Below the pieces are notes generated by a model. The model did not search any database. It was not told where the DNA came from and saw only the letters and a list, made by a program, of their open reading frames with translations. A program made the position numbers and the translations under genes. Positions 1-64,000 of a DNA stretch of 64,000 nucleotides are shown piece after piece. Location: the NCBI GenBank assembly GCA_002269645.1, contig NIVC01000662.1, forward strand, positions 186,001-250,000. Reading direction: 5' to 3'. The number at the start of each line of letters is the position of its first letter. Position 1 is the stretch's first letter. This DNA is from Macrostomum lignano (lineage: Eukaryota).

Positions 1-1034
1 TACATATGGTCTTGCCTAGTATTTACAATTTCATAGCTGTCAACAAAGTTGTTATAGGGATTTTAAAATAACCATATGCATTTGCTTCTAAGGATTTAAT
101 AGCTTAAATTATAGCACATTTCTAGTATAGTAGCAGTTAAATATATTATGGCCTAAGCAATCTTTTACATATATGTACTAGTTTCCAATCTGGGCACTAC
201 CAAGATTAGAGGGCCATAGCACCACTCTTAGTACCTCTTTGCATTGGCTTTCAACTCCAACTCTTCTCTAGTATACCTCTTAGGCCCTTAGCACTATTCT
301 CAAGATCTGGCTTTGAAATAAATAACAACTTTTTCAAACTTTGAGTATTGTTAAACAACTCAAGACTTAGCCTATGATATAGGTTGGTTTATTTATAGCA
401 AAACTTGCTCTTATATATAGTTATTTCTCTGTGCATTTTGTACAATAAACCAAAAAGAAACTTAGTTTGATGTCTGGCACAAATTTGATTTTAAAAAAGA
501 CAATTAAAATATTAGCACTTCTTCATATCAATAGAATAACAAAGCCAACCCTGGTGGTGTCAGGTAGAAACTTATATTTTATAATTGGAGCATTGATTTA
601 TAGAAATTAATAATCTGATGCCCATGTTTTTGTTGCCATTTTGGCTCATTTTTTCCAAGTTTTAGTATTTTGTCTCATCCAAATGATTTATTATTGAGGT
701 CGCTGATGTTAGGTATTTGAATTTTTTGAAATATCCAATATGTTGATATGTAGAAACTATAATGCTTAACATTTCATTCAATAACCTATAATATACCCTT
801 TAAGAGTCTCAACAGCTTACATTTTTTTCATTAGTACTGGGGACTAAATGGGTATAGTACCTGGAGCTGTTATTCAATTATAGATGTTTGAGTGACACTT
901 TTCTGTTATCTTAACCTTTATATTGATTTTTGTCTTTCTAAATTGTTTTCCAATTCTGTCTAGCTAGCAAAGAAATACCCAGTCCAAACCAAGCCAAGTA
1001 CTGCCTGTGGATATTAGAAGGTCATACATTGGCT

Positions 1035-1289
1035 ATGGCTAGCGGCGGCGACTGCCCAGATGAAAATCAGTTTAACTTCAATCCTGAGGGCATTCCCGAC
1101 ATACCGGTGCGCGACTCGGCCGAAGCTGAAGAGTCCGGAGGAGGCGACTCGGAGGGGGACCATCCGCTGACTCCGCGCGTGTTCTGCGAGCCAGAGAGCC
1201 CGCCAGACACCGAAGAGAATGTTCGACGCCAAACTGACACCGTGTTTCAAGCATTCGTGTTTGAGCGGTATACGCGGGACAGGGAGCAG
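1035..1289 (+). CDS. BAK1: Bak-like pro-apoptotic Bcl-2 family protein, exon 1 of 3
   Basis: ATG at 1035. EENVRRQTDTVFQAFVFERY resembles Bak helix 1. Phase-0 donor CAG|GTGAGG at 1289/1290. Model join(1035..1289,1872..2273,3346..3456). Confidence 0.85.
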
Positions 1290-1498
1290 GTGAGGGGACG
1301 TCTATGGCTTGCTGTATCAAAATTCACATCCCCATGTTGAAATCCCAGGTTTGTTACTTTATATGGAGTTCCTCCATTTTCCTAACAAAACCTCTCTCAG
1401 TAAATTTTTATGATTCCCCTCCCACGACGTAATTCGATAATAATTGATCACACCTGCCCCAATTGGGCCAGATGTGCAACCGACAGCTCAGCCGCAGC

Positions 1499-1657
1499 TA
1501 TTGCGCGGCGCATCTGAAGGCTGCGTACGGCTGTTCAGTCTAAGGACTGGGAGGTCGCCACACACACACCCTCAATTACCCCAGCGAATGCTGGCACCCA
1601 TTTACAGCTGGGCGAACTGAAGCAATGCAGAGTTGAGTGACACAAATTGTTCCGAGT
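1499..1657 (-). mobile_element. 5'-truncated copy of a CORE-like SINE in Bak intron 1
   Basis: Near-identical reverse complement of 9770-9938 (tattgcgcggcgcatctgaaggctgc...ctgaagcaatgcagagtt), with a deletion of about 13 nt. Confidence 0.7.
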
Positions 1658-1684
1658 AGGTCGAGATAAGAACTCCCGAGCCCC

Positions 1685-1860
1685 ATCTGGAATTCCCAAT
1701 CTCAATTTCTCCATGTTGACTTCCCAATCTCAAATTCCACATGTTGAATTCCCAATCTCAAATTCCCCATGCTGATTTCCCACATAGAATTCCCCACCAT
1801 GCCAGCACTGCATGCTGAATTCCCACAAAGAATTCCCCACCATATTAGCACTGAATTCCC
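1685..1860. repeat. Degenerate tandem repeat (gaattccc...aat, roughly 20-30 bp units)
   Basis: Recurrent gaattccc/aattcccc/ctgaattccc motifs just upstream of the exon 2 acceptor. Confidence 0.5.
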
Positions 1861-1871
1861 GCCATCTGCAG

Positions 1872-2273
1872 GGCCGCTTGCAGCCGGGCGCGCCCAGCTC
1901 GCCTGAGCTCATCCTGCCGCCAGCCGATCCGCTCTCAGTCGAGGCCGGCATCGGTCGTCGCCTAGCCGAAATCGGCGACGAGATTCAACAGCGCTACCAG
2001 CCGGAATTCGACGAGATGATCAAATCTTTGGACGGCCAGCTGACTGACCCCGCCAGCTCGTTCGATACATTTCGCCGAGTAGCTCGCCGCCTGTTCCACG
2101 ACGGCTCCATCAACTGGGGCCGCATTGTTGCCCTGTTCTGCTTCGGCTATCGAATCGCCGTGGAGAAAATTCGCAGAGGCGTCTCAGGATTTCTGCGCAA
2201 CGTTGTGCAATGGATCTTCAGATTCTTAGTTCAGGAGCGCATCGCCAGGTGGATCGCCGATCACGGCGGATGG
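1872..2273 (+). CDS. BAK1: Bak-like protein, exon 2 (BH3, BH1, BH2)
   Basis: BH3 IGRRLAEIGDEIQQRY (Bak type), BH1 INWGRIVALFCFGY, BH2 WIADHGGW. Donor GGW|GTGAGC sits at the intron position conserved in Bcl-2 family genes. Acceptor at 1872; an in-frame alternative lies at 1884. Confidence 0.93.
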
Positions 2274-2869
2274 GTGAGCATCTGGTTATGATCTATGTGC
2301 CGAACTCATAGGTGAAGGACTAGTCATGATTGATTGCTCATTGGTAAGCATAGATATGCCCCCCCCCTGTCAGTTAAATGCGTTCTGAGTATCGATAGTT
2401 GGCTTTTGAGAAGTTTCTATCGTCTGTAGCATAAAGAGGTTCCCCAGTACTGTAGTTTTAAAGGGTGTGAAACGCGTATGTTCATGGCAAAAACTGAAAT
2501 AAACACAGCGGGTCTCTTTGTAATTTGTAATGTGGATGTTTAAATATTTAGTCATGGCAGAACTGACAATTCCCGTTAATTTATTACTTTTTAATGGAGA
2601 ATACACTATTTTCTAAGCAACGGATCAACGAATAGAAAAAAATTGTCTGTGTCCCAAAAAGCTACCGACTGACTCTATAAAGGCTTTGCATTGACTTATA
2701 TCGTTAAACAAAATATACATTCAACTTAAGCTATGCTCTTTTAATAAAAGCCTTCGGCTCAACGCTGAATCAACGCATAAAACACAACACGCACAGATAC
2801 TATCTTAATATACTAAATAATATACTATAAACTGGGGCACAAGCTTTCCTTTTGCCCGCTTGTGTCTTT

Positions 2870-3063
2870 GACTTTGATCTCTCTCCTTACTGCTCTCCCA
2901 TTGGCTGAGCCAGATTGGGCCTGCCCCCAAGGCTGACTTTGATCTCTCTCCTTACTGCTCTCCCATTGGCTGAGCCAAATTGGGCTTGCCCCCAAGGCTG
3001 ACTTTGCTCTTTCCTTACTGCTCTCCTATTGGCTGAGCCAGATTGGGCCTGCCCCTAGGCTGA
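2870..3063. repeat. 65-bp tandem repeat x3 in Bak intron 2
   Basis: gactttgatctctctccttactgctctcccattggctgagccagattgggcctgcccccaaggct, with copies anchored at 2871, 2936 and 3001. Confidence 0.9.
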
Positions 3064-3345
3064 GTTTCGTCAGTCACTATCACTTGTGTTATCGAGTTAA
3101 ATGCTTGTTGTTCGTTCTTAGCCCATATGCTCCTCGGGCCACAAACCCCGAAGAAGGAAAGGTAATTTTAGCTGACACATTAAATTAAAGTGGCACTGCG
3201 CAAAGAAACTACTTAAAATAAGTAGACGCAATCTAATTAGCATTTGCTTAAAGCTTCATTTATGTGTCTATGAGATAAGGCCATCTCGTCAATTCAACAT
3301 TTGCACTCAGCCAACATTCGATTTTCTCCGCTCCTCCACCCGCAG

Positions 3346-3456
3346 CGCTCGGTGACTCACATGGCCATCCAGACCCTGGACATGCCTCTGCTGATGGGTC
3401 TGTGCGCCCTGGCCGCCTCGCTCTGCTTCGTTGCCTACCGCCTGTCACGTCGTTGA
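3346..3456 (+). CDS. BAK1: Bak-like protein, exon 3 (C-terminal membrane anchor)
   Basis: Pyrimidine tract plus CAG acceptor at 3345, phase 0. Translates RSVTHMAIQTLDMPLLMGLCALAASLCFVAYRLSRR*, a hydrophobic tail with a basic end. Not in the ORF track; read by hand. Confidence 0.8.
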   Translation, partial: RSVTHMAIQTLDMPLLMGLCALAASLCFVAYRLSRR

Positions 3457-4769
3457 AACCTGGCACATTCTGTCGGGCTGTCTGATTGAGTCTGTCTGTC
3501 GCCATTTGCCACTATATGACTTATAGTAGTAGCCAAGTTCTGCAAACAGTGTACTTGCGCTTCCCCCACAAGTTTTAGCACCAGCTTGCCAATTTGCATC
3601 CTGTGGGATTTCCGTCTCTTTTGTAAATTCATTTTTGCTAATTGGCCATTTCAACGCATTCCGCCCCTATTCTTCCTTCCTTTCTGCCCCTATTCCCCTT
3701 TACTGACCCTATGATTCCCATTTCCGCTTCTATTCCTCGTTTTCAATCCCTATTCTTCTTGTCCGCCTCTGTTCTTTCCCCCGTTCTCCTTCCCGCCCCT
3801 AATACTGTACTCCTTAAATAAGTATTAGCTATTGCCAATGCTTACACAATAGCCTGGTTAATCCTGTTATTAAAATGTTGACAATTTACAAGCCGCGGCT
3901 ATTATAATTTCTTATAAATTAATAATATTCTATACCAACCCCAGTTTATAAACAAAGTTCGGCTTGTGGTGCAGCCACTTGTGCAATAACAACAGCCCAG
4001 AGAATGCAGAGGCATTGCTGCTGTATTAAAACTGATTTGCTTTACTTTTAAAATTTTACTTACTTTTTAAATAAATTAAATAAACAAGTTTTAATGCTAT
4101 TCTTTGTTGAGTTTTCTTAGCTTAAGTTTTGTTTAATTTTTTGTTTAAATAATCTTAAACTAATTAATATCAGATCTTCAGTTGGTTTATTAATTATTTA
4201 TTACTCAAACCCTTTATTGCAATGTGATTTCGGCTTACGCGCTTAGCTTTAAAAGCTTTCAAGTTTGCGCTGTTAATTAGAATCAATAATTTTCCCAGTG
4301 GCTTATAGCACCTGTACCTGTACGATAACTATGACTCATCTACTTATCCAGGCACCTAAGCAATTCCTTTATTGCTAGCTCATTTTTATTGTAATTATCA
4401 ACCCGTTTACTATTATAAGTAGTTGGTTTGCCTTGTCTTTATGTAGTTTCGTACGAATCGGTATAAATTTGAGCTGTCTGTAAAAAGAACAAAATATATC
4501 TGTGTAAAACCTGATCGCATTCTGTTTGATGTCACCTTATGGCTCTCGCGTTGCCAAGTTATTGTACCGAAAGTTACCCACGAGTTTTTTCATTGCTTTC
4601 TATATGTATATTGTCTATTCCTATTTTGATTCTGATTATTAGAGAATGGGGCAATATAAGAGTGTGCGCACCTTGCAGTGTTTTCTGTGTCAACAGGGGA
4701 GATGCAGAGCAGGGGATAGGGAGCGCTGTTGGTTAAGAAATGAGGGAAGGGTAAAGTAAGAACAGAAAG

Positions 4770-5250
4770 GAGAGAGTAAGAGCTGAGGGGAGAGGGTAAG
4801 AGCTGTGGGGAGAGGGTAAGGGCTGTGGGGAGAGGGTAAGAGCTGTGGGGAGAGGGTGAGAGCTGTGGGGAGAGGGTAAGAGCTGTGAGGGGAGAGGGTG
4901 AGAGCTGTGGGGAGAGGGTAAGAGCTGTGGGGGGAGGGTGAGAGCTGAGGGGAGAGGGTGAGAGCTGTGGGGAGAGGGTAAGAGCTGAGGGGAGAGGGTA
5001 AGAGCTGTGGGGAGAGGGTAAGAGCTGTGGGGGGAGGGTGAGAGCTGAGGGGAGAGGGTGAGAGCTGTGGGGAGAGGGTAAGAGCTGAGGGGGGAGGGTG
5101 AGAGCTGTGGGGAGAGGGTAAGAGCTGTGGGGGGGGGGTGAGAGCTGTGGGGAGAGGGTAAGAGCTGAGGGGAGAGGGTAAGAGCTGTGGGGAGAGGGTA
5201 AGAGCTGTGGGGAGAGGGTAAGAGCTGAGGGGAGAGGGTGAGAGCTGGGA
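4770..5250. repeat. 20-bp G-rich minisatellite
   Basis: Unit agagggtaagagctgtgggg and variants, about 24 copies. Confidence 0.95.
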
Positions 5251-5543
5251 GCTGAGAGGGTAAAAAACAGAAGTGAGAGGGTTAGAGTTGAGGTGAGAGG
5301 ATAAGAACATTGCGGAAAGGGTAAGAACAGAGCGGAGAGGGTAAGAACCTAGTGGAGTGGATTAGAACAGAAGGGAGAGGGTAAGATCGGAGGTGGGAGT
5401 GAAATTTATCGGATCAGAAAAAAGAGCTGCAATAAATAAGAGGTTCTATTAAAACTCACATAGCGAAAGTAAAAGAGGTGCAGACTGCTAATCCGAAAGC
5501 GCTGACCTTCAAATGTCCTCTATCACGCCTTAACGCTCCGCAG

Positions 5544-6683
5544 TCCGAGCACAATCCCTGCGTACCGGCGTTCACCCTGCGAGCTCTGAGCTCCCCGGTG
5601 ACGGCGCTGGCCTGCCTCACTGCACCATCTTCATCGATCAGTGGCGGCCAGCTACTGCTGCTGTCCGGACATCAGTCCGGCGATCTGGCCTGCTGGGATC
5701 TGCGAGTCCGCCGACCAGCGGCCACTCGATTTGGAGCTCATTCTGCCGCGGTTTTATCGATTCATTTTATTCCTAGCCTACCTGCAGTAGTCAGTCAAGG
5801 CCGCGACGGTGTTATTTTGGTGTGGCGCGTTGATTTCAGCGCCAAGGCTGGAGAGCAGCGCCTTCTTGGGCCGGAGCTGCGCCTCACCGATGCTTGCGAT
5901 TTGACGTTTTGCCGGGCTGTTGCTACTCCGTGCTGCCTGCTGTATCCGGGCGCTGGCGGTCACTCGCTGCGATGCCGCCTGTTCCACGCGGATGTCGCCG
6001 CTGGAGCCTCGGTTGGAGAAGCGGAAGTCTACGCTATTGATAAGGCTGAATTGGGAGTCTGCATGGCGCTGGCTCTGGTGGCAGCGGAGGCTTCCGCCCC
6101 ATCCTCCGAGCCTACCGCCCCCTCCTCCGCCCCATCCGCCGATCCTTCCGCCCCATCCGCCGATCCTTCCGCCCCATCCGCCGATCCTTCCGCCCCCTCC
6201 TCCGCCCCATCCGCCGATCCTTCCACCCCACCCGCCCCCCTGTTCCTGTCCGGCTACGAGAGCGGACACTGCGAGCTGATACGCTGGCCAACCCGGCTGT
6301 GCCGAATCCGCCTATTCGAAGAGCCGGTCATGGCCATAGACTACAGCGCCTCGGCTGGCCGGGCAGTGGCCGGCTCGGCCACGCCGGACTTGGCCCTGCT
6401 GGGTGTCACCGACCGGCTGAGGGTGCGCGGCCGAATCGCCGCCCCCAGTCCGGGCGTCGGCTGCCTCGCCTACCGGCCAGACGGCCGCCTGCTGCTGTCG
6501 GCCTCCTGGGATTCGCGGATTCGCCTGTACTCCGGCAAATCCTGCCGCCAGCTGGCCGTACTGTCTACTCACAGTAGCAGCGTTAGCGCGCTGGCTTTCA
6601 ATTCGACTAATGGCTGCTTTTATAGCGGCGATAAAGAAGGACTGATTTGCGCTTGGGAGCTGTACGCCCACTCGGGGCACTGA
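5544..6683 (+). CDS. GNB1L: GNB1L/ASA1-like WD40-repeat protein (start codon not in this exon)
   Basis: Colinear motifs with GNB1L: PAFTLRALSSPVTAL, LSGHQSG..WDL, SQGRDG...VW, TFCRA, LGVCMAL, LSGYESG, EEPVM, RPDGRLLLSASWDSRIRLY, LAVLSTHSSSV, WELY. Stop at 6681-6683. CAG acceptor at 5543. Confidence 0.88.
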   Translation, partial: SEHNPCVPAFTLRALSSPVTALACLTAPSSSISGGQLLLLSGHQSGDLACWDLRVRRPAATRFGAHSAAVLSIHFIPSLPAVVSQGRDGVILVWRVDFSAKAGEQRLLGPELRLTDACDLTFCRAVATPCCLLYPGAGGHSLRCRLFHADVAAGASVGEAEVYAIDKAELGVCMALALVAAEASAPSSEPTAPSSAPSADPSAPSADPSAPSADPSAPSSAPSADPSTPPAPLFLSGYESGHCELIRWPTRLCRIRLFEEPVMAIDYSASAGRAVAGSATPDLALLGVTDRLRVRGRIAAPSPGVGCLAYRPDGRLLLSASWDSRIRLYSGKSCRQLAVLSTHSSSVSALAFNSTNGCFYSGDKEGLICAWELYAHSGH

Positions 6684-6748
6684 GCCTCGGTGACCGGGTT
6701 TGCACTTGCGCTCTGGATTTTGCCTCCTTCAGCCGTTTTAGCGGTTTT

Positions 6749-8663
6749 CTCATCCGCCCCTGTTCTCCCACTCATCCGCCCCTGTTCTCCCACTCATCCG
6801 CCCCTGTTCTCCTACTCATCCGCCCCTGTTCTCCTACTCATCCGCCCCTGTTCTCCTACTCATCCGCCCCTGTTCTCCTACTCATCCGCCCCTGTTCTCC
6901 CACTCATCCGCCCCTGTTCTCCTACTCATCCGCCCCTGTTCTCTTACTCATCCGCCCATGTTCTCCTACTCATCCGCCCCTGTTCTCCTACTCATCCGCC
7001 CCTGTTCTCCCACTCATCCGCCCCTGTTCTCTTACTCATCCGCCCATGTTCTCCTACTCATCCGCCCCTGTTCTCTTACTCATCCGCCCATGTTCTCTTA
7101 CTCATCCGCCCCTGTTCTCTTACTCATCCGCCCCTGTTCTCCTACTCATCCGCCCCTGTTCTCCTACTCATCCGCCCCCTGTTCTCCTACTCATCCGCCC
7201 CTGTTCTCCTACTCATCCGCCCATGTTCTCCCACTCATCCGCCCCTGTTCTCCTACTCATCCGCCCCTGTTCTCTTACTCATCCGCCCCTGTTCTCCCAC
7301 TCATCCGCCCCTGTTCTCCTTCTCATCCGCCCCTGTTCTACTCATCCGCCCCCTGTTCTCCTACTCATCCGCCCCTGTTCTCCTACTCATCCGCCCCCTG
7401 TTCTCCTACTCATCCGCCCCTGTTCTCCTACTCATCCGCCCCTGTTCTCCTACTCATCCGCCCCTGTTCTCCTACTCATCCGCCCCTGTTCTCTTACTCA
7501 TCCGCCCCTGTTCTCCTACTCATCCGCCCCTGTTCTCTTACTCATCCGCCCATGTTCTCCTACTCATCCGCCCCTGTTCTCCCACTCATCCGCCCCTGTT
7601 CTCCTACTCATCCGCCCCTGTTCTCTTACTCATCCGCCCCTGTTCTCCTACTCATCCGCCCCTGTTCTCTTACTCATCCGCCCCTGTTCTCCTACTCATC
7701 CGCCCCTGTTCTCTTACTCATCCGCCCCTGTTCTCCTACTCATCCGCCCCTGTTCTCCCACTCATCCGCCCCTGTTCTCCTACTCATCCGCCCCTGTTCT
7801 CCTACTCATCCGCCCCCTGTTCTCCTACTCATCCGCCCCTGTTCTCCTACTCATCCGCCCCTGTTCTCCTACTCATCCGCCCCTGTTCTCCTACTCATCC
7901 GCCCCTGTTCTCCCACTCATCCGCCCCTGTTCTCCCACTCATCCGCCCCTGTTCTCCCACTCATCCGCCCCTGTTCTCCTACTCATCCGCCCCTGTTCTC
8001 TTACTCATCCGCCCCTGTTCTCTTACTCATCCGCCCCTGTTCTCCTTCTCATCCGCCCCTGTTCTCTTACTCATCCGCCCCTGTTCTCCTACTCATCCGC
8101 CCCTGTTCTCCTTCTCATCCGCCCCTGTTCTCCTACTCATCCGCCCCTGTTCTCCTAACTCATCCGCCCCTGTTCTCCTACTCATCCGCCCCTGTTCTCT
8201 TACTCATCCGCCCCTGTTCTCCTTCTCATCCGCCCCTGTTCTCCTACTCATCCGCCCCTGTTCTCCTAACTCATCCGCCCCTGTTCTCCTACTCATCCGC
8301 CCCTGTTCTCTTACTCATCCGCCCCTGTTCTCCTTCTCATCCGCCCCTGTTCTCCTACTCATCCGCCCCTGTTCTCTTACTCATCCGCCCCTGTTCTCCT
8401 TCTCATCCGCCCCTGTTCTCTTACTCATCCGCCCCTGTTCTCCTACTCATCCGCCCCTGTTCTCCTACTCATCCGCCCCTGTTTTCCTACTCATCCGCCC
8501 CTGTTCTCCTAACTCATCCGCCCCTGTTCTCCTACTCATCCGCCCCTGTTCTCTTACTCATCCGCCCCTGTTCTCCTTCTCATCCGCCCCTGTTCTCCTT
8601 CTCATCCGCCCCTGTTCTCCTACTCATCCGCCCCTGTTCTCCTAACTCATCCGCCCCTGTTCT
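6749..8663. repeat. 22-bp minisatellite, about 1.9 kb, just 3' of GNB1L
   Basis: Unit ctcatccgcccctgttctccta, about 87 copies. It has no stop codons, which explains the spurious ORFs in all three + frames. Confidence 0.97.
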
Positions 8664-9711
8664 CTATCATAATTTTGATAATTAACTATTGTCTTATCGA
8701 ATTTCACGAGCAATTCAAATACAACTATTAAAATGCATTTTTGTAAATTGAAATATAAAGTTTTTTGTCAACTGAAAGTTCAGCTGAATTTAAGTATCTG
8801 CTAAGAATTCCAATTCAAGTGAATTTAAATAACAATAAATACAGTTTTTAAGCTTCAATTACTGAAGGAAATTCCTTCATAATATTATTATTAATAATAT
8901 CCATAGTACTAATAGGAAAGAACTAAATAAATTTTTAATGACAGCTCAGAACTGCACGGCAGATTGTGTGCTTTTATATAATATCGCAAGTATATTGTGC
9001 ACACACTGCTGGGCTGATGCTGTGGGCTATGAAGAAGCATGCGCTGGTTAATTAAACTTTGCAAGGAATGAAATAACGATGAGGGAATCCTTTGCTTTGC
9101 TTCCTTACCTGTGTGTAGGGAATTGTAGGAAACTTGTCAGCAGATTGATGGGTGATGCAACCCGGACAGGCTCCCTGTATTCGCAGCCTTGTGTTATCAA
9201 ACTGACAACCGCCGGCCGGACAAAGGTCCCGTCCGAGCTCTCCATGCAGGAGGCCCAAGCGCGCGTGTCAAACGCTCTTCAAGTATTCAAACATTGGTCG
9301 AGCTCAATACTTGCCACCACCACTCAGGGTAAACACTATTATATATATTAGATATAAAATTGGTAAGGTTCATAGAGCTAGTGCTTATATTAGTCTGAAC
9401 TTTTAATAAAAACGATTCCAAATAAGTGTCTGCCTATTGAGCTGAGCTAAGAGGGGTTCGATTTCTTGTATATAAGTCGCTTTTAGAGTGACACGTGTCC
9501 AATGCCCTTGCGCTTCAAAGATCAAGTATGATATATCAGCAGGTACTTGAAGTATTGTCTGCAGCTCCAGTTATCAATAGTTATTAATTATTACTAATAC
9601 GAAAAAAGTTTGAACCACTCGCGATAGCTCATTATTGTCTGTAGCAAATATGGTGGACTTAAGAGGCCTTAATAATTACTTCTTCTCAATAATTAAAACT
9701 TTTTCACCTTG

Positions 9712-9938
9712 TCCATGTAGTTAAGGAACATTTTAAGGCAGGTCAGAGAAGATCAAGGGGTTCGATTCCCACTCGGGAAAATTTGTGTCCTTGAGCAAGA
9801 CACTTAACTCTGCATTGCTTCAGTTCACCTAGCTATAAAATGGGTGCCAACATTAGCTGGGGTAATTGAGGGTGTGTGGCGACCCCCCAGTCCTTGGACT
9901 GAACAGCCGTATGCAGCCTTCAGATGCGCCGCGCAATA
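9712..9938 (+). mobile_element. tRNA-headed CORE-like SINE
   Basis: Pol III B-box GGTTCGATTCC at 9759-9769. CORE-like segment tgtgtccttgagcaagacacttaac...ctataaaatggg at 9784-9843. A second copy lies at 1499-1657. Confidence 0.65.
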
Positions 9939-11346
9939 TCTGCGGCGCAAACTTCACATTTCTGAAAGGGTAGTATTATGGTTGCCGAAAAATTCAGATT
10001 CAAAGCCAATTTGAAACAATAATTTCTATTGCTAATCGAGCTTGAGATTTTGGCATTGAGATGGCCGGAACACTGCCATCTATAGTTAGTGCAGGGGTTG
10101 TAAAACTTTTTTACCTCAAAGTCCAGATAGAGAACCCAGCGCATGACTATGGGCCATGGTAGAAGGAGAGGGGAGAGGAAGGAGAGAGGAGAGGCAAGGG
10201 AATAAAGGAGAAGAGAGAGATGAAATAGGATAGGAGAGAGGAGAGAAGGGAGAGGAGAGGAGAGGAGAGCAGAGAGCTGAGAAGAGACAAATCTTGATCA
10301 GGCCGGATTGCTATTGTGAAGTTTCAAAAGACCCGAGGGCGGGATAGAGCCAGGCCGGAGTTTGCCAATCCGCGAGTTTAGAGTCTATAAAATTCTCTGC
10401 CAAAAGAGCAATAAAAAACATGCGCCAAACTGGCATTAAAATATTTTTATTCATGTTTAAAATGAGACCAAACTACAGGCAGTTATGACAACACTCACTT
10501 AGGTAAAATACTTCATTAATATACGTTTGTGTGCTGAAAATGACACTCCAGACTCGAGTTCAATGTCTTCCATCCTTGATTGAGTTCAGGCCAGCGGTCG
10601 CGCAGCTCCCATTGGTCCATAGCGGGCCGGTGGGGATGGCCGCGCGCGGTCACCCCTGGTCCCCTGGCAGCGAGCGACAAGCCAGGGAAGCCCATTAGCT
10701 ATGATTTGGGGTGACAGGGAAAAGAGGGGATTGGGAGAACTGGGATGGGAATCGAAAGCGGATGAGGCGGCCTGCTCCATCCACCCCAGCCGCCGCTGAG
10801 CCCCACCCCACAAATATTGACTGAGGTCCCAATTTAAAGTGTTGGAAGTCTGAATTATTCAGCCCAGCTAAATTATTCACTTGGCCCCGGCCTCAGCAGC
10901 GGTCCGACCCACCCATCCACCCGGACACACCGGCAGTAACCCTGCTAGCCTGCAGTCTGCGAACATTTGCACCCGCGGACCCTTAGTAGCAACAAGCTCT
11001 CAGCGCTAATCCTTCAGCATTCCCCAAGGCCGCGACCTACCCAGTTTGGCCGGCAGGTTTGAAAGCTGAACAAAGCATCACGGCGCTAACGGGCCCGCAT
11101 TCTTGGCGGTTCAACCAACCACCAGCCAACACGTACGGTCAGAGGCCCGACAGCAGCCGCAGCCGCAGCAGCAGCAGCAGCAGCGGAAGCAGCGGCGCAG
11201 GCGCCGGCGGCGGCGGGAGAGGCTGCGGCGGCGGCGGCGGCATAAACGTTTGGCCAGCAGCTGTGGACGACTGGGGACCGTCAGCTGCGGCGGCGGCGGC
11301 GGCAGCGGCGGCGGCCGCGGCAGCAGCGGGAGCCAACCCGCACGAC

Positions 11347-11427
11347 ATGATGGACGGTTTGTACCCGGGCGCGGGCGGCCCGCACTACAGGAGCTCCTGG
11401 GAGGCGATGCGACGCTGCGGTCCCTCC
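11347..11427 (+). CDS. POU4: POU class IV transcription factor (paralog A), exon 1
   Basis: MMDGLYPGAGGPHYRSSWEAMRRCGPS matches the Brn-3 N-terminal SEAMRR motif. Phase-0 donor TCC|GTGAGT. Confidence 0.75.
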
Positions 11428-11614
11428 GTGAGTGCCCGACTAAACTATACTGTTTTAAAAATCTGACCCTGAATAAACTTCTGCCTCGCGAACTCGCTCT
11501 CGCCCTCCCTCCAAGCATGCGTGCGCCGCTTTGTTTGCTCAAGGCCACTCCTCTCCACACAAGTTTCAACCGTAAGTTCACTCGACACTTCCCTTCCCTT
11601 TCCCTTAACAACAG

Positions 11615-12796
11615 GCCGCAGCCTTCGGCCTGGAGGACAACATCCTGGTTCGAGCCGCCAACCTCGTCGACACGCACGCTGGCGGAGTCGGCAGCGGCGA
11701 CGTCAAGCCCGGCGGCATGTCGGTGCCGCCGTTTCTGCGGCATCCGCAGGACGGCCTGCAGTACGCGGCGGCGGCGGCAGCGGCGACTCCTCCTGGCTTT
11801 GACAGTCAGGGCAGGCCGGCCGCCCCGCATCCGCAGATGCAGCCGCAGGCTCAGCATCAGCATCAGCAACAACAACAACATGAGCACACCCAGCAGCTGT
11901 TGCAGCATCCTTCCCAGCATCATCATCAGCTTCATCAGCAGCAGCAGCAACAGCAGCAGCAACATCTGCAGCATCAGCAGCAGCAACAGCAGCAGCAACA
12001 CGCCCTGTACATGCACGACATGCACCACGGCGCTGCGGGGTTCGAGTCCCACCTGCACGCCATGGGCGCCGTGGCCGGCTACGCCTACCCGACCTCCGCC
12101 TACGCCGCCTCCGTCAATTCCTCCTCCCCCTCGTCCTCGCAGGCGGCGGCAATGGCAGCAGCGGCCGCGGTCACCTCCAGCGCTGCCGCAGCTGCAGCCG
12201 CCGCCGCCGCAGGCCAGATGGTCGGGGACGCCTGCGCCGTCGGTCCCTACGGCATGCCGCAGCTGTCGCAGGCGCCGCAGCCGCCAGTCGGCGAGCTGGA
12301 CTACGATCCGCGCGAGCTAGAAGCCTTCGCCGAGCGGTTCAAGCAGCGCCGGATCAAGCTGGGCGTCACCCAGGCCGACGTTGGCAAGGCGCTGGGCAAC
12401 CTGAAGCTGCCTGGAGTCGGGTCCCTGTCGCAGTCGACCATGTCGCTGACGCTGTCGCTGACGCTCAGCCACAACAACATGATCGCGCTCAAGCCGGTGC
12501 TCCAGGCCTGGCTGGAGGAGGCCGAGCACGTCGCCATGGAGCGGCTGAAGAACCCGGACTTCTACGGCGACGGGCTGGACAAGAAGCGCAAGCGAACGTC
12601 CATAACGGACGCGGAGAAGCGCTCGCTGGAGGCCTACTTCCACGTGCAGCCCCGGCCGTCCTCGGAGAAGATCTCCCAGATTGCCGAGAAGCTCAACCTG
12701 AAGAAGAATGTCGTCCGAGTCTGGTTCTGCAACCAGCGCCAGAAGCAGAAGCGAATGAAATTTGCTTCCCCGGGCATGCACCCGAGCCCGATCTGA
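11615..12796 (+). CDS. POU4: POU class IV transcription factor (paralog A), exon 2; POU-specific helix 3 altered
   Basis: In-frame acceptor ACAG at 11614. POU4-box-like FGLEDNILVRAANL, polyQ/H and polyA tracts, POU-S DPRELEAFAERFKQRRIKLGVTQADVG, homeodomain KRKRTSI...VVRVWFCNQRQKQKRMK. Confidence 0.93.
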   Translation, partial: AAAFGLEDNILVRAANLVDTHAGGVGSGDVKPGGMSVPPFLRHPQDGLQYAAAAAAATPPGFDSQGRPAAPHPQMQPQAQHQHQQQQQHEHTQQLLQHPSQHHHQLHQQQQQQQQQHLQHQQQQQQQQHALYMHDMHHGAAGFESHLHAMGAVAGYAYPTSAYAASVNSSSPSSSQAAAMAAAAAVTSSAAAAAAAAAAGQMVGDACAVGPYGMPQLSQAPQPPVGELDYDPRELEAFAERFKQRRIKLGVTQADVGKALGNLKLPGVGSLSQSTMSLTLSLTLSHNNMIALKPVLQAWLEEAEHVAMERLKNPDFYGDGLDKKRKRTSITDAEKRSLEAYFHVQPRPSSEKISQIAEKLNLKKNVVRVWFCNQRQKQKRMKFASPGMHPSPI

Positions 12797-13009
12797 CTCT
12801 CCCTGTCGGTGACTGCTGGATTATTTTCTTACACCTGAACCTGGGACGGTGGGCAGCTAAGCCTACAGATGCTCATGCTGAGCACGAGGGACCCCACGCT
12901 ATTCTTGTCGTTCGAATTTGTGGCACACACGAGGTCTGCCCGATGGTTCCTGTTGAATCCTTTGTCTGAATCTTTATGCGACTGTCTCACTGTATTTTGC
13001 TATCTAGTT

Positions 13010-13445
13010 CTGTCTCTCTCTAGGTCTATCTCTCTAGGTCTATCTCTCTGGGTCTATATCTCTCTAGGTCTATCTCTCTGGGTCTATATCTCTCTAGGTC
13101 TATCTCTCTAGGTCTATTTCTCTATGTCTATCTCTCTGGGTCTATATCTCTCTAGGTCTATCTCTCTATGTCTATCTCTCTGGATCTATATCTCTCTGGG
13201 TCTATATCTCTCTAGGTCTATCTCTCTAGGTCTATCTCTCTAGGTCTATCTCTCTATGTCTATCTCTCTGGATCTATCTCTCTAGGTCTATCTCTCTAGG
13301 TCTATCTCTCTAGGTCCATCTCTCTAAGTCTATCTCTCTAGGTCTATCTCTCTAGGTCTGTCTCTCTGGGTATATCTCTAGGTAGATCTCTCTATGTCTA
13401 TCTCTCTACTTCTATCTCTCTAGGTCAATCTCTCTGGGTCTCTAT
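13010..13445. repeat. 14-bp minisatellite
   Basis: Unit tctatctctctagg and variants. Confidence 0.9.
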
Positions 13446-14009
13446 ATCCCTCCCTATCTGTGCGTCAGCTGTTCGTTGCATTTGTGTGCTCAGACTCCGC
13501 ACAAGCCCCTTTGCACCTGCAGTCCAATGCATGGACTCGCACAGCACTTGCACCCTATATTGATTCCTCATTCGAACAAATTTTCTGTTACCTATTATTA
13601 GCAGTCCCTATACCACTCGGCTGGACTTTCATCTATCTAGTCTTTGTTTGACTCTCTGTTTGACTGTCGTTCAACTTTTATTTGCTCTTTTTGAGGGTAT
13701 GGTTTCTTTTTTAAATTTAATCCTAAAACATTTGTCTATTGCTTGCTTGCTGGGTTCTCCGCTTTAAAATTTTGCTTTTTTGATCTGAATTGCAAGTTGT
13801 TATTAATATATATATATAATTAAAAATTAATCTCAAATTACTTATTCGTATGCATTAGTAAAAAAGTGAAAACAAATGAAATTCATCAAGTTTGAGTAGC
13901 TGACTCAGATTAGACAGTACTTAGCATTAATAACTATATTTAATATCACTTTAAATAGGTTTTGAAAATGCCCACAAAATCATAAAGCTTTGCACAGACT
14001 CACTAAATG

Positions 14010-14540
14010 TCAAACAGACCCATAAAGCTTCACGCAGTTCTACGAAGCTTCACACAGACACTCAAAGCTTCACACAGACACTCAAAGCTTCACACAGATA
14101 CTCAGAGCGTCACACAGACCCGTAAAGCATCACACAGACCCATAATGCGTCACAAAGATCCATAAAGCGTCACACAGACCCATAAAGCATCACACAGAAA
14201 CCCATAGAGCATCACACAGACCCATAAAGCATCACACAGACCCATAAAGCATCACACAGAAACCCATAGAGCATCACACAGACCCATAAAGCATCACACA
14301 GACCCATAAAGCATCACACAGAAACCCATAGAGCATCACACAGACCCATAAAGCATCACAAAGAAACCCATAAAGCATCACACAGAAACCCATAGAGCAT
14401 CACACAGACCCATAAAGCATCACAAAGAAACCCATAAAGCATCACACAGAAACCCATAAAGCATCACACAGAAACCCATAGAGCATCACACAGACCCATA
14501 AAGCATCACAAAGAAACCCATAAAGCATCACACAGAAACC
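14010..14540. repeat. 20-21-bp minisatellite
   Basis: Unit cacacagacccataaagcat / cacacagaaacccatagagcat. Confidence 0.92.
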
Positions 14541-15047
14541 AAACACCCAAAGCTTGTCTATCGCATGTCTCTTATGAGAAAAATCCAATCCAGTTAAATG
14601 GCCATAGGCTTGCATCCAAGTCAATTTATAAAGTTTGTGAAAAAAACAAATTTCACAGAGAACTGACACGTGGCAGTTTTGAGAAGCTGACAGCCGAAGC
14701 ATTGCCAAGTTGAATCATGCATGTTCAGCTTCTCAGATCACAACGGTTGACTTTGTTTGCTCAAGAAGCTTCTGCAGGCAAACTAAAGAATAACAGAGCC
14801 TGCAGCAGCTTCCAGTCCACCGCAATCTCTTTGCCAATGCACCTTTTGCCAAGCTAATATATTGATTGATCTTGTAAGGCTTTTTTTGAGAGTTGGTCAG
14901 CCTCGGTCGCCTCCGCCATCATCTCAGTTTGCAGGAGGGAAAGAAAGAGAGAAACTACATCTAGTTCAGGGACTCCTTAATAAGAGGTCCATGCCTCAAC
15001 AGAATTTTTTTTAAATAAAGTTCGTTGGTAGGGCATTTCCTACGGAG

Positions 15048-15078
<31 letters not shown>

Positions 15079-15879
15079 TTCTCCCCCTAAAGTCTTCGCT
15101 AAAGGGAAAGCATTATAGTAAGGTGTATATACGTCAGTAGTAAGTAAGTAGTTGGTAGCTGGCAGCAGAGCTGATTGAATGCCTGTGTGTAGGAAATACA
15201 CACGGAGGTACACACAGGAGAGCTACATCCATGCTTCCCTCCCGCCGTTTGCGGCATGTCCTCAGGTACATAGTGGAGGGGCATTGTTTAATCTAGTGGG
15301 GGGACTTAGCGGGCGATGGGGGATGGGGGAGGGCCTGCAGAGTCGCCAGCCAGCATAAATATTTCACACAGCTGCGCGATTCTCACAGGCCAAGTGTGCC
15401 TCATCTCTCTCTCTCTCTCTCTCTCTCTCACCAAAAAACCCACCGTTTTTTACACTAATACTACGGCTATATAATAACTCTAGAATTATTTCAGCAAGAG
15501 AGCTCATTAAATGGTGCCGCCATGCTCAGCTTTAGATTAGATGGGGGGGTGAAGGGGTGAGGGGGAGAGAGAGGAGAGACTCAAACAGGCGATGGCGGTG
15601 GGAGGCTGGGGCAACATCTAGAAATTCTTAGTCTTAGTAACTATAATGCAGACTATTTAAATAATCATTTTTGTCTGCAAATAAACCGATTAAACTTTGA
15701 ATAACAATACTTGAAATATGGGAATTATAGTAACAGGGCTGGGTTTTCAGCTGCGCATTATAATTTTTTGACATGCATCTTCATCTTTTTGTGAGGTTAA
15801 ACAATCCATAAATTTTCTATTTTTAATCCCGGAGTAAATGAGTTCGTTGAGAGTGGAAGCGGGAGAGACCGACTCCTAG

Positions 15880-16200
15880 GGAGAAGAAGGAGAGGATGAG
15901 AAGAGGGGGAGGATGAGAAGAGGGGAGGATGAGAGGAGGGGGAGGATGAGAAGAGGGGGAGGATGAGAAGAGGGGAGGATGAGAAGAGGGGAGGATGAGA
16001 AGAGGGGGAGGATGAGAAGAGGGGGAGGATGAGAAGAGGGAGGATGAGAAGAGGGGAGGATGAGAAGAGGGGGAGGATGAGAAGAGGGGAGGATGAGAAG
16101 AGGGGGAGGGTGAGAAGAGGCGGAGGATGAGAAGAGGGGGAGGATGAGAAGAGGGGGAGGATGAGAAGAGGGGAGGATGAGAACAGGGGCGGATGAGGTG
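15880..16200. repeat. 17-18-bp purine-rich minisatellite
   Basis: Unit gaggatgagaagagggg(g). Confidence 0.92.
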
Positions 16201-16984
16201 AGAGTGGCCACCTCAAAGGCCTTCCAATCCTCAATCTGGGCTCACAGCTCCAGTTTCTCAGCCGCATCGCGTATAAATGCTCACAGTTCTATCATTGTTG
16301 TGCCCTGTAGACCTTAACTCTTTGCCTGTAATGAAATGTCAACAGTTGAACAATACGGTGAGATCGCAGGCTGTACAGAGAAAAGACAATGATAACAAGA
16401 AAAGAAGCTACATTGATAGATTTATTGCCATAACCATAATTTCTTGTTCCACAAGCCTGCTTCTTTGACGACTTGAACGAATGAGCTTGATGGGAGAAAC
16501 TCCCCCCCCCCAATTGATTGATGACTTGTGACTTTTTGCAAAGCTCTGGCTTGTTTTTTTCCCCTCCTCCGCACCTGAATGCCCCCCCCCCCACCAAAAA
16601 ATCCTCAACCAGCAGCCTCTCAGCCTCATCATTATCAGAGACAGAAATATGGAAGTCGCTAAAGTCATGAGCTGGTGGTGTGTAGCTGTTGGGATAATTT
16701 CCCCTGACAAGAGCCCGCGCCTACCCGCCTCGGCCATCATCAAAAAGTCAAGCTATTTGTTTCGCTATTCTCATGCCATAAAATAATATATCAATTTATG
16801 CGAAGGATTGTTCCCCAACTTCCCAGCATGATCCATGGGGCAAACAAGTGGCGGTGCCGGTATGATGCGGGCTTGGCCTTGTAGAGTCCTGCTGAGAACA
16901 CTGAAAATTCACGCGCAGACTCTGAATGAGAGACAGGCTTCACGAAACTTCACAAACAGGTGGCAGATACATTATGCAGAGTCT

Positions 16985-17390
16985 TAAACTTTCACAAAGA
17001 CCCCAGAAACTTCACGCAGACCCCAGAAACTTCACACAGACCCCAGAAGATTCACGCAGACCCCAGAAGATTCACACAGACCCAGAAACTTTCACACCGA
17101 CTCCATAAACTTCACACAGACCCCAGAAACTTCACACAGACCCCAGAAACTTCACACAGACCCCAGAAACTTCACACAGACCCCAGAAACTTCACACAGA
17201 CCCCAGAAGGTCCATACAAACTCCAGAAACTTCATACAGACTTCAGAAACTTCATACAGACTCCATAAACTTCATACAGAGTACAGACTCTAGAAACTTC
17301 ACACAGACTCCAGAAACTTTATACAGACTTCAGAAACTTCACACAGACCACAGAAGATTCACACAGACTCCAGAAGCAGACTCATAAAGC
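16985..17390. repeat. 20-bp minisatellite
   Basis: Unit cacacagaccccagaaactt. Confidence 0.92.
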
Positions 17391-19109
17391 TTCTCAGACT
17401 CAGAGCTTGCCACCAGGATCAGGATGTACCCCGATTCTCTTCCCCAAATTCAACTACCATTCACCGTTGCCAACTCCGGACAAACCTGACTGACACACCT
17501 GACACCAATTAACCGCTGGAATTCCCTGCCATATTGCGTCACCACCCCCACCCCGTGCAGTGAATTCCATAAGGAATGAAAGTGAGCGCCAGGCGTATGG
17601 GAGTTGGAAGGGCCAAGATCCTCATTTTCGGGGAAATTGACTCACCGCAGTCTTCATGCTCCCCCCCCCAACTGTGCGGACCCCGGCCGCCTCAAGGGAA
17701 CAATAAAACAAACCGGCGGGGGGTCACCTTCTGGTGGTCGGTCGGGACTTGGCCTGAGACGCTGCTATATACTGATAGTTAGAACTGCTCAAGACTGTTG
17801 ATGCAGCTTAACAGCGGTCTGGCCAGACTCTCCAACTCCAACGCAGCTGTTCCCATCCAGACAGACTTCCCAGGGATGTTTTTGCGTGTAAAACAGGCCA
17901 AGGCATATAATCCCAGCCTTGCCCCTAATAAGCTTCAAGAGAGCTTTGGTATGCGCTGAGTTCTGGGGGGGGGGGGCGGGGTTCGCGGTGTGTGTGCGGT
18001 ATGTGTTTGCGCGTGTGTCCTGCAGTCGCTCTTCCCTTGGAACAGAAAATCTTTTTACAATCCTATATAGGATTTTTTGTAGAATACAAGCGAATAAAAC
18101 AAGCCTGTCCCTCCGCGTCTTAGGCCGATCTCAGCGAGACAGGGGGACATAACCTCAGAGTGGCTGCGGCCTGTCGCTGCGGCGGTGTCATTACTCAATC
18201 GGTGCGTATGATGGGGTATAAAACACGGGCCAAGGCTGAAGACCAGATGGGCAGCGGGAGACGGGGAATCGGAGCGGACGAGAGCAAGCGAGAGAACATG
18301 TGCAATGCGACCCGACTCCTAAGCTCTGCCTACCCCCGCCCCCGCTCCTTGAGCTTGATCCCCTCCCCCCAAAGCCATGGATCCTCGCGAGTCACCTGGA
18401 CTCATTTATCTGATATCTATCTGATATCTATCTGAATGCGGCTGGATTAGATTTTTTATAGTTATTCATTGTTAAAAGCAAGAGATTCAGTGTTCGTGCC
18501 TCCACCCCCGCTACCGGTGGCCACATGTTATCAAAGTTTAGGCCTAGACTGGCCGCTTATTTGGCTCTTGACTGCGGGTCAGTGCTGTCAGAGGTAGAGA
18601 GGGAGAGGGGGATAGTGTAGCATCCTGTAGCAATACTAAAGGATGCTAAAGTGCTTTAGTACGTGTAAAAGTATGTAAGAAGTATTGAAAAAAGTTATTT
18701 TTTTTAAATCGTTGACAGATCATAGTCGCCACACAGTTTATTATATAATAATAGCTACAGTTAATATACAACCGCAATTAAAGTTGGACCCCCTGATGTG
18801 CAGTCCAGCCAGTGAAAGCCGAAATTTCTCTTTAAACATTTAGTAGATGGAGCAGATTGACAGGTGAAAGTGACCCGTCTGTCCGTTCCACATGGAGTTA
18901 TAATGACATTCGCTACGCTCTGTTGAGCCAATCTTTTTTAATTGCCATTTTTATTGCCAATCAGAGCTGATTTCCAACCCGGCTAATTGTACAGCAACTG
19001 CGGCGGCTGTGGGAGAATTCAGGTGAACTGCTGTTTGCCATTCATTTGGCAGCTGGCCAGTGCGTTCGGGTGCGCCTGCCGCTCTCCTCTAGCAAGAGAT
19101 ACTTGAGAT

Positions 19110-19660
19110 GAGAGTATCTCTTCTCTCCTCTCCTATCCTCTTGTCCTCTCCTCTCTCCCCTCCTCTCTCATATCTCCTCTCCTTTCTCCTCTCCTCCCTC
19201 CTCTCTCCTCTCTCCTCTCCTCTCTCCTCTCCTCTCCTCTCTCCTCTCCTATCCTCTTATCCTCTCCTCTCTCCTCTCCTCTCTCATATCTCCTCTCCTT
19301 TCTCCTCTCCTCTCCTTTCTCCTCTCCTCCCTCCTCTCTCCTCTCCTTTCTCCTCTCCTTTCTCCTCTCCTCTCTCCTCTCCTATCCTCTTCTCCTCTCC
19401 TCTCTCCTCTCCTCTCTCATATCTCCTCTCCTTTCTCCTCTCCTCTCTCCTCCCTTCTCTCCTCTCCCCTCCCCTCTCCTCTCTCCCTCTCTTCTCTTAT
19501 CTCCACTCTCCTTTCTACTCTCCTCTCTCATATCGCATCTCCACTCACCTCTCTCCTCTCCCTCTCATCTTCACTCTCCTCTCTGCTTTCCTCTCTTCTA
19601 CGAGTATCTCTCCTTCTCCTCTCTCCTCTCCTTTCTTCCTTCTCCCCAGTCTCATCTCAT
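19110..19660. repeat. CT-rich low-complexity tract
   Basis: (CTCCT)n-like polypyrimidine stretch. Confidence 0.9.
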
Positions 19661-20029
19661 TTCTCTTATCTCGCTGGGTCTTTCCCCATTCATCTATCTC
19701 ACATTGCCCGCTAATGTACACCTGTAACTCTTCTCATCTCTGTCTCACTCATCTCGATACCACTCTCAGTATCTACTTCTTCAACTCCCATTAACGCTCT
19801 TTATGGTAGAGATTAATAGCTTCAAAGCTGAGGGCCAAAAATGAGAGACCTGGATAAACACAGAGAATGATTCATCTTGGCCGCGTTTGCTGGTTTGACA
19901 AATCCCCATTTTACATTAAGAAGTGGAAAGCAGATATCGTATGGTTTGGCTTCTACAGACAGACCGGTGGGCATTTGATCGAGCGCGAGCTGCCTTTTAT
20001 GCACTGAGAATTTTGTCCAGCCTGATTTA

Positions 20030-20665
<636 letters not shown>

Positions 20666-21281
20666 TCACCCCTGAGAGGGCTCTCACCCCTCTCCCCTCT
20701 CTTTAATCCGCTTGAGAACTGCAACGGAGGCCCTCGCGATTCCTAGGAGGCGCTGCAGCCTCATCAAGCGCAGGCCTGCAGCCGCCTTCGGATTGGCGCA
20801 TTAATTATTAACTGTTTTTTTCTCTCCAGGAGCTGACAGCGGGGCTGCAGCGACTGAACAGTGACTGCCACCGCCTACTCTCAAGCGACGACAATTTTTG
20901 CGAGTAGCTATGGGGTGGGGACAGATGCAGCGTCCCCCAGCCTCCGCTCCTGGTCCCGCTGCTGCTGTTGAATAATGCAGCATCGAGGGGGCCAAGCCAA
21001 TCTTGGCTGCAGAGGGGGGGGGCTGAAAAATGCATGAGCTTATATATGCGAATGAGGAGGCCCGAGTCGGTATCTGTACTCGGGAATTAAATCAATTCTT
21101 TCTCAGTCTACGCCTCTTGTTTTTTTGCATCTTGCCCGAGCGTGTTCTAAAATTTCATCCTTCTCTACTTCTCAAATCTTTGACTTTTTCAAATTTTGGC
21201 TAATTGCTTCGCTATAATTGATTCTTACTGTAGGTTATTGGTCCTGAATTTTAGCTCAATATTATTAAATAGTTATTGGTC

Positions 21282-21620
21282 TTAGCTCTTGGTTCTTAGC
21301 TCTTGGTTCTTAGCTCTTGGTTCTTAGCTCTTGGTTCTTAGCTCTTGGTTCTTAGCTCTTGGTTCTTAGCGCTTAGTTCTTAGCTCTTGGTTCTTAGCGC
21401 TTAGTTCTTAGCTCTTGGTTCTTAGCTCTTGGTTCTTAGCTCTTGGTTCTTAGCGCTTAGTTCTTAGCTCTTGGTTCTTAACTCTTGGTTCTTAGCTCTT
21501 GGTTCTTAGCTCTTGGTTCTTAGCTCTTGGTTCTTAACTCTTGGTTCTTAGCTCTTGGTTCTTAGCTCTTGGTTCTTAGCTCTTGGTTCTTAGCTCTTGG
21601 TTCTTAAATCTTGGTTCTTA
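21282..21620. repeat. 14-bp minisatellite
   Basis: Unit tcttagctcttggt, about 24 copies. Confidence 0.95.
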
Positions 21621-22007
21621 ACTGTTTCTGTTCGGTTAACTCTTAGCTCTCTAACTTACTGATTACTGACTCTTTGTTCGTGTTCAGTTGAGCTCATCTT
21701 TCACTCAAATACGCGGTTCTGAACTGTCTGTATCGAACTGATTCGCCCTTTATCTGTAAAACTCAATCGCTCCCGATTCGCAAATCCTCAAACGTGACAT
21801 TTTGCTTCAAGCGTGACTGTTCGCGTCAAAAATAGTTTTGCGCAACCTTCAAGCGATTGAATTGAAATCGATTATACAGATTTATTTTATCCCCAAGTCC
21901 AGAAACGGGAGCAGGAGGGGCCTGATGTTGGGGGATATTGTGAATCCATCGTACGCTCGTATTAACAGCCATAGTGTTTTTCAGTCGTTCTTATTCCACA
22001 GGTTTAT

Positions 22008-23087
22008 TCACATGTCCAGCGTCTGGCCGCTGTCCTCGTCGGTGCCAACTTCGAAGTCTTCGGCCTCGCCCGGCGGCAGCGGGAGACGCCGGCAGGTTGG
22101 CGTCGGCGGCGCCTGGTCGGCCTGGCAGTTGCCGATCTTGATTCTCTTCTGCTTCTGGCGCTGGTTGCAGAACCAGACTCTCACGACGCTCTTCTTTAGG
22201 CCGAGCTTCTGAGCAATGTCGCCGATCTTGTCCGAGGACGGCCGGGACTGCACGGCGAAATAGGCTTCGAGAGAGCGCCGCTCCGGCGTTGCTATGGAAG
22301 TCCGGCGCCGCTTGGCCTCGCGAAGGCCCGAGCACAGCCTGGACTGGTACTGCCGCTCCGCGTGCACCAGCCACTGCTCCAGGATCGGCCGCAGCGCCAG
22401 CATGTTGTTGTGGCTCAGGGTCAGCGACTCGAACCGGCAGATGGTCGACTGCGACAGCGAGCCCATGCCGGCCACGTTCAGCTGGGCGATGTCGCGGCCA
22501 ACGTCGGCCTGGGTGAAACCGAGCTTCACTCGGCGCTGCTTGAACGCCTCGGCGAACTGCTCCAGATCGCGGATGGTCTCCTGGCTCAGCGTCTGGCTGA
22601 TGGCTCTGGCCTCCTCCAGCCACTGGATCCCGCTTGGTGAGGAGCCGCCGCCGTGCATCGGCGAGGACTGGTGCACCTGCTGCTGCTGCTGCTGTTGGGC
22701 CAGATGAGGCGGAGGCTGAGTTGGTGCCTCAGCGGCAGTCGAGTAGCAGTGGAATCCGAAGACTGCGGCCGCAGCGGCTTGCTGGCCGAAGTCGAGGCTG
22801 TTGCCGGTGTACCAGCAGCTGGGCTGGCTCTGATGGTGATGCTGCTGCGTCTGCTGAGGCTGATGATGCTGGTGCTGATGGTGCTGAAGATGGTGATGAT
22901 GCTCCTGGTGGTGACTCGAGTAGCCGTGATGAAGGCTGTGCTGCTGATGCTGCTGATGCTGCAGGTTCCAAGCTGCTGCGGCGGCTGTCGCGGCCGCGGC
23001 CGTGAGGCCGAAATGCTGCTGCAGATTGTCTGCAGGTGGATGTTCCTGTCTGACAGCTGGACAGGCTCCACCGTTGGTGGTTGCCAT
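22008..23087 (-). CDS. POU4: Divergent POU class IV transcription factor (paralog B), single coding exon, 359 aa
   Basis: ATG at 23087. POU-S RDLEQFAEAFKQRRVKLGFTQADVG...SLSQSTICRFESLTLSHNNMLAL and homeodomain KRRRTSIATPERRSLEAYF...VVRVWFCNQRQKQKR carry POU4-diagnostic residues. Q/H-rich N-terminus. Confidence 0.92.
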   Translation of the reverse strand: MATTNGGACPAVRQEHPPADNLQQHFGLTAAAATAAAAAWNLQHQQHQQHSLHHGYSSHHQEHHHHLQHHQHQHHQPQQTQQHHHQSQPSCWYTGNSLDFGQQAAAAAVFGFHCYSTAAEAPTQPPPHLAQQQQQQQVHQSSPMHGGGSSPSGIQWLEEARAISQTLSQETIRDLEQFAEAFKQRRVKLGFTQADVGRDIAQLNVAGMGSLSQSTICRFESLTLSHNNMLALRPILEQWLVHAERQYQSRLCSGLREAKRRRTSIATPERRSLEAYFAVQSRPSSDKIGDIAQKLGLKKSVVRVWFCNQRQKQKRIKIGNCQADQAPPTPTCRRLPLPPGEAEDFEVGTDEDSGQTLDM

Positions 23088-23129
23088 GGTGACTAGATGA
23101 GGCGACGCGTAGGATGCTTAGCTGCGATC

Positions 23130-24540
23130 CTGGGATAAATTAATGAAGTAGCTCGTATTATAATATGACGTATGATATTGTGAAAAGTTATTTGAAAATT
23201 TCATACTTAAATTTAGTAATGCCATAGACTACTAGAATAAAACCAATGCCATAGAATACAGACTCAAATCAATGCCATAGACTATAGAATCAAGTCAATG
23301 CCATAGAGTATAGAACCAAGTCAATGCCATAGACTATAGAATAAAATTAATTCCATAGACTACATAATCAAATCAATACCATAGACTATAGAATCAAGTC
23401 AATGTCATAGACTACAGAATAAACTTAATTCCATAGACTACAGAATCAAATCAATGCCATAGACTACAGAATCAAATCAATGCCATAGACTACAGAATCA
23501 AATCAATGCCATAGACTATAGAATCAAATCAATGCCATAGACTACAGAATCAAATCAATGCCATAGACTACAGAATCAAATCAATGCCATAGACTACAGA
23601 ATCAAATCAATGCCATAGACTACAGAATCAAATCAATGCCATAGACTATAGAATCAAATCAATGCCATAGACTACATAATCAAATCAATGCCATAGACTA
23701 CAGAATCAAATCAATGCCATAGACTACAGAATCAAATCAATGCCATAGACTATAGAATCAAATCAATGCCATAGACTACATAATCAAATCAATGCCATAG
23801 ACTACATAATCAAATCAATTCCATAGACTACAGAATCAAATCAATGCCATAGACTATAGAATCAAATCAATGCCATAGACTACATAATCAAATCAATGCA
23901 ATAGACTACATAATCAAATCAATTCCATAGACTACAGAATCAAATCAATGCCATAGACTACATAATCAAATCAATGCAATAGACTACATGATCAAATCAA
24001 TTCCATAGACTACAGAATCAAATCAATGCCATAGACTACATAATCAAATCAATGCCATAGACTATAGAATCAAATAAATGCCATAGACTACAGAATCAAA
24101 TCAATGCCATAGACTATAGAATCAAATCAATGCCATAGACTACAGAATAAAATTCCATAGACTACATAATCAAATCAATGCCATAGACTATAGAATCAAG
24201 TCAATATCATAGACTACAGAATAAACTTAATTCCATAGACTACAGAATCAAATCAATGCCATAGACTATAGAATCAAGTCAATATCATAGACTACAGAAT
24301 AAACTTAATTCCATAGACTACAGAATCAAATCAATGCCATAGACTACAGAATCAAATCAATGCCATAGACTACAGAATCAAATCAATGCCATAGACTACA
24401 GAATCAATTCAATGTCATAGACTACAGAATCAAATCAATGCCATAGACTACAGAATCAAATCAATGCCATAGACTACAGAATCAAATCAATGCCATAGAC
24501 TACAGAATCAAATCAATGCCATAGACTCAAACTGACTTAC
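23130..24540 (-). other. Predicted 5'-UTR intron of POU4 paralog B
   Basis: Perfect donor GAG|GTAAGT at 24541/24540 and acceptor tttatcccag at 23130, 42 nt before the ATG. An in-frame stop in those 42 nt shows they are UTR. Confidence 0.55.
23220..24527. repeat. 26-bp minisatellite
   Basis: Unit aatcaaatcaatgccatagactacag, about 50 copies. Confidence 0.97.
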
Positions 24541-25874
24541 CTCCTGCTGATTATCAATTCAGCTATAAACTGTTTTCGAATCGTGCGTTTTTAAATCCTA
24601 ATAAGGGAAGGCGTTAATTGGAAAATAGGTTCGTCAGCTCAACAGGTTAACAGAGCAGGTATCGGATGCCTGTCGTGACTTGTCTCTAAATTTACCAGGC
24701 CTAAATACTCAGAGGAATGCCCTGAAGCTAATCCTCTTCTGCTGGGAGAAAGACAGAAGAGACAGAGAAGGCAACAACAAAAAGCGGCTTTGATGATAGA
24801 GGCAGACTCAAGCCGGAGCTGAAACAGAAAAATGGAAGAAATAGAAAGACAGGTGAGTTTAGGTGAGAAGTGTGCGTGTGTGTGTGAGTGTGTGACGCTT
24901 TGGGCAAAAAGTGGAGTAGAACAAGAGGGGAACAACCGGAGTCACCTAGGGCAGAGTCACTCCCTTCTAAATATTAAGAGCAGTGTCTGGCACCTGTTGC
25001 TGAATGCATTTCTCCAAGCCCACCTAAGCCCCCACCCCTGACTTGGCCAGAGATGCCTTCAGATGGGCGGCTGCCTTCGTCCATCCAGCAGCTATAAGTC
25101 CCAGAAGCCACTCGAGAATTAGCCGCGGCGGGACACAGCGGTGGGTCCCTGGCGAGATGAGGAGAGAAATAATAATACGCGAGCTGCCTCGCATGCCACC
25201 GCACAGACGGCACCTTTTCCCACCGCTTGTGCTCAGCTGCACAGAGCACGGAGCAGCACAAAACGGCTTTAAGAGTTTTTCCCAGCCCCAGGGCGCAACA
25301 ACTCGCAGTGTCCCGCCCTTGTCTTTTGGCTCTTTTACTGTATGCTGCTGCTGCTGCTGCTGCTGCTGGCAGAGTCAATTGTGATGGAGAGTCCCCCCTC
25401 AAGAGCGGCTTGGCTCCTCAAACTCCCCACCATCGTCTCTTCTATTATCCCCACCCCCAACCACTCCGCTTAGGGGCCTCCGCCACCCCGCAGTTTCCAG
25501 ACTGCAGCAGCAGCAGCAGCAGCAGCAAAAGCCAACAGCGCGGGAGGCAGCAACACTTTATTGTGCGTCTTCCACAATTCTCTTAGTAAGCAGCGCTTTA
25601 TTTTACTGCGCGCCCCACTGCCCGGTGTAGAAATCCGTCCGCTGGCTTTTGAGTAGGGCTGGAGGCTGGAGAAGCCAGGCCGGGGCCCTCCTGCTGGCCC
25701 GCAGGGGTGAAGAGGCTGCTGCGCTGCGTGGCGCCAGCAGGTCTGGGAACTGGGCTGAGCATCTCCCTAGGTGAGGGAAGGAGCTGGGAGTTGCGCTGGA
25801 CTCAGTGCACCTGTGCTGTAGCTTGCTACACCTGTGGCTGATCCGTAGTGTGATAGAGTCCCGATCCTATTGCT

Positions 25875-26170
25875 GAAGCTGATTATTAATGTTTTGAAGG
25901 CCGATTATCAAATGTTTTGAAGGCTGATTATCAAATGTTTTGAAGGCTGATTACTACGAGCGTAATTGTTTTGGAGGCCGATTATCAAATGTTTTGAGGG
26001 CCGATTATCAAGTATTTTGAAGAACGATTATAAAATATTTAAAAAGTCCATCAATTGTTTAACAATTGTTTGAAGGCCGATTATCAAATGTTTTGAAGCC
26101 GATTATCAAATATTTTGTGGACCGATTATCACATGTTTTGAGGGCCGATTATCAAATGTTTTGAAGGCCA
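25875..26170. repeat. 23-bp degenerate minisatellite
   Basis: Unit gccgattatcaaatgttttgaag. Confidence 0.85.
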
Positions 26171-27129
26171 ATTTTCATTTTTTAAAAGTCATTTAACCGA
26201 CTGAATATCAAACGTTATAAAGGCCGATGATCTCTACATGCATAATAGGCATACCCCGCGTAGATACAGTAAAGGCATAGCTACAGATCCATTCCGGCTG
26301 TGTTTTATTACGCGCAGTCTAAAGAGTTCAAGAGTCATATTCAGTCATGAAATTCCGGGCCTAAAATCCATGTATATGCAGTCTGTATTCTATGTGGCAC
26401 AAGAGGAGCCCCGACAGATGCTGCTGTCTGTCCCCCACCATCATTCTTGCTCATTCTCTCTCTCTCATTTCTCTCATCGCGACAGCCGCTGTTTCACGGC
26501 GTTTGGAAGCTGGCAAAAATCTATAATATAGAGAGGAGAGAACCGAGGAGTCAGCGAGGAAGATCCATCTCCATTATGAAACTCCCATCCTCCCATCCGA
26601 GCCGCTGCTGCCGCTGCCAACACACCCGGACATCCCCCTGGGAGGCGTAAGCTGTTGCCTTGCCAGCAGCGACTTATTAAGTTAATAAATTAGCGCTCAG
26701 TCCCGGGAGGCCGCGCTCAGAACAGAAAGAGAGAGAGGCGGAGAAGGGATCAGAAAAGGCCGGGGTAGTCCCATCCTTGGCAACTCACGGTAGATGGAAA
26801 ATCTACATCAAGTCAATGATATACCCGTTCAATGCTTACTAATCTGCCTGTTGGAAACTAGGGGGGGGGTTAGGAACAGACAGCGGATTTCCGGTAGTGG
26901 ACCGGCAGGGAATCGATCAGCAGCATGTCACCACCTCAACCTCCCGGAGGGCGAATCCAAGCGGGAGAATTGAGGATGACACTGATTTCGGTACTGCTAA
27001 AAAACACTTTGAGAAGATGAAAAATACATTGCTGACACAACTTGGCTGAGAAACTTTGATCGGAACGGGAGCAATGAAGATTAGGGGAGTATTAGCGGAA
27101 ATATTGATATATTGATACAGACAGAAGCA

Positions 27130-27745
27130 CCGAGACAGGAATGAACAGGCCGGAATGAAGAGACAGGAATGAACAGGCCGGAATGAAGAGACAGGAATGA
27201 ACAGGCAGGAATGAAGAGACAGGAATGAACAGGCCGGAATGAAGAGACAGGAATGAACAGGCCGGAATGAAGAGACAGGAATGAACAGGCAGGAATGAAG
27301 AGACAGGAATGAACAGACAGGAATGACGAGACAGAAATAAACATGCAAGAATGAGCAGTCAGAAATAACCAGGCAGGAATGAAGAGACAGGAATGAACAG
27401 GCAGGAATGAAAAGACAGGAATGAACAGGCAGGAATGAACAGGCAGGAATGAACAGGCAGGAATGAACAGGCAGGAATGAGCAGGCAGGAATGAACAGGC
27501 AGGAATGAACAGGCAGGAATGAACAGGCAGGAATGAGCAGGCAGGAATGAACAGGCAGGAATGAACAGGCAGGAATGAACAGGCAGGAATGAGCAGGCAG
27601 GAATGAACAGGCAGGAATGAACAGGCAGGAATGAACAGGCAGGAATGAACAGGCAGGAATGAACAGGCACGAATGAACAGGCAGGAATGAACAGGCAGGA
27701 ATGAACAGGCAGGAATGAACAGGCAGGAATGAACAGGCACGAATG
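27130..27745. repeat. 14-bp minisatellite with a 28-bp dimeric variant
   Basis: Units gaatgaacaggcag and gaatgaagagacag. Confidence 0.93.
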
Positions 27746-28589
27746 AAGAGAGTCAGAGAGAGACTAGAGGCAGACAGAGAGAAACTAAAATAGAAGTTCA
27801 GCAACGAGAATTGCGCTCGAGTTAACGGACTCGCAGCACCTGAGTTATTTGCAGCACCTGACAGTTTTATTTGAGGCCCGCAATATGGTCTCTTCAACTC
27901 CCGTGGAACCAGTTAAAAGACCCCGAGTTTTGCATCAACCGCCTGAAGTCAATGAGGGATCAAAAAAATTTTTGCTCTAAAAAATGAAATTCAGAACAGA
28001 ACTCACCGCAGAGGTTCGGCCGGAGCCAGAGACGAGCAAGTTAAAGGCACATAGCAGAGAATTAAAGTTGAGTTTGCCTGCTCTACAACCCTCTCCCCAA
28101 CTTTAAAAAAAGAAGCAAACGTGCAGTCCTGGCTGGTAGGTAAAAAACCTGCAGCAAATTGATGATTGCAGGCGCTAAAAAGTCGCGGCTGCCGCCCCTA
28201 GGAGGGAACTGTTGCAGTCGGGATCGGGGGGGGGGCAGTGCAGGCATCGTTCATATGGGGGGTGGCAAACTGAGACCAGCATGATGTCTGCAGCAGCAGC
28301 CTAAAGGGATAATAATGAGGACACCATAATGAGGGCATTGTGAATATGGGAGGGCTTCAACTTGATAGAGCAGCAAGTCAGGAGAGGGCGCAGGCCTGCG
28401 ACCCTGAGACCGAAAAAATAAACTTGTGAAGTAGAATGCTTTATTCTCTGCTAGACAATCCCCCTCACAGAGTCTGTGTTCAGTGCTGAGACTGGTGGAG
28501 TCCGGCGTTGAGATGGAGTGGAATAAAACAAAATGAGAAACTTTAAAATGAGATGAAGTGAATCAAGTTGATAGAGAAACAGACAAAAA

Positions 28590-31165
28590 CTAAGATGGAG
28601 AGACACAAACTGAGGTTGAGAGACACAAACTGAGGTTGAGAAACACGAACTGAGGTGGAGAGACACAAACTGAGGTTGAGAGACACAAACTGAGGTTGAG
28701 AGACACAAATTGAGGTTGAGAGACACAAACTGAGGTTGAGAGACACAAACTGAGGTTGAGAGACACAAACTGAGGTTGAGAAACACGAACTGAGGTGGAG
28801 AGACACAAAATGAGGTTGAGAGACACAAATTGAGGTTGAGAGACACAAACTGAGGTTGAGAAACACGAACTGAGGTGGAGAGACACAAAATGAGGTTGAG
28901 AGACACAAACTGAGGTTGAGAGACACAAAATGAGGTTGAGAGACACAAACTGAGGTTGAGAAACACGAACTGAGGTGGAGAGACGCAAAATGAGGTTGAG
29001 AGACACAAATTGAGGTTGAGAGACACAAACTGAGGTTGAGAAACACGAACTGAGGTGGAGAGACACAAAATGAGGTTGAGAGACACAAACTGAGGTTGAG
29101 AGACACAAAATGAGGTTGAGAGACACAAACTTAGGTTGAGAGACACAAATTGAGGTTGAGAGACACAAACTGAGGTTGAGAAACACGAACTGAGGTGGAG
29201 AGACACAAAATGAGGTGGAGAGATACAAACTGAGGTTAAGAGACACAAACTGAGGTTGAGAGACACAAACTGAGGTGGAGAGACACAAACTGAGGTTGAG
29301 AGACACAAACTGAGGTTGAGAAACACGAACTGAGGTTGAGAGACACAAACTGAGGTTGAGAGACACAAACTGAGGTTGAGAGACACAAATTGAGGTTGAG
29401 AGACACAAACTGAGGTTGAGAGACACAAACTGAGGTTGAGAGACACAAACTGAGGTTGAGAAACACGAACTGAGGTGGAGAGACACAAAATGAGGTTGAG
29501 AGACACAAATTGAGGTTGAGAGACACAAACTGAGGTTGAGAAACACGAACTGAGGTGGAGAGACACAAAATGAGGTTGAGAGACACAAACTGAGGTTGAG
29601 AGACACAAAATGAGGTTGAGAGACACAAACTGAGGTTGAGAGACACAAACTGAGGTGGAGAGACACAAACTGAGGTTGAGAGACACAAATTGAGGTTGAG
29701 AAACACGAACTGAGGTGGAGAGACACAAAATGAGGTTGAGAGACACAAATTGAGGTTGAGAGACACAAACTGAGGTTGAGAGACACAAATTGAGGTTGAG
29801 AGACACAAACTGAGGTTGAGAGACACAAACTGAGGTTGAGAGACACAAACTGAGGTTGAGAAACACGAACTGAGGTGGAGAGACACAAAATGAGGTGGAG
29901 AGATACAAACTGAGGTTAAGAGACACAAACTGAGGTTGAGAGACACAAACTGAGGTGGAGAGACACAAACTGAGGTTGAGAGACACAAACTGAGGTTGAG
30001 AAACACGAACTGAGGTGGAGAGACACAAACTGAGGTTGAGAGACACAAACTGAGGTTGAGAGACACAAATTGAGGTTGAGAAACACGAACTGAGGTGGAG
30101 AGACACAAAATGAGGTTGAGAGACACAAATTGAGGTGGAGAGACACAAACTGAGGTTGAGAGACACAAATTGAGGTTGAGAGACACAAACTGAGGTTGAG
30201 AGACACAAACTGAGGTTGAGAGACACAAACTGAGGTTGAGAAACACGAACTGAGGTGGAGAGACACAAAATGAGGTTGAGAGACACAAATTGAGGTTGAG
30301 AGACACAAACTGAGGTTGAGAAACACGAACTGAGGTGGAGAGACACAAAATGAGGTTGAGAGACACAAACTGAGGTTGAGAGACACAAAATGAGGTTGAG
30401 AGACACAAACTGAGGTTGAGAGACACAAACTGAGGTGGAGAGACACAAACTGAGGTTGAGAGACACAAATTGAGGTTGAGAGACACAAACTGAGGTTGAG
30501 AAACACGAACTGAGGTGGAGAGACACAAAATGAGGTTGAGAGACACAAACTGAGGTTGAGAGACACAAACTGAGGTTGAGAGACACAAATTGAGGTTGAG
30601 AGACACAAACTGAGGTTGAGAGACACAAACTGAGGTTGAGAGACACAAACTGAGGTTGAGAAACACGAACTGAGGTGGAGAGACACAAAATGAGGTGGAG
30701 AGATACAAACTGAGGTTAAGAGACACAAACTGAGGTTGAGAGACACAAATTGAGGTGGAGAGACACAAACTGAGGTTGAGAGACACAAACTGAGGTTGAG
30801 AAACACGAACTGAGGTGGAGAGACACAAACTGAGGTTGAGAGACACAAACTGAGGTTGAGAGACACAAATTGAGGTTGAGAAACACGAACTGAGGTGGAG
30901 AGACACAAAATGAGGTTGAGAGACACAAATTGAGGTTGAGAGACACAAACTGAGGTGGAGAGACACAAACTGAGGTGGAGAGACACAAATTGAGGTTGAG
31001 GGCACAAACTGAGGCTGAGAGACACAAACTGAGGTGGAGAGACACAAATTGAGGTTGAGAGGCACAAACTGAGGTTGAGAGACACAAACTGAGGTGGAGA
31101 GACACAAATTGAGGTGGAGAGACACAAATTGAGGTTGAGAGACACGAACTGAGGTTGAGAGACAC
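28590..31165. repeat. 20-bp satellite, about 2.6 kb, with higher-order structure
   Basis: Unit tgaggttgagagacacaaac with variants aaacacgaac, tgaggtggag and ...aaaa/aaat. Confidence 0.97.
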
Positions 31166-31854
31166 ACAGATACACTGAGGTGCAGACCCGAGCATCGAGT
31201 GGGTGGCATATGAAAATCCAATAACTTGAAAGCCAATGGGTCAACTCCGCTCTGGAAGCGCACTGCTGCACCCAGGGCCTCGGGACTGGCAGAAGCAGAA
31301 GCTGGCGAGATGAAAAGATTCGGGAGCGAGAGCAGATGGACAGATGGCGGGCGAGGAGGTGCAGACAGTCCATTAACTTCTACATTTGACCACATACACC
31401 CGCGCGATCGAAAACCAAAGCGACTCCGGGGAACAAAATTTGTTGGGAGTGGATGGCGGAAGCTCGCGGATCTCCGAGCCTCCGAGTCCAGTTGTTGCTA
31501 GGGCATTCCCAAGCCGGGCCCATGCAAGAGGAGGAGATGAAAGGATAATGGAGATCTGCAGCTCCAGTCGAGCACAGTCGCACACGCGAGTTAAAAAGTC
31601 AAGAGAGCTGGAATAGCGACCATCCCAGAGGAGTGGGCGGGGTTGGGGTGGGGTGGAACTCTGAAAGCGATCCCTGGTAATTACATACAGCAAAGATTGA
31701 CGAACCACTCGGCTCGAGACTCTCCGCCTCGGTGACAACCTCAACAGAGACAGAGATCGATAGGCATGCTTGGAATTAGCGGTACGCGATAGCACTTGAC
31801 AGACTACTTAGCAGTAGGAATACAAAATCACCAGTCTAACTCCGGTGATAAACA

Positions 31855-32777
31855 CAAAGCTTCACAACCCATAAACATCATAAACACGAAGCTTCACAAC
31901 CCATAAACATCATAAACACGAAGCTTCACAAACCCTAAACATCATAAACACAAAGCTTCACAAACCCTAAACATCATAAACACAAAGCTTCACAAACCCT
32001 AAACATCATAAACACAAAGCTTCACAAACCCTAAACATCATAAACACAAAGCTTCACAAACCCTAAACATCATAAACACCAAGCTTCACAACCCCTAAAC
32101 ATCATAAACACAAAGCTGCACAAGCCCTAAACATCATAAACACGAAGCTGCACAAACCCTAAACATCATTAACACGAAGCTGCACAAACCCTAAACATCA
32201 TAAACACAGAGCTGCACAAACCCTAAACATCATAAACACAAAGCTTCACAAACCCTAAACATCATAAACACAAAGCTTCACAAACCCTAAACATCATAAA
32301 CACCAAGCTTCACAACCCCTAAACATCATAAACACAAAGCTGCACAAGCCCTAAACATCATAAACACGAAGCTGCACAAACCCTAAACATCATAAACACA
32401 GAGCTGCACAAGCCCTAAACATCATAAACACGAAGCTGCACAAACCCTAAACATCATAAACACAGAGCTGCACAAACCCTAAACATCATAAACACGAAGC
32501 TTCACAAACCCTAAACATCATAAACACAAAGCTGCACAAGCCCTAAACATCATAAACACGAAGCTGCACAAACCCTAAACATCATAAACACAGAGCTGCA
32601 CAAACCCTAAACATCATAAACACGAAGCTTCACAAACCCTAAACATCATAAACACGAAGCTTCACAAACCCTAAACATCATAAACACCAAGCTTCACAAC
32701 CCCTAAACATCATAAACACAAAGCTGCACAAGCCCTAAACATCATAAACACGAAGCTGCACAAACCCTAAACATCAT
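31855..32777. repeat. 32-bp minisatellite
   Basis: Unit cacaaaccctaaacatcataaacacaaagctt/gctg. Confidence 0.95.
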
Positions 32778-33387
32778 AGCTCGTAAACACAATAAACAAT
32801 AAGCTCACAAACTCTGAACATCATAAACACTAAGGCTCACAAACTGAACATCATGAACAAAGCTGTGAACGGTTTTTTCGGAATTTATACGCGTCAGTGC
32901 CTACTGAAAGTAACAATTCAGGAATAAAGAATCCAATTTTTACGAATAAAATCGCATGAAAATGATAAAAAATTGCGGGAATTACATTTCGTATTGCCCT
33001 ACTGACAGTAGAAGCACTGAGCGGCGGTGTATTTTTTTGCAATTAATAAAAATTCAGTTAGAAAAATGATTGAATGCAATTAGTTTGACTGCCAATTAAG
33101 ACAATAGAAAATAGCAGAGCAGGTAAAGTCAATGCCAATTCAGGCCTAGGGAACAAAGAGACTAAGAATATAAAAACAACAACCAAAAAATGCTAAGCTT
33201 TCTTACAGAATCGGAGCGCGTGAATAATAAGCTAGTATAAAAATAAATATTTCAGCTGACGACATGCAGATAATTTAAGCTACCAATATTAGTACTTGCA
33301 GTAGACAGGTTAGAAATGAATAATAGAAGTATCCACAGGTACTAACATATATTAGACCAGGTAATTATTATGATGATTTATAGCCAA

Positions 33388-33768
33388 TCAATCGCTAAGC
33401 TCGAACCGGGTCAGGCAGTCCATTAGCCAGTCTACAGATTTGTACAGTACGCCTTCGATTTCTGGCCGATTGGTAACCGGTCCAGCGGCTCCGCCTTTCT
33501 TCTTTGAGTTCTGCTGCTGCTGCTGCTGCTGCTTGGCGTCGAACAGGACGACAACAGCACAGGAGGCCAGCTGAGAGTCCTTAGCCGCGTGGTACGGCAC
33601 TGTGAACACGAAATCCTGCAGGAAGCCCGGCTTGGGCTCGCGGGCAATCAGCTGTGCGCCAGCCAGAGTGAGCAGGCGGCTCAGCTCCTGCCTAGACGGA
33701 TTGGCGCCCGGCCCGATGCTGGCGCTGTCCAGGTGGAAATGACAGCCATTGAGCAGCGGCGGCAGGCC
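33388..33768 (-). CDS. BARD1: BARD1, exon 6 (second BRCT), terminal
   Basis: GLPPLLNGCHF...LLTLAGAQLIAREPKP...TVPYHAAKDS...SVDWLMDCLTRFELSD* parallels the BARD1 C-terminus (LPKLFDGCYF, TVAYHARPDS, WFIDCVMSFEL). Phase-0 CAG acceptor. Confidence 0.9.
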   Translation of the reverse strand, partial: GLPPLLNGCHFHLDSASIGPGANPSRQELSRLLTLAGAQLIAREPKPGFLQDFVFTVPYHAAKDSQLASCAVVVLFDAKQQQQQQQNSKKKGGAAGPVTNRPEIEGVLYKSVDWLMDCLTRFELSD

Positions 33769-34686
33769 CTGTAGTAGTTGAAAAGCGAGTTATTCATTAA
33801 CCTCCCAGAGTCCTTTCAAGGTCGTTGCAGGCAACCCAGGTAAAATAGGTAAGAAGTGACTCTAAAGATGGACGGGAAACCTCCGTTTCTTGGAAAATTT
33901 AGGAGGCAGGCCCAATGTTCATTTTTTGATATGTTGTGCCTCTCTTATAACACTATTGATATTCATAAAGCTTCTCGTTCAGAAAGTTAGGATTCAATAT
34001 GTTCATTTTTATCCTACGTACATTCCCTGTACCTGAAAATCATAAAAAAGCATGGCACAGCTCGACTCTTTGGTTTTATGAATCTATGTTATCATCTCTG
34101 TTACACATATTGTTACACAGTCAGCTAACAATGACAAAATAGATTCATACAATTAATGAGTCGAGCTGTGCTATGTATTTTTATGATTTTCTACCGGTAT
34201 CGAAAGCAATAACAATTTTTGTGCTGAAAAAATGAAAACTTCCTGGCTCTGACTCTGACTTTGAAACGGCCCTGCCTTTCTTTGATACGCACAAGGACAG
34301 CCCCCATCCCCCACAATCATCAATGCAAAATACAAACGGATTCGAACCCGCGACCTCTGACGCGTTAACCGTCGAGAGCAAATCCGCCCCGTTGTGTGCA
34401 CCTTGGCGCACTTCAAGCGACATTGTCAACACAACAGGCGAGAGGCATTACTGGCAATTCCGCCGACTCCCCTAAGCAGGCACACACACAGGAGTGTACA
34501 GCGGCCCTAACTTTATTTATCGTTAGGCCCTCAATTAGGTTAATTGCACGAGCAGAGCCAAGCCGACATTCCAATTCAGCCTCAAATTAATGTGACTGCA
34601 CTTGGAATCGAGCCTGGGCCGCTGGCGCATCGATGGCAAACCCACAGAAAGTGCAGTGTACATAAAGGAGTCAAAAGCCAGCTCAC

Positions 34687-34923
34687 CTGCAGCCGGTTCA
34701 GCCTTGACCGCCTGGGCCCGCCCGTGTCCGGCAGGGTGCAGGTGCCGCCAACCTCGAACGGCTCCTCGGCAACCCGAGCCTTGGCGTTGGCGCACTGCTG
34801 CACCCATTCGAAGCTGACAATCCAACGGCCGAGGGCGGCGGCCTCAAGGAACTTCAGCGTGCGGGGGGCCGAGCCGCGCTCGTCAACTGACGTCACCAGG
34901 TGGGTGACATCCGGGCCCACGTT
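34687..34923 (-). CDS. BARD1: BARD1, exon 5 (first BRCT)
   Basis: NVGPDVTHLV...RTLKFLEAAALGRWIVSFEWVQQC...EEPFEV. Donor CAG|GTGAGC. An alternative in-frame acceptor lies at 34956. Confidence 0.88.
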
Positions 34924-35154
34924 CTGGCGGGGGCGGGGCGGGGGCCAGGGATTAGCCTGGATATGAACTGTGCCATCATAGATCATACCAGAGATTAGTG
35001 GGGCACCGAAATCCACCCCACTAATTAGAGTGCTTAGAGTGAGAGACACAGAAATCTCACCCATGAGAGTGGAGACTCAATTCTAGAGATTCTCAAGACC
35101 TATTTTTCAGTAATAAATGAGTTAAATAAAGTTATTCAACTAAAATTGTCGCAC

Positions 35155-35386
35155 CTGAACGCAGGTGCCGCCAATCATAGCAGCCAGCTGGGCAGTCAGC
35201 TTCCTATCCTTCAACGACAGTCCTGTGCTGACTAACTGGGGCGGCCGGGCAGCAGCTGAAGCAGCGGCCGCGGCAGCGGCGGATTCGACAGACGATGACG
35301 CAGTGGACTGAGTGGTCACAGGCAGGCCATCCCGCGGCTTCGTGTTATCGATGATCCGGCGCATGGCCTGGCCTCGGCACAGCTGC
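35155..35386 (-). CDS. BARD1: BARD1, exon 4 (linker and start of BRCT1)
   Basis: Phase-2 acceptor matching exon 3. QLCRGQAMRRII...PQLVSTGLSLKDRKLTAQLAAMIGGTCVQ|GT. Confidence 0.82.
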
Positions 35387-35439
35387 CTGTAAGGATTAAT
35401 TAGTATATGGATTAGGGTTTGGAAGAAAGTAGACAGATA

Positions 35440-35905
35440 TTACAGAGCCCACAAATCCCCTACAGATATATTACAATATACAAAAATCCCCTACAGATAT
35501 ATTACAATATACAAAAATCCCCTACGGATATATTACAATATACAAAAATCCCCTACAGATATATTACAATATACAAAAATCCCCTACAGATATATTACAA
35601 TATACACAAATCCCCTACAGATACTACAGAATTCCCAAACCACCCACAGATATTACAGAATTCACAAACCACCCACAAATATTACAGAACTCACAAATCA
35701 CCCACAGATATTACAGAATTCACAAACCACCCACAGATATTACAGAATTCACAAACCACTCACAGATATTACAGAATTCACAAACCACCCATAGATATTA
35801 CAGAATTCACAAACCACTCACAGATATTACAGAATTCACAAACCACCCATAGATATTACAGAATTCACAAACCACTCACAGATATTACAGAATTCACAAC
35901 CCCCC
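35440..35905. repeat. Two abutting minisatellites (31-bp then 29-bp) in BARD1 intron 3
   Basis: tacagatatattacaatatacaaaaatcccc followed by cacccacagatattacagaattcacaaac. Confidence 0.9.
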
Positions 35906-35934
35906 AGATATTAGACACAAAACTTAGAGTTTAC

Positions 35935-36227
35935 CTGGGCGCCCGACCCGCTAGATTAAGCTGATCCGGGTCGGCACCGAACTCCAGCAGCAGACGGGCC
36001 ACCTCCAGCTGGTCGGATTCCACGGCATCGTGCAGCGGAGTGTCGTTATCGCCTCCTGGCATGTTGGCATTGGCGCCGCTCTCCAGCAGCAGGCGGGCCA
36101 GGGCCACGTGACCGCGGGTCACGCATTCGTGCAGCGGAGTCCAGCCGGCATTGTCCTTGCTGTTGGGATCGGCGCCTTCAGTCAGCAGCTGGGTAGCCTT
36201 GGCAAGGTCGCCTCGGATGCAGGCCAG
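35935..36227 (-). CDS. BARD1: BARD1, exon 3 (ankyrin repeats)
   Basis: LACIRGD...GADPNSKDNAGWTPLHEC...GANANMPGGDNDTPLHDAV matches the BARD1 ankyrin repeats. Donor AG|GTAAAC. Confidence 0.93.
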
Positions 36228-36359
36228 CTGCGAGATGAGTAACCAATAATAATACAGGTATTAGTAAGGCCATAATAATACAGGAATCAGCGAGTAAGCC
36301 ATAATAATACAGGCATCAAAGTCACACAGGCGCCAATCACACTGAAATCAGCAGATTAA

Positions 36360-37116
36360 CAGTAGAACTACCAAGAGGGGGGAAAATTCCCCCCCCCCTG
36401 ACAATTTTTTTGCTGCGCCGGAACGGAGCAACGCAGGCACACGAAATTCAAAAACACGGGCTAACTTTTGTTGCGCACCTTCTCAAACAAGAATCAAGTC
36501 GCCAGCTGTCCGAACCATCAAGATATTCGACAACTCTGCCAGAAGGTCGGATTTTCCCATAAGCGCTAGTGTATTCAGTACAACCCATGTGCGACAATTA
36601 GCACTGCGCCTCAGTGCAGCCTTGCCAAGCCTCCAAGTTTCATCAGCACGTCGACCACATGTGTCTGCATCAGTTCTGACTTCGTTGGTCACTAGCCTTC
36701 ACCCAGATGGAGCTTCTGGGCCCTCAACAGGTGGCACCAGGTGACTATGGACATTCTGTTGCAAATGTCAGGTTTTTCTAATCAAGCTTCAATAATGGGC
36801 AAACCTCAACTGCTGGACATCCTCAGCTAGTCAGTCAAGCATTCAGCCATCACCCCGATGCCGTCGGCACCTTCAACAGGTGGCATCAGGGGAGTAAGGA
36901 AACCTGACATATTTGCAACAGGGTGTCCATAGTCACCTGGTGTAATCTGTTGAAGGAGCCGACGGCGTCGGGATGATGACGGAATGCTTGAGAGACTAGC
37001 TGAGAATGTCTGGCGGTTGATTCTTGCCCACTGTCGAGGCTTGATCGGCGAAACTAGAGAAATCCCCCCCCTCTTGGTAGTTCGACGGGCGGAAAAATGG
37101 CTTGGCATTCCTACTG
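36360..37116. mobile_element. Putative non-autonomous DNA transposon flanked by TTAA, in BARD1 intron 2
   Basis: TTAA at 36356-36359 and 37117-37120. Termini CAGTAG...CTACTG, subterminal inverted gaactaccaagagggggg, internal inverted repeats at 36721-37020. Confidence 0.5.
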
Positions 37117-37136
37117 TTAACTAACAGCAATCTAAC

Positions 37137-37421
37137 CTGCAACAGAGTCTCCCCTTTGCGATTCCGTTTATCAATATTGCCGATGCTCCGTTGAGAATAA
37201 TTCAGTCCGGGACTCTGCGATATGCGCGCCTCCTTGGCCAACCGTCTGCCGGTGCGGGGCGCGGTGGCTGCAGTTGGCGCATTGGCCGGCGCGCGCTCTT
37301 GCAGTGGCGTCACGGGCGGACTGCAGCTGGATTTCATAGCGGACTTTCTTTCACCAGTTTGAGACTGGGCTGCTGCCGGCTTTTTCTGCTCTTTGCGATT
37401 GCTTCCGCCTGCGGCTTTCTT
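37137..37421 (-). CDS. BARD1: BARD1, exon 2 (linker to ankyrin start)
   Basis: Phase-0 acceptor ccattgcag. Ends IDKRNRKGETLLQ|GT, matching BARD1 KRNHRGETLLH. Confidence 0.82.
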
Positions 37422-37769
37422 CTGCAATGGTGGCGGTAGGGGTTGAAAGAGCGCTGGTTCTTTTGTGCCATCTAGGCATGCCATGACATGTCGAAATTAA
37501 AAATGGCATAACAATTTTTTGCCATTATGCCATTGCCAAATTGCCAATGCTGAATCCCCAATTCCAAATATCAGTTTTGCTTTTAAACTTGTTCAAATAT
37601 TACCTTTTTTGTTGTGACAGTTGCATGACTTACAATTTGCACTTTACGATCAACGGCAAGTTGCATTTCATTATTTTACATTTTGTCAATGGCAAGTTAA
37701 AACTGAAAATGGCGCAACGATTTTGACGAAAAAAAACCAGGAAAGGCGAAATGCTTATTGAAGAGTGGG

Positions 37770-39905
37770 TTGGAGGGGATTCTAATGGAGGGTTTAAGGG
37801 GATTCTAATGGAGGGTTTATGGGAATCTAATGGAGGGTTTAAGAGGATTCTAATGGTGGGTTTAAGAGGATTCTAATGACGGGTGTATGGGGATTCTAAT
37901 GACGGGTTTAAGGGGATTCTAATGACCGGTGTATGGGGATTCTAATGGTGGGTTTAAGGGGATTCTAATGACGGGTGTATGGGGATTCTAATGGTGGGTT
38001 TAAGGGGATTCTAATGACCGGTGTATGGGGATTCTAATGGTGGGTTTAAGGGGATTCTAATGACGGGTGTATGGGGATTCTAATGGTGGGTTTAAGAGGA
38101 TTCTAATGACGGGTGTATGGGGATTCTAATGGTGGGTTTAAGAGGATTCTAATGACGGGTGTATGGGGATTCTAATGACGGGTTTAAGGGGATTCTAATG
38201 ACGGGTGTATGGGGATTCTAATGGTGGGTTTAAGAGGATTCTAATGACGGGTGTATGGGGATTCTAATGGTGGGTTTAAGAGGATTCTAATGATGGGTTT
38301 AAGGAGATTCTAATGACGGGTGTATGGGGATTCTAATGACGGGTGTATGGGGATTCTAATAACGGGTTTAAGGGGATTCTAATGGTGGGTTAAAGGGGAT
38401 TCTAATGACGGTTTATGGGGATTCTAATGGAGGGTTTAAGGGGATTCTAATGACGGGTTTAAGGGGATTCTAATGGTGGGTTTAAGGGGATTCTAATGGT
38501 GGGTTTAAGGGGATTCTTAATAACGGGTTTAAGGGGATTCTAATGGTGGGTTTAAGGGGATTCTAATGACGGGTTTAAGGGGATTCTAATGGTGGGTTTA
38601 AGGGGATTCTAATAGTGGGTTTAAGAGGATTCTTAATAACGGGTTTAAGGGGATTCTAATGGTGGGTTAAAGGGGATTTTAATGACGGTTTAAGGGGATT
38701 CTAATGACGGTTTATGGGGATTCTAATGACGGGTTTAAGGGGATTTTAATGGTGGGTTTAAGGGGATTCTAATGACGGTTTATGGGGATTCTAATGGAGG
38801 GTTTAAGGGGATTCTAATGGAGGGTTTAATGGGATTCTAATGGAGGGTTTAAGAGGATTCTAATGACGGGTGTATGGGGATTCTAATGGTGGGTTTAAGG
38901 GGATTCTAATGATGGGTTTAAGGGGATTCTAATAGTGGGTTTAAGAGGATTCTTAATAACGGGTTTAAGGGGATTCTAATGGTGGGTTAAAGGGGATTCT
39001 AATGACGGTTTATGGGGATTCTAATGGAGGGTTTAAGGGGATTCTAATGACGGGTTTAAGGGGATTCTAATGGTGGGTTTAAGGGGATTCTTAATAACGG
39101 GTTTAAGGGGATTCTAATGGTGGGTTTAAGGGGATTCTAATGGTGGGTTTAAGGGGATTCTAATGACGGTTTATGGGGATTCTAATGGAGGGTTTAAGGG
39201 GATTCTAATGGAGGGTTTAATGGGATTCTAATGGAGGGTTTAAGAGGATTCTAATGACGGGTGTATGGGGATTCTAATGGTGGGTTTAAGGGGATTCTAA
39301 TGATGGGTTTAAGGGGATTCTAATAGTGGGTTTAAGAGGATTCTTAATAACGGGTTTAAGGGGATTCTAATGGTGGGTTAAAGGGGATTCTAATGACGGT
39401 TTATGGGGATTCTAATGGAGGGTTTAAGGGGATTCTAATGACGGGTTTAAGGGGATTCTAATGGTGGGTTTAAGGGGATTCTTAATAACGGGTTTAAGGG
39501 GATTCTAATGGTGGGTTTAAGGGGATTCTAATGGTGGGTTTAAGGGGATTCTAATGACGGGTTTAAGGGGATTCTAATAGTGGGTTTAAGAGGATTCTTA
39601 ATAACGGGTTTAAGGGGATTTTAATGGTGGGTTTAAGGGGATTCTAATGACGGGTTTATGGGGATTCTAATGGAGGGTTTAAGGGGATTCTAATGACGGG
39701 TCTATGGGGATTCTAATGGTGTGTTTAAGAGGATTCTAATGACAGGTTTAAGGGGATTCTAATGGTGGCTTTAAGAGGATTCTTAATAACGGGTTTAAGG
39801 GGATTCTAATGGTGGGTTTAAGAGGATTCTTAATAACGGGTTTAAGGGGATTCTAATGAAGGGTTTATGGGGATTCTAATAAAGGGTTAAATGGGATTCT
39901 AATGA
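37770..39905. repeat. 23-bp G-rich minisatellite, about 2.1 kb, in BARD1 intron 1
   Basis: Unit ggggattctaatggtgggtttaa and variants. Confidence 0.96.
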
Positions 39906-39977
39906 TGGGTTGGAGGGTATTCTACCCGTAATCGCTGAGCTTCAAAGCCGTCAGTATAGGGCAAAGAATACACTCAC

Positions 39978-40586
39978 AATGCTAGACGTGGTTTTCTTGT
40001 CCTCTCGCTGCTGCTCCGGTGTGGCAGGCGGCGTAACAGCAGCAACAGAAATCCTACCAGACTGCCGCTTCTTCTGCTTGCTAATCTTTACCGGCGGTGT
40101 AGCCGCCGCCTCAGCCGACTCCTGTTCTTCCTCCTTTGTTGTTTCCTCGGCAGTGCAAGCCTCGTCATTACCCGCATCGTCTCGCTTGGCCGTCGCTCCG
40201 CGTTTCCTACTAGCAGGGCCAGACAGTTTCTGCAGCAGGGGTATCAGGCTGCGCATTTGTTCGATAGACGAGTGGACTAGCTGGTCTTCTGCACCTTCAT
40301 CTAGCCGACCGGCCAGACTCCAGACTAGTGACAGAACTTCAGTAAGCGTGTCGGAATTCTGTATAGACTTTGAGCCGCCCCTGACCAGACTTTTGCACTC
40401 TGGACAGTGGAATGCGCCGTTTGGTCGCTTGCAAGACAGGCAGTTTGTACAGATTGAGTGGCCGCAGGGCAGCACCTGGGTGGCGGGGCTGTCTGCGGTG
40501 CAACAGTCGCTGCCTGAGCAGCAGGATGTGGCCTGGATTACCGAGCTCAGCGTCTTGCGCAAGTTCCACCATTCAGATAGTGACAT
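39978..40586 (-). CDS. BARD1: BARD1, exon 1 (RING finger and linker)
   Basis: ATG at 40586. RING ligands PCGHSICTNC...CPEC. Phase-0 donor ATT|GTGAGT. The full join gives a 678-aa RING-ANK-BRCT-BRCT protein. Confidence 0.85.
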
Positions 40587-40713
40587 TGCTATTGGTGGCT
40601 GAAAGATCAATTGAAATTAAAGGATTTATTCTGTATAGAATTTTTATACAATACTATAGGTGAGTGTATTTTAGCTATCTGCGCTCATATAACTAAATCC
40701 ACAGATAGACAGT

Positions 40714-41358
40714 CAGGCGCGTCGCCACTAGGGGGGGGGGGACAGGGCGGACATGTCCCCCCAGTAAAATCTCTGGGGGGACATGCCAATGCTTTATCTT
40801 CCCCACCCCACCTTGTGACTCGTGGTAATCAATAATTTTTCTTTAGGGCGCCAAAATATAGCGCCTTTGGCGCCAAAATTAGTGCCTGCGGCGCTAAAAG
40901 AAATGCCTACGGCCATACATGCGCAACCTTGGGAATCACCCGGCCGTTTCTACTGGCAAAACATACATGTAAGTCGCTATTGGCTGAGAGCAGTCACGTG
41001 ACTACCATTCCGTCCAATAGCGACTTACATGTGTGTGTTGCCAATAGAAACAGCCGGATGAATCCCAAAGTTGCGCCCAACCATGCCTACGGCGCCAAAA
41101 TGAGTGCCTGCGGGGCTAAAATGAGTGCCTGCTGCGCTAAAAGGAATGCCTACGGCGCTAAAAGGAATGCCTACAGCGCCAATACGAGTGCCTGCGGCGC
41201 TAAAATGAGTGCTTGCGGTGCTAAACTGAGTACCTGCGGCAACAAAATGAGCGCTGACAACATGATTCTCACAAAAATGGAAATGTAGGAATTTAGTCAT
41301 GAGCATGTTGAATTCTTGGCTTTGAGCCCCAACCATAAAATTCATGGCGACGTCCCTG
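40714..41358. mobile_element. hAT-type non-autonomous element (MITE) upstream of BARD1
   Basis: Termini caggcgcgtcgcca...tggcgacgtccctg. 8-bp TSD tagacagt (40706-40713) versus tagtcagt (41359-41366). Internal 21-bp repeats (gtgcctgcggcgctaaaatga) and a long palindrome. Confidence 0.7.
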
Positions 41359-41964
41359 TAGTCAGTTAGACAGGGTTGCGCAACTCGTCCAACACTTCTA
41401 TGTTAACGTTCATAGAAGTGGCATAAAAATACAGAATTTATGGCATTTAATTTTTAGCTGTCAAAATAGCAAATAATTTTGTACTTTGTATCTCTTGATA
41501 TATTCTGCTCTCAATCAAATCTCAGCTTTCATTTTATGCTTATGGTCTAATTTTGCTTTTCCAATTATTCAAATTATACTTAGACTTCAATTCAAGGATA
41601 GAACATGGTTCCATCCAAGATTAAATTATCTCTTTTGTCATTAGTTAAAAAAGTTGACTATATCATTTTTCAATATACTCATTGTTTATACTGTCTATTT
41701 ACATTTTTGTATACTAGAGTTTTTTCCCATCAAGGCCATGGATAAATGATATCACAGATTGCTTATCTGAAAAATTCCTGTAGTCCCTACCCACCCCAAT
41801 ATTGGGATAGTCTCTATTTCAATTAGATTGGCTATGTGCATTTATTAATATTTACTCTGATTCAACTATATTAGTATTAGTTTGAATGCTAAAGCACTAT
41901 AAAAATCTTGCCTTGAGAGTTTGGATTTTGTTTTCTTTCATTTTTGGACTTCAGGGACATTGCA

Positions 41965-41974
41965 CACACACACA

Positions 41975-42038
<64 letters not shown>
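41965..42038. repeat. (CA)n(CT)n microsatellite
   Basis: Direct reading. Confidence 0.95.
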
Positions 42039-42040
<2 letters not shown>

Positions 42041-42797
42041 AACAGCATAACTTAGTATGAAAAGGTAAGCAACCCAATGCTGCGAAGATAATGCAATTTT
42101 AACAATTTCTAGTGTGCCACTGAACTTAGCTAAAAGAGTAGAGTAGTACAAAGCTTTTGAAAGCTATAGAAAACATTTTATTTGCTGAGTGGGTTTGTCT
42201 TGGCTGCCTTTCTAGGCAGAGTATAATATCTATCTTTAATATCAAGAGTGACAAATATGAGGACATATTTTAACTCAGTATTAAAAAATCTTGAGATATC
42301 ACTCACAAGTTCACCTTTTCACTAAGCCTCAATGACCAATGTCTCATTTTGTCTTGTTATTGTTATATAAAAAAGATTTATTAGTTTGCTAGCTTAAAAA
42401 CTATTTTTCATGCTTTGGTCCTTAAGATAGCAGTCACTACTTTCATAAAAATGTCAAAATTAAAAGCCTATAATCTAAACAAGTTTAAAACAAGTATTGC
42501 CATTGAATAAAGACTAGTTTAAACATATTGTACATATAATAATAGACATTTAATGTTCTAAAGAAATTGGTAATTATAAAAAAATAGGAAAAAATGAATC
42601 ATTTGAATTTCATTTAAGCTAAAAACCAATAGGTTTTCCATATGCATAGATACAATTTTTTTATTTGTTTACAAATTTATTAATTAGTAAAGGATGGACA
42701 AGCAGAAATTTTGGTCAGCATGAAAATTTTTGAAATTTTCAAAGTCAGGTATGATTGCGATTGTGAATATGAATTTATATTAATATTAATAGTTATA

Positions 42798-43725
42798 CAA
42801 GGGTTGTGTCATAAATTTGCTGACAACTGCAAATATCAAAGAAACAAAACAAAGAACAGCTAATTGTCAACATTGCACTTCTCAAAATAGTCACCCCCAA
42901 GCTGCACACATTTGTGCCATCTCTCCACCGGTCATAGCCACACGGTGGCCATGCGCTTACCTGCTGACTGCACCGCCTTGGCCTTGACCGGTGGGGGTTC
43001 GTGAGTAGCCTTCCAGACGCTGCTCTGCTGTTTTGTTTCCGGTTTATAGAAGTGAAACCACGTTTCATCACCAGTCACCAGGCGGCCAAGAAAGTTGGGC
43101 TCGTTTTGATAGGTGTTGAGCAGGTGGCGGCACATCTGGACCCTCTCTTGCAGTTGGACAGGAGTCAGCAGTTTAGGGACCCATCGTGCAACAACTCGTG
43201 TCATATGCAGATGGTTGGAGATGATGCGATGAATGCTCTTCATTGGTATCGCCAACAAGTCCTCTAACTGCCTCAGGGTTGCTCCATGATCATCGTCCAG
43301 GGCATGCTGCACACGCTGGATGTTGTCACTGGAAGTGGATGACCGCGGTGCACCTGGGCAGGGAGCATCATCAACTGTCTCCTAGCCGTCCTCAAAGCGC
43401 TGCACCCACTTTGACACAGTTTGTTTCGAAGGTGCATCCTCACCAAAGATTTGCAGCAGCTCGCAGTAAATATCAGCCTGCTTCTTCTGCTGCTTCCACA
43501 ATGACCAAATGACAGTGCACTTGGCAGCTTCACTTTTCTCCATACTGGCTAGAAGGGTGGTTTGAATGCCACTCGATTTCTGCCTTATCTCAAAAGCCAG
43601 AGGGAAGATTTTCCATAGACAATAAGATTGATGGTGCCTTAGTCTGTAACAAAAAATTCTGCCCCAAAGTACAAAAGAAACAGACGCTATGTAAGTTTGT
43701 CAGCGAATTTATGACACAACCCTCA
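42798..43725 (-). mobile_element. Internally deleted Tc1/mariner (mariner-type) transposon
   Basis: 29-bp TIRs caagggttgtgtcataaatttgctgacaa / ttgtcagcgaatttatgacacaaccctca, with TA on the left flank. Transposase remnant inside. Confidence 0.9.
42860..43543 (-). pseudogene. Mariner transposase pseudogene
   Basis: ATG at 43543, in-frame TAG at 43382-43384, motifs WVPKLL and VTGDETW, then a jump to the C-terminal RWHKCVQLGGDYFEK in another frame. The rest of the DDD catalytic core is deleted. Confidence 0.88.
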
Positions 43726-46700
43726 TCAAAAATCTGAATTATAGGCCTACTCCTGCCAAATTCATGTTAAAATAAACACTGTGTTATAACTGCAACTTGT
43801 ATATAATTTTATTTCTAAATTTAGACTTTACAATACATTTAAAAACAATCTTTTCATTCTCTTTCATTTACTATGACAATGTGTATTATAAGCTTATAAG
43901 TTACAAGTATAGAAAATAACAAAACAAGAAAAGAAACCACTATATATTAGATAATAGATACTCAGTAATGCTGTAAAGTCAACAAATATAAAATATACTA
44001 TTGCTTTACTCATTTGTGTTCACATTTTTATTTCAGTAAATCAAATAGAAAAGTTATAATTTAAAAAAAATAAGCAGAAATTCATGACCTCATAAATGCA
44101 TTTCAAAGAAATCACAATTATGAAAAAATGGCTGTAAATTCATAAAATAATGATCACAATTATGATCACATCCAACCCCTATTAATTTGTTTAGTTTGTT
44201 TACTGAAACTAATATTAAAAATTATAAAGCTATATAACAAAAAATATAAATATAGGCCTACTTACAATAATATTATTGTTATTAAATGATATGAAAGATT
44301 TCTATGTAGTAGTATGTGGACATACCCTTTGGCTTTGGTAATAGCCATTTTGTTTTTAAATAGTTAATTACTTTATCTTAAGGGATATTGAACCTTAACT
44401 TTTATAATTTTCTGCAATGGTTAAGTATTGCTTTATTCAATTTTGTTTATTTATAATTCTAAAGTTGCGATCTTTTGAATTTATGTTTTCCAATCCAAAT
44501 CTAATTATATCTTTGCTTTTCTTGTAGTTGGCATTTTATTACCTCAGTACTGGTGGAGGATTGTCGATCAATAGCGTACACAGGAGATACATTGAAAAAT
44601 CGGCCTCCAATGAAATTTCATTATGAATAGATTCTCTATAGGTTTATGGTATATGTGTCTAAATATTTTGGGAAAATTCAAAATGATTTGCACAAAAAAA
44701 CCATAGACCTATAATTAGTTTGATTTTTTTCTTACATATACTAATATTAATAATCTTTTTACAGAAATTTTTAAATATGAACAAAACATAAATCTAAATA
44801 TGAACAAAACACAAAATAATTACAACTACAAGCTAATATTTTGAAGCACCTCCTATCACTAAAATGATTATACTCATGAAATCTTTAATTTTTTTATCAA
44901 AAATGAAATGTGTTTATAACAAAAGCAACTTGTAACCGAAACAACTATATGTCACCCAGGGTCAGGATCGTGTACTGCTGTACACTGGAACAAAAATTGC
45001 TTCTGTAGCTCATGCATGCCAATGTGCCAACGAACTTTTTATTGCATACAAAAATACGCCAAGATAAAAATAACAAACTACAACTAATATTAAAAGCTTG
45101 CAAAATTTTAATATTCAAACAACCTATGTGTTAAAACTAAAAATCTTTTTACTAAACTGTAAAGAAGTAGTTCACTTTAACTATTTTGGTTTTACTTTTA
45201 TTTTCTTGGAAAAGTTAAACCTGGTTTTTTAAATTTAGTTTTCCGTTTTTTTTGTAACGGGCTGGCTATTCTTTCTGATCAAAACTTAGCTATATTGTAA
45301 CTATGTACATGGAAACTATGCCAAATGCAAACTCAATCATTTTTGTATGCTAATTATATAGATTGATTGTTGGGACTCGGAACTTTTGGTCCCACATGCT
45401 GGTCTCGGCAATCTTTATATGCCAAGCTGTATGCCAAGAGGGCACACTAGGCGCCTTTGTATGCCAATGTGTAATCCAGGTCCCTCTGTACGCCAGAAAA
45501 TTCTGGCGTACATGTATACCATCCAGAGTCTGGTATGTCACCAAAATTTCTGTCACCAAAACGACTTGTCACTAAAACGATTAGTACCCATATTTGTATA
45601 GGCCTTAGTCATAAATGTACCGAGTCTCAAATTTTATCAAGTCTAGCAACTATGAGTGACTATTGACTAGCCCATATTGCAATTTTACACCCTAAGATTA
45701 AAGAATCAAGATTATTAGATTAAAATGTCATGCATATTGCAGGTACATTTCATAGCCAAAATTATACTAAGATCAAGAGAAGGGGGACAAAGACTTTAAA
45801 TTATCTCCAATGCTAGCACTGGAAGCAATTAGCAAAATACAAAAGCAGTAAAAAATTGCCTCCCTCCAGGTGGCAGGGGAGCATGTCCCCAGTGTCCCCC
45901 CTTTGGTTATATCCTTGGCTGTCAGTGCTCATCTTGTTGATTCTTGTCTTTCCTCTTGTTTCTTGGTTATGATTTTATATTCAGTCCCTGACAGTCACAA
46001 AGAAACACGGCCAAGTATGACTAAAAATATTGAATACTAAGCTTAGTTTAACTGGTCAAGTAGAAAGGTACTAGTAAAAAAAGAATTTTACATTTTACAT
46101 TAAATAATACATCAATAATTTTTTTAAAAATTAAATCTTAAGTCGAAAAAAGCATCTTAAGGAGTTGAAAGTTAAATTTTGATGAAAAACAAAATGGCAA
46201 TAGAATATTTTATCAGGAAATAAATACTGCAGTCTCCACGCCAAGCATGTTTTTATTATTTCAGGTACATTTATTTTTAGCATATGAGCTCGCGCATGCA
46301 TGCACGCATATAATTTTAAATGTGGCGTTTGTAAAGAATTTGACTTTAAAACAAAGACTGTTACTTACAATTTTAAAGAGCCGTTTGGATCTACTTTATC
46401 AAAGCAAAAAAGGCCAGATAGAAAATACAAGATTATTATTTTAACAGTTTACTTCATACCACGATGAACATACGTAATTAATTTTATAGATGGACGTTCT
46501 TCAATTGATCAAAGGCCAACTAAGTTCTTAATTACATCTGATCTTAATTAGTCAACTTTCATCGACTAAGGACACTTTTTCTTTCACTGTACGAGCCTAA
46601 AAAAGCAAGGCCGCGGTTGGGTTTGCAACAATTCATTGCATTAGCTCGTATGAACGTGCTTACAACTGAGAGGCGCAATTTCTTACAACTGAGTGTATGA

Positions 46701-48269
46701 ATATAAAGAATGAACTGTTTAGAGTCGAAAGTAATTAATTGTATGCCTTACCGCTCTGTTTTTAATACATAAAAACAGGAGATACACTAAATACAATAAA
46801 ATATAGAGAAAAATCATTGGAAGAAAGTACGTTCCACTGAAGCAAATTACTATAAAAGCGTCTACTTGGAGGAAAAAAGCGATGTTCTCCGCTCACTTAC
46901 TAAAAATACGGGGAGAAATCTTATTAGAAACACGCACACAGTATAAAACAGCACAACATTAACATGCCTCGCTATCACGACAGATTCGTGACAGAGAGGA
47001 CCTTGAAATTTTCTTTACTTCTGATCTTTTTTATATTTTTCTAAAAGTACTATCCACTGCTTGAGCTTTTGTCCTTTTGAAGCTCGAATTGCATGTATAT
47101 TTGACCCTCATATGCAATCAGTGCATGCATTTTCTGGATTTGTAGTCGCTATGATTCTAGTAGAACTTAGAAATCGAAGTAAGGGTTAATTGAAATTAAT
47201 TGTAATTCATATTGATCGGGTAGAATCAAGACAAGACTTTTTGTCTAGGCGAATGATTTATTAAGAGATGATTATCCAACTTTATAAATCACTAATAGAG
47301 AGACAGCATGCATTACCTTACCTCTATTTAGGTAAGTGATGGCCTTCTGTGACAGCAGAGCAGCTCAGCGATAAACGCGTCTGACTCTCGCGCCACGATC
47401 CCTGCTGCAGATCACATTCAGTTGGGGCAATTGTGCACGAAAATTGGCCTTGGCTTGTTGTGCGCGATTCACACCTATAATGGCCAGCCCCTAAGGCGCA
47501 GAGAGTGTACATGACTGACAATTAGAAAGTCAGGGCCGCTGTGCACCCTGTGTGAGGGTGTGTACATGAGTGCGTGTCTGCATACAGTACCTGCGGGCGC
47601 TTCACGTGCTCAGGAGTCAGCGGAACCGAGGCAGAATTGCCTGATCGGAGCTGGTTCTGGGACGCTGTCGCCGAAGGTACGACATTAGCCCGCAGGAAAT
47701 TTGCTCGAGGGAGGTTATATCCCGCTTTGCCCACAGACATTTGGCGCTCTAATTACAGTATAACCATTAAGCCCAAGACAGAATTACTAGTGTTTAAACT
47801 TGGTATTACCGGTAGATAATAATGTAATCATAATCATCGTTATTAGCATATAGTGCGCATTTCTGCGATGAGACTGCAGGACAGCTGGAGCAGATCAGGT
47901 TACTACTACAGGATAACAACGGAAATTGTGTTTTCATACTCGAGATTTGGTCGCAGTTTTTACTAAGGAATTGCGTTCCGCTGATTGACTGAATTGACTG
48001 CCAAATTACCTGCAATGGATTGGAGTTTTGTAAAATCTAGCTCTTTGTGAGTCTGCACGTGTGAATGGAGTTTGAAAAGGTTGGAACTATTTGAGGAACT
48101 GCACTATCGAGAAGAAAAAATCAAGGAAATACATCATCCTGAACAGGCAGTGAAGTCTTTTATGATTTAAACCATGCATAACAATGTAACTGGACAGTTA
48201 AATGTCTGCAAGAAAGTTTCATACGGGCCAATGTCATAGACACGTCCACAAAAATGTTACGCCAGGGTG

Positions 48270-49045
48270 CCCACAATCCTCCTGCGAGTATCTATTTTAC
48301 TGGATCATAAAGTTACTGGAACTACAGCAGTACTCGAGCATCAAGTGACAGGAAATACAGCAGTACTCGAGCATCAAGCGACAGGAAATACAGCAGCACT
48401 CGAGCATCAAGTGACTGGAACTACAGCAGTACTCGAGCATCCAGTGACTGAAACTAAAGCAGCACTCGAGCATCAAGTGACTGGAACTACAGCAGCACTC
48501 GAGCATCAAGCGACAGGAACTACAGCAGTACTCGAGCATCAAGCGACAGGAACTACAGCAGCACTCGAGCATCAAGTGACTGAAACTACAGCAGCACTCC
48601 AGCATCATCAAGTGACTGGAACTACAGCAGCACTCGAGCATCATCAAGTGACTGGAACTACAGCAGCACTCCAGCATCATCAAGTGACTGAACTACAGCA
48701 GCACTCGAGCATCATCAAGTGACTGGAACTACAGCAGCACTCGAGCATCATCAAGTGACTGGAACTACAGCAGCACTCGAGCATCATCAAGTGACTGGAA
48801 CTACAGCAGCACTCCAGCATCATCAAGTGACTGGAACTACAGCAGCACTCGAGCATCATCAAGTGACTGGAACTACAGCAGCACTCCAGCATCATCAAGT
48901 GACTGGAACTACAGCAGCACTCCAGCATCATCAAGTGACTGGAACTACAGCAGCACTCCAGCATCATCAAGTGACTGGAACTACAGCAGCACTCCAGATC
49001 ATCAAGTGACTGGAACTACAGCAGTACTCGAGCATCAAGTGCCTG
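48270..49045. repeat. 33/36-bp minisatellite
   Basis: Unit (cat)catcaagtgactggaactacagcagcactcgag. Confidence 0.93.
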
Positions 49046-51584
49046 AAACCTGCGCGAAATCATACCACCGTAAAACACACTAAACTATGCAGCAAGTTTT
49101 TAGCGTTGAAAAAAATAAAGCTAAAAGCGGAGTCGCGCTGAGTGTAACACAACAGCTGCTATAATTAGATTCAGTCCATACATGGTCCTCATGATGGGGT
49201 GACTACGAGCTAATTGTTAGTAGACTCATAAAATGCTCCGCCGTCTATCTTGTAAGCATGCGGCGGCAAGTTTTAAGCGTATAACAGAATTTTTTATGAC
49301 TGAACAAATTAATCTGCGTAAATTGTTAATTTGTTTTAATTAAGTGGGCAGCAAATTGTAGGCAGTGGCCCCACCTCAAACTCATTGGTCACTTTGGGGG
49401 GCGCTGCATGGTGACTATTTTTATTATTTTTATTTTTATTAGACTAGATGCTATATAGATCTCGCAGTTTTGCCCTAGCCCGTTAGGGGCCAGCAAAAAA
49501 GATCGGTGCCAAGGCCCAACATTCCGGGCCATCATATTCCCCAGCCTCTAGCCAGCATCGCGCCATGAGTCGCTTAATTACCAACCGCAGATTCTACTGC
49601 CAAGCAGCTGCCGCCTCCGCCAGTGACGGCTCTCAAACATTGCCATCTGCCAAGCCGCACCTCGCAGTCTACAGCCACTGCCAGCGCTGACTGTATGGAG
49701 CCGTTGGTTAATTGTCAGTTAAATTGAGGGTCCGCCGCGCGTCACGAAACAAAACTGCCTCTCGGAATAGATGGAGATAGGAGAAGGGGGAGACTGAGCG
49801 TCAATGAGGGAGGGGACACTCCAAAATAGACAGAACTGGACTCAAGTCACAATGGCCCGCAGAAAATGATGACGATAATCACACGGGAGGAGGGGTGCAG
49901 GGGGTTTGGAAGTCAGACCCTGGCCCAGTGATCATCATTCATTACCAGGCGAATGAAATATTCATTTGGCTGCTCCACCCCGCGCGCGGAGCCTGGATGA
50001 TGGAGCTGGGGAAGGTAAGAAGCTGCCCCATTCCGAGATCCAACACTAACTAATTAATCGCGATGGACTGCTCTCCTGAGTCCCGGCCAAGCCAAACACA
50101 AAACGGAACTCTTGCACTGGAAGCTGTTTAGTGTTTTTCAGCTATCTCAACCCCTCTCTGCATCGCTGGTTCCCCATATTACCAATTTTGTCACAATTTG
50201 ATGAAGGAAAGAAGCCCCCCCTCCAACCACCCCCTCTGACAAGTGCGGCAAGTGTGCTCCCCGATAGTCGTCAAGAGGAGGTCGCATGGCAACTATTATC
50301 TGTGGGAGAGGGAGGGTTGGCTACCTGGAGTGTGACTACAGCAGCCTGGTTGGCCCAGCTGGGACGCAGGCTTAGCGCCTCCCAGCAGTGCCGATTGGGT
50401 GCCGGACGAAGAGGGGCTGTGAGGTTGCTGCGGCGGCGATGGGGCAGCAGCGGCTGTCAGCATTTATGCTGGCACCGGGGCCCAGCGATGCGGGCACTTC
50501 GCCATCTCTTCTCTGTCTCGACCGGAGCATAGGCATCAAGGTTGACTGACAGCAACATTCTTGAATAGGACGCCTCCCAAACCGCCCTGAGCGTTGGTGT
50601 TTAAATTCTACCTGTCATACTTGACACAGGTGAGTTAAGAAAGTTGTTTATGCATTCTATGAGCTAATGCCTCTTTTGTCTATATTTGTCTTTGTAGTTC
50701 CCTTAGCCTAAAAAGCGAGGATGCAACGCAGTCGTTATACAATAGGCTCTTGAGCAACTCTGAGTGGGGCGAGTGCATGGGCATGGCTAACTCAGCAGGG
50801 TAGCTGGCGCAGCATGCGACGTCCAGATGCGGAGTTGCTAAGCACAGAATAATGAGAGCGAAGAGGAAGACGCAGGAGTAAATGAAGTGGGAGGGGCCGG
50901 CAGAGAAGGGAAAACGAAAAGACAGCTTTGGGATTTGGATTTTTGCAAGCTTTTTTCCCATAAAAACAGGAGCTACCTTTCTACACTATTTTTTTACACG
51001 ATTGGGCTGCCACTCCTGCCAGGAAGGCTGTTGCCAAGGCTTGGAGCAGCTTCACCTTCTTTCTCTGAAGAGTAAAACCTCATGTATGGATGAGAGTTAT
51101 GTCATCGATGCTCCACAATAATCTACTGGATAAAATATTGCCAATTGTATTTGACACAGCACTGCGGAGCCAAAAGGAGGAGATCAATTCCAGCTGCGCA
51201 ATCCGGGTCTAGGCTTGAACAGGGAGAGACTAAGCACACATTGGATTCAAGCCTATTGAATCCTAACTTACAATGTGTGACAGGTGGGCAAACATACGTC
51301 TAGAAAGGATTTAAGCCATTTTGCAAATGAGGGATCTTAAATAAAACATCAACAGCGACAATTAGACAGACGCCCAATCGGCCCCCTCTAGGATCAACGG
51401 AGCTTCAACCTGCAGACCTCATTTCCCTGTGTTTGTCCCTCTTGATTGTTCTCAATCGGATGAAAGGGCAATCCTGATGTAGCTAAGGAATTCCACAGCA
51501 CACACCATTAGTGGGCAATCGTTCATTCCGACAATGTGAGGACAACAGGCGTCTTGGCGTCTGCTCAGAAGAATCTTTTCCGAG

Positions 51585-51594
51585 TATATATAAA
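51585..51594 (+). promoter_or_regulatory. Candidate TATA box of the neuropeptide gene
   Basis: TATATATAAA about 76 nt upstream of the ATG at 51670. Confidence 0.5.
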
Positions 51595-51669
51595 TTTCCA
51601 ACGCTGGCCTCAACTCCATCTGCCAATTTTCAGTCGCAACGAAGGTCGAAGCTGAAACCGCGAGAAACT

Positions 51670-51732
51670 ATGAACTGCGCACTTCAAGTCTGCCTTCTAC
51701 TTGGTCTTCTGGTGTCCGTCACCAGCGCGGAG
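51670..51732 (+). CDS. Multicopy neuropeptide precursor, exon 1 (signal peptide)
   Basis: MNCALQVCLLLGLLVSVTSAE: hydrophobic core with a small-residue cleavage site. Donor GAG|GTAAGT, phase 0. Confidence 0.85.
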
Positions 51733-51801
51733 GTAAGTTTGCAACTGATTTGCATTCTTTTCAGTTCCATTGTGTAGCAAACTTGAACCCTGAAAATGCA
51801 G

Positions 51802-52227
51802 AGGCCGCACCACGAGTACGGCGGAGAGTACCACGCCGCTAAACGGGCCGCCCTGGCCGACTTCCGCAAGCGCTTCAACGGCTGGTACAACGTCGACGCC
51901 GAGGAGCGAGGCCGCGCCGGCCATCACCACCGCCATGGCAAGGGCGAGCATGAGGAGAAGCGCGCCGCCCTGTCCGACTTTAAGCGCGCCGCTCTGTCCG
52001 ACTTTAAGCGCGCCGCTCTGGCCGATTTCAAGCGCGCCTCGCTTGCCGACTTCAAGCGCGCCGCCTTAGCCGACTTCAAACGTGCCGCTCTGTCCGACTT
52101 CAAACGCGCTGCCCTAGCCGATTTCAAACGCGCCGCCCTAGCCGACTTCAAGCGCGCCGCTCTGGCCGACTTCAAGCGCTCGCACCACCGCCACTCGGAG
52201 GGCCACAAAGGCGCCAAGGGCCACCAT
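51802..52227 (+). CDS. Multicopy neuropeptide precursor, exon 2 (10 x A(A/S)L(A/S)DF between dibasic sites)
   Basis: KR-flanked hexapeptides with synonymous codon variation between copies, plus His-rich spacers. Acceptor TGCAG, donor CAT|GTAAGC. Confidence 0.9.
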
Positions 52228-52350
52228 GTAAGCTGATTGAATGTTGCCTGCAGAACAACCTTGACAGTTGGAACTAGGACCAATAAAGAAACAGCATAAC
52301 CTTATATTATGTATAATATTGAATAATTATTCGCTGCATGACCACTTCAG

Positions 52351-52458
52351 CACGCCGGCAAGCACCACGGCGAGCACAAACGGCAGCTGTACTGGGACAT
52401 CTGCACCCGCATGGAGAACGGCGAGGAGAAGTACTACGCCTGCCAGAAGAGCCTCTAA
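52351..52458 (+). CDS. Multicopy neuropeptide precursor, exon 3 (C-terminal two-Cys peptide)
   Basis: Acceptor ccacttcag, phase 0. HAGKHHGEHKR-QLYWDICTRMENGEEKYYACQKSL*. The full precursor is 198 aa. Confidence 0.8.
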   Translation, partial: HAGKHHGEHKRQLYWDICTRMENGEEKYYACQKSL

Positions 52459-53015
52459 GGAGACGAACGGCAGTCACGGAGCGTTTTGAAGACACAAGAC
52501 ACAAGAAAATCAAATTTGTCCACAACGAATTAGCAACTCACAATTTCTATATCTTACTTTTTTAAAGGTGCGCATGGTTAATCCAAGATGGTGGAGAGTC
52601 CTCCCCGCAAGCTGGGAATATTTTAGAACCTGGCCTAGCTAAAGCTGTTGTCTTTAAAACCAAATTACAAACTCTGCAATACAGAACGGACTGAAAATCC
52701 AAGACCTTTTACGATGTCAATGCTGTTTGCCGTTTCTTATTTACTCCTTTCGTTTTGATGTGCAAGCATGCCATTCAGACAAGGGGCAGAAATGAATCAT
52801 GAAGTCAACCCACCATTGAAAAATAACCTTGACGTGATCCCTGTGTGAAATACTATGTATATGCGCATGCAAACGCAATAATATTTATATAAAATCCCTA
52901 TTCAACAGAACAATATCATTTCTATCTAATATTCCGTTGCAAACGCCAATTCATACCCCAGCCTGAGACAGCAGCCTCCAGGACTATCGGCCTGCCACTA
53001 TCTTCAGCTCCCAAT

Positions 53016-53039
53016 AATAAAGCAAAATTTCTCAATAAA
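53016..53039 (+). terminator. Candidate polyadenylation signals of the neuropeptide gene
   Basis: AATAAA at 53016 and 53034 (another near 53055), about 560 nt after the stop. Confidence 0.4.
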
Positions 53040-54259
53040 GCGCCAAAAAGTTGAATAAAAATATGAAAAAACAAGCACGAGTGCATGTAAGTGCAATATT
53101 AGTTGTGCAAAGTGACCTCTTTGTTAATATTTTCCTTGACTATTACTACATCGCTTTGATATAGAATGGAACCCTCATTTCTTATGGGAGGCTTATACCT
53201 GGCTGTCAGTCTTCACACAGATAATAACTACCTGCGGCTATGCAGCCCACACCTAATAGGACCTTAATAACGGATGCCAAGATGGGAAGCCCAAAACTGC
53301 ATTGCTGTGATGGATGCACTTTGATCACAAGCCGGGGCCAACCGATCCGAGCTCGTTATGCCGCGGCTTGGGCTCAGACAATCTAGAATCCAGAATCTGA
53401 CAGGCTGTTAAAAATCTGTGAATTGATTTTTTGAAAAACAATCTTAATGACCCAAGGGACAATGCAATCACCGGAATGAGATCACCTCCACGTTCTACAA
53501 ACAGCGCTGAGGCTATTCTGGCCATTCCGCTGCCCAACTTTCGTGTAAAAAGTTCCAAACTAATACAGCCAGAATGAGACAAAACTCCATGACAAGAAGT
53601 AAACAAACTCAGCGACCGGAATGAAACGAAACTCCATAACGTCATAACCGAAGATCTGCATACTATAATACAACTTCTATATTTATTTATTGAGCACGGG
53701 GAACGGAGAAAAATAGAAGCAACGAATGCTTTAGATCAGCTGAGCTGCTGTCTTCATCAAACATGATCTAGGCAGCTGGGCTACCCACTGATATGTCAGC
53801 CATCTGATCTCAAAATATTCATCATTGCATATGATATGTGTGTTGTCAGGTTGATCGCTCCAGCGAATAATGAGAAAAGGCTAGGCGTTAAATTCATAGG
53901 TATTTCTCTCAGAGCAATGGGGAGTGAAGAGATGATTCAATTAGGGCGGCTGTATGAGTGCCAACGCTAGTAGCCTATTCAGCTGAGTACTGACTAACCA
54001 CCACAAGCTCCGCTTAAATTAGCAATATAGGAGTCTACAGTAAAACATCAGTTAAATTAAAAAACAGAACTTTTCTAACAGCAGAATAATGTTTTCCAAT
54101 TGCCAAAAAATATAATTTATGTACGTTACGTATATTCGGGAAAATCAAAAGTCATCAGTCATGTTCACAACTGGTCATGAGAAGATTTAACAGTGCCAAA
54201 ATTATGCATGATATCAAAGTATTAAGCATTACCATTATCATTAATACAACTGCGCCAAT

Positions 54260-54887
54260 TACCACATCTACTCTCTCCTCTACATCTCTACTCTATCTGC
54301 ATCTACTTCTATCCTCTATATCTACTTCTCTCTATATCTACTCTCTCATCTACATCTACTTCTCTCCTCTATATCTACTCTCTCATCTACATCTACTCTC
54401 ATCTACATCTACTCTCTCATCTACATCTACTCTCTCATCTACATCTACTCTCTCATCTACATCTACTCTCTCATCTACATCTACTCTCTCATCTAAATCT
54501 ACTCTCTCATCTACATCCACTCTCTAATCTACATCTACTTCTCTCATCTACATCTACTCTCTCATCTACATTCTCATCTACATTTACTCTCTCATCTAAA
54601 TCTACTCTCTAATCTACATCTACTTCTCTCCTCTCCATCTACTCTCTCATCTACATCTACTCTCTCATCTACATCTACTCTCTCATCTACATCTACTCTC
54701 CCATCTACATCTCATCTCTTCTCTATATCTACTCTTTCCTCTACATCTACTCTCTCATCTACATCTACTTCTCTCATCTACATCTACTCTCTCATCTACA
54801 TCCACTCTCTCATCTACATCTACTCTCCCATCTACATCTCATCTCTTCTCTATATCTACTCTTTCCTCTACATCTACTCTCTCATCT

Positions 54888-54973
<86 letters not shown>

Positions 54974-55710
54974 TCTCTATCTCTCTCTATCTATCTACTC
55001 TCTCATCTACATCCACTCTCTAATCTACATCTACTTCTCTCATCTACATCTACTCTCTCATCTACATTCTCATCTACATCTACTCTCTCATCTAAATCTA
55101 CTCTCTAATCTACATCTACTTCTCTCCTCTACATCTACTTCTCTCCTCTACATCTACACTCTCATCTACATCTACTCTCTCATCTAAATCTACTCTCTCA
55201 TCTACATCCACTCTCTAATCTACATCTACTTCTCTCATCTACATCTACTCTCTCATCTACATCTACTCTCTCATCTACATTCTCATCTACATCTACTCTC
55301 TCATCTAAATCTACTCTCTAATCTACATCTACTTCTCTCCTCTACATCTACTCTCATCTACATCCACTCTCTCATCTACATCTACTCTCTCATCTACTCT
55401 CTCATCTACTCTCTCATCTACATCTACTCTCTCATCTACATCTACTCTCCCATCTACATCTCATCTCTTCTCTATATCTACTCTTTCCTCTACATCTACT
55501 CTCTCATCTATATCTACTCTCCTATCTACATCTTCTCTCTTCTCTATATCTACTTTTTCTCTACATCTACTCCATCATCTACATCTACTCCATCATCTAC
55601 ATCTACTCTCTCCTATATATCTACTCTCTCCTCTATATCTACTCTTTCCTCTACATCTACTCTCTACTCTATTTCTACTCTCTACATCTACTCGCTCCTC
55701 TACATCTCTA
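54260..55710. repeat. 18-bp minisatellite with an embedded (CT)n microsatellite
   Basis: Unit catctactctctcatcta. Pure (CT)n at about 54893-54960. Confidence 0.93.
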
Positions 55711-56059
55711 CTCTATTTGTTAAATAATGTAAGTACTAGAAAAATGGATAGTCAATTATTAAAAAAGAGAACCTCAGCAAAAAAGCAAATTGGTGTGCAC
55801 ATGCAGACAACATAGCTCACCGAAGCGAACTAGCAAAACCATAGATTTCAAATTAGCAATTGTAATGGAATGACTTTAATTAGATAATACTAATGTTAAC
55901 ACGTGACAGTATCATAAACATCAACTACATAGATTTAATCAACTTTAAAATACCACTAGACCGCTTCATTGCGTTCAAAATTTAATTTAAAATCGTTGAT
56001 AGCTACAAATTAAATACAACTGCTACAGTCATTCTAGACAATTGTACTATATACCTTAC

Positions 56060-56300
56060 TTTTACACACAAAGACCTTCACCTATTTCACCTTCACCTGA
56101 AGGCACCTACAGACCCTTCTACAGGAACTTAAAGACCCTTCTACAGGCACTTACAGATCGTTCTTCAGGCACTAACAGACCCTTCTACAGGCACTTACAG
56201 ACCATTCTACAGGCACTAACAGACCCTTCTACAGGCCCTAACAAACACTTCTACAGGAACTTACAGACCCTTCTACAGGCACTTACAGACCATTCTACAG
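56060..56300. repeat. 22-bp minisatellite immediately 3' of the GALT stop
   Basis: Unit acagacccttctacaggcactt. Confidence 0.88.
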
Positions 56301-56332
56301 GGTTAAACAGCCAATCCAGTCAGGTTAGACAG

Positions 56333-56593
<261 letters not shown>

Positions 56594-56609
56594 TTACCGC
56601 TGAACTCCA

Positions 56610-57055
56610 CTATCTGGCCCCATCTATCTGGCACTATATCTGGCACTCTATCTGGCACTCTCTATCTGGCACTCTCTATCTCGCACTCTCTATCTGGCAC
56701 TCTCTATCTGGAACTCTCTATCTGGCACTCTCTATCTCGCACTCTGTATCTGGCACTCTATCTGGCACTCTCTATCTGGCACTCTCTATCTGGCACTCTC
56801 TATCTAGCACTCTCTATCTGGCACTCTCTATCTGGCACTCTCTATCTGGAACTCTCTATCTGGCACTCTCTATCTCGCACTCTGTATCTGGCACTCTATC
56901 TGGCACTCTCTATCTGGAACTCTCTATCTGGCACTCTCTATCTGGCACTCTCTATCTGGCACTCTCTATCTAGCACTCTCTATATGGCACTCTCTATCTG
57001 GCACTATCTATATGGCACTCTCTATCTGATACTTTATCTGCCACTCTCTATCTAA
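56610..57055. repeat. 14-bp minisatellite in a GALT intron
   Basis: Unit ctctctatctggca. Confidence 0.93.
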
Positions 57056-57075
57056 CACGCCTCATATTGGCACTA

Positions 57076-57213
<138 letters not shown>

Positions 57214-57371
57214 TTATATAAACTTATAGAAAGTTACATTGGAGGGTGTGGATAGCAAACAGAAGTTAACTTGAATAGGTAGAGGGGGGGCACCCCCAAG
57301 ACACAGTGAAGTGTAAATAATGAGAAATTGCCGCTGTACAGCCGAGCCTTAACAAGCCCTCAGACTCTCAC

Positions 57372-57687
57372 CTGACACCTCTCCGTCATTCAGGTCCGTC
57401 AGCCTGAGCACGTGCCGTCGCGGTAGCAGCATAGTCTCAAACGGCCAAACAGCCCAAAAAGGCACCACGCAGACCCAGTGCTCGTTTTGGAATACGATTC
57501 GTTCTTCCCGACGGAGCTCCTGCTGAACATAGTCAACCAGCATCGGCCGGTTGCCATTCCTGGCTGCGTAGGCCAACTGATTTGAGTCCTTTTTAGCTGC
57601 CTCGGTTGGCAGATAGGCAGTTGACCAGATCTGGCAGTGGGGGTGCGGATTCGAGCAGCCCATGACGGCGCCTCGGTTCTCCAGAAT
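57372..57687 (-). CDS. GALT: GALT, exon with the catalytic HPH motif (5' exons not found in window)
   Basis: [21 protein letters not shown]...[23 protein letters not shown]. Acceptor ttgacag, donor G|GTGAGA. Confidence 0.95.
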
Positions 57688-57744
57688 CTGTCAAGCGGCG
57701 GTTTGCGGCTGTTTTTAATGATGCCTTTGATGTTTTATTATGCT

Positions 57745-59370
57745 ACCTATCCACTGATTAGAAGATTTCACACCTCATCTATCCACTGATTAGAAGTTTT
57801 CACACTTAAACTATCCACTGATTAGAAGATTTCACACCTCATCTATCCACTGATTAGAAGTTTTCACACTTTATCTATCCACTGATTAGAAGATTTCACA
57901 CCTTATCTATCCACTGATTAGAAGTTTTCACACCTTAACTATCCACTGATTAGAAGTTTTCACACCTTATCTATCCACTGATTAAAAGTTTTTACATCTT
58001 ATCTATCCACTGATTAGAAGATTTCACGCCTTATCTATCTATCCACTGATTAGAAGATTTCACACCTTATCTATCCACTGATTAGAAGTTTTCACACCTT
58101 AACTATCCACTGATTAGAAGTTTTCACACCTTATCTATCCACTGATTAAAAGTTTTTACATCTTATCTATCCACTGATTAGAAGATTTCACGCCTTATCT
58201 ATCTATCCACTGATTAGAAGATTTCACACCTTATCTATCCACTGATTAGAAGTTTTCACACCTTATCTATCCACTGATTAGAAGATTTCACACCTTATCT
58301 ATCCACTGATTAGAAGATTTCACGCCTTATCTATCTATTCACTGATTAGAAGATTTCACACCTTATCTATCCACTGATTAGAAGATTTCACGCTTTATCT
58401 ATCCACTGATTAGAAGATTTCACGCCTTATCTATCTATCCACTGATTAGAAGATTTCACGCCTTATCTATCCACTGATTAGAAGATTTCAGACCTTATCT
58501 ATCCACTGATTAGAAGATTTCACGCCTTATCTATCCACTGATTAGAAGATTTCACACCTTAACTATCCACTGATAAGAAGATTTCACGCCTTATCTATCT
58601 ATTCACTGATTAGAAGATTTCACACCTTATCTATCCACTGATTAGAATATTTCACACTTTATCTATCCACTGATTAGAAGTTTTCACACCTTATCTATCC
58701 ACTGATTAGAAGTTTTCACACCTTAACTATCCACTGATTAGAAGTTTTCACACCTTAACTTTCCACTGATTAGAAGTTTTCACACCTTATCTATCCACTG
58801 ATTAGAAGTTTTCACACTTTAACTATCCACTGATTAGAAGTTTTCACACCTTAACTATCCACTGATTAGAAGTTTTCACACCTTATCTATCCACTGATTA
58901 GAAGATTTCACACTTTATCTATCCACTGATTAGAAGATTTCACACCTTATCTATCCACTGATTAGAAGATTTCACACCTTATCTATCCACTGATTAGAAG
59001 ATTTCACACCTTACCTATCCACTGATTAGAAGATTTCACGCCTTATCTATCCACTGATTAGAAGATTTCACGCCTTATCTATCCACTGATTAGAAGATTT
59101 CACACCTTATCTATCCACTGATTAGAAGTTTTCACACCTTAACTATCCACTGATTAGAAGATTTCACGCCTTATCTATCCACTGATTAGAAGATTTCACG
59201 CCTTATCTATCCACTGATTAGAAGATTTCACGCCTTATCTATCTATCCACTGATTAGAAGATTTCACACCTTATCTATCCACTGATTAGAAGTTTTCACA
59301 CCTTAACTATCCACTGATTAGAAGTTTTCACACCTTATCTATCCACTGATTAAAAGTTTTTACATCTTAT
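57745..59370. repeat. 32-bp minisatellite, about 1.6 kb
   Basis: Unit tatccactgattagaagatttcacaccttatc. Confidence 0.96.
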
Positions 59371-59569
59371 ACATCGCATTGACTGGAGGTTTTCACACTT
59401 TATCTGCTTTTTAAAACCGTATCAATCTATTAACTGATAATTTCTCCACAAATTTAGCTCATAAATAAGCTTTTCATACTTTGAGTACGAAGATATTCGC
59501 AAGCAAGGCGACTCATGTCACACAAGTTGCTACCCATAATTGCGAAGTAAGTTGCAATTCTATTTTTAG

Positions 59570-59830
59570 TACAGTAGACATTTAAACCCGAAAGACTGAC
59601 AGTTTCAAGTCTCTCACATTTTCTTTTCAATTGTCTTCTTCCACCCTTCAGATTCTTCCATTTTGAAGCAAGAAGAAGTCACTCGCATGAATTTGCATCC
59701 TCAGCATAGCTTTTCAAGAATTTTAGCACCGAGTGAAGCTGAGCACCTGCGACTGGCAAGACAGATTCACACGCAATCCAACTGTCATTGTTGCCAGGGT
59801 GGCATATCCTTACTAGTGAATTAAAAGAAG
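59570..59830 (-). pseudogene. Possible decayed hAT transposase C-terminal (dimerisation) fragment
   Basis: Minus-strand SVLKFLKSY and TIEKKM resemble hAT ERSFSxLKxIKxYLR...SIEKE only after assuming small frameshifts. Confidence 0.25.
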
Positions 59831-60879
59831 CTACAAAAACTCTTTCAACCCACGAAAAGGCTTCAAAGTTGCTGCGAGAATAAAAAACTGCTTTTAGAAG
59901 AACCCCGAAAAGTGTCCCGAGTGCCGGGGCAATTGTTCCAAACCATGCTTGGAGCAGGTAAAATTAGTACTGAGGCATCCCCGAGGCCACGGAGCGGAAT
60001 AAAACGCATTAGCAACAGTTGATAGATGGTAAAAAACAGCAGAGTGCAACACTCCGCTCCGATTGATGCACCTCGGTAAGGTAAGCCTGACGCAAATAAA
60101 AAACCAATCAACCGTTTTGAGCAAGAGAGCAAGAGATCTGCTCAGCATCAATATCATTCCATGCGTCACTGTTCCAAGCTGGTGATCAGGACGCCATACA
60201 GGGCGTAGACTTGCCCCCCCCCCCCACCCCAGAATGGGCTGGCAAAAGCATATGGCACCCGTGAAACTGGCGCTCACTCAAATAAAACTGCACTTCCCTA
60301 AGTGCAGTGGCGCCTCCTTAAGTGTAGCAGGCCTTAGCAACTGAAATAAGGCTGCGGTAACGAATTTCAGGTGTTGTGCTGCTGACTATAGTAAATTTTA
60401 TTACTGAATAATACAAAGCACATGCAGAGGGTTCAAGAATAAAAGCACAGAAAGACTTGATAGCAACTCTTAGCAGCTGTAGGGCAAAGTGGGAGTTACA
60501 ATAGCAGCATTTGGAAAGCTGGGGAACAGGTGACTTGCAACACCCTAAAGGAGCCAGAAAGGAATTAAGAGAGACAAGTTGTCAGAAAGATAGGGATAGG
60601 CGAGAGAAAGAGATGCAGGCAAAATCTATAATAAACGGATGAATGAGTTTGTGGAGAAATTCGCGTCAATGAAAGAGATGGAGTGGATAATATGAGAGGC
60701 AGCAGCTATAAGTACAAATATGTCATTACGTAGAAAGTCGGTACATTTTCCTACGGATCTATTAGGAAACTTGAGACACAAGCCTTGAGCTTTATCAGCT
60801 AAGGAGAACATCCTCAGTACCTAAAAGCACACCACTCCACAGCCCCAACCACTCCGCAGCACAGGAGAAACCACCTCCA

Positions 60880-61380
60880 ATACTCGCCTAACCAATCACC
60901 CAACACCCCACGACACCCACCACCCCACGGGATCCACCCCACGGCATCCACCACTCCACGGCATCCACCACCCCACGGCATCCACACCCCACAGCACACA
61001 CCACCCCACGGCACTCACCACCCCACAAAACCCACCACCCCACGGCATCCACACCCCACAGCACACACCACCCCACGGCACTCACCACCCCACAAAACCC
61101 ACCACCCCACGGCATCCACCACCCCACGGCATCCACCACCCCACGGCACACACCACACCACGGCACTCACCACCCCACAACACCCACCACCCTACGGCAT
61201 CCACACCCCACAGCAACACCACCCCACGGCACCAACCACCCCACGGAACCCACCACCCCACGGCACACACCACCCCACGGAACCCACCTCCCCACGGCAC
61301 ACACCAAACTAAAACACCCACCACCCCACGGCACCCACCACCCCACAGAACACACCACACCACGGCACACTCACCCCACT
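60880..61380. repeat. About 17-bp C-rich minisatellite
   Basis: Unit caccaccccacggcatc and variants. Confidence 0.88.
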
Positions 61381-61759
61381 CAAAATGCTCTCCCTACAGC
61401 AATACTTCAGACAGTAGTAGTTGTCAAAGATTTTTGCGTTGTAAAGATGAGAAATATTTTTGATTAATTTCTGAGGTTGTCACATGCACATGTAGCTCGT
61501 ACGACAGATACTAATTTGATGCAAGACAGGCGGGACTTTGACAATACCAAATTGACTGCCGCTTCCAATCCCCTTATCTAAAACTTTCATCGCATGTCAG
61601 ATGAATTGGACAACTGAAGAAGAGCGTTACGCAAAAAATGAACAGCAACGGCTTAACTTTTTGGGGAGGGCGGATTGGGATTGAGAAATACAACGAGAGA
61701 GACCTGGAAAATGCAGTAGTTAGTTATTTTTATCGATAGTTTTCTATCTGTAGATAATT

Positions 61760-61760
61760 G

Positions 61761-61813
<53 letters not shown>

Positions 61814-62547
61814 ATAGATAGACAGACATCAGACAGGCAGACACTAACACACACTAAGACAGACAGGCAGACACTAAGACACACTAAGACAGACAGGCAG
61901 ACACTAAGACACACTAAGACAGACAGGCAGACACTGAGACACACTAAGACAGACATGCAGACACTAAGACACACTAAGACAGACAGGCAGACACTGAGAC
62001 ACACTAAGACAGACAGGCAGACACTAAGACACACTAAGACAGACAGGCAGACACTGAGACACACTAAGACAGACAGGCAGACACTAAGACACACTAAGAC
62101 AGACAGGCAGACACTAAGACACACTAAGACAGACAGGCAGACACTGAGACACACTAAGACAGACAGGCAGACACTAAGACACACTAAGACAGACAGGCAG
62201 ACACTAAGACACACTAAGACAGACAGGCAGACACTAAGACACACTAAGACAGACAGGCAGACACTAAGACACACTAAGACAGACAGGCAGACACTAAGAC
62301 ACACTAAGACAGACAGGCAGACACTAAGACACACTAAGACAGACAGACAGACACTAAGACACACTAAGACAGACAGGCAGACAGACAGGCAGACACTAAG
62401 ACACACTAAGACAGACAGGCAGACACTAAGACACACTAAGACAGACAGGCAGACAGACAGGCAGACACTAAGACACACTAAGACAGACAGGCAGACAGAC
62501 AGGCAGACACTAAGACACACTAAGACAGACAGGCAGACAGACAGACA
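61760..62547. repeat. (GATA)n microsatellite grading into a 30-bp minisatellite
   Basis: (gata)n at about 61760-61820, then agacagacaggcagacactaagacacacta. Confidence 0.95.
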
Positions 62548-63219
62548 GGGCCTGTACGAGCGAATGAATTCACAAAAATTTCCAAAATTAGAAGCGAGAA
62601 GATAACTGACTCGTTCAGAGTCGTAAATTTAGTCAATTTGCAGCTCAAAACCGGAGTCAAAAAGCCGCTTTGAAAAACCAATTAAGAGTGAGGCAGCAAA
62701 GCGAAGCGGATTGGACATTGCGCAGAGTCTGACATACGGGTGCGGACACTACCTTTGAGGTAATGGCCAAGTGGCGACCACCGGTGGTTATGGCGGACTA
62801 GCGCAGGGTTACCTGCCCTAAACTGAAACCCGCAAGCTGGACAATAAACAGAAATAATTAATTGCTCAGGCCATAAAGGATTGCACAGGCGGCCAGCAAC
62901 CCCCCCCCCCTCCCCAAATGCGTGGATATCATGCATAGCCTGCCCCAGGCTTGAAACAACACAGAAGCACGCGGTGCTGGGAACCCATAAAACTGGGTTT
63001 TTTATCTCCCCTCTCTCTGTCTCTCCCCACTGAGGCGAGGACCCGCCTCTATCGGATACTGAAACACTTGGATCACTGCTATAGATAAACAACTTTGATT
63101 TCAACTACAACTTCAACTTACCTTTAAAATTTCAAATTGAAATCAGCCGCATGTGGCACCACCTTCAGCCATGAGGGTAGACAGATGCCCATTGTGACAT
63201 TCTCACATTCTTTCCTATC

Positions 63220-63970
63220 TAAGCTGTGATTCTCTACCCTAATCTCAGCTGTGATTCTATAGCCTCATCTAAGCTGTGATTCTCTAGCCTCATCTCTGCT
63301 GTGATTCTATACCCTCATCTCTGCTGTGATTCTCTACCCTCATCTCTGCTGTGTTTCTCTACCCTCATCTCACCTGTGATTCTTTACCCTCATCAACCTC
63401 TGATTCTCTACCCTCATCTCACCTGTGATTCTCTACCCTCATCTCAGCTGTGATTCTCTACCCTCATCTCACCTGTGATTCTCTACCCTCATCTCAGCTG
63501 TGATTCTCTACCCTCATCTCACCTGTGATTCTCTACCCTCATCTCAGCTGTGATTCTCTAGTCTCATCTCACCTGTGATTTTCTACCCTCATCTCAGCTG
63601 TGATTCTCTAGTCTCATCTCACCTGTGATTCTCTACCCTCATCTCAGCTGTGATTCTCTAGTCTCATCTCACCTGTGATTTTCTACCCTCATCTCAGCTG
63701 TGATTCTCTAGTCTCATCTCACCTGTGATTCTCTACCCTCATCTCAGCTGTGATTCTCTAGTCTCATCTCAGCTGTGATTCTCTACCCTCATCTCAGCTG
63801 TGATTCTCTACCCTCATCTCACCTGTGATTCTCTACCCTCATCTCACCTGTGATTCTCTACCCTCATCTCTGCTGTGATTCTCTACCCTCATCTCAGCTG
63901 TGATTCTCTACCCTCATCTCACCTGTGATTCTCTACCCTCATCTCACCTGTGATTCTCTACCCTCATCAA
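63220..63970. repeat. 25-bp minisatellite
   Basis: Unit ctgtgattctctaccctcatctcag/cac. Confidence 0.95.
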
Positions 63971-64000
63971 TCTCTGATTCTTCACCATACTCTATTTTAC

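Follow-up and report, generated by a model that had tools for sequence, protein, structure and literature searches.

A flank-templated 12-nt replacement in recognition helix 3 of one of two near-identical pou4 copies in the Macrostomum lignano genome assembly

Class IV POU factors, represented by the vertebrate POU4F1-3/Brn-3 proteins, C. elegans UNC-86, Drosophila Acj6/I-POU and planarian pou4, combine a bipartite POU-specific domain and homeodomain with an N-terminal POU-IV box. In the standard numbering of the POU-specific domain the sequence S-Q-S-T-I-C-R-F-E corresponds to residues 43-51 in helix 3, with ICRFE at positions 47-51 being near-invariant among class IV factors. POU variants impaired in DNA binding are represented by the I-POU isoform of Drosophila, reported as a non-DNA-binding inhibitory isoform, and by dominant human POU1F1 and POU4F3 disease alleles. 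Major-groove contacts of helix 3 have been proposed for Ser43, Gln44, Thr45 and Arg49 (PMC2425483). On the gene level, flatworm and Hydra pou4 genes consist of a short 5' exon and a long 3' exon (PMC11398382). This work treats M. lignano pou4 and contains no discussion of gene copies or of the site described below, and no paper mentioning Mlig000992, the name under which the gene has been annotated, was found in the literature.

The M. lignano genome assembly Mlig_3_7 (GCA_002269645.1) has been built with Canu 1.4 on PacBio CLR reads of the inbred line DV1 with Illumina reads and STAR-mapped RNA-seq serving for the subsequent polishing by Pilon 1.20 (PMC5730564). The assembly is substantially redundant, with 180 Mb of duplicated non-repetitive blocks of at least 95% identity, which is due to the extra large chromosomes carried by DV1 (PMC5730564). 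The raw data sets of DV1 comprise SRX1063031 (PacBio), SRX2866466-SRX2866494 (Illumina), and SRP082513 and SRR2682326 (RNA-seq). The window analysed here, a stretch of 64,000 nt, is identical to the public contig NIVC01000662.1 at 21,450 of the 21,450 positions compared (offset approximately 186001-250000), so that the variant reported below stands in the public record and does not stem from a local corruption. The window harbours 38 high-scoring minisatellite rows, which indicates that short units are actively being duplicated in the M. lignano genome.

Translation of the joined exons 1 and 2 of pou4 gene A (Table 1) gives a protein of 420 aa encoded by a two-exon class IV POU gene, which shares the layout of a short 5' exon and a long 3' exon with the flatworm and Hydra pou4 genes (PMC11398382). 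As in other class IV POU factors, a POU-IV box at the N-terminus precedes the bipartite POU-specific domain and homeodomain. The POU-IV box RSSWEAMRRCGPSAAAFGLEDNILVRAANLVD spans the exon 1/exon 2 junction and aligns with RSSEMMRRHCMGNPTGNLFGGLDEGLLARAEALAAVD of other POU4 proteins; its second half is encoded by exon 2, together with a Gln/His/Ala-rich region, the POU-specific domain and the homeodomain. The open reading frame at 11717-12796 contains GSLSQSTMSLTLSLTLSHNNMIALKP.

Table 1. Coordinates, in the 64,000-nt window, of the pou4 gene A features, the replaced block, the island shared with the sister copy and paralog B
Feature	Position	Strand	Remarks
pou4 gene A, exon 1	11347..11427	+	27 codons, MMDGLYPGAGGPHYRSSWEAMRRCGPS, then GT splice donor; translation equals the N-termini of PAA78860.1 and PAA64001.1
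pou4 gene A, intron	11428..11614	+	187 nt, GT..AG; from exon mapping
pou4 gene A, exon 2	11615..12796	+	aa 28-420 and stop
POU-specific domain	12308..12526	+	aa 259-331; Pfam PF00157
POU homeodomain, intact	12584..12754	+	aa 351-407; Pfam PF00046, 70-71 bits
Codons 303-307, MSLTL for ICRFE	12440..12454	+	POU-specific positions 47-51, helix 3
Replaced block GTCGCTGACGCT	12442..12453	+	CTGCCGGTTTGA in the canonical copy; 9/12 mismatches to the sister, no gap
Template copy GTCGCTGACGCT	12454..12465	+	codons for SLTL, canonical in all POU4
Zero-substitution island between copies	9312..13663 (4.35 kb)		holds upstream region, both exons, intron and 3' region
Paralog B, divergent class IV-like POU gene	22008..23087	-	359-aa ORF, contains GSLSQSTICRFESLTLSHNNMLALRP, ICRFE intact

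The nearest relatives outside of M. lignano retrieved by database search are POU4F1, POU4F2, POU4F3 and Brn-3, with 73-85% identity across the POU region, a region that matches POU4 proteins ranging from vertebrates to flatworms at 76-85%, and both Pfam domains of the window copy exceed the curated cut-offs (PF00157 with 84.6 bits and PF00046 with 70.6 bits). These relatives and domains bear out the class IV identity assigned to gene A in the original prediction, and judged from its sequence gene A is a class IV POU (Brn-3/UNC-86) gene by descent. The PF00157 score of the window copy is nevertheless reduced, with 84.6-87 bits versus 106.6 bits for a canonical sister copy on another contig, the PF00046 score of which is 70.1 bits. 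The sister copy has the whole class IV signature SQSTICRFESLTLSHNNMIALKP, of which the window copy lacks ICRFE alone. Hence the sister copy displays all class IV features tested, while the window copy lacks a single functional one, an intact recognition helix 3.

The difference resides in a block of 12 nt. The DNA at 12431-12476 reads cag tcg acc ATG TCG CTG ACG CTG TCG CTG ACG CTC agc cac aac aac, for which Tandem Repeats Finder reports the 12-bp unit TGTCGCTGACGC in 2.1 copies with 100% matches at 12441-12465. The protein of gene A correspondingly possesses SQST-MSLTL-SLTLSHNNM at this site. In paralog B, located approximately 9 kb from gene A in convergent orientation, with a POU domain of 66% identity to gene A and 68% identity to human RDC-1 (a POU4 relative of 331 aa), the helix region is SQST-ICRFE-SLTLSHNNM. 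The tandem 12-bp repeat at 12442-12465, the presence of MSLTL in place of ICRFE and the contrast to paralog B had drawn attention to the locus and are confirmed in the sequence. The further proposal that the replacement preserves length and frame also holds, as the alignment to the near-identical sister copy, a better comparator than paralog B, is ungapped over the site and contains nine mismatches, all of which are located inside 12442-12453.

Matches to GTCGCTGACGCT in the window amount to three versus 0.07 expected by chance, comprising the exact copies at 12442-12453 and 12454-12465 and a copy with one mismatch at 22417-22428, which is the homologous site of paralog B. As no further copy is found elsewhere in the 64-kb window with one mismatch allowed, an ectopic donor for the block within the window was rejected. 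Microhomology at the junction is at most 1 nt, since the T at 12441 alone extends the repeat and the canonical sequence does not offer a longer match. The possible states of the site are distinguished by the diagnostic junction sequences ACCATGTCGCTGACGCTGTCGCTGACGCTCAGC for the variant (or the longer string ATGTCGCTGACGCTGTCGCTGACGCTC), ACCATCTGCCGGTTTGAGTCGCTGACGCTCAGC for the canonical form and CGACCATGTCGCTGACGCTCAGCCAC for a form with the deletion only.

On the protein level, the segment aligns to TICRFEAL and TISRFEAL of the solved POU3F1 and POU2F3 domains. The variant retains residues 43-46 (Ser43, Gln44, Ser45 and Thr46, that is, SQST), whereas Ile47 is changed to Met, Cys48 to Ser, Arg49 to Leu, Phe50 to Thr and Glu51 to Leu. 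Helix 3, which had been described as overwritten in frame, is consequently replaced in its C-terminal half (Ile47-Glu51, ICRFE) and preserved in its N-terminal contact residues. The lost residues are near-invariant, with ICRFE being present in 233 of the 234 POU4 relatives that were fetched and had a recognisable motif; the remaining one, from an ENA contig, has ICRFV. Outside of the five residues the product keeps the POU-IV box, helices 1, 2 and 4 of the POU-specific domain, the beginning of helix 3 (SQST) and the complete homeodomain. Thus, the contact residue Arg49 is lost from the predicted protein and, with two large hydrophobic residues replaced, the POU-specific domain is probably also destabilised and folds poorly. 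Such a protein would bind DNA at best weakly via its intact homeodomain.

The canonical sister copy, PAA64001.1 (BOX15_Mlig000992g3, P0121, 420 aa), is encoded on contig NIVC01001793.1 of the same assembly and reads ATCTGCCGGTTTGAG, equivalent to ICRFE; its DNA ACC ATC TGC CGG TTT GAG TCG CTG ACG CTC translates into ICRFE-SLTL following the threonine. The 420-aa product of the window differs from this protein at residues 303-307 alone. Between the nearest copy-specific SNPs, at window position 9312 upstream and at 13663, 13725 and 13747 downstream, extends an island of 4.35 kb that, besides the block, shows as the only other difference a 1-bp indel at 10707. Outside the island, substitutions amount to 0.9-1.0% in unique sequence, for example at 3051-4866 and 5406-6856, accompanied by many indels and changes in repeat length; the aligned stretches of unique sequence contain approximately eight indels of at least 4 nt alongside approximately 100 SNPs. 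In the neighbouring WD40 gene, amino acids differ between the contigs and a repeat is expanded by 383 nt, with the frame being broken in the sister contig and intact here. SNPs in unique flanks together with the amino-acid differences and the expansion in the WD40 gene demonstrate that the two contigs represent truly different genomic copies. Five 1-bp G indels that separate the copies at 15921-16085 resemble homopolymer errors left behind by polishing.

At the divergence of the flanks approximately 40 substitutions would be expected per 4.35 kb, while none is observed outside the block, which indicates that the block arose as one event and not by accumulated change. Similarly, a perfect copy of the next 12 nt in 4.35 kb without any other substitution is not a product of chance, and independent point mutations are excluded by nine changes in 12 nt versus none in 4.35 kb. 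The block should accordingly be regarded as either very young or not biological. The original prediction had called the event recent or artefactual, a statement that is strengthened by the identity of the gene, the intron, the untranslated ends and the flanks to the canonical sister within the island. It had also named ICRFE in reads or cDNA at this site as the sign of an assembly error; ICRFE was found solely on the other contig NIVC01001793.1, which does not settle the state of the window copy.

The number of pou4-A loci in the assembly is probably only two. The names g3 and g4 seem to imply additional copies g1 and g2, but the naming scheme clusters transcriptional units, each of which may comprise several genes, and the 90% identity cluster of the deposited window protein has two members only, this protein and its sister. 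Protein searches, in which candidates appear to be restricted by length, so that short and long fragments were probed separately, were run with the 359-aa ORF, a 65-aa segment spanning the site and the POU region of 168 aa. They returned, for M. lignano, the two annotated proteins of this assembly and no independent sequence, that is, no Logan, ENA or transcript-derived fragments. The exact open reading frame of gene A is absent from the protein collection searched.

The best database match of the window product, at 99% identity, is BOX15_Mlig000992g4 (PAA78860.1, P0001, 416 aa), which is annotated on NIVC01000662.1 itself. This protein reads SQSTM-SLTLSHNNM, four residues fewer than the DNA implies, and is reproduced exactly when the exons are joined without 12442-12453. 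The gene model therefore holds a 12-nt pseudo-intron precisely across the block. As the same contig minus 12442-12453 reproduces the deposited protein, a real 12-nt deletion allele was rejected as its origin in favour of an annotation artefact, and a third allele is not called for. PAA78860.1 thus matches neither its contig nor the canonical gene. With default settings STAR does not call gaps of less than 21 nt as introns, and BLAT splits an alignment into two blocks at a patch of 9/12 mismatches, which becomes an intron once the blocks are turned into exons. According to the source paper of the naming scheme, the annotation pipeline merged StringTie models from STAR-mapped reads with a BLAT-mapped de novo transcriptome, whereby BLAT matches up to 1% below the best were kept. 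As 12-nt introns are excluded by the STAR default, the gene model originates most likely from a BLAT-mapped de novo transcript, and the transcript behind the annotation probably does not run collinearly with the variant. The model is explained most economically by a transcript of canonical sequence (less likely a form with the 12-nt deletion) that was mapped onto NIVC01000662.1. This mismatch does not show the variant to be absent from the DNA, since the transcript may stem from the sister copy.

Considering all observations, we favour, at a probability of about 0.5 that includes a minor share for a functional and expressed variant, a real copy-specific lesion in which deletion plus flank-templated insertion created a young loss-of-function or hypomorphic allele. 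The window would then represent one of two near-identical genomic copies of the M. lignano pou4 locus, in which a single complex event exchanged the 12 nt CTGCCGGTTTGA of the canonical sequence for a templated copy of the adjacent GTCGCTGACGCT. Serial replication slippage yields deletions with flank-templated insertions, and DNA synthesis in mitotic gene conversion is prone to template switches, which would fit a block inside a tract apparently recently homogenised between the copies. The same combination of deletion and flank-templated insertion is also a documented signature of polymerase-theta-mediated end joining (PMC8364232). The block could have its source in any of the three, polymerase-theta end joining, serial replication slippage or error-prone synthesis during gene conversion; in the latter case the homogenisation of the surrounding 4.35 kb could likewise go back to gene conversion, and the variant may be a by-product thereof. 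The POU-specific domain would subsequently be devoid of the Arg49 base contact and probably misfolded, and the damaged copy would be tolerated, with pou4 function coming from the canonical copy on NIVC01001793.1. The presence of the block in the DNA of the animals, the repair mechanism and the functional consequence are what we infer from the assembled sequence.

A natural origin is favoured by the frequent indels between the copies, by the activity of short-unit duplication evident from the 38 minisatellite rows and by the duplicated genome of DV1, which relaxes selection on any one copy; the preserved frame and the otherwise intact gene were likewise counted for a real lesion. The competing explanation of an assembly or consensus artefact, to which we attach tentative though considerable credence, holds that both copies truly encode ICRFE or that the window copy has a simple 12-nt deletion, with the block being made during Canu correction, template stitching or consensus, or during local reassembly by Pilon. 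It draws on the early build from PacBio CLR reads with Canu 1.4 and subsequent Pilon 1.20 polishing with Illumina and STAR-mapped RNA-seq reads, in which residual 1-bp errors persist nearby, as the single-base G indels at 15921-16085 demonstrate imperfect polishing. The sister contig, identical over 4.35 kb besides the block, would absorb canonical reads, and as read pairs over the block would map better to the sister, the site could have been left uncorrected, with a block made at the Canu stage escaping repair by Pilon. The pseudo-intron placed by the annotators exactly over the block, with a BLAT-mapped transcript then disagreeing with the contig, and the lack of an independent M. lignano sequence with the variant in the protein searches count in the same direction. 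So does the location of the change, because sequencing and assembly errors are blind to conservation and the natural event would have struck the five most conserved residues, kept in 233 of 234 homologs, in a gene with no other sign of decay. The substitution-free island moreover leaves a very short time for a natural mutation, and the equality of deleted and inserted sequence at 12 nt with microhomology of at most 1 nt is a coincidence if natural, whereas exact length preservation is expected if something was projected onto a backbone of canonical length. The projection of deletion-allele reads onto such a backbone would explain the length, but with standard aligners it could not be brought to yield the exact sequence, so that this route is a conjecture. 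Against an artefact, the errors known from consensus and polishing consist for the most part of 1-bp indels or homogenisation of copies and not of perfect templated replacements of 12 nt, Pilon with its pileup and k-mer reassembly writes only sequence borne by reads, and a consensus of many PacBio reads should out-vote one aberrant read. We are not aware of an ordinary error of long-read consensus or of Pilon that creates a templated block of equal length unless reads contain it, nor of a specific software step that gives exactly this product, and the site, approximately 198 kb into the 320-kb contig, is located away from the contig ends. A templated deletion-insertion in the DNA and a templated block error in the assembly are each rare.

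That the lesion is not only real but produces a functional, expressed factor is improbable. Such a variant would act by homeodomain-only binding or by titration of partners, with altered specificity or as a dominant-negative, in the course of early neofunctionalisation. The in-frame nature of the change, the untouched homeodomain, POU-IV box and remaining POU-specific domain and the precedent of Drosophila I-POU within class IV are in line with this idea, and the flanks and untranslated ends, which match the canonical copy within the island, let expression in the same cells be expected. However, the transcript used for annotation is probably not collinear with the variant form, zero further substitutions leave no signature of selection in either direction, and the changes of Ile47 to Met and Phe50 to Thr are equally likely to unfold or to retune the domain. 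This scenario first requires the variant to be real, and the intact copy on NIVC01001793.1 renders homeodomain-only and dominant-negative functions, as had been suggested for the variant, less pressing. In its fullest form, with the variant fixed on one duplicated chromosome of the neopolyploid DV1 and expressed in pou4-positive neurons as a natural homeodomain-only or dominant-negative factor, we consider it a long shot. Still less credible is a natural origin in two steps, in which one event deleted the 12 nt CTGCCGGTTTGA and another, independent of it, duplicated the 12 nt GTCGCTGACGCT in tandem. Short units are duplicated in tandem rampantly throughout the M. lignano genome and the deposited protein reads as the deletion-only form, but two rare events of the same size would have to coincide at adjacent positions within 4.35 kb otherwise free of substitutions, and an annotation artefact of the same DNA accounts fully for the deletion-only protein.

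If the copy-specific lesion is real, it provides a dated single-event case in which the redundant copy of a deeply conserved neuronal selector gene begins to decay or diverge in a recent polyploid, and, in addition, a natural flank-templated deletion-insertion in clean form, which may be linked to gene conversion. If expressed and functional, the product would represent a class IV POU factor at the first step of divergence after genome duplication. If the block is an artefact, Mlig_3_7 contains an erroneous block in one copy of a key transcription factor, and a follow-on error has entered the deposited 416-aa protein PAA78860.1 (SQSTM-SLTL). As M. lignano possesses an intact pou4 copy, POU4 biology needs no rethinking either way and the finding will not be very surprising to the specialist; the locus does not constitute a new kind of system and adds at most one further case of a duplicated developmental regulator at an early stage of decay or divergence in a neopolyploid.

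Compared with known systems, the window copy departs from the class IV POU factors in having MSLTL where ICRFE is near-invariant, while its sister copy is canonical. With the products of polymerase-theta end joining and serial slippage it shares the short deletion filled by a perfect adjacent copy in one clustered event that leaves the DNA otherwise unchanged (PMC8364232), but it differs by tracts of exactly equal length (12 + 12 nt) and by microhomology of at most 1 nt. The block resembles consensus errors confined to one copy in redundant long-read assemblies of polyploid or aneuploid genomes in that it occurs on only one of two near-identical contigs and is absent from the transcript-based annotation, whereas a perfect templated block of equal length is a non-standard type of error. 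Like the I-POU isoform and the POU1F1 and POU4F3 disease alleles, the window copy combines an altered DNA-contacting segment with otherwise intact domains and could interfere with the canonical factor, although it is those variants that have genetic or biochemical evidence behind them.

The protein deposited in GenBank for the window contig, PAA78860.1, is 416 aa long and reads SQSTM-SLTL at the altered site of pou4 gene A, while direct translation of the contig gives 420 aa with MSLTLSLTL at this position. The gene model leaves out the 12 nt at window 12442-12453 as a non-canonical pseudo-intron and, therefore, the deposited protein agrees neither with the direct translation of the window contig nor with the canonical gene. 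Among 234 POU4 relatives, the sole other departure from ICRFE, the segment of the POU-specific helix 3, is ICRFV (Glu51 to Val) in P0004, a relative derived from a short assembled ENA contig of 900 nt.

The divergence between the two assembly copies of the locus, the window and the sister contig NIVC01001793.1 (L002), is mosaic. The first island (window 9312-13663) harbours, the 12-nt block excepted, 0 substitutions and the second island (15427-19061) 2 substitutions, whereas the stretches preceding and separating the islands (3051-6856 and 13663-15427), WD40 coding sequence included, are about 1-2.4% different. This pattern suggests that the duplicated chromosomes recently underwent gene conversion or were homogenised with each other, and that purifying selection by itself is the less likely cause. 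At window 15921-16085, within a 17-bp GA-rich tandem repeat, the copies differ by five single-G indels in 165 bp. These indels resemble PacBio homopolymer errors that polishing left in place, and they show that the assembly is not flawless in this region.

Two neighbouring genes (see table) also differ between the copies, in sequence or in gene model. Besides two amino-acid substitutions, the WD40-repeat gene has on the sister contig (L002 about 5381-5763) a 383-nt expansion of a coding APSSAPSA(D/N)PS minisatellite which, not being a multiple of 3, breaks the open reading frame into 394 + 117 aa. With the WD40 frame split in the sister contig and the pou4 block in the window, there is thus one apparent lesion per contig. 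A further copy-specific difference concerns the gene model of the Bcl-2 family gene, the annotated product of which has 279 residues on the window contig versus 255 on the sister contig.

Further features of the window besides pou4 gene A
Feature	Window position	Strand	Remark
Bcl-2 family gene	about 1347-3456	+	upstream
WD40-repeat gene	5478-6683	+	intact 401-aa ORF
Paralog B, divergent class IV-like POU gene	22008-23087	-	359-aa ORF, ICRFE intact
Minisatellite examples	6749-8664, 23218-24527, 28581-31166, 37765-39924, 54264-55691, 57747-59405		TRF

Paralog B, located 9 kb downstream of pou4 gene A in convergent orientation, possesses a His/Gln-rich N-terminus, and the exact product of its open reading frame has no entry in the protein collection searched.

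Minisatellites with units of 12-44 bp occur at very high density over the whole window (38 TRF rows with a score of at least 300), the longest of the arrays counting 129 copies. From this density it is evident that short units are strongly prone to duplication in this region, and the density agrees with the tandem-repeat content of 15% reported for the M. lignano genome.

Follow-up and report, generated by a model that had tools for sequence, protein, structure and literature searches.

In the window, a stretch of 64,000 nucleotides of DNA from the flatworm Macrostomum lignano, the locus at 51670-52458 raises two questions. Does it encode a secreted precursor that is cut into many copies of a short peptide, and do such peptides belong to a family that has already been described? 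A preliminary description of this sequence had proposed both a prohormone and a new peptidergic family. We found that the prohormone part is supported by the anatomy of the precursor, by purifying selection on the KR sites and hexapeptides, by conservation in paralogues and by resemblance to a nemertean precursor whose processing was demonstrated by mass spectrometry; the sequence thus points to a secreted, convertase-processed, non-amidated multicopy precursor. The claim of an unrecognised family is not supported, because tandem, KR-flanked, non-amidated peptides with Ala1, Asp5 and Phe6 correspond to the published AxxxDF motif (Thiel et al., 2021; Mol Biol Evol 38:4847; PMC8557429). We consider it probable that the locus is a M. 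lignano gene for a prepropeptide of the spiralian AxxxDF (ASWLDF) type.

Structure of the gene

The preliminary description had read three exons that splice in phase 0 into a protein of 198 amino acids, and the sequence confirms this structure (Table 1). Both introns are in phase 0 because the length of every exon is divisible by 3, and the spliced coding sequence is 597 nt. The 10 hexapeptide copies all lie in exon 2, preceded by a spacer rich in His and acidic residues and followed by the start of a His-rich C-terminal spacer. Exon 3 carries the end of that spacer, a KR site and the C-terminal peptide QLYWDICTRMENGEEKYYACQKSL. UniProt A0A1I8IA06, a chimeric model of 900 aa that is named after an unrelated domain, uses both of these splice junctions and holds residues 1-190 of the precursor exactly. 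An exact look-up in a collection of 15 billion proteins did not return the 198-aa product, and no full-length assembled transcript was seen.

Upstream of the ATG, a TATA-like element is a putative core promoter. In the chimeric public model an acceptor-like ttttcag in the 5' leader joins upstream exons, and public model P0004 leaves colinearity with the window at the break between ...GKS and QRRSKLKPRET-MNCAL. This ttttcag could also be a trans-splice acceptor.

Table 1. Features of the locus, with positions in the window
Feature	Position	Strand	Remarks
TATA-like element TATATATAAA	51585-51594	+	76 nt 5' of the ATG; read from the sequence
Acceptor-like ttttcag	51632-51638	+	in the 5' leader
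Coding exon 1	51670-51732	+	Met1-Glu21; ATG at 51670; donor GTAAGT; signal peptide (aa 1-20) and one residue
Intron 1	51733-51801	+	69 nt; GT..AG; phase 0
Coding exon 2	51802-52227	+	aa 22-163; acceptor ...TGCAG; donor GTAAGC; within ORF 51796-52236
Isolated first copy, KR-AALADF-RKR	51841-51873	+	aa 35-45; hexapeptide aa 37-42
Tandem block, nine KR-A[AS]L[AS]DF units and closing KR	51958-52179	+	aa 74-147; no spacers between units
Intron 2	52228-52350	+	123 nt; GT..AG; phase 0; interrupts the His-rich C-terminal spacer
Coding exon 3	52351-52458	+	aa 164-198 and stop codon TAA; acceptor ...TTCAG; KR at 52378-52383; C-terminal peptide at 52384-52455

Parts of the predicted precursor

Inspected by eye, the N-terminus (MNCALQVCLLLGLLVSVTSA, followed by Glu) has a hydrophobic core of 14 residues with Thr and Ala at -3 and -1. 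These features support the signal peptide that had been claimed. Cleavage is predicted after aa 20, between TSA and E, and residues 3-17 are helical in the AF2 model. All 10 copies fit the pattern [KR][KR]-A[AS]L[AS]DF-[KR]{2,3}; six are AALADF, three AALSDF and one ASLADF, exactly the composition given earlier. Each copy is preceded by KR and followed by KR, or by RKR in the case of the first. As had also been stated, the products would be non-amidated: Gly follows none of the 10 copies, hence the precursor lacks this feature of the amidated families (FMRFamide, MIP/Wamide, myomodulin). TRF reports the tandem block as a 24-bp unit in 9.2 copies with 85% matches, and a Pfam search with the precursor matched no family.

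The C-terminal peptide has 24 residues with two cysteines and begins with Gln after the KR site. The precursor contains 18 His in its 198 aa, concentrated in two spacers. Such basic, His-rich spacers are atypical of neuropeptide precursors, and their nemertean and brachiopod counterparts are acidic. The His-rich spacers and the two-Cys 24-mer, a predicted hairpin, are Macrostomum-specific features. We regard the spacers and the conserved hairpin as modest curiosities that might bear on sorting or packing of the precursor into granules.

The AF2 model is of low confidence (pLDDT 57, from an alignment of four sequences). It lacks a globular fold (pTM 0.22). It shows a beta-hairpin across aa 176-197 (pLDDT 73-80) and, at moderate confidence, one continuous helix across aa 68-150 (pLDDT 60-76). 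This helix is what could be expected if the protein were secreted but left uncut, as an Ala/Leu-rich rod with His-rich metal-binding tails and a structural, matrix or metal-handling role, in which KR is just part of the repeat. His-rich tails would bind Zn, Ni or Cu, and purifying selection on the repeats would be expected for a structural protein too. However, a period of eight residues gives neither a stable amphipathic face nor a coiled-coil heptad, and the model has no tertiary fold. Moreover, a canonical KR convertase site bounds every unit, the isolated first copy has KR and RKR at its ends as well, and the number of copies ranges freely from 8 to 11. Nemertean precursors that look homologous have been demonstrated to be cut at such sites (Thiel et al., 2021). 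We consider it very unlikely that the protein stays uncut.

Selection on the repeat units

The synonymous codon differences between copies, with the residues fixed, had been interpreted as protein-level selection, and our counts bear this out. Among the units, the variable codon columns comprise seven third positions, three first positions and no second position. Lys is encoded by AAA or AAG, Arg by CGC, CGT or CGG, Leu by CTG, CTT, CTA or TTA, Asp by GAC or GAT, and Phe by TTC or TTT; KR is thus unvarying as protein while its codons vary. The units show a pS of 0.518 and a pN of 0.039 (pN/pS 0.075). Relative to their consensus they carry 25 nucleotide changes, which cause four residue changes, all between Ala and Ser, whereas random mutation would cause 17.5±2.1; 0 of 20,000 simulations gave a number as low as four (P < 5e-5).

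These counts bear on the most basic doubt about the locus, namely that it is no gene but a GC-rich minisatellite in which one frame is open by chance and the splice-like sites are fortuitous. The window is packed with minisatellites, as had been described (92 TRF rows, non-coding), and the antisense strand is likewise open across the repeat. Nevertheless, variation is confined to synonymous positions, and the repeat sits behind an in-frame ATG and a signal peptide, with two canonical phase-0 introns and a stop codon. A paralogue elsewhere has the same exon structure with diverged spacers, and independent gene models share the same splice junctions. A chance reading frame is barely credible on this evidence and is effectively refuted. 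Neither Rfam nor a tRNA scan gave any match in the window.

Paralogues in M. lignano

In a single-sequence homology search, the only matches were three M. lignano paralogues: BOX15_Mlig019341g1, BOX15_Mlig008925g1 and A0A1I8G648 (annotated 'hypothetical protein', and in UniProt 'Conserved secreted protein'). The gene and its paralogues are already in public databases, though unnamed or mis-modelled. Surveys of neuropeptides by homology would miss them, because A0A1I8IA06 is chimeric and misnamed and the paralogues are 'hypothetical'.

The paralogues likewise have three exons, with phase-0 introns directly after the signal-peptide exon and in the C-terminal spacer, and they encode peptides of the same kind (AALADF, AALSDF and ASLSDF) in 8-11 copies, compared with 10 in the window gene. 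They are without the isolated first copy, which falls in an alignment gap, and their first site is RR, not KR. The spacers remain rich in His but their sequence is not kept. At the C-terminus, the pattern Y-W-D-x-C-x4-N-G-x-E-x2-Y-x-C-x-K is conserved with the window gene, with equal Cys spacing. The neighbours of a paralogue are an Ank-repeat gene and an abhydrolase and those of the window gene are BARD1-like and GALT; apart from one common dispersed minisatellite, we found no synteny between these loci.

Identity between the window gene and a paralogue is 88% in the repeats, 39% in the signal peptide, 33% in the N-terminal spacer and 16% in the C-terminal spacer, and the repeats differ with a pS of 0.605 and a pN of 0.048. 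Conserved repeats together with drifted spacers and differing copy number are what multicopy prohormones usually show.

The same comparison can be used to ask whether the precursor serves outside the nervous system, in exocrine or gland secretion, for example as a pheromone, as a peptide of the seminal fluid or adhesive glands, or as a cocktail for host defence. Activity would then reside in the histatin-like, metal-binding His-rich fragments or in the Cys hairpin, and the anionic hexapeptides would be spacers or pro-regions. The prostate and adhesive glands of M. lignano express many repetitive secreted proteins. The concentration of His in two spacers fits such a role, as do the retention of His-richness in the paralogue despite sequence drift, the conservation of the predicted hairpin and the UniProt label of the paralogue, which says no more than 'Conserved secreted protein'. 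However, conservation is strongest on the hexapeptides and KR sites and weakest in the spacers (16-33%), and a net-anionic hexapeptide that is present ten times under purifying selection is unlike a mere spacer. Additionally, the nearest relatives are listed as neuropeptide precursors and come from a neuropeptidomic screen (Thiel et al., 2021). A gland product in place of a neuropeptide precursor seems to us rather improbable.

Relation to the AxxxDF family

The AxxxDF family was named by Thiel et al. (2021) for nemertean ASWLDF, ASWLDM and ATWHDF and for AKFNDF of linguliform brachiopods. In that paper, brachiopod AKFNDF copies form gap-free KR tandems (for example, KRAKFNDFKRAKFNDF in Lingula), mass spectrometry in Lineus yielded spacer peptides such as GNTGDLKPWLEN that are bounded by predicted dibasic sites, and the family is regarded as a lineage-specific innovation of nemerteans and brachiopods. 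The part of the paper available names no receptor or function for the peptides, so the suggestion of an orphan receptor in the preliminary description stands as far as checked. In the literature searchable here, this comparative neuropeptidomics paper is the only one from which AxxxDF peptides are known.

A check for a match to a named precursor had been proposed, and it turned one up. A profile search of 1.84 billion proteins found Lineus longissimus XP_064647831.1, with KR-ASWLDF-KR in ten copies (E 4.9e-11, where repetition inflates E-values). When the Macrostomum sequences were compared with an AxxxDF alignment by hhalign, the probability was 96.8% and E was 2.5e-10, the aligned part being the eight-residue repeats only. 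A word-indexed alignment search added only unnamed ENA proteins and missed Lineus; therefore, it says little on absence elsewhere.

The formal traits of the family are found in the window gene. The motif A-x-x-x-D-F is present in 10 of 10 copies (as A[AS]L[AS]DF), the copies are non-amidated and bounded by dibasic sites, and the short precursor has a signal peptide and no other domains, judged by eye and by the lack of a Pfam match. The aromatic W or F at position 3 of all AxxxDF members described is absent, with Leu in 10 of 10 copies; the authors do not list an aromatic residue here as defining. Like the window gene, the Lineus gene has three coding exons; one phase-0 intron follows the exon of the signal peptide and another precedes the tail. 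In Lineus, the first lies 6 residues past the signal peptide and the second is in the tail after the repeats. This shared layout is weak support because it is common among neuropeptide genes.

The profile search also matched environmental precursors (from JGI sample 3300030743, Logan run SRR22388065 and ENA assemblies). Like the window precursor, they are short and have a signal peptide and KR-flanked, non-amidated hexapeptides whose last two residues are D-F or D-M. P0030 and P0053 contain KR-ASW[AS]DM-KR five to six times, and P0046, P0089, P0131 and P0132 contain KR-[AST]xLNDF-KR, among A/S-x-L-N-D-F peptides. They differ in having neither His-rich spacers nor a Cys hairpin, and some end in Met instead of Phe. 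ASWADM differs from the ASLADF of the window at two positions, and the xxLNDF forms share Leu at position 3 with the window peptides. The environmental ASWADM/ASWSDM and xxLNDF peptides bridge ASWLDF and ASLADF.

It may still be asked whether these likenesses reflect common origin. The gene could be a genuine multicopy prohormone of a family confined to Macrostomum, whose match to AxxxDF is coincidental. The similarity is restricted to KR-A...DF-KR, and a motif of three residues could arise independently. Signal peptide, spacers and C-terminus cannot be aligned with other AxxxDF precursors, the His-rich spacers and Cys hairpin are unique, and the middle residues are A/S-L-A/S, compared with S-W-L or K-F-N in the described members. 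The multicopy form is also missing from the other flatworm sets checked (Schmidtea tables and cestode npp sequences), and the view of the family as a lineage-specific innovation is in keeping with a separate origin. On the other side, all four formal features of the family occur in 10 of 10 copies, the peptides ASWLDM, ASWADM/ASWSDM and ASLADF form intermediates, and both the gap-free KR tandems of brachiopods and the three-exon, phase-0/phase-0 Lineus gene have their parallel here. Additionally, a random hexapeptide would have A1, D5 and F6 with a frequency of about 2e-4, by a rough estimate from typical residue frequencies. We judge independent origin to be a serious but somewhat unlikely alternative. 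For the AxxxDF-type gene that we favour, we infer shared ancestry with its nemertean and brachiopod counterparts.

A model for the processing of the precursor

We propose that the 198-aa product would enter the secretory pathway by way of its signal peptide and that a convertase of the PC2/PC1 type would cleave after each KR or RKR. The basic residues would then be trimmed by a carboxypeptidase-E-like enzyme. This would release the hexapeptides AALADF (six), AALSDF (three) and ASLADF (one) as free acids, because a Gly donor is lacking. Along with them, two to three peptides from the His-rich spacers would be set free, as would the C-terminal 24-residue two-Cys peptide, which is probably a disulfide-stapled hairpin and may carry a pyroglutamate because Gln comes first after KR. 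The hexapeptides would be the selected and presumably bioactive units and may act on a receptor. Arbore et al. (2015; PMC4490696) found that the PC2 homologue of M. lignano (RNA815_2403.2) is expressed in the nervous system and that post-embryonic development depends on it. Secretion and cleavage of the product, its expression in neurons or endocrine cells and its bioactivity are predictions. Our literature search found no single-cell or neuropeptide atlas of Macrostomum.

If the assignment is true, the AxxxDF family would extend to Platyhelminthes, with at least two paralogous loci, and its origin would move back in the direction of the spiralian base. The work consulted here has no report of the family from annelids or molluscs. 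More tentatively, and with somewhat less than even confidence, we suggest that an old spiralian AxxxDF system may survive in this early-branching flatworm and may have been lost or altered past recognition in planarians and parasitic flatworms, and that Macrostomum may have added the conserved disulfide-hairpin peptide and the His-rich spacers. If so, the spacers (pH- or metal-sensitive) and the hairpin may be active products released alongside the hexapeptides, or they may form a module for sorting into granules. M. lignano would then also be the first organism for work on AxxxDF function and receptors, with RNAi, transgenesis and regeneration assays.

Comparison with known peptide systems

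Searches of the literature for the strings AALADF, AALSDF and ASLADF returned an incidental AALSDF from Aplysia and one unrelated paper. The Aplysia string lies inside the peptide SYADSKDEESNAALSDFA, is not flanked by dibasic sites and looks coincidental. Collins et al. (2010) described 51 prohormone genes of the planarian Schmidtea; in their eight supplementary files the strings ADFKR, SDFKR, DFKR, LADF and LSDF occur zero times, and the family table of the same study lists nothing comparable. Cestode npp sequences contain no multicopy KR-AxxxDF-KR; their sole site ending in DF is a single KR-WTDF-KKR in Npp-37. The Platynereis 'WLD' was considered as an annelid counterpart and set aside, as it is described as Platynereis-specific and Cys-containing, and we claim no link.

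The achatin and Aplysia achatin-like precursors (GFAD, GFFD), like further short acidic peptides of Spiralia that lack an amide, offer a functional analogy, as multicopy, KR-flanked, non-amidated short Asp peptides in Spiralia. Achatins are tetrapeptides (G-[FY]-x-D) with N-terminal Gly and C-terminal Asp, whereas the peptides of the window are hexamers with Ala first and Phe last; the two are unrelated in sequence.

The closest likeness is to the AxxxDF precursors themselves, which have a signal peptide and 4-14 non-amidated Ala1/Asp5/Phe6 hexapeptides between KR or KK sites in 180-290 aa, as does the window gene. At the C-terminus, the predicted two-Cys hairpin peptide of the window gene differs from the helical tail of nemerteans (...TIKVIREMLLKDK...), and the Cys peptide is without a counterpart in the other AxxxDF precursors. 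The host phylum differs as well, since the family has no earlier report from Platyhelminthes. The AxxxDF peptide family itself was already known; what appears to be new here, and fits the sequence, is a flatworm precursor of AxxxDF type.

Gene structure and selection on the repeat

The precursor gene comprises three coding exons (see table). Each exon is divisible by three in length, which puts both introns in phase 0, and splicing gives a 597-nt coding sequence for 198 aa. Splice sites, exon lengths and coding sequence thus confirm the three exons, the phase-0 splicing and the 198-aa protein with a signal peptide of the preliminary description, and its copy counts (six AALADF, three AALSDF, one ASLADF) match exactly. 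It had also predicted non-amidated products; none of the ten copies in the protein is followed by Gly. Pfam recognised no domain in the protein.

Features of the precursor gene, its product, its paralogs and the surrounding window
Feature	Position	Strand	Details
Exon 1, from ATG	start 51670	+	63 nt; ends GAG, then donor GTAAGT
Intron 1		+	69 nt; 3' end TGCAG; phase 0
Exon 2		+	426 nt; ends CAT, then donor GTAAGC
Intron 2		+	123 nt; 3' end TTCAG; phase 0
Exon 3	up to 52458	+	108 nt; closed by TAA
Coding repeat	51958-52179		24-bp unit, 9.2 copies (Tandem Repeats Finder)
Protein part 1			signal peptide MNCALQVCLLLGLLVSVTSA, then E
Protein part 2			ERPHHEYGGEYHAA
Protein part 3, isolated copy			KR-AALADF-RKR
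Protein part 4, up to tandem block			FNGWYNVDAEERGRAGHHHRHGKGEHEE
Protein part 5, tandem block			nine gap-free KR-A[AS]L[AS]DF units, closing KR
Protein part 6			SHHRHSEGHKGAKGHHHAGKHHGEH
Protein part 7, C-terminal			KR-QLYWDICTRMENGEEKYYACQKSL
Paralog exon 1 (L001, L002)			signal peptide, ending ...AAAE, then phase-0 intron
Paralog middle exon			8-11 AALADF/AALSDF/ASLSDF copies, KR/RR-flanked
Paralog second intron			phase 0, within His-rich spacer
Paralog last exon			encodes KR-SYYWDVCSHWINGRERLYVCKKQIR
A0A1I8IA06 pieces	49593-50050, 51631-52431, 56321-56539, 57472-57576		public gene model
Bcl-2 family ORF	1788-2288	+	full domain, Pfam E 2.5e-29; Bak-like BH3 motif IGRRLAEIGDEI
WD40-repeat ORF	5436-6680	+	near window start
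POU + homeodomain ORF	11609-12793	+	single-exon; convergent (tail-to-tail) with next, ~9 kb apart
POU + homeodomain ORF	22011-23117	-	single-exon
BRCT (weak), ankyrin-repeat, RING-finger exons	33391-40616	-	
Mariner-type transposase-like fragment	42935-43381	-	weak Pfam Transposase_1, below gathering score
Galactose-1-phosphate uridylyltransferase (GALT) exon	57352-57690	-	HPH motif region; downstream of precursor

Among the columns that vary across the ten 24-nt units, seven are third codon positions and three are first positions; second positions never vary. Of the first-position changes, one is synonymous (Leu CTN/TTA) and two exchange Ala and Ser. In pairwise comparison, pS is 0.518, pN 0.039 and pN/pS 0.075. 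The units differ from their consensus at 25 nucleotides in total, but just four residues change, each time Ala to Ser, compared with 17.5±2.1 under a random-mutation null with an equal number of sites (0/20,000 simulations as low as four). The KR pair is conserved as strictly as the hexapeptide while its codons vary (AAA/AAG; CGC/CGT/CGG). These values bear out the earlier claim that synonymous codon differences around fixed residues reflect protein-level selection. Thus, the repeat is protein-coding and under purifying selection. A translated minisatellite is ruled out by the synonymous bias and the fixed KR with varying codons, and the view that this is not a gene is effectively refuted.

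Paralogs and gene surroundings

A paralogous group in M. lignano consists of three more proteins: BOX15_Mlig019341g1, BOX15_Mlig008925g1 and A0A1I8G648 ('Conserved secreted protein'). The paralog loci L001 and L002 share the architecture of the window gene, but their neighbours differ from those in the window. Identity between the window protein and a paralog is 39% in the signal peptide, 33% in the N-spacer, 88% in the repeat block, 16% in the C-spacer and 46% in the C-terminal peptide, where the Cys spacing and Y-W-D-x-C...N-G-x-E..Y-x-C-x-K are kept. Between paralogs, repeat pS is near saturation (0.605) and pN is low (0.048); therefore selection preserves the hexapeptides between their KR sites and, to a lesser degree, the C-terminal peptide.

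The first paralog intron (L001 10067-10345) holds its own minisatellite of 24-bp period (CCCTGACAATGGCCACTGAACCAG...), which the 69-nt intron 1 of the window gene lacks. A 65-bp-unit minisatellite at window 2869-3067 is 79-88% identical to an array at L001 15113-15450, some 4 kb downstream from the precursor gene of that locus, which suggests dispersed repeats of one family and not synteny. Non-coding minisatellites are very dense throughout the window (1-64000; 92 Tandem Repeats Finder rows), with 14-36-bp units in up to 129 copies (for example 6749-8664, 23218-24527, 28581-31166, 37765-39924 and 57747-59405), and many produce long spurious ORFs on both strands. The two POU ORFs resemble POU-class transcription factor genes duplicated as an inverted pair. 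The exons at 33391-40616 suggest a BARD1-like gene, between whose exons the 37765-39924 array (2.1 kb, 23-bp unit) lies.

An exhaustive profile search recovered UniProt A0A1I8IA06 (M. lignano, 900 aa), which carries residues 1-190 of the window protein with zero mismatches, including both predicted splice junctions. Its remaining exons map to 49593-50050 and 56321-57576 (identity 94-100%), which identifies the window as this M. lignano locus. This model is a chimera in which unrelated upstream exons and downstream pieces are fused with the peptide precursor. It leaves the true precursor frame eight residues ahead of the stop, the pieces on its downstream side run over a minisatellite and, in antisense, over the GALT exon, and it is named for an unrelated domain ('Inhibitor_I29 domain-containing protein').

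Processing of the putative prohormone

By anatomy the protein is most likely a multicopy prohormone because it has a signal peptide, KR/RKR convertase sites, many short-peptide copies, no domain and no globular fold. Paralog conservation and the family comparison lend further support to this interpretation, which the preliminary description had also reached. AlphaFold2 predicted no globular fold (mean pLDDT 57, pTM 0.22); His-rich spacers have pLDDT <50, and the last 22 residues form a predicted beta-hairpin (pLDDT 73-80) that would place two cysteines together. For the repeats the model shows one helix (pLDDT 60-76). An unprocessed helical or metal-binding repeat protein is nevertheless unlikely: KR periodicity is strict, the isolated copy is also KR/RKR-flanked, copy number is free to vary, and the nemertean counterpart is demonstrably cleaved (Thiel et al. 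2021).

The processing machinery is present in M. lignano, since the species has a nervous-system-expressed PC2 homolog on which its post-embryonic development depends (Arbore et al. 2015, PMC4490696). We infer the cell type and activity of the prohormone, as well as its secretion and cleavage, which would release the ten hexapeptides as free acids, together with three linker peptides rich in His or acidic residues and a 24-residue peptide that contains two cysteines. The peptides could instead have a non-neuronal secretory role, in glands, as pheromones, in seminal fluid or in defence, possibly with His-rich fragments as the active parts; this fits poorly with conservation, which is higher in the hexapeptides than in the spacers.

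Comparison with AxxxDF precursors

The preliminary description proposed an unrecognised peptide family. This is not supported, as the Macrostomum peptides share all stated AxxxDF features: they are non-amidated hexamers with Ala1, Asp5 and Phe6, lie between dibasic sites and occur in multiple copies on a precursor that has a signal peptide. The profile search also matched Lineus longissimus XP_064647831.1 (KR-ASWLDF-KR x10). In Thiel et al. 2021 (PMC8557429), the Lineus precursor is named 'AxxxDF' ('ASWLDF' in the preprint), and the sequence file includes nemertean ASWLDF, ASWLDM, ASWIDT and ATWHDF and brachiopod AKFNDF, AKFVDF and AKFFDF. The brachiopod sequences there form gap-free KRAKFNDFKRAKFNDF tandems, as in the Macrostomum gene. 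In the same study, Lineus linker peptides such as GNTGDLKPWLEN, detected by mass spectrometry, are bounded by predicted dibasic sites, which shows cleavage of this precursor right beside the hexapeptides. The Lineus gene likewise has three coding exons and two phase-0 introns (E29/V30 after the signal-peptide exon, E241/M242 before the tail).

Environmental precursors with ASWADM/ASWSDM and [AST]xLNDF peptides bridge the sequence gap to ASLADF. Two short eukaryote contigs, L003 (JGI 3300030743, Ga0265461_10741996) and L004 (Logan SRR22388065), encode a signal peptide and five to six KR-ASW[AS]DM-KR copies, with peptides that fall between ASWLDM of nemerteans and ASLADF of the flatworm. For the Macrostomum alignment against a nemertean/brachiopod alignment, hhalign gave a probability of 96.8%, a value inflated by repetition, with only the repeat aligned. 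Against membership, position 3 is Leu in Macrostomum and Trp or Phe in described members, its spacers are rich in His where theirs are acidic, only Macrostomum has the C-terminal Cys peptide, and similarity is limited to the repeat. On these sequence comparisons we lean slightly towards common descent; convergence on the motif, which these differences would fit, seems less likely.

Two shorter resemblances were also seen. Taenia crassiceps Npp-37 (PMC11196405, supplementary file 2) has a single KR-WTDF-KKR site whose ending resembles that of ASWLDF (...WLDF), either as a possible degenerate relative of AxxxDF in flatworms or by coincidence. The exact string AALSDF lies in the D-amino-acid-containing peptide SYADSKDEESNAALSDFA of the Aplysia achatin-like precursor (ALNP; PMC11277431), probably by coincidence because dibasic flanks are absent there.

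In the databases and the part of the flatworm literature searched, AxxxDF has no flatworm record; the Schmidtea prohormone tables do not list it, and no multicopy form occurs in the cestode npp set. The Macrostomum gene therefore extends the AxxxDF kind to another phylum and carries two additions specific to its lineage. Its precursor would work like an AxxxDF precursor, whether by descent or by convergence. The gene is of moderate interest for neuropeptide evolution and useful for annotation, rather than a categorically new system.
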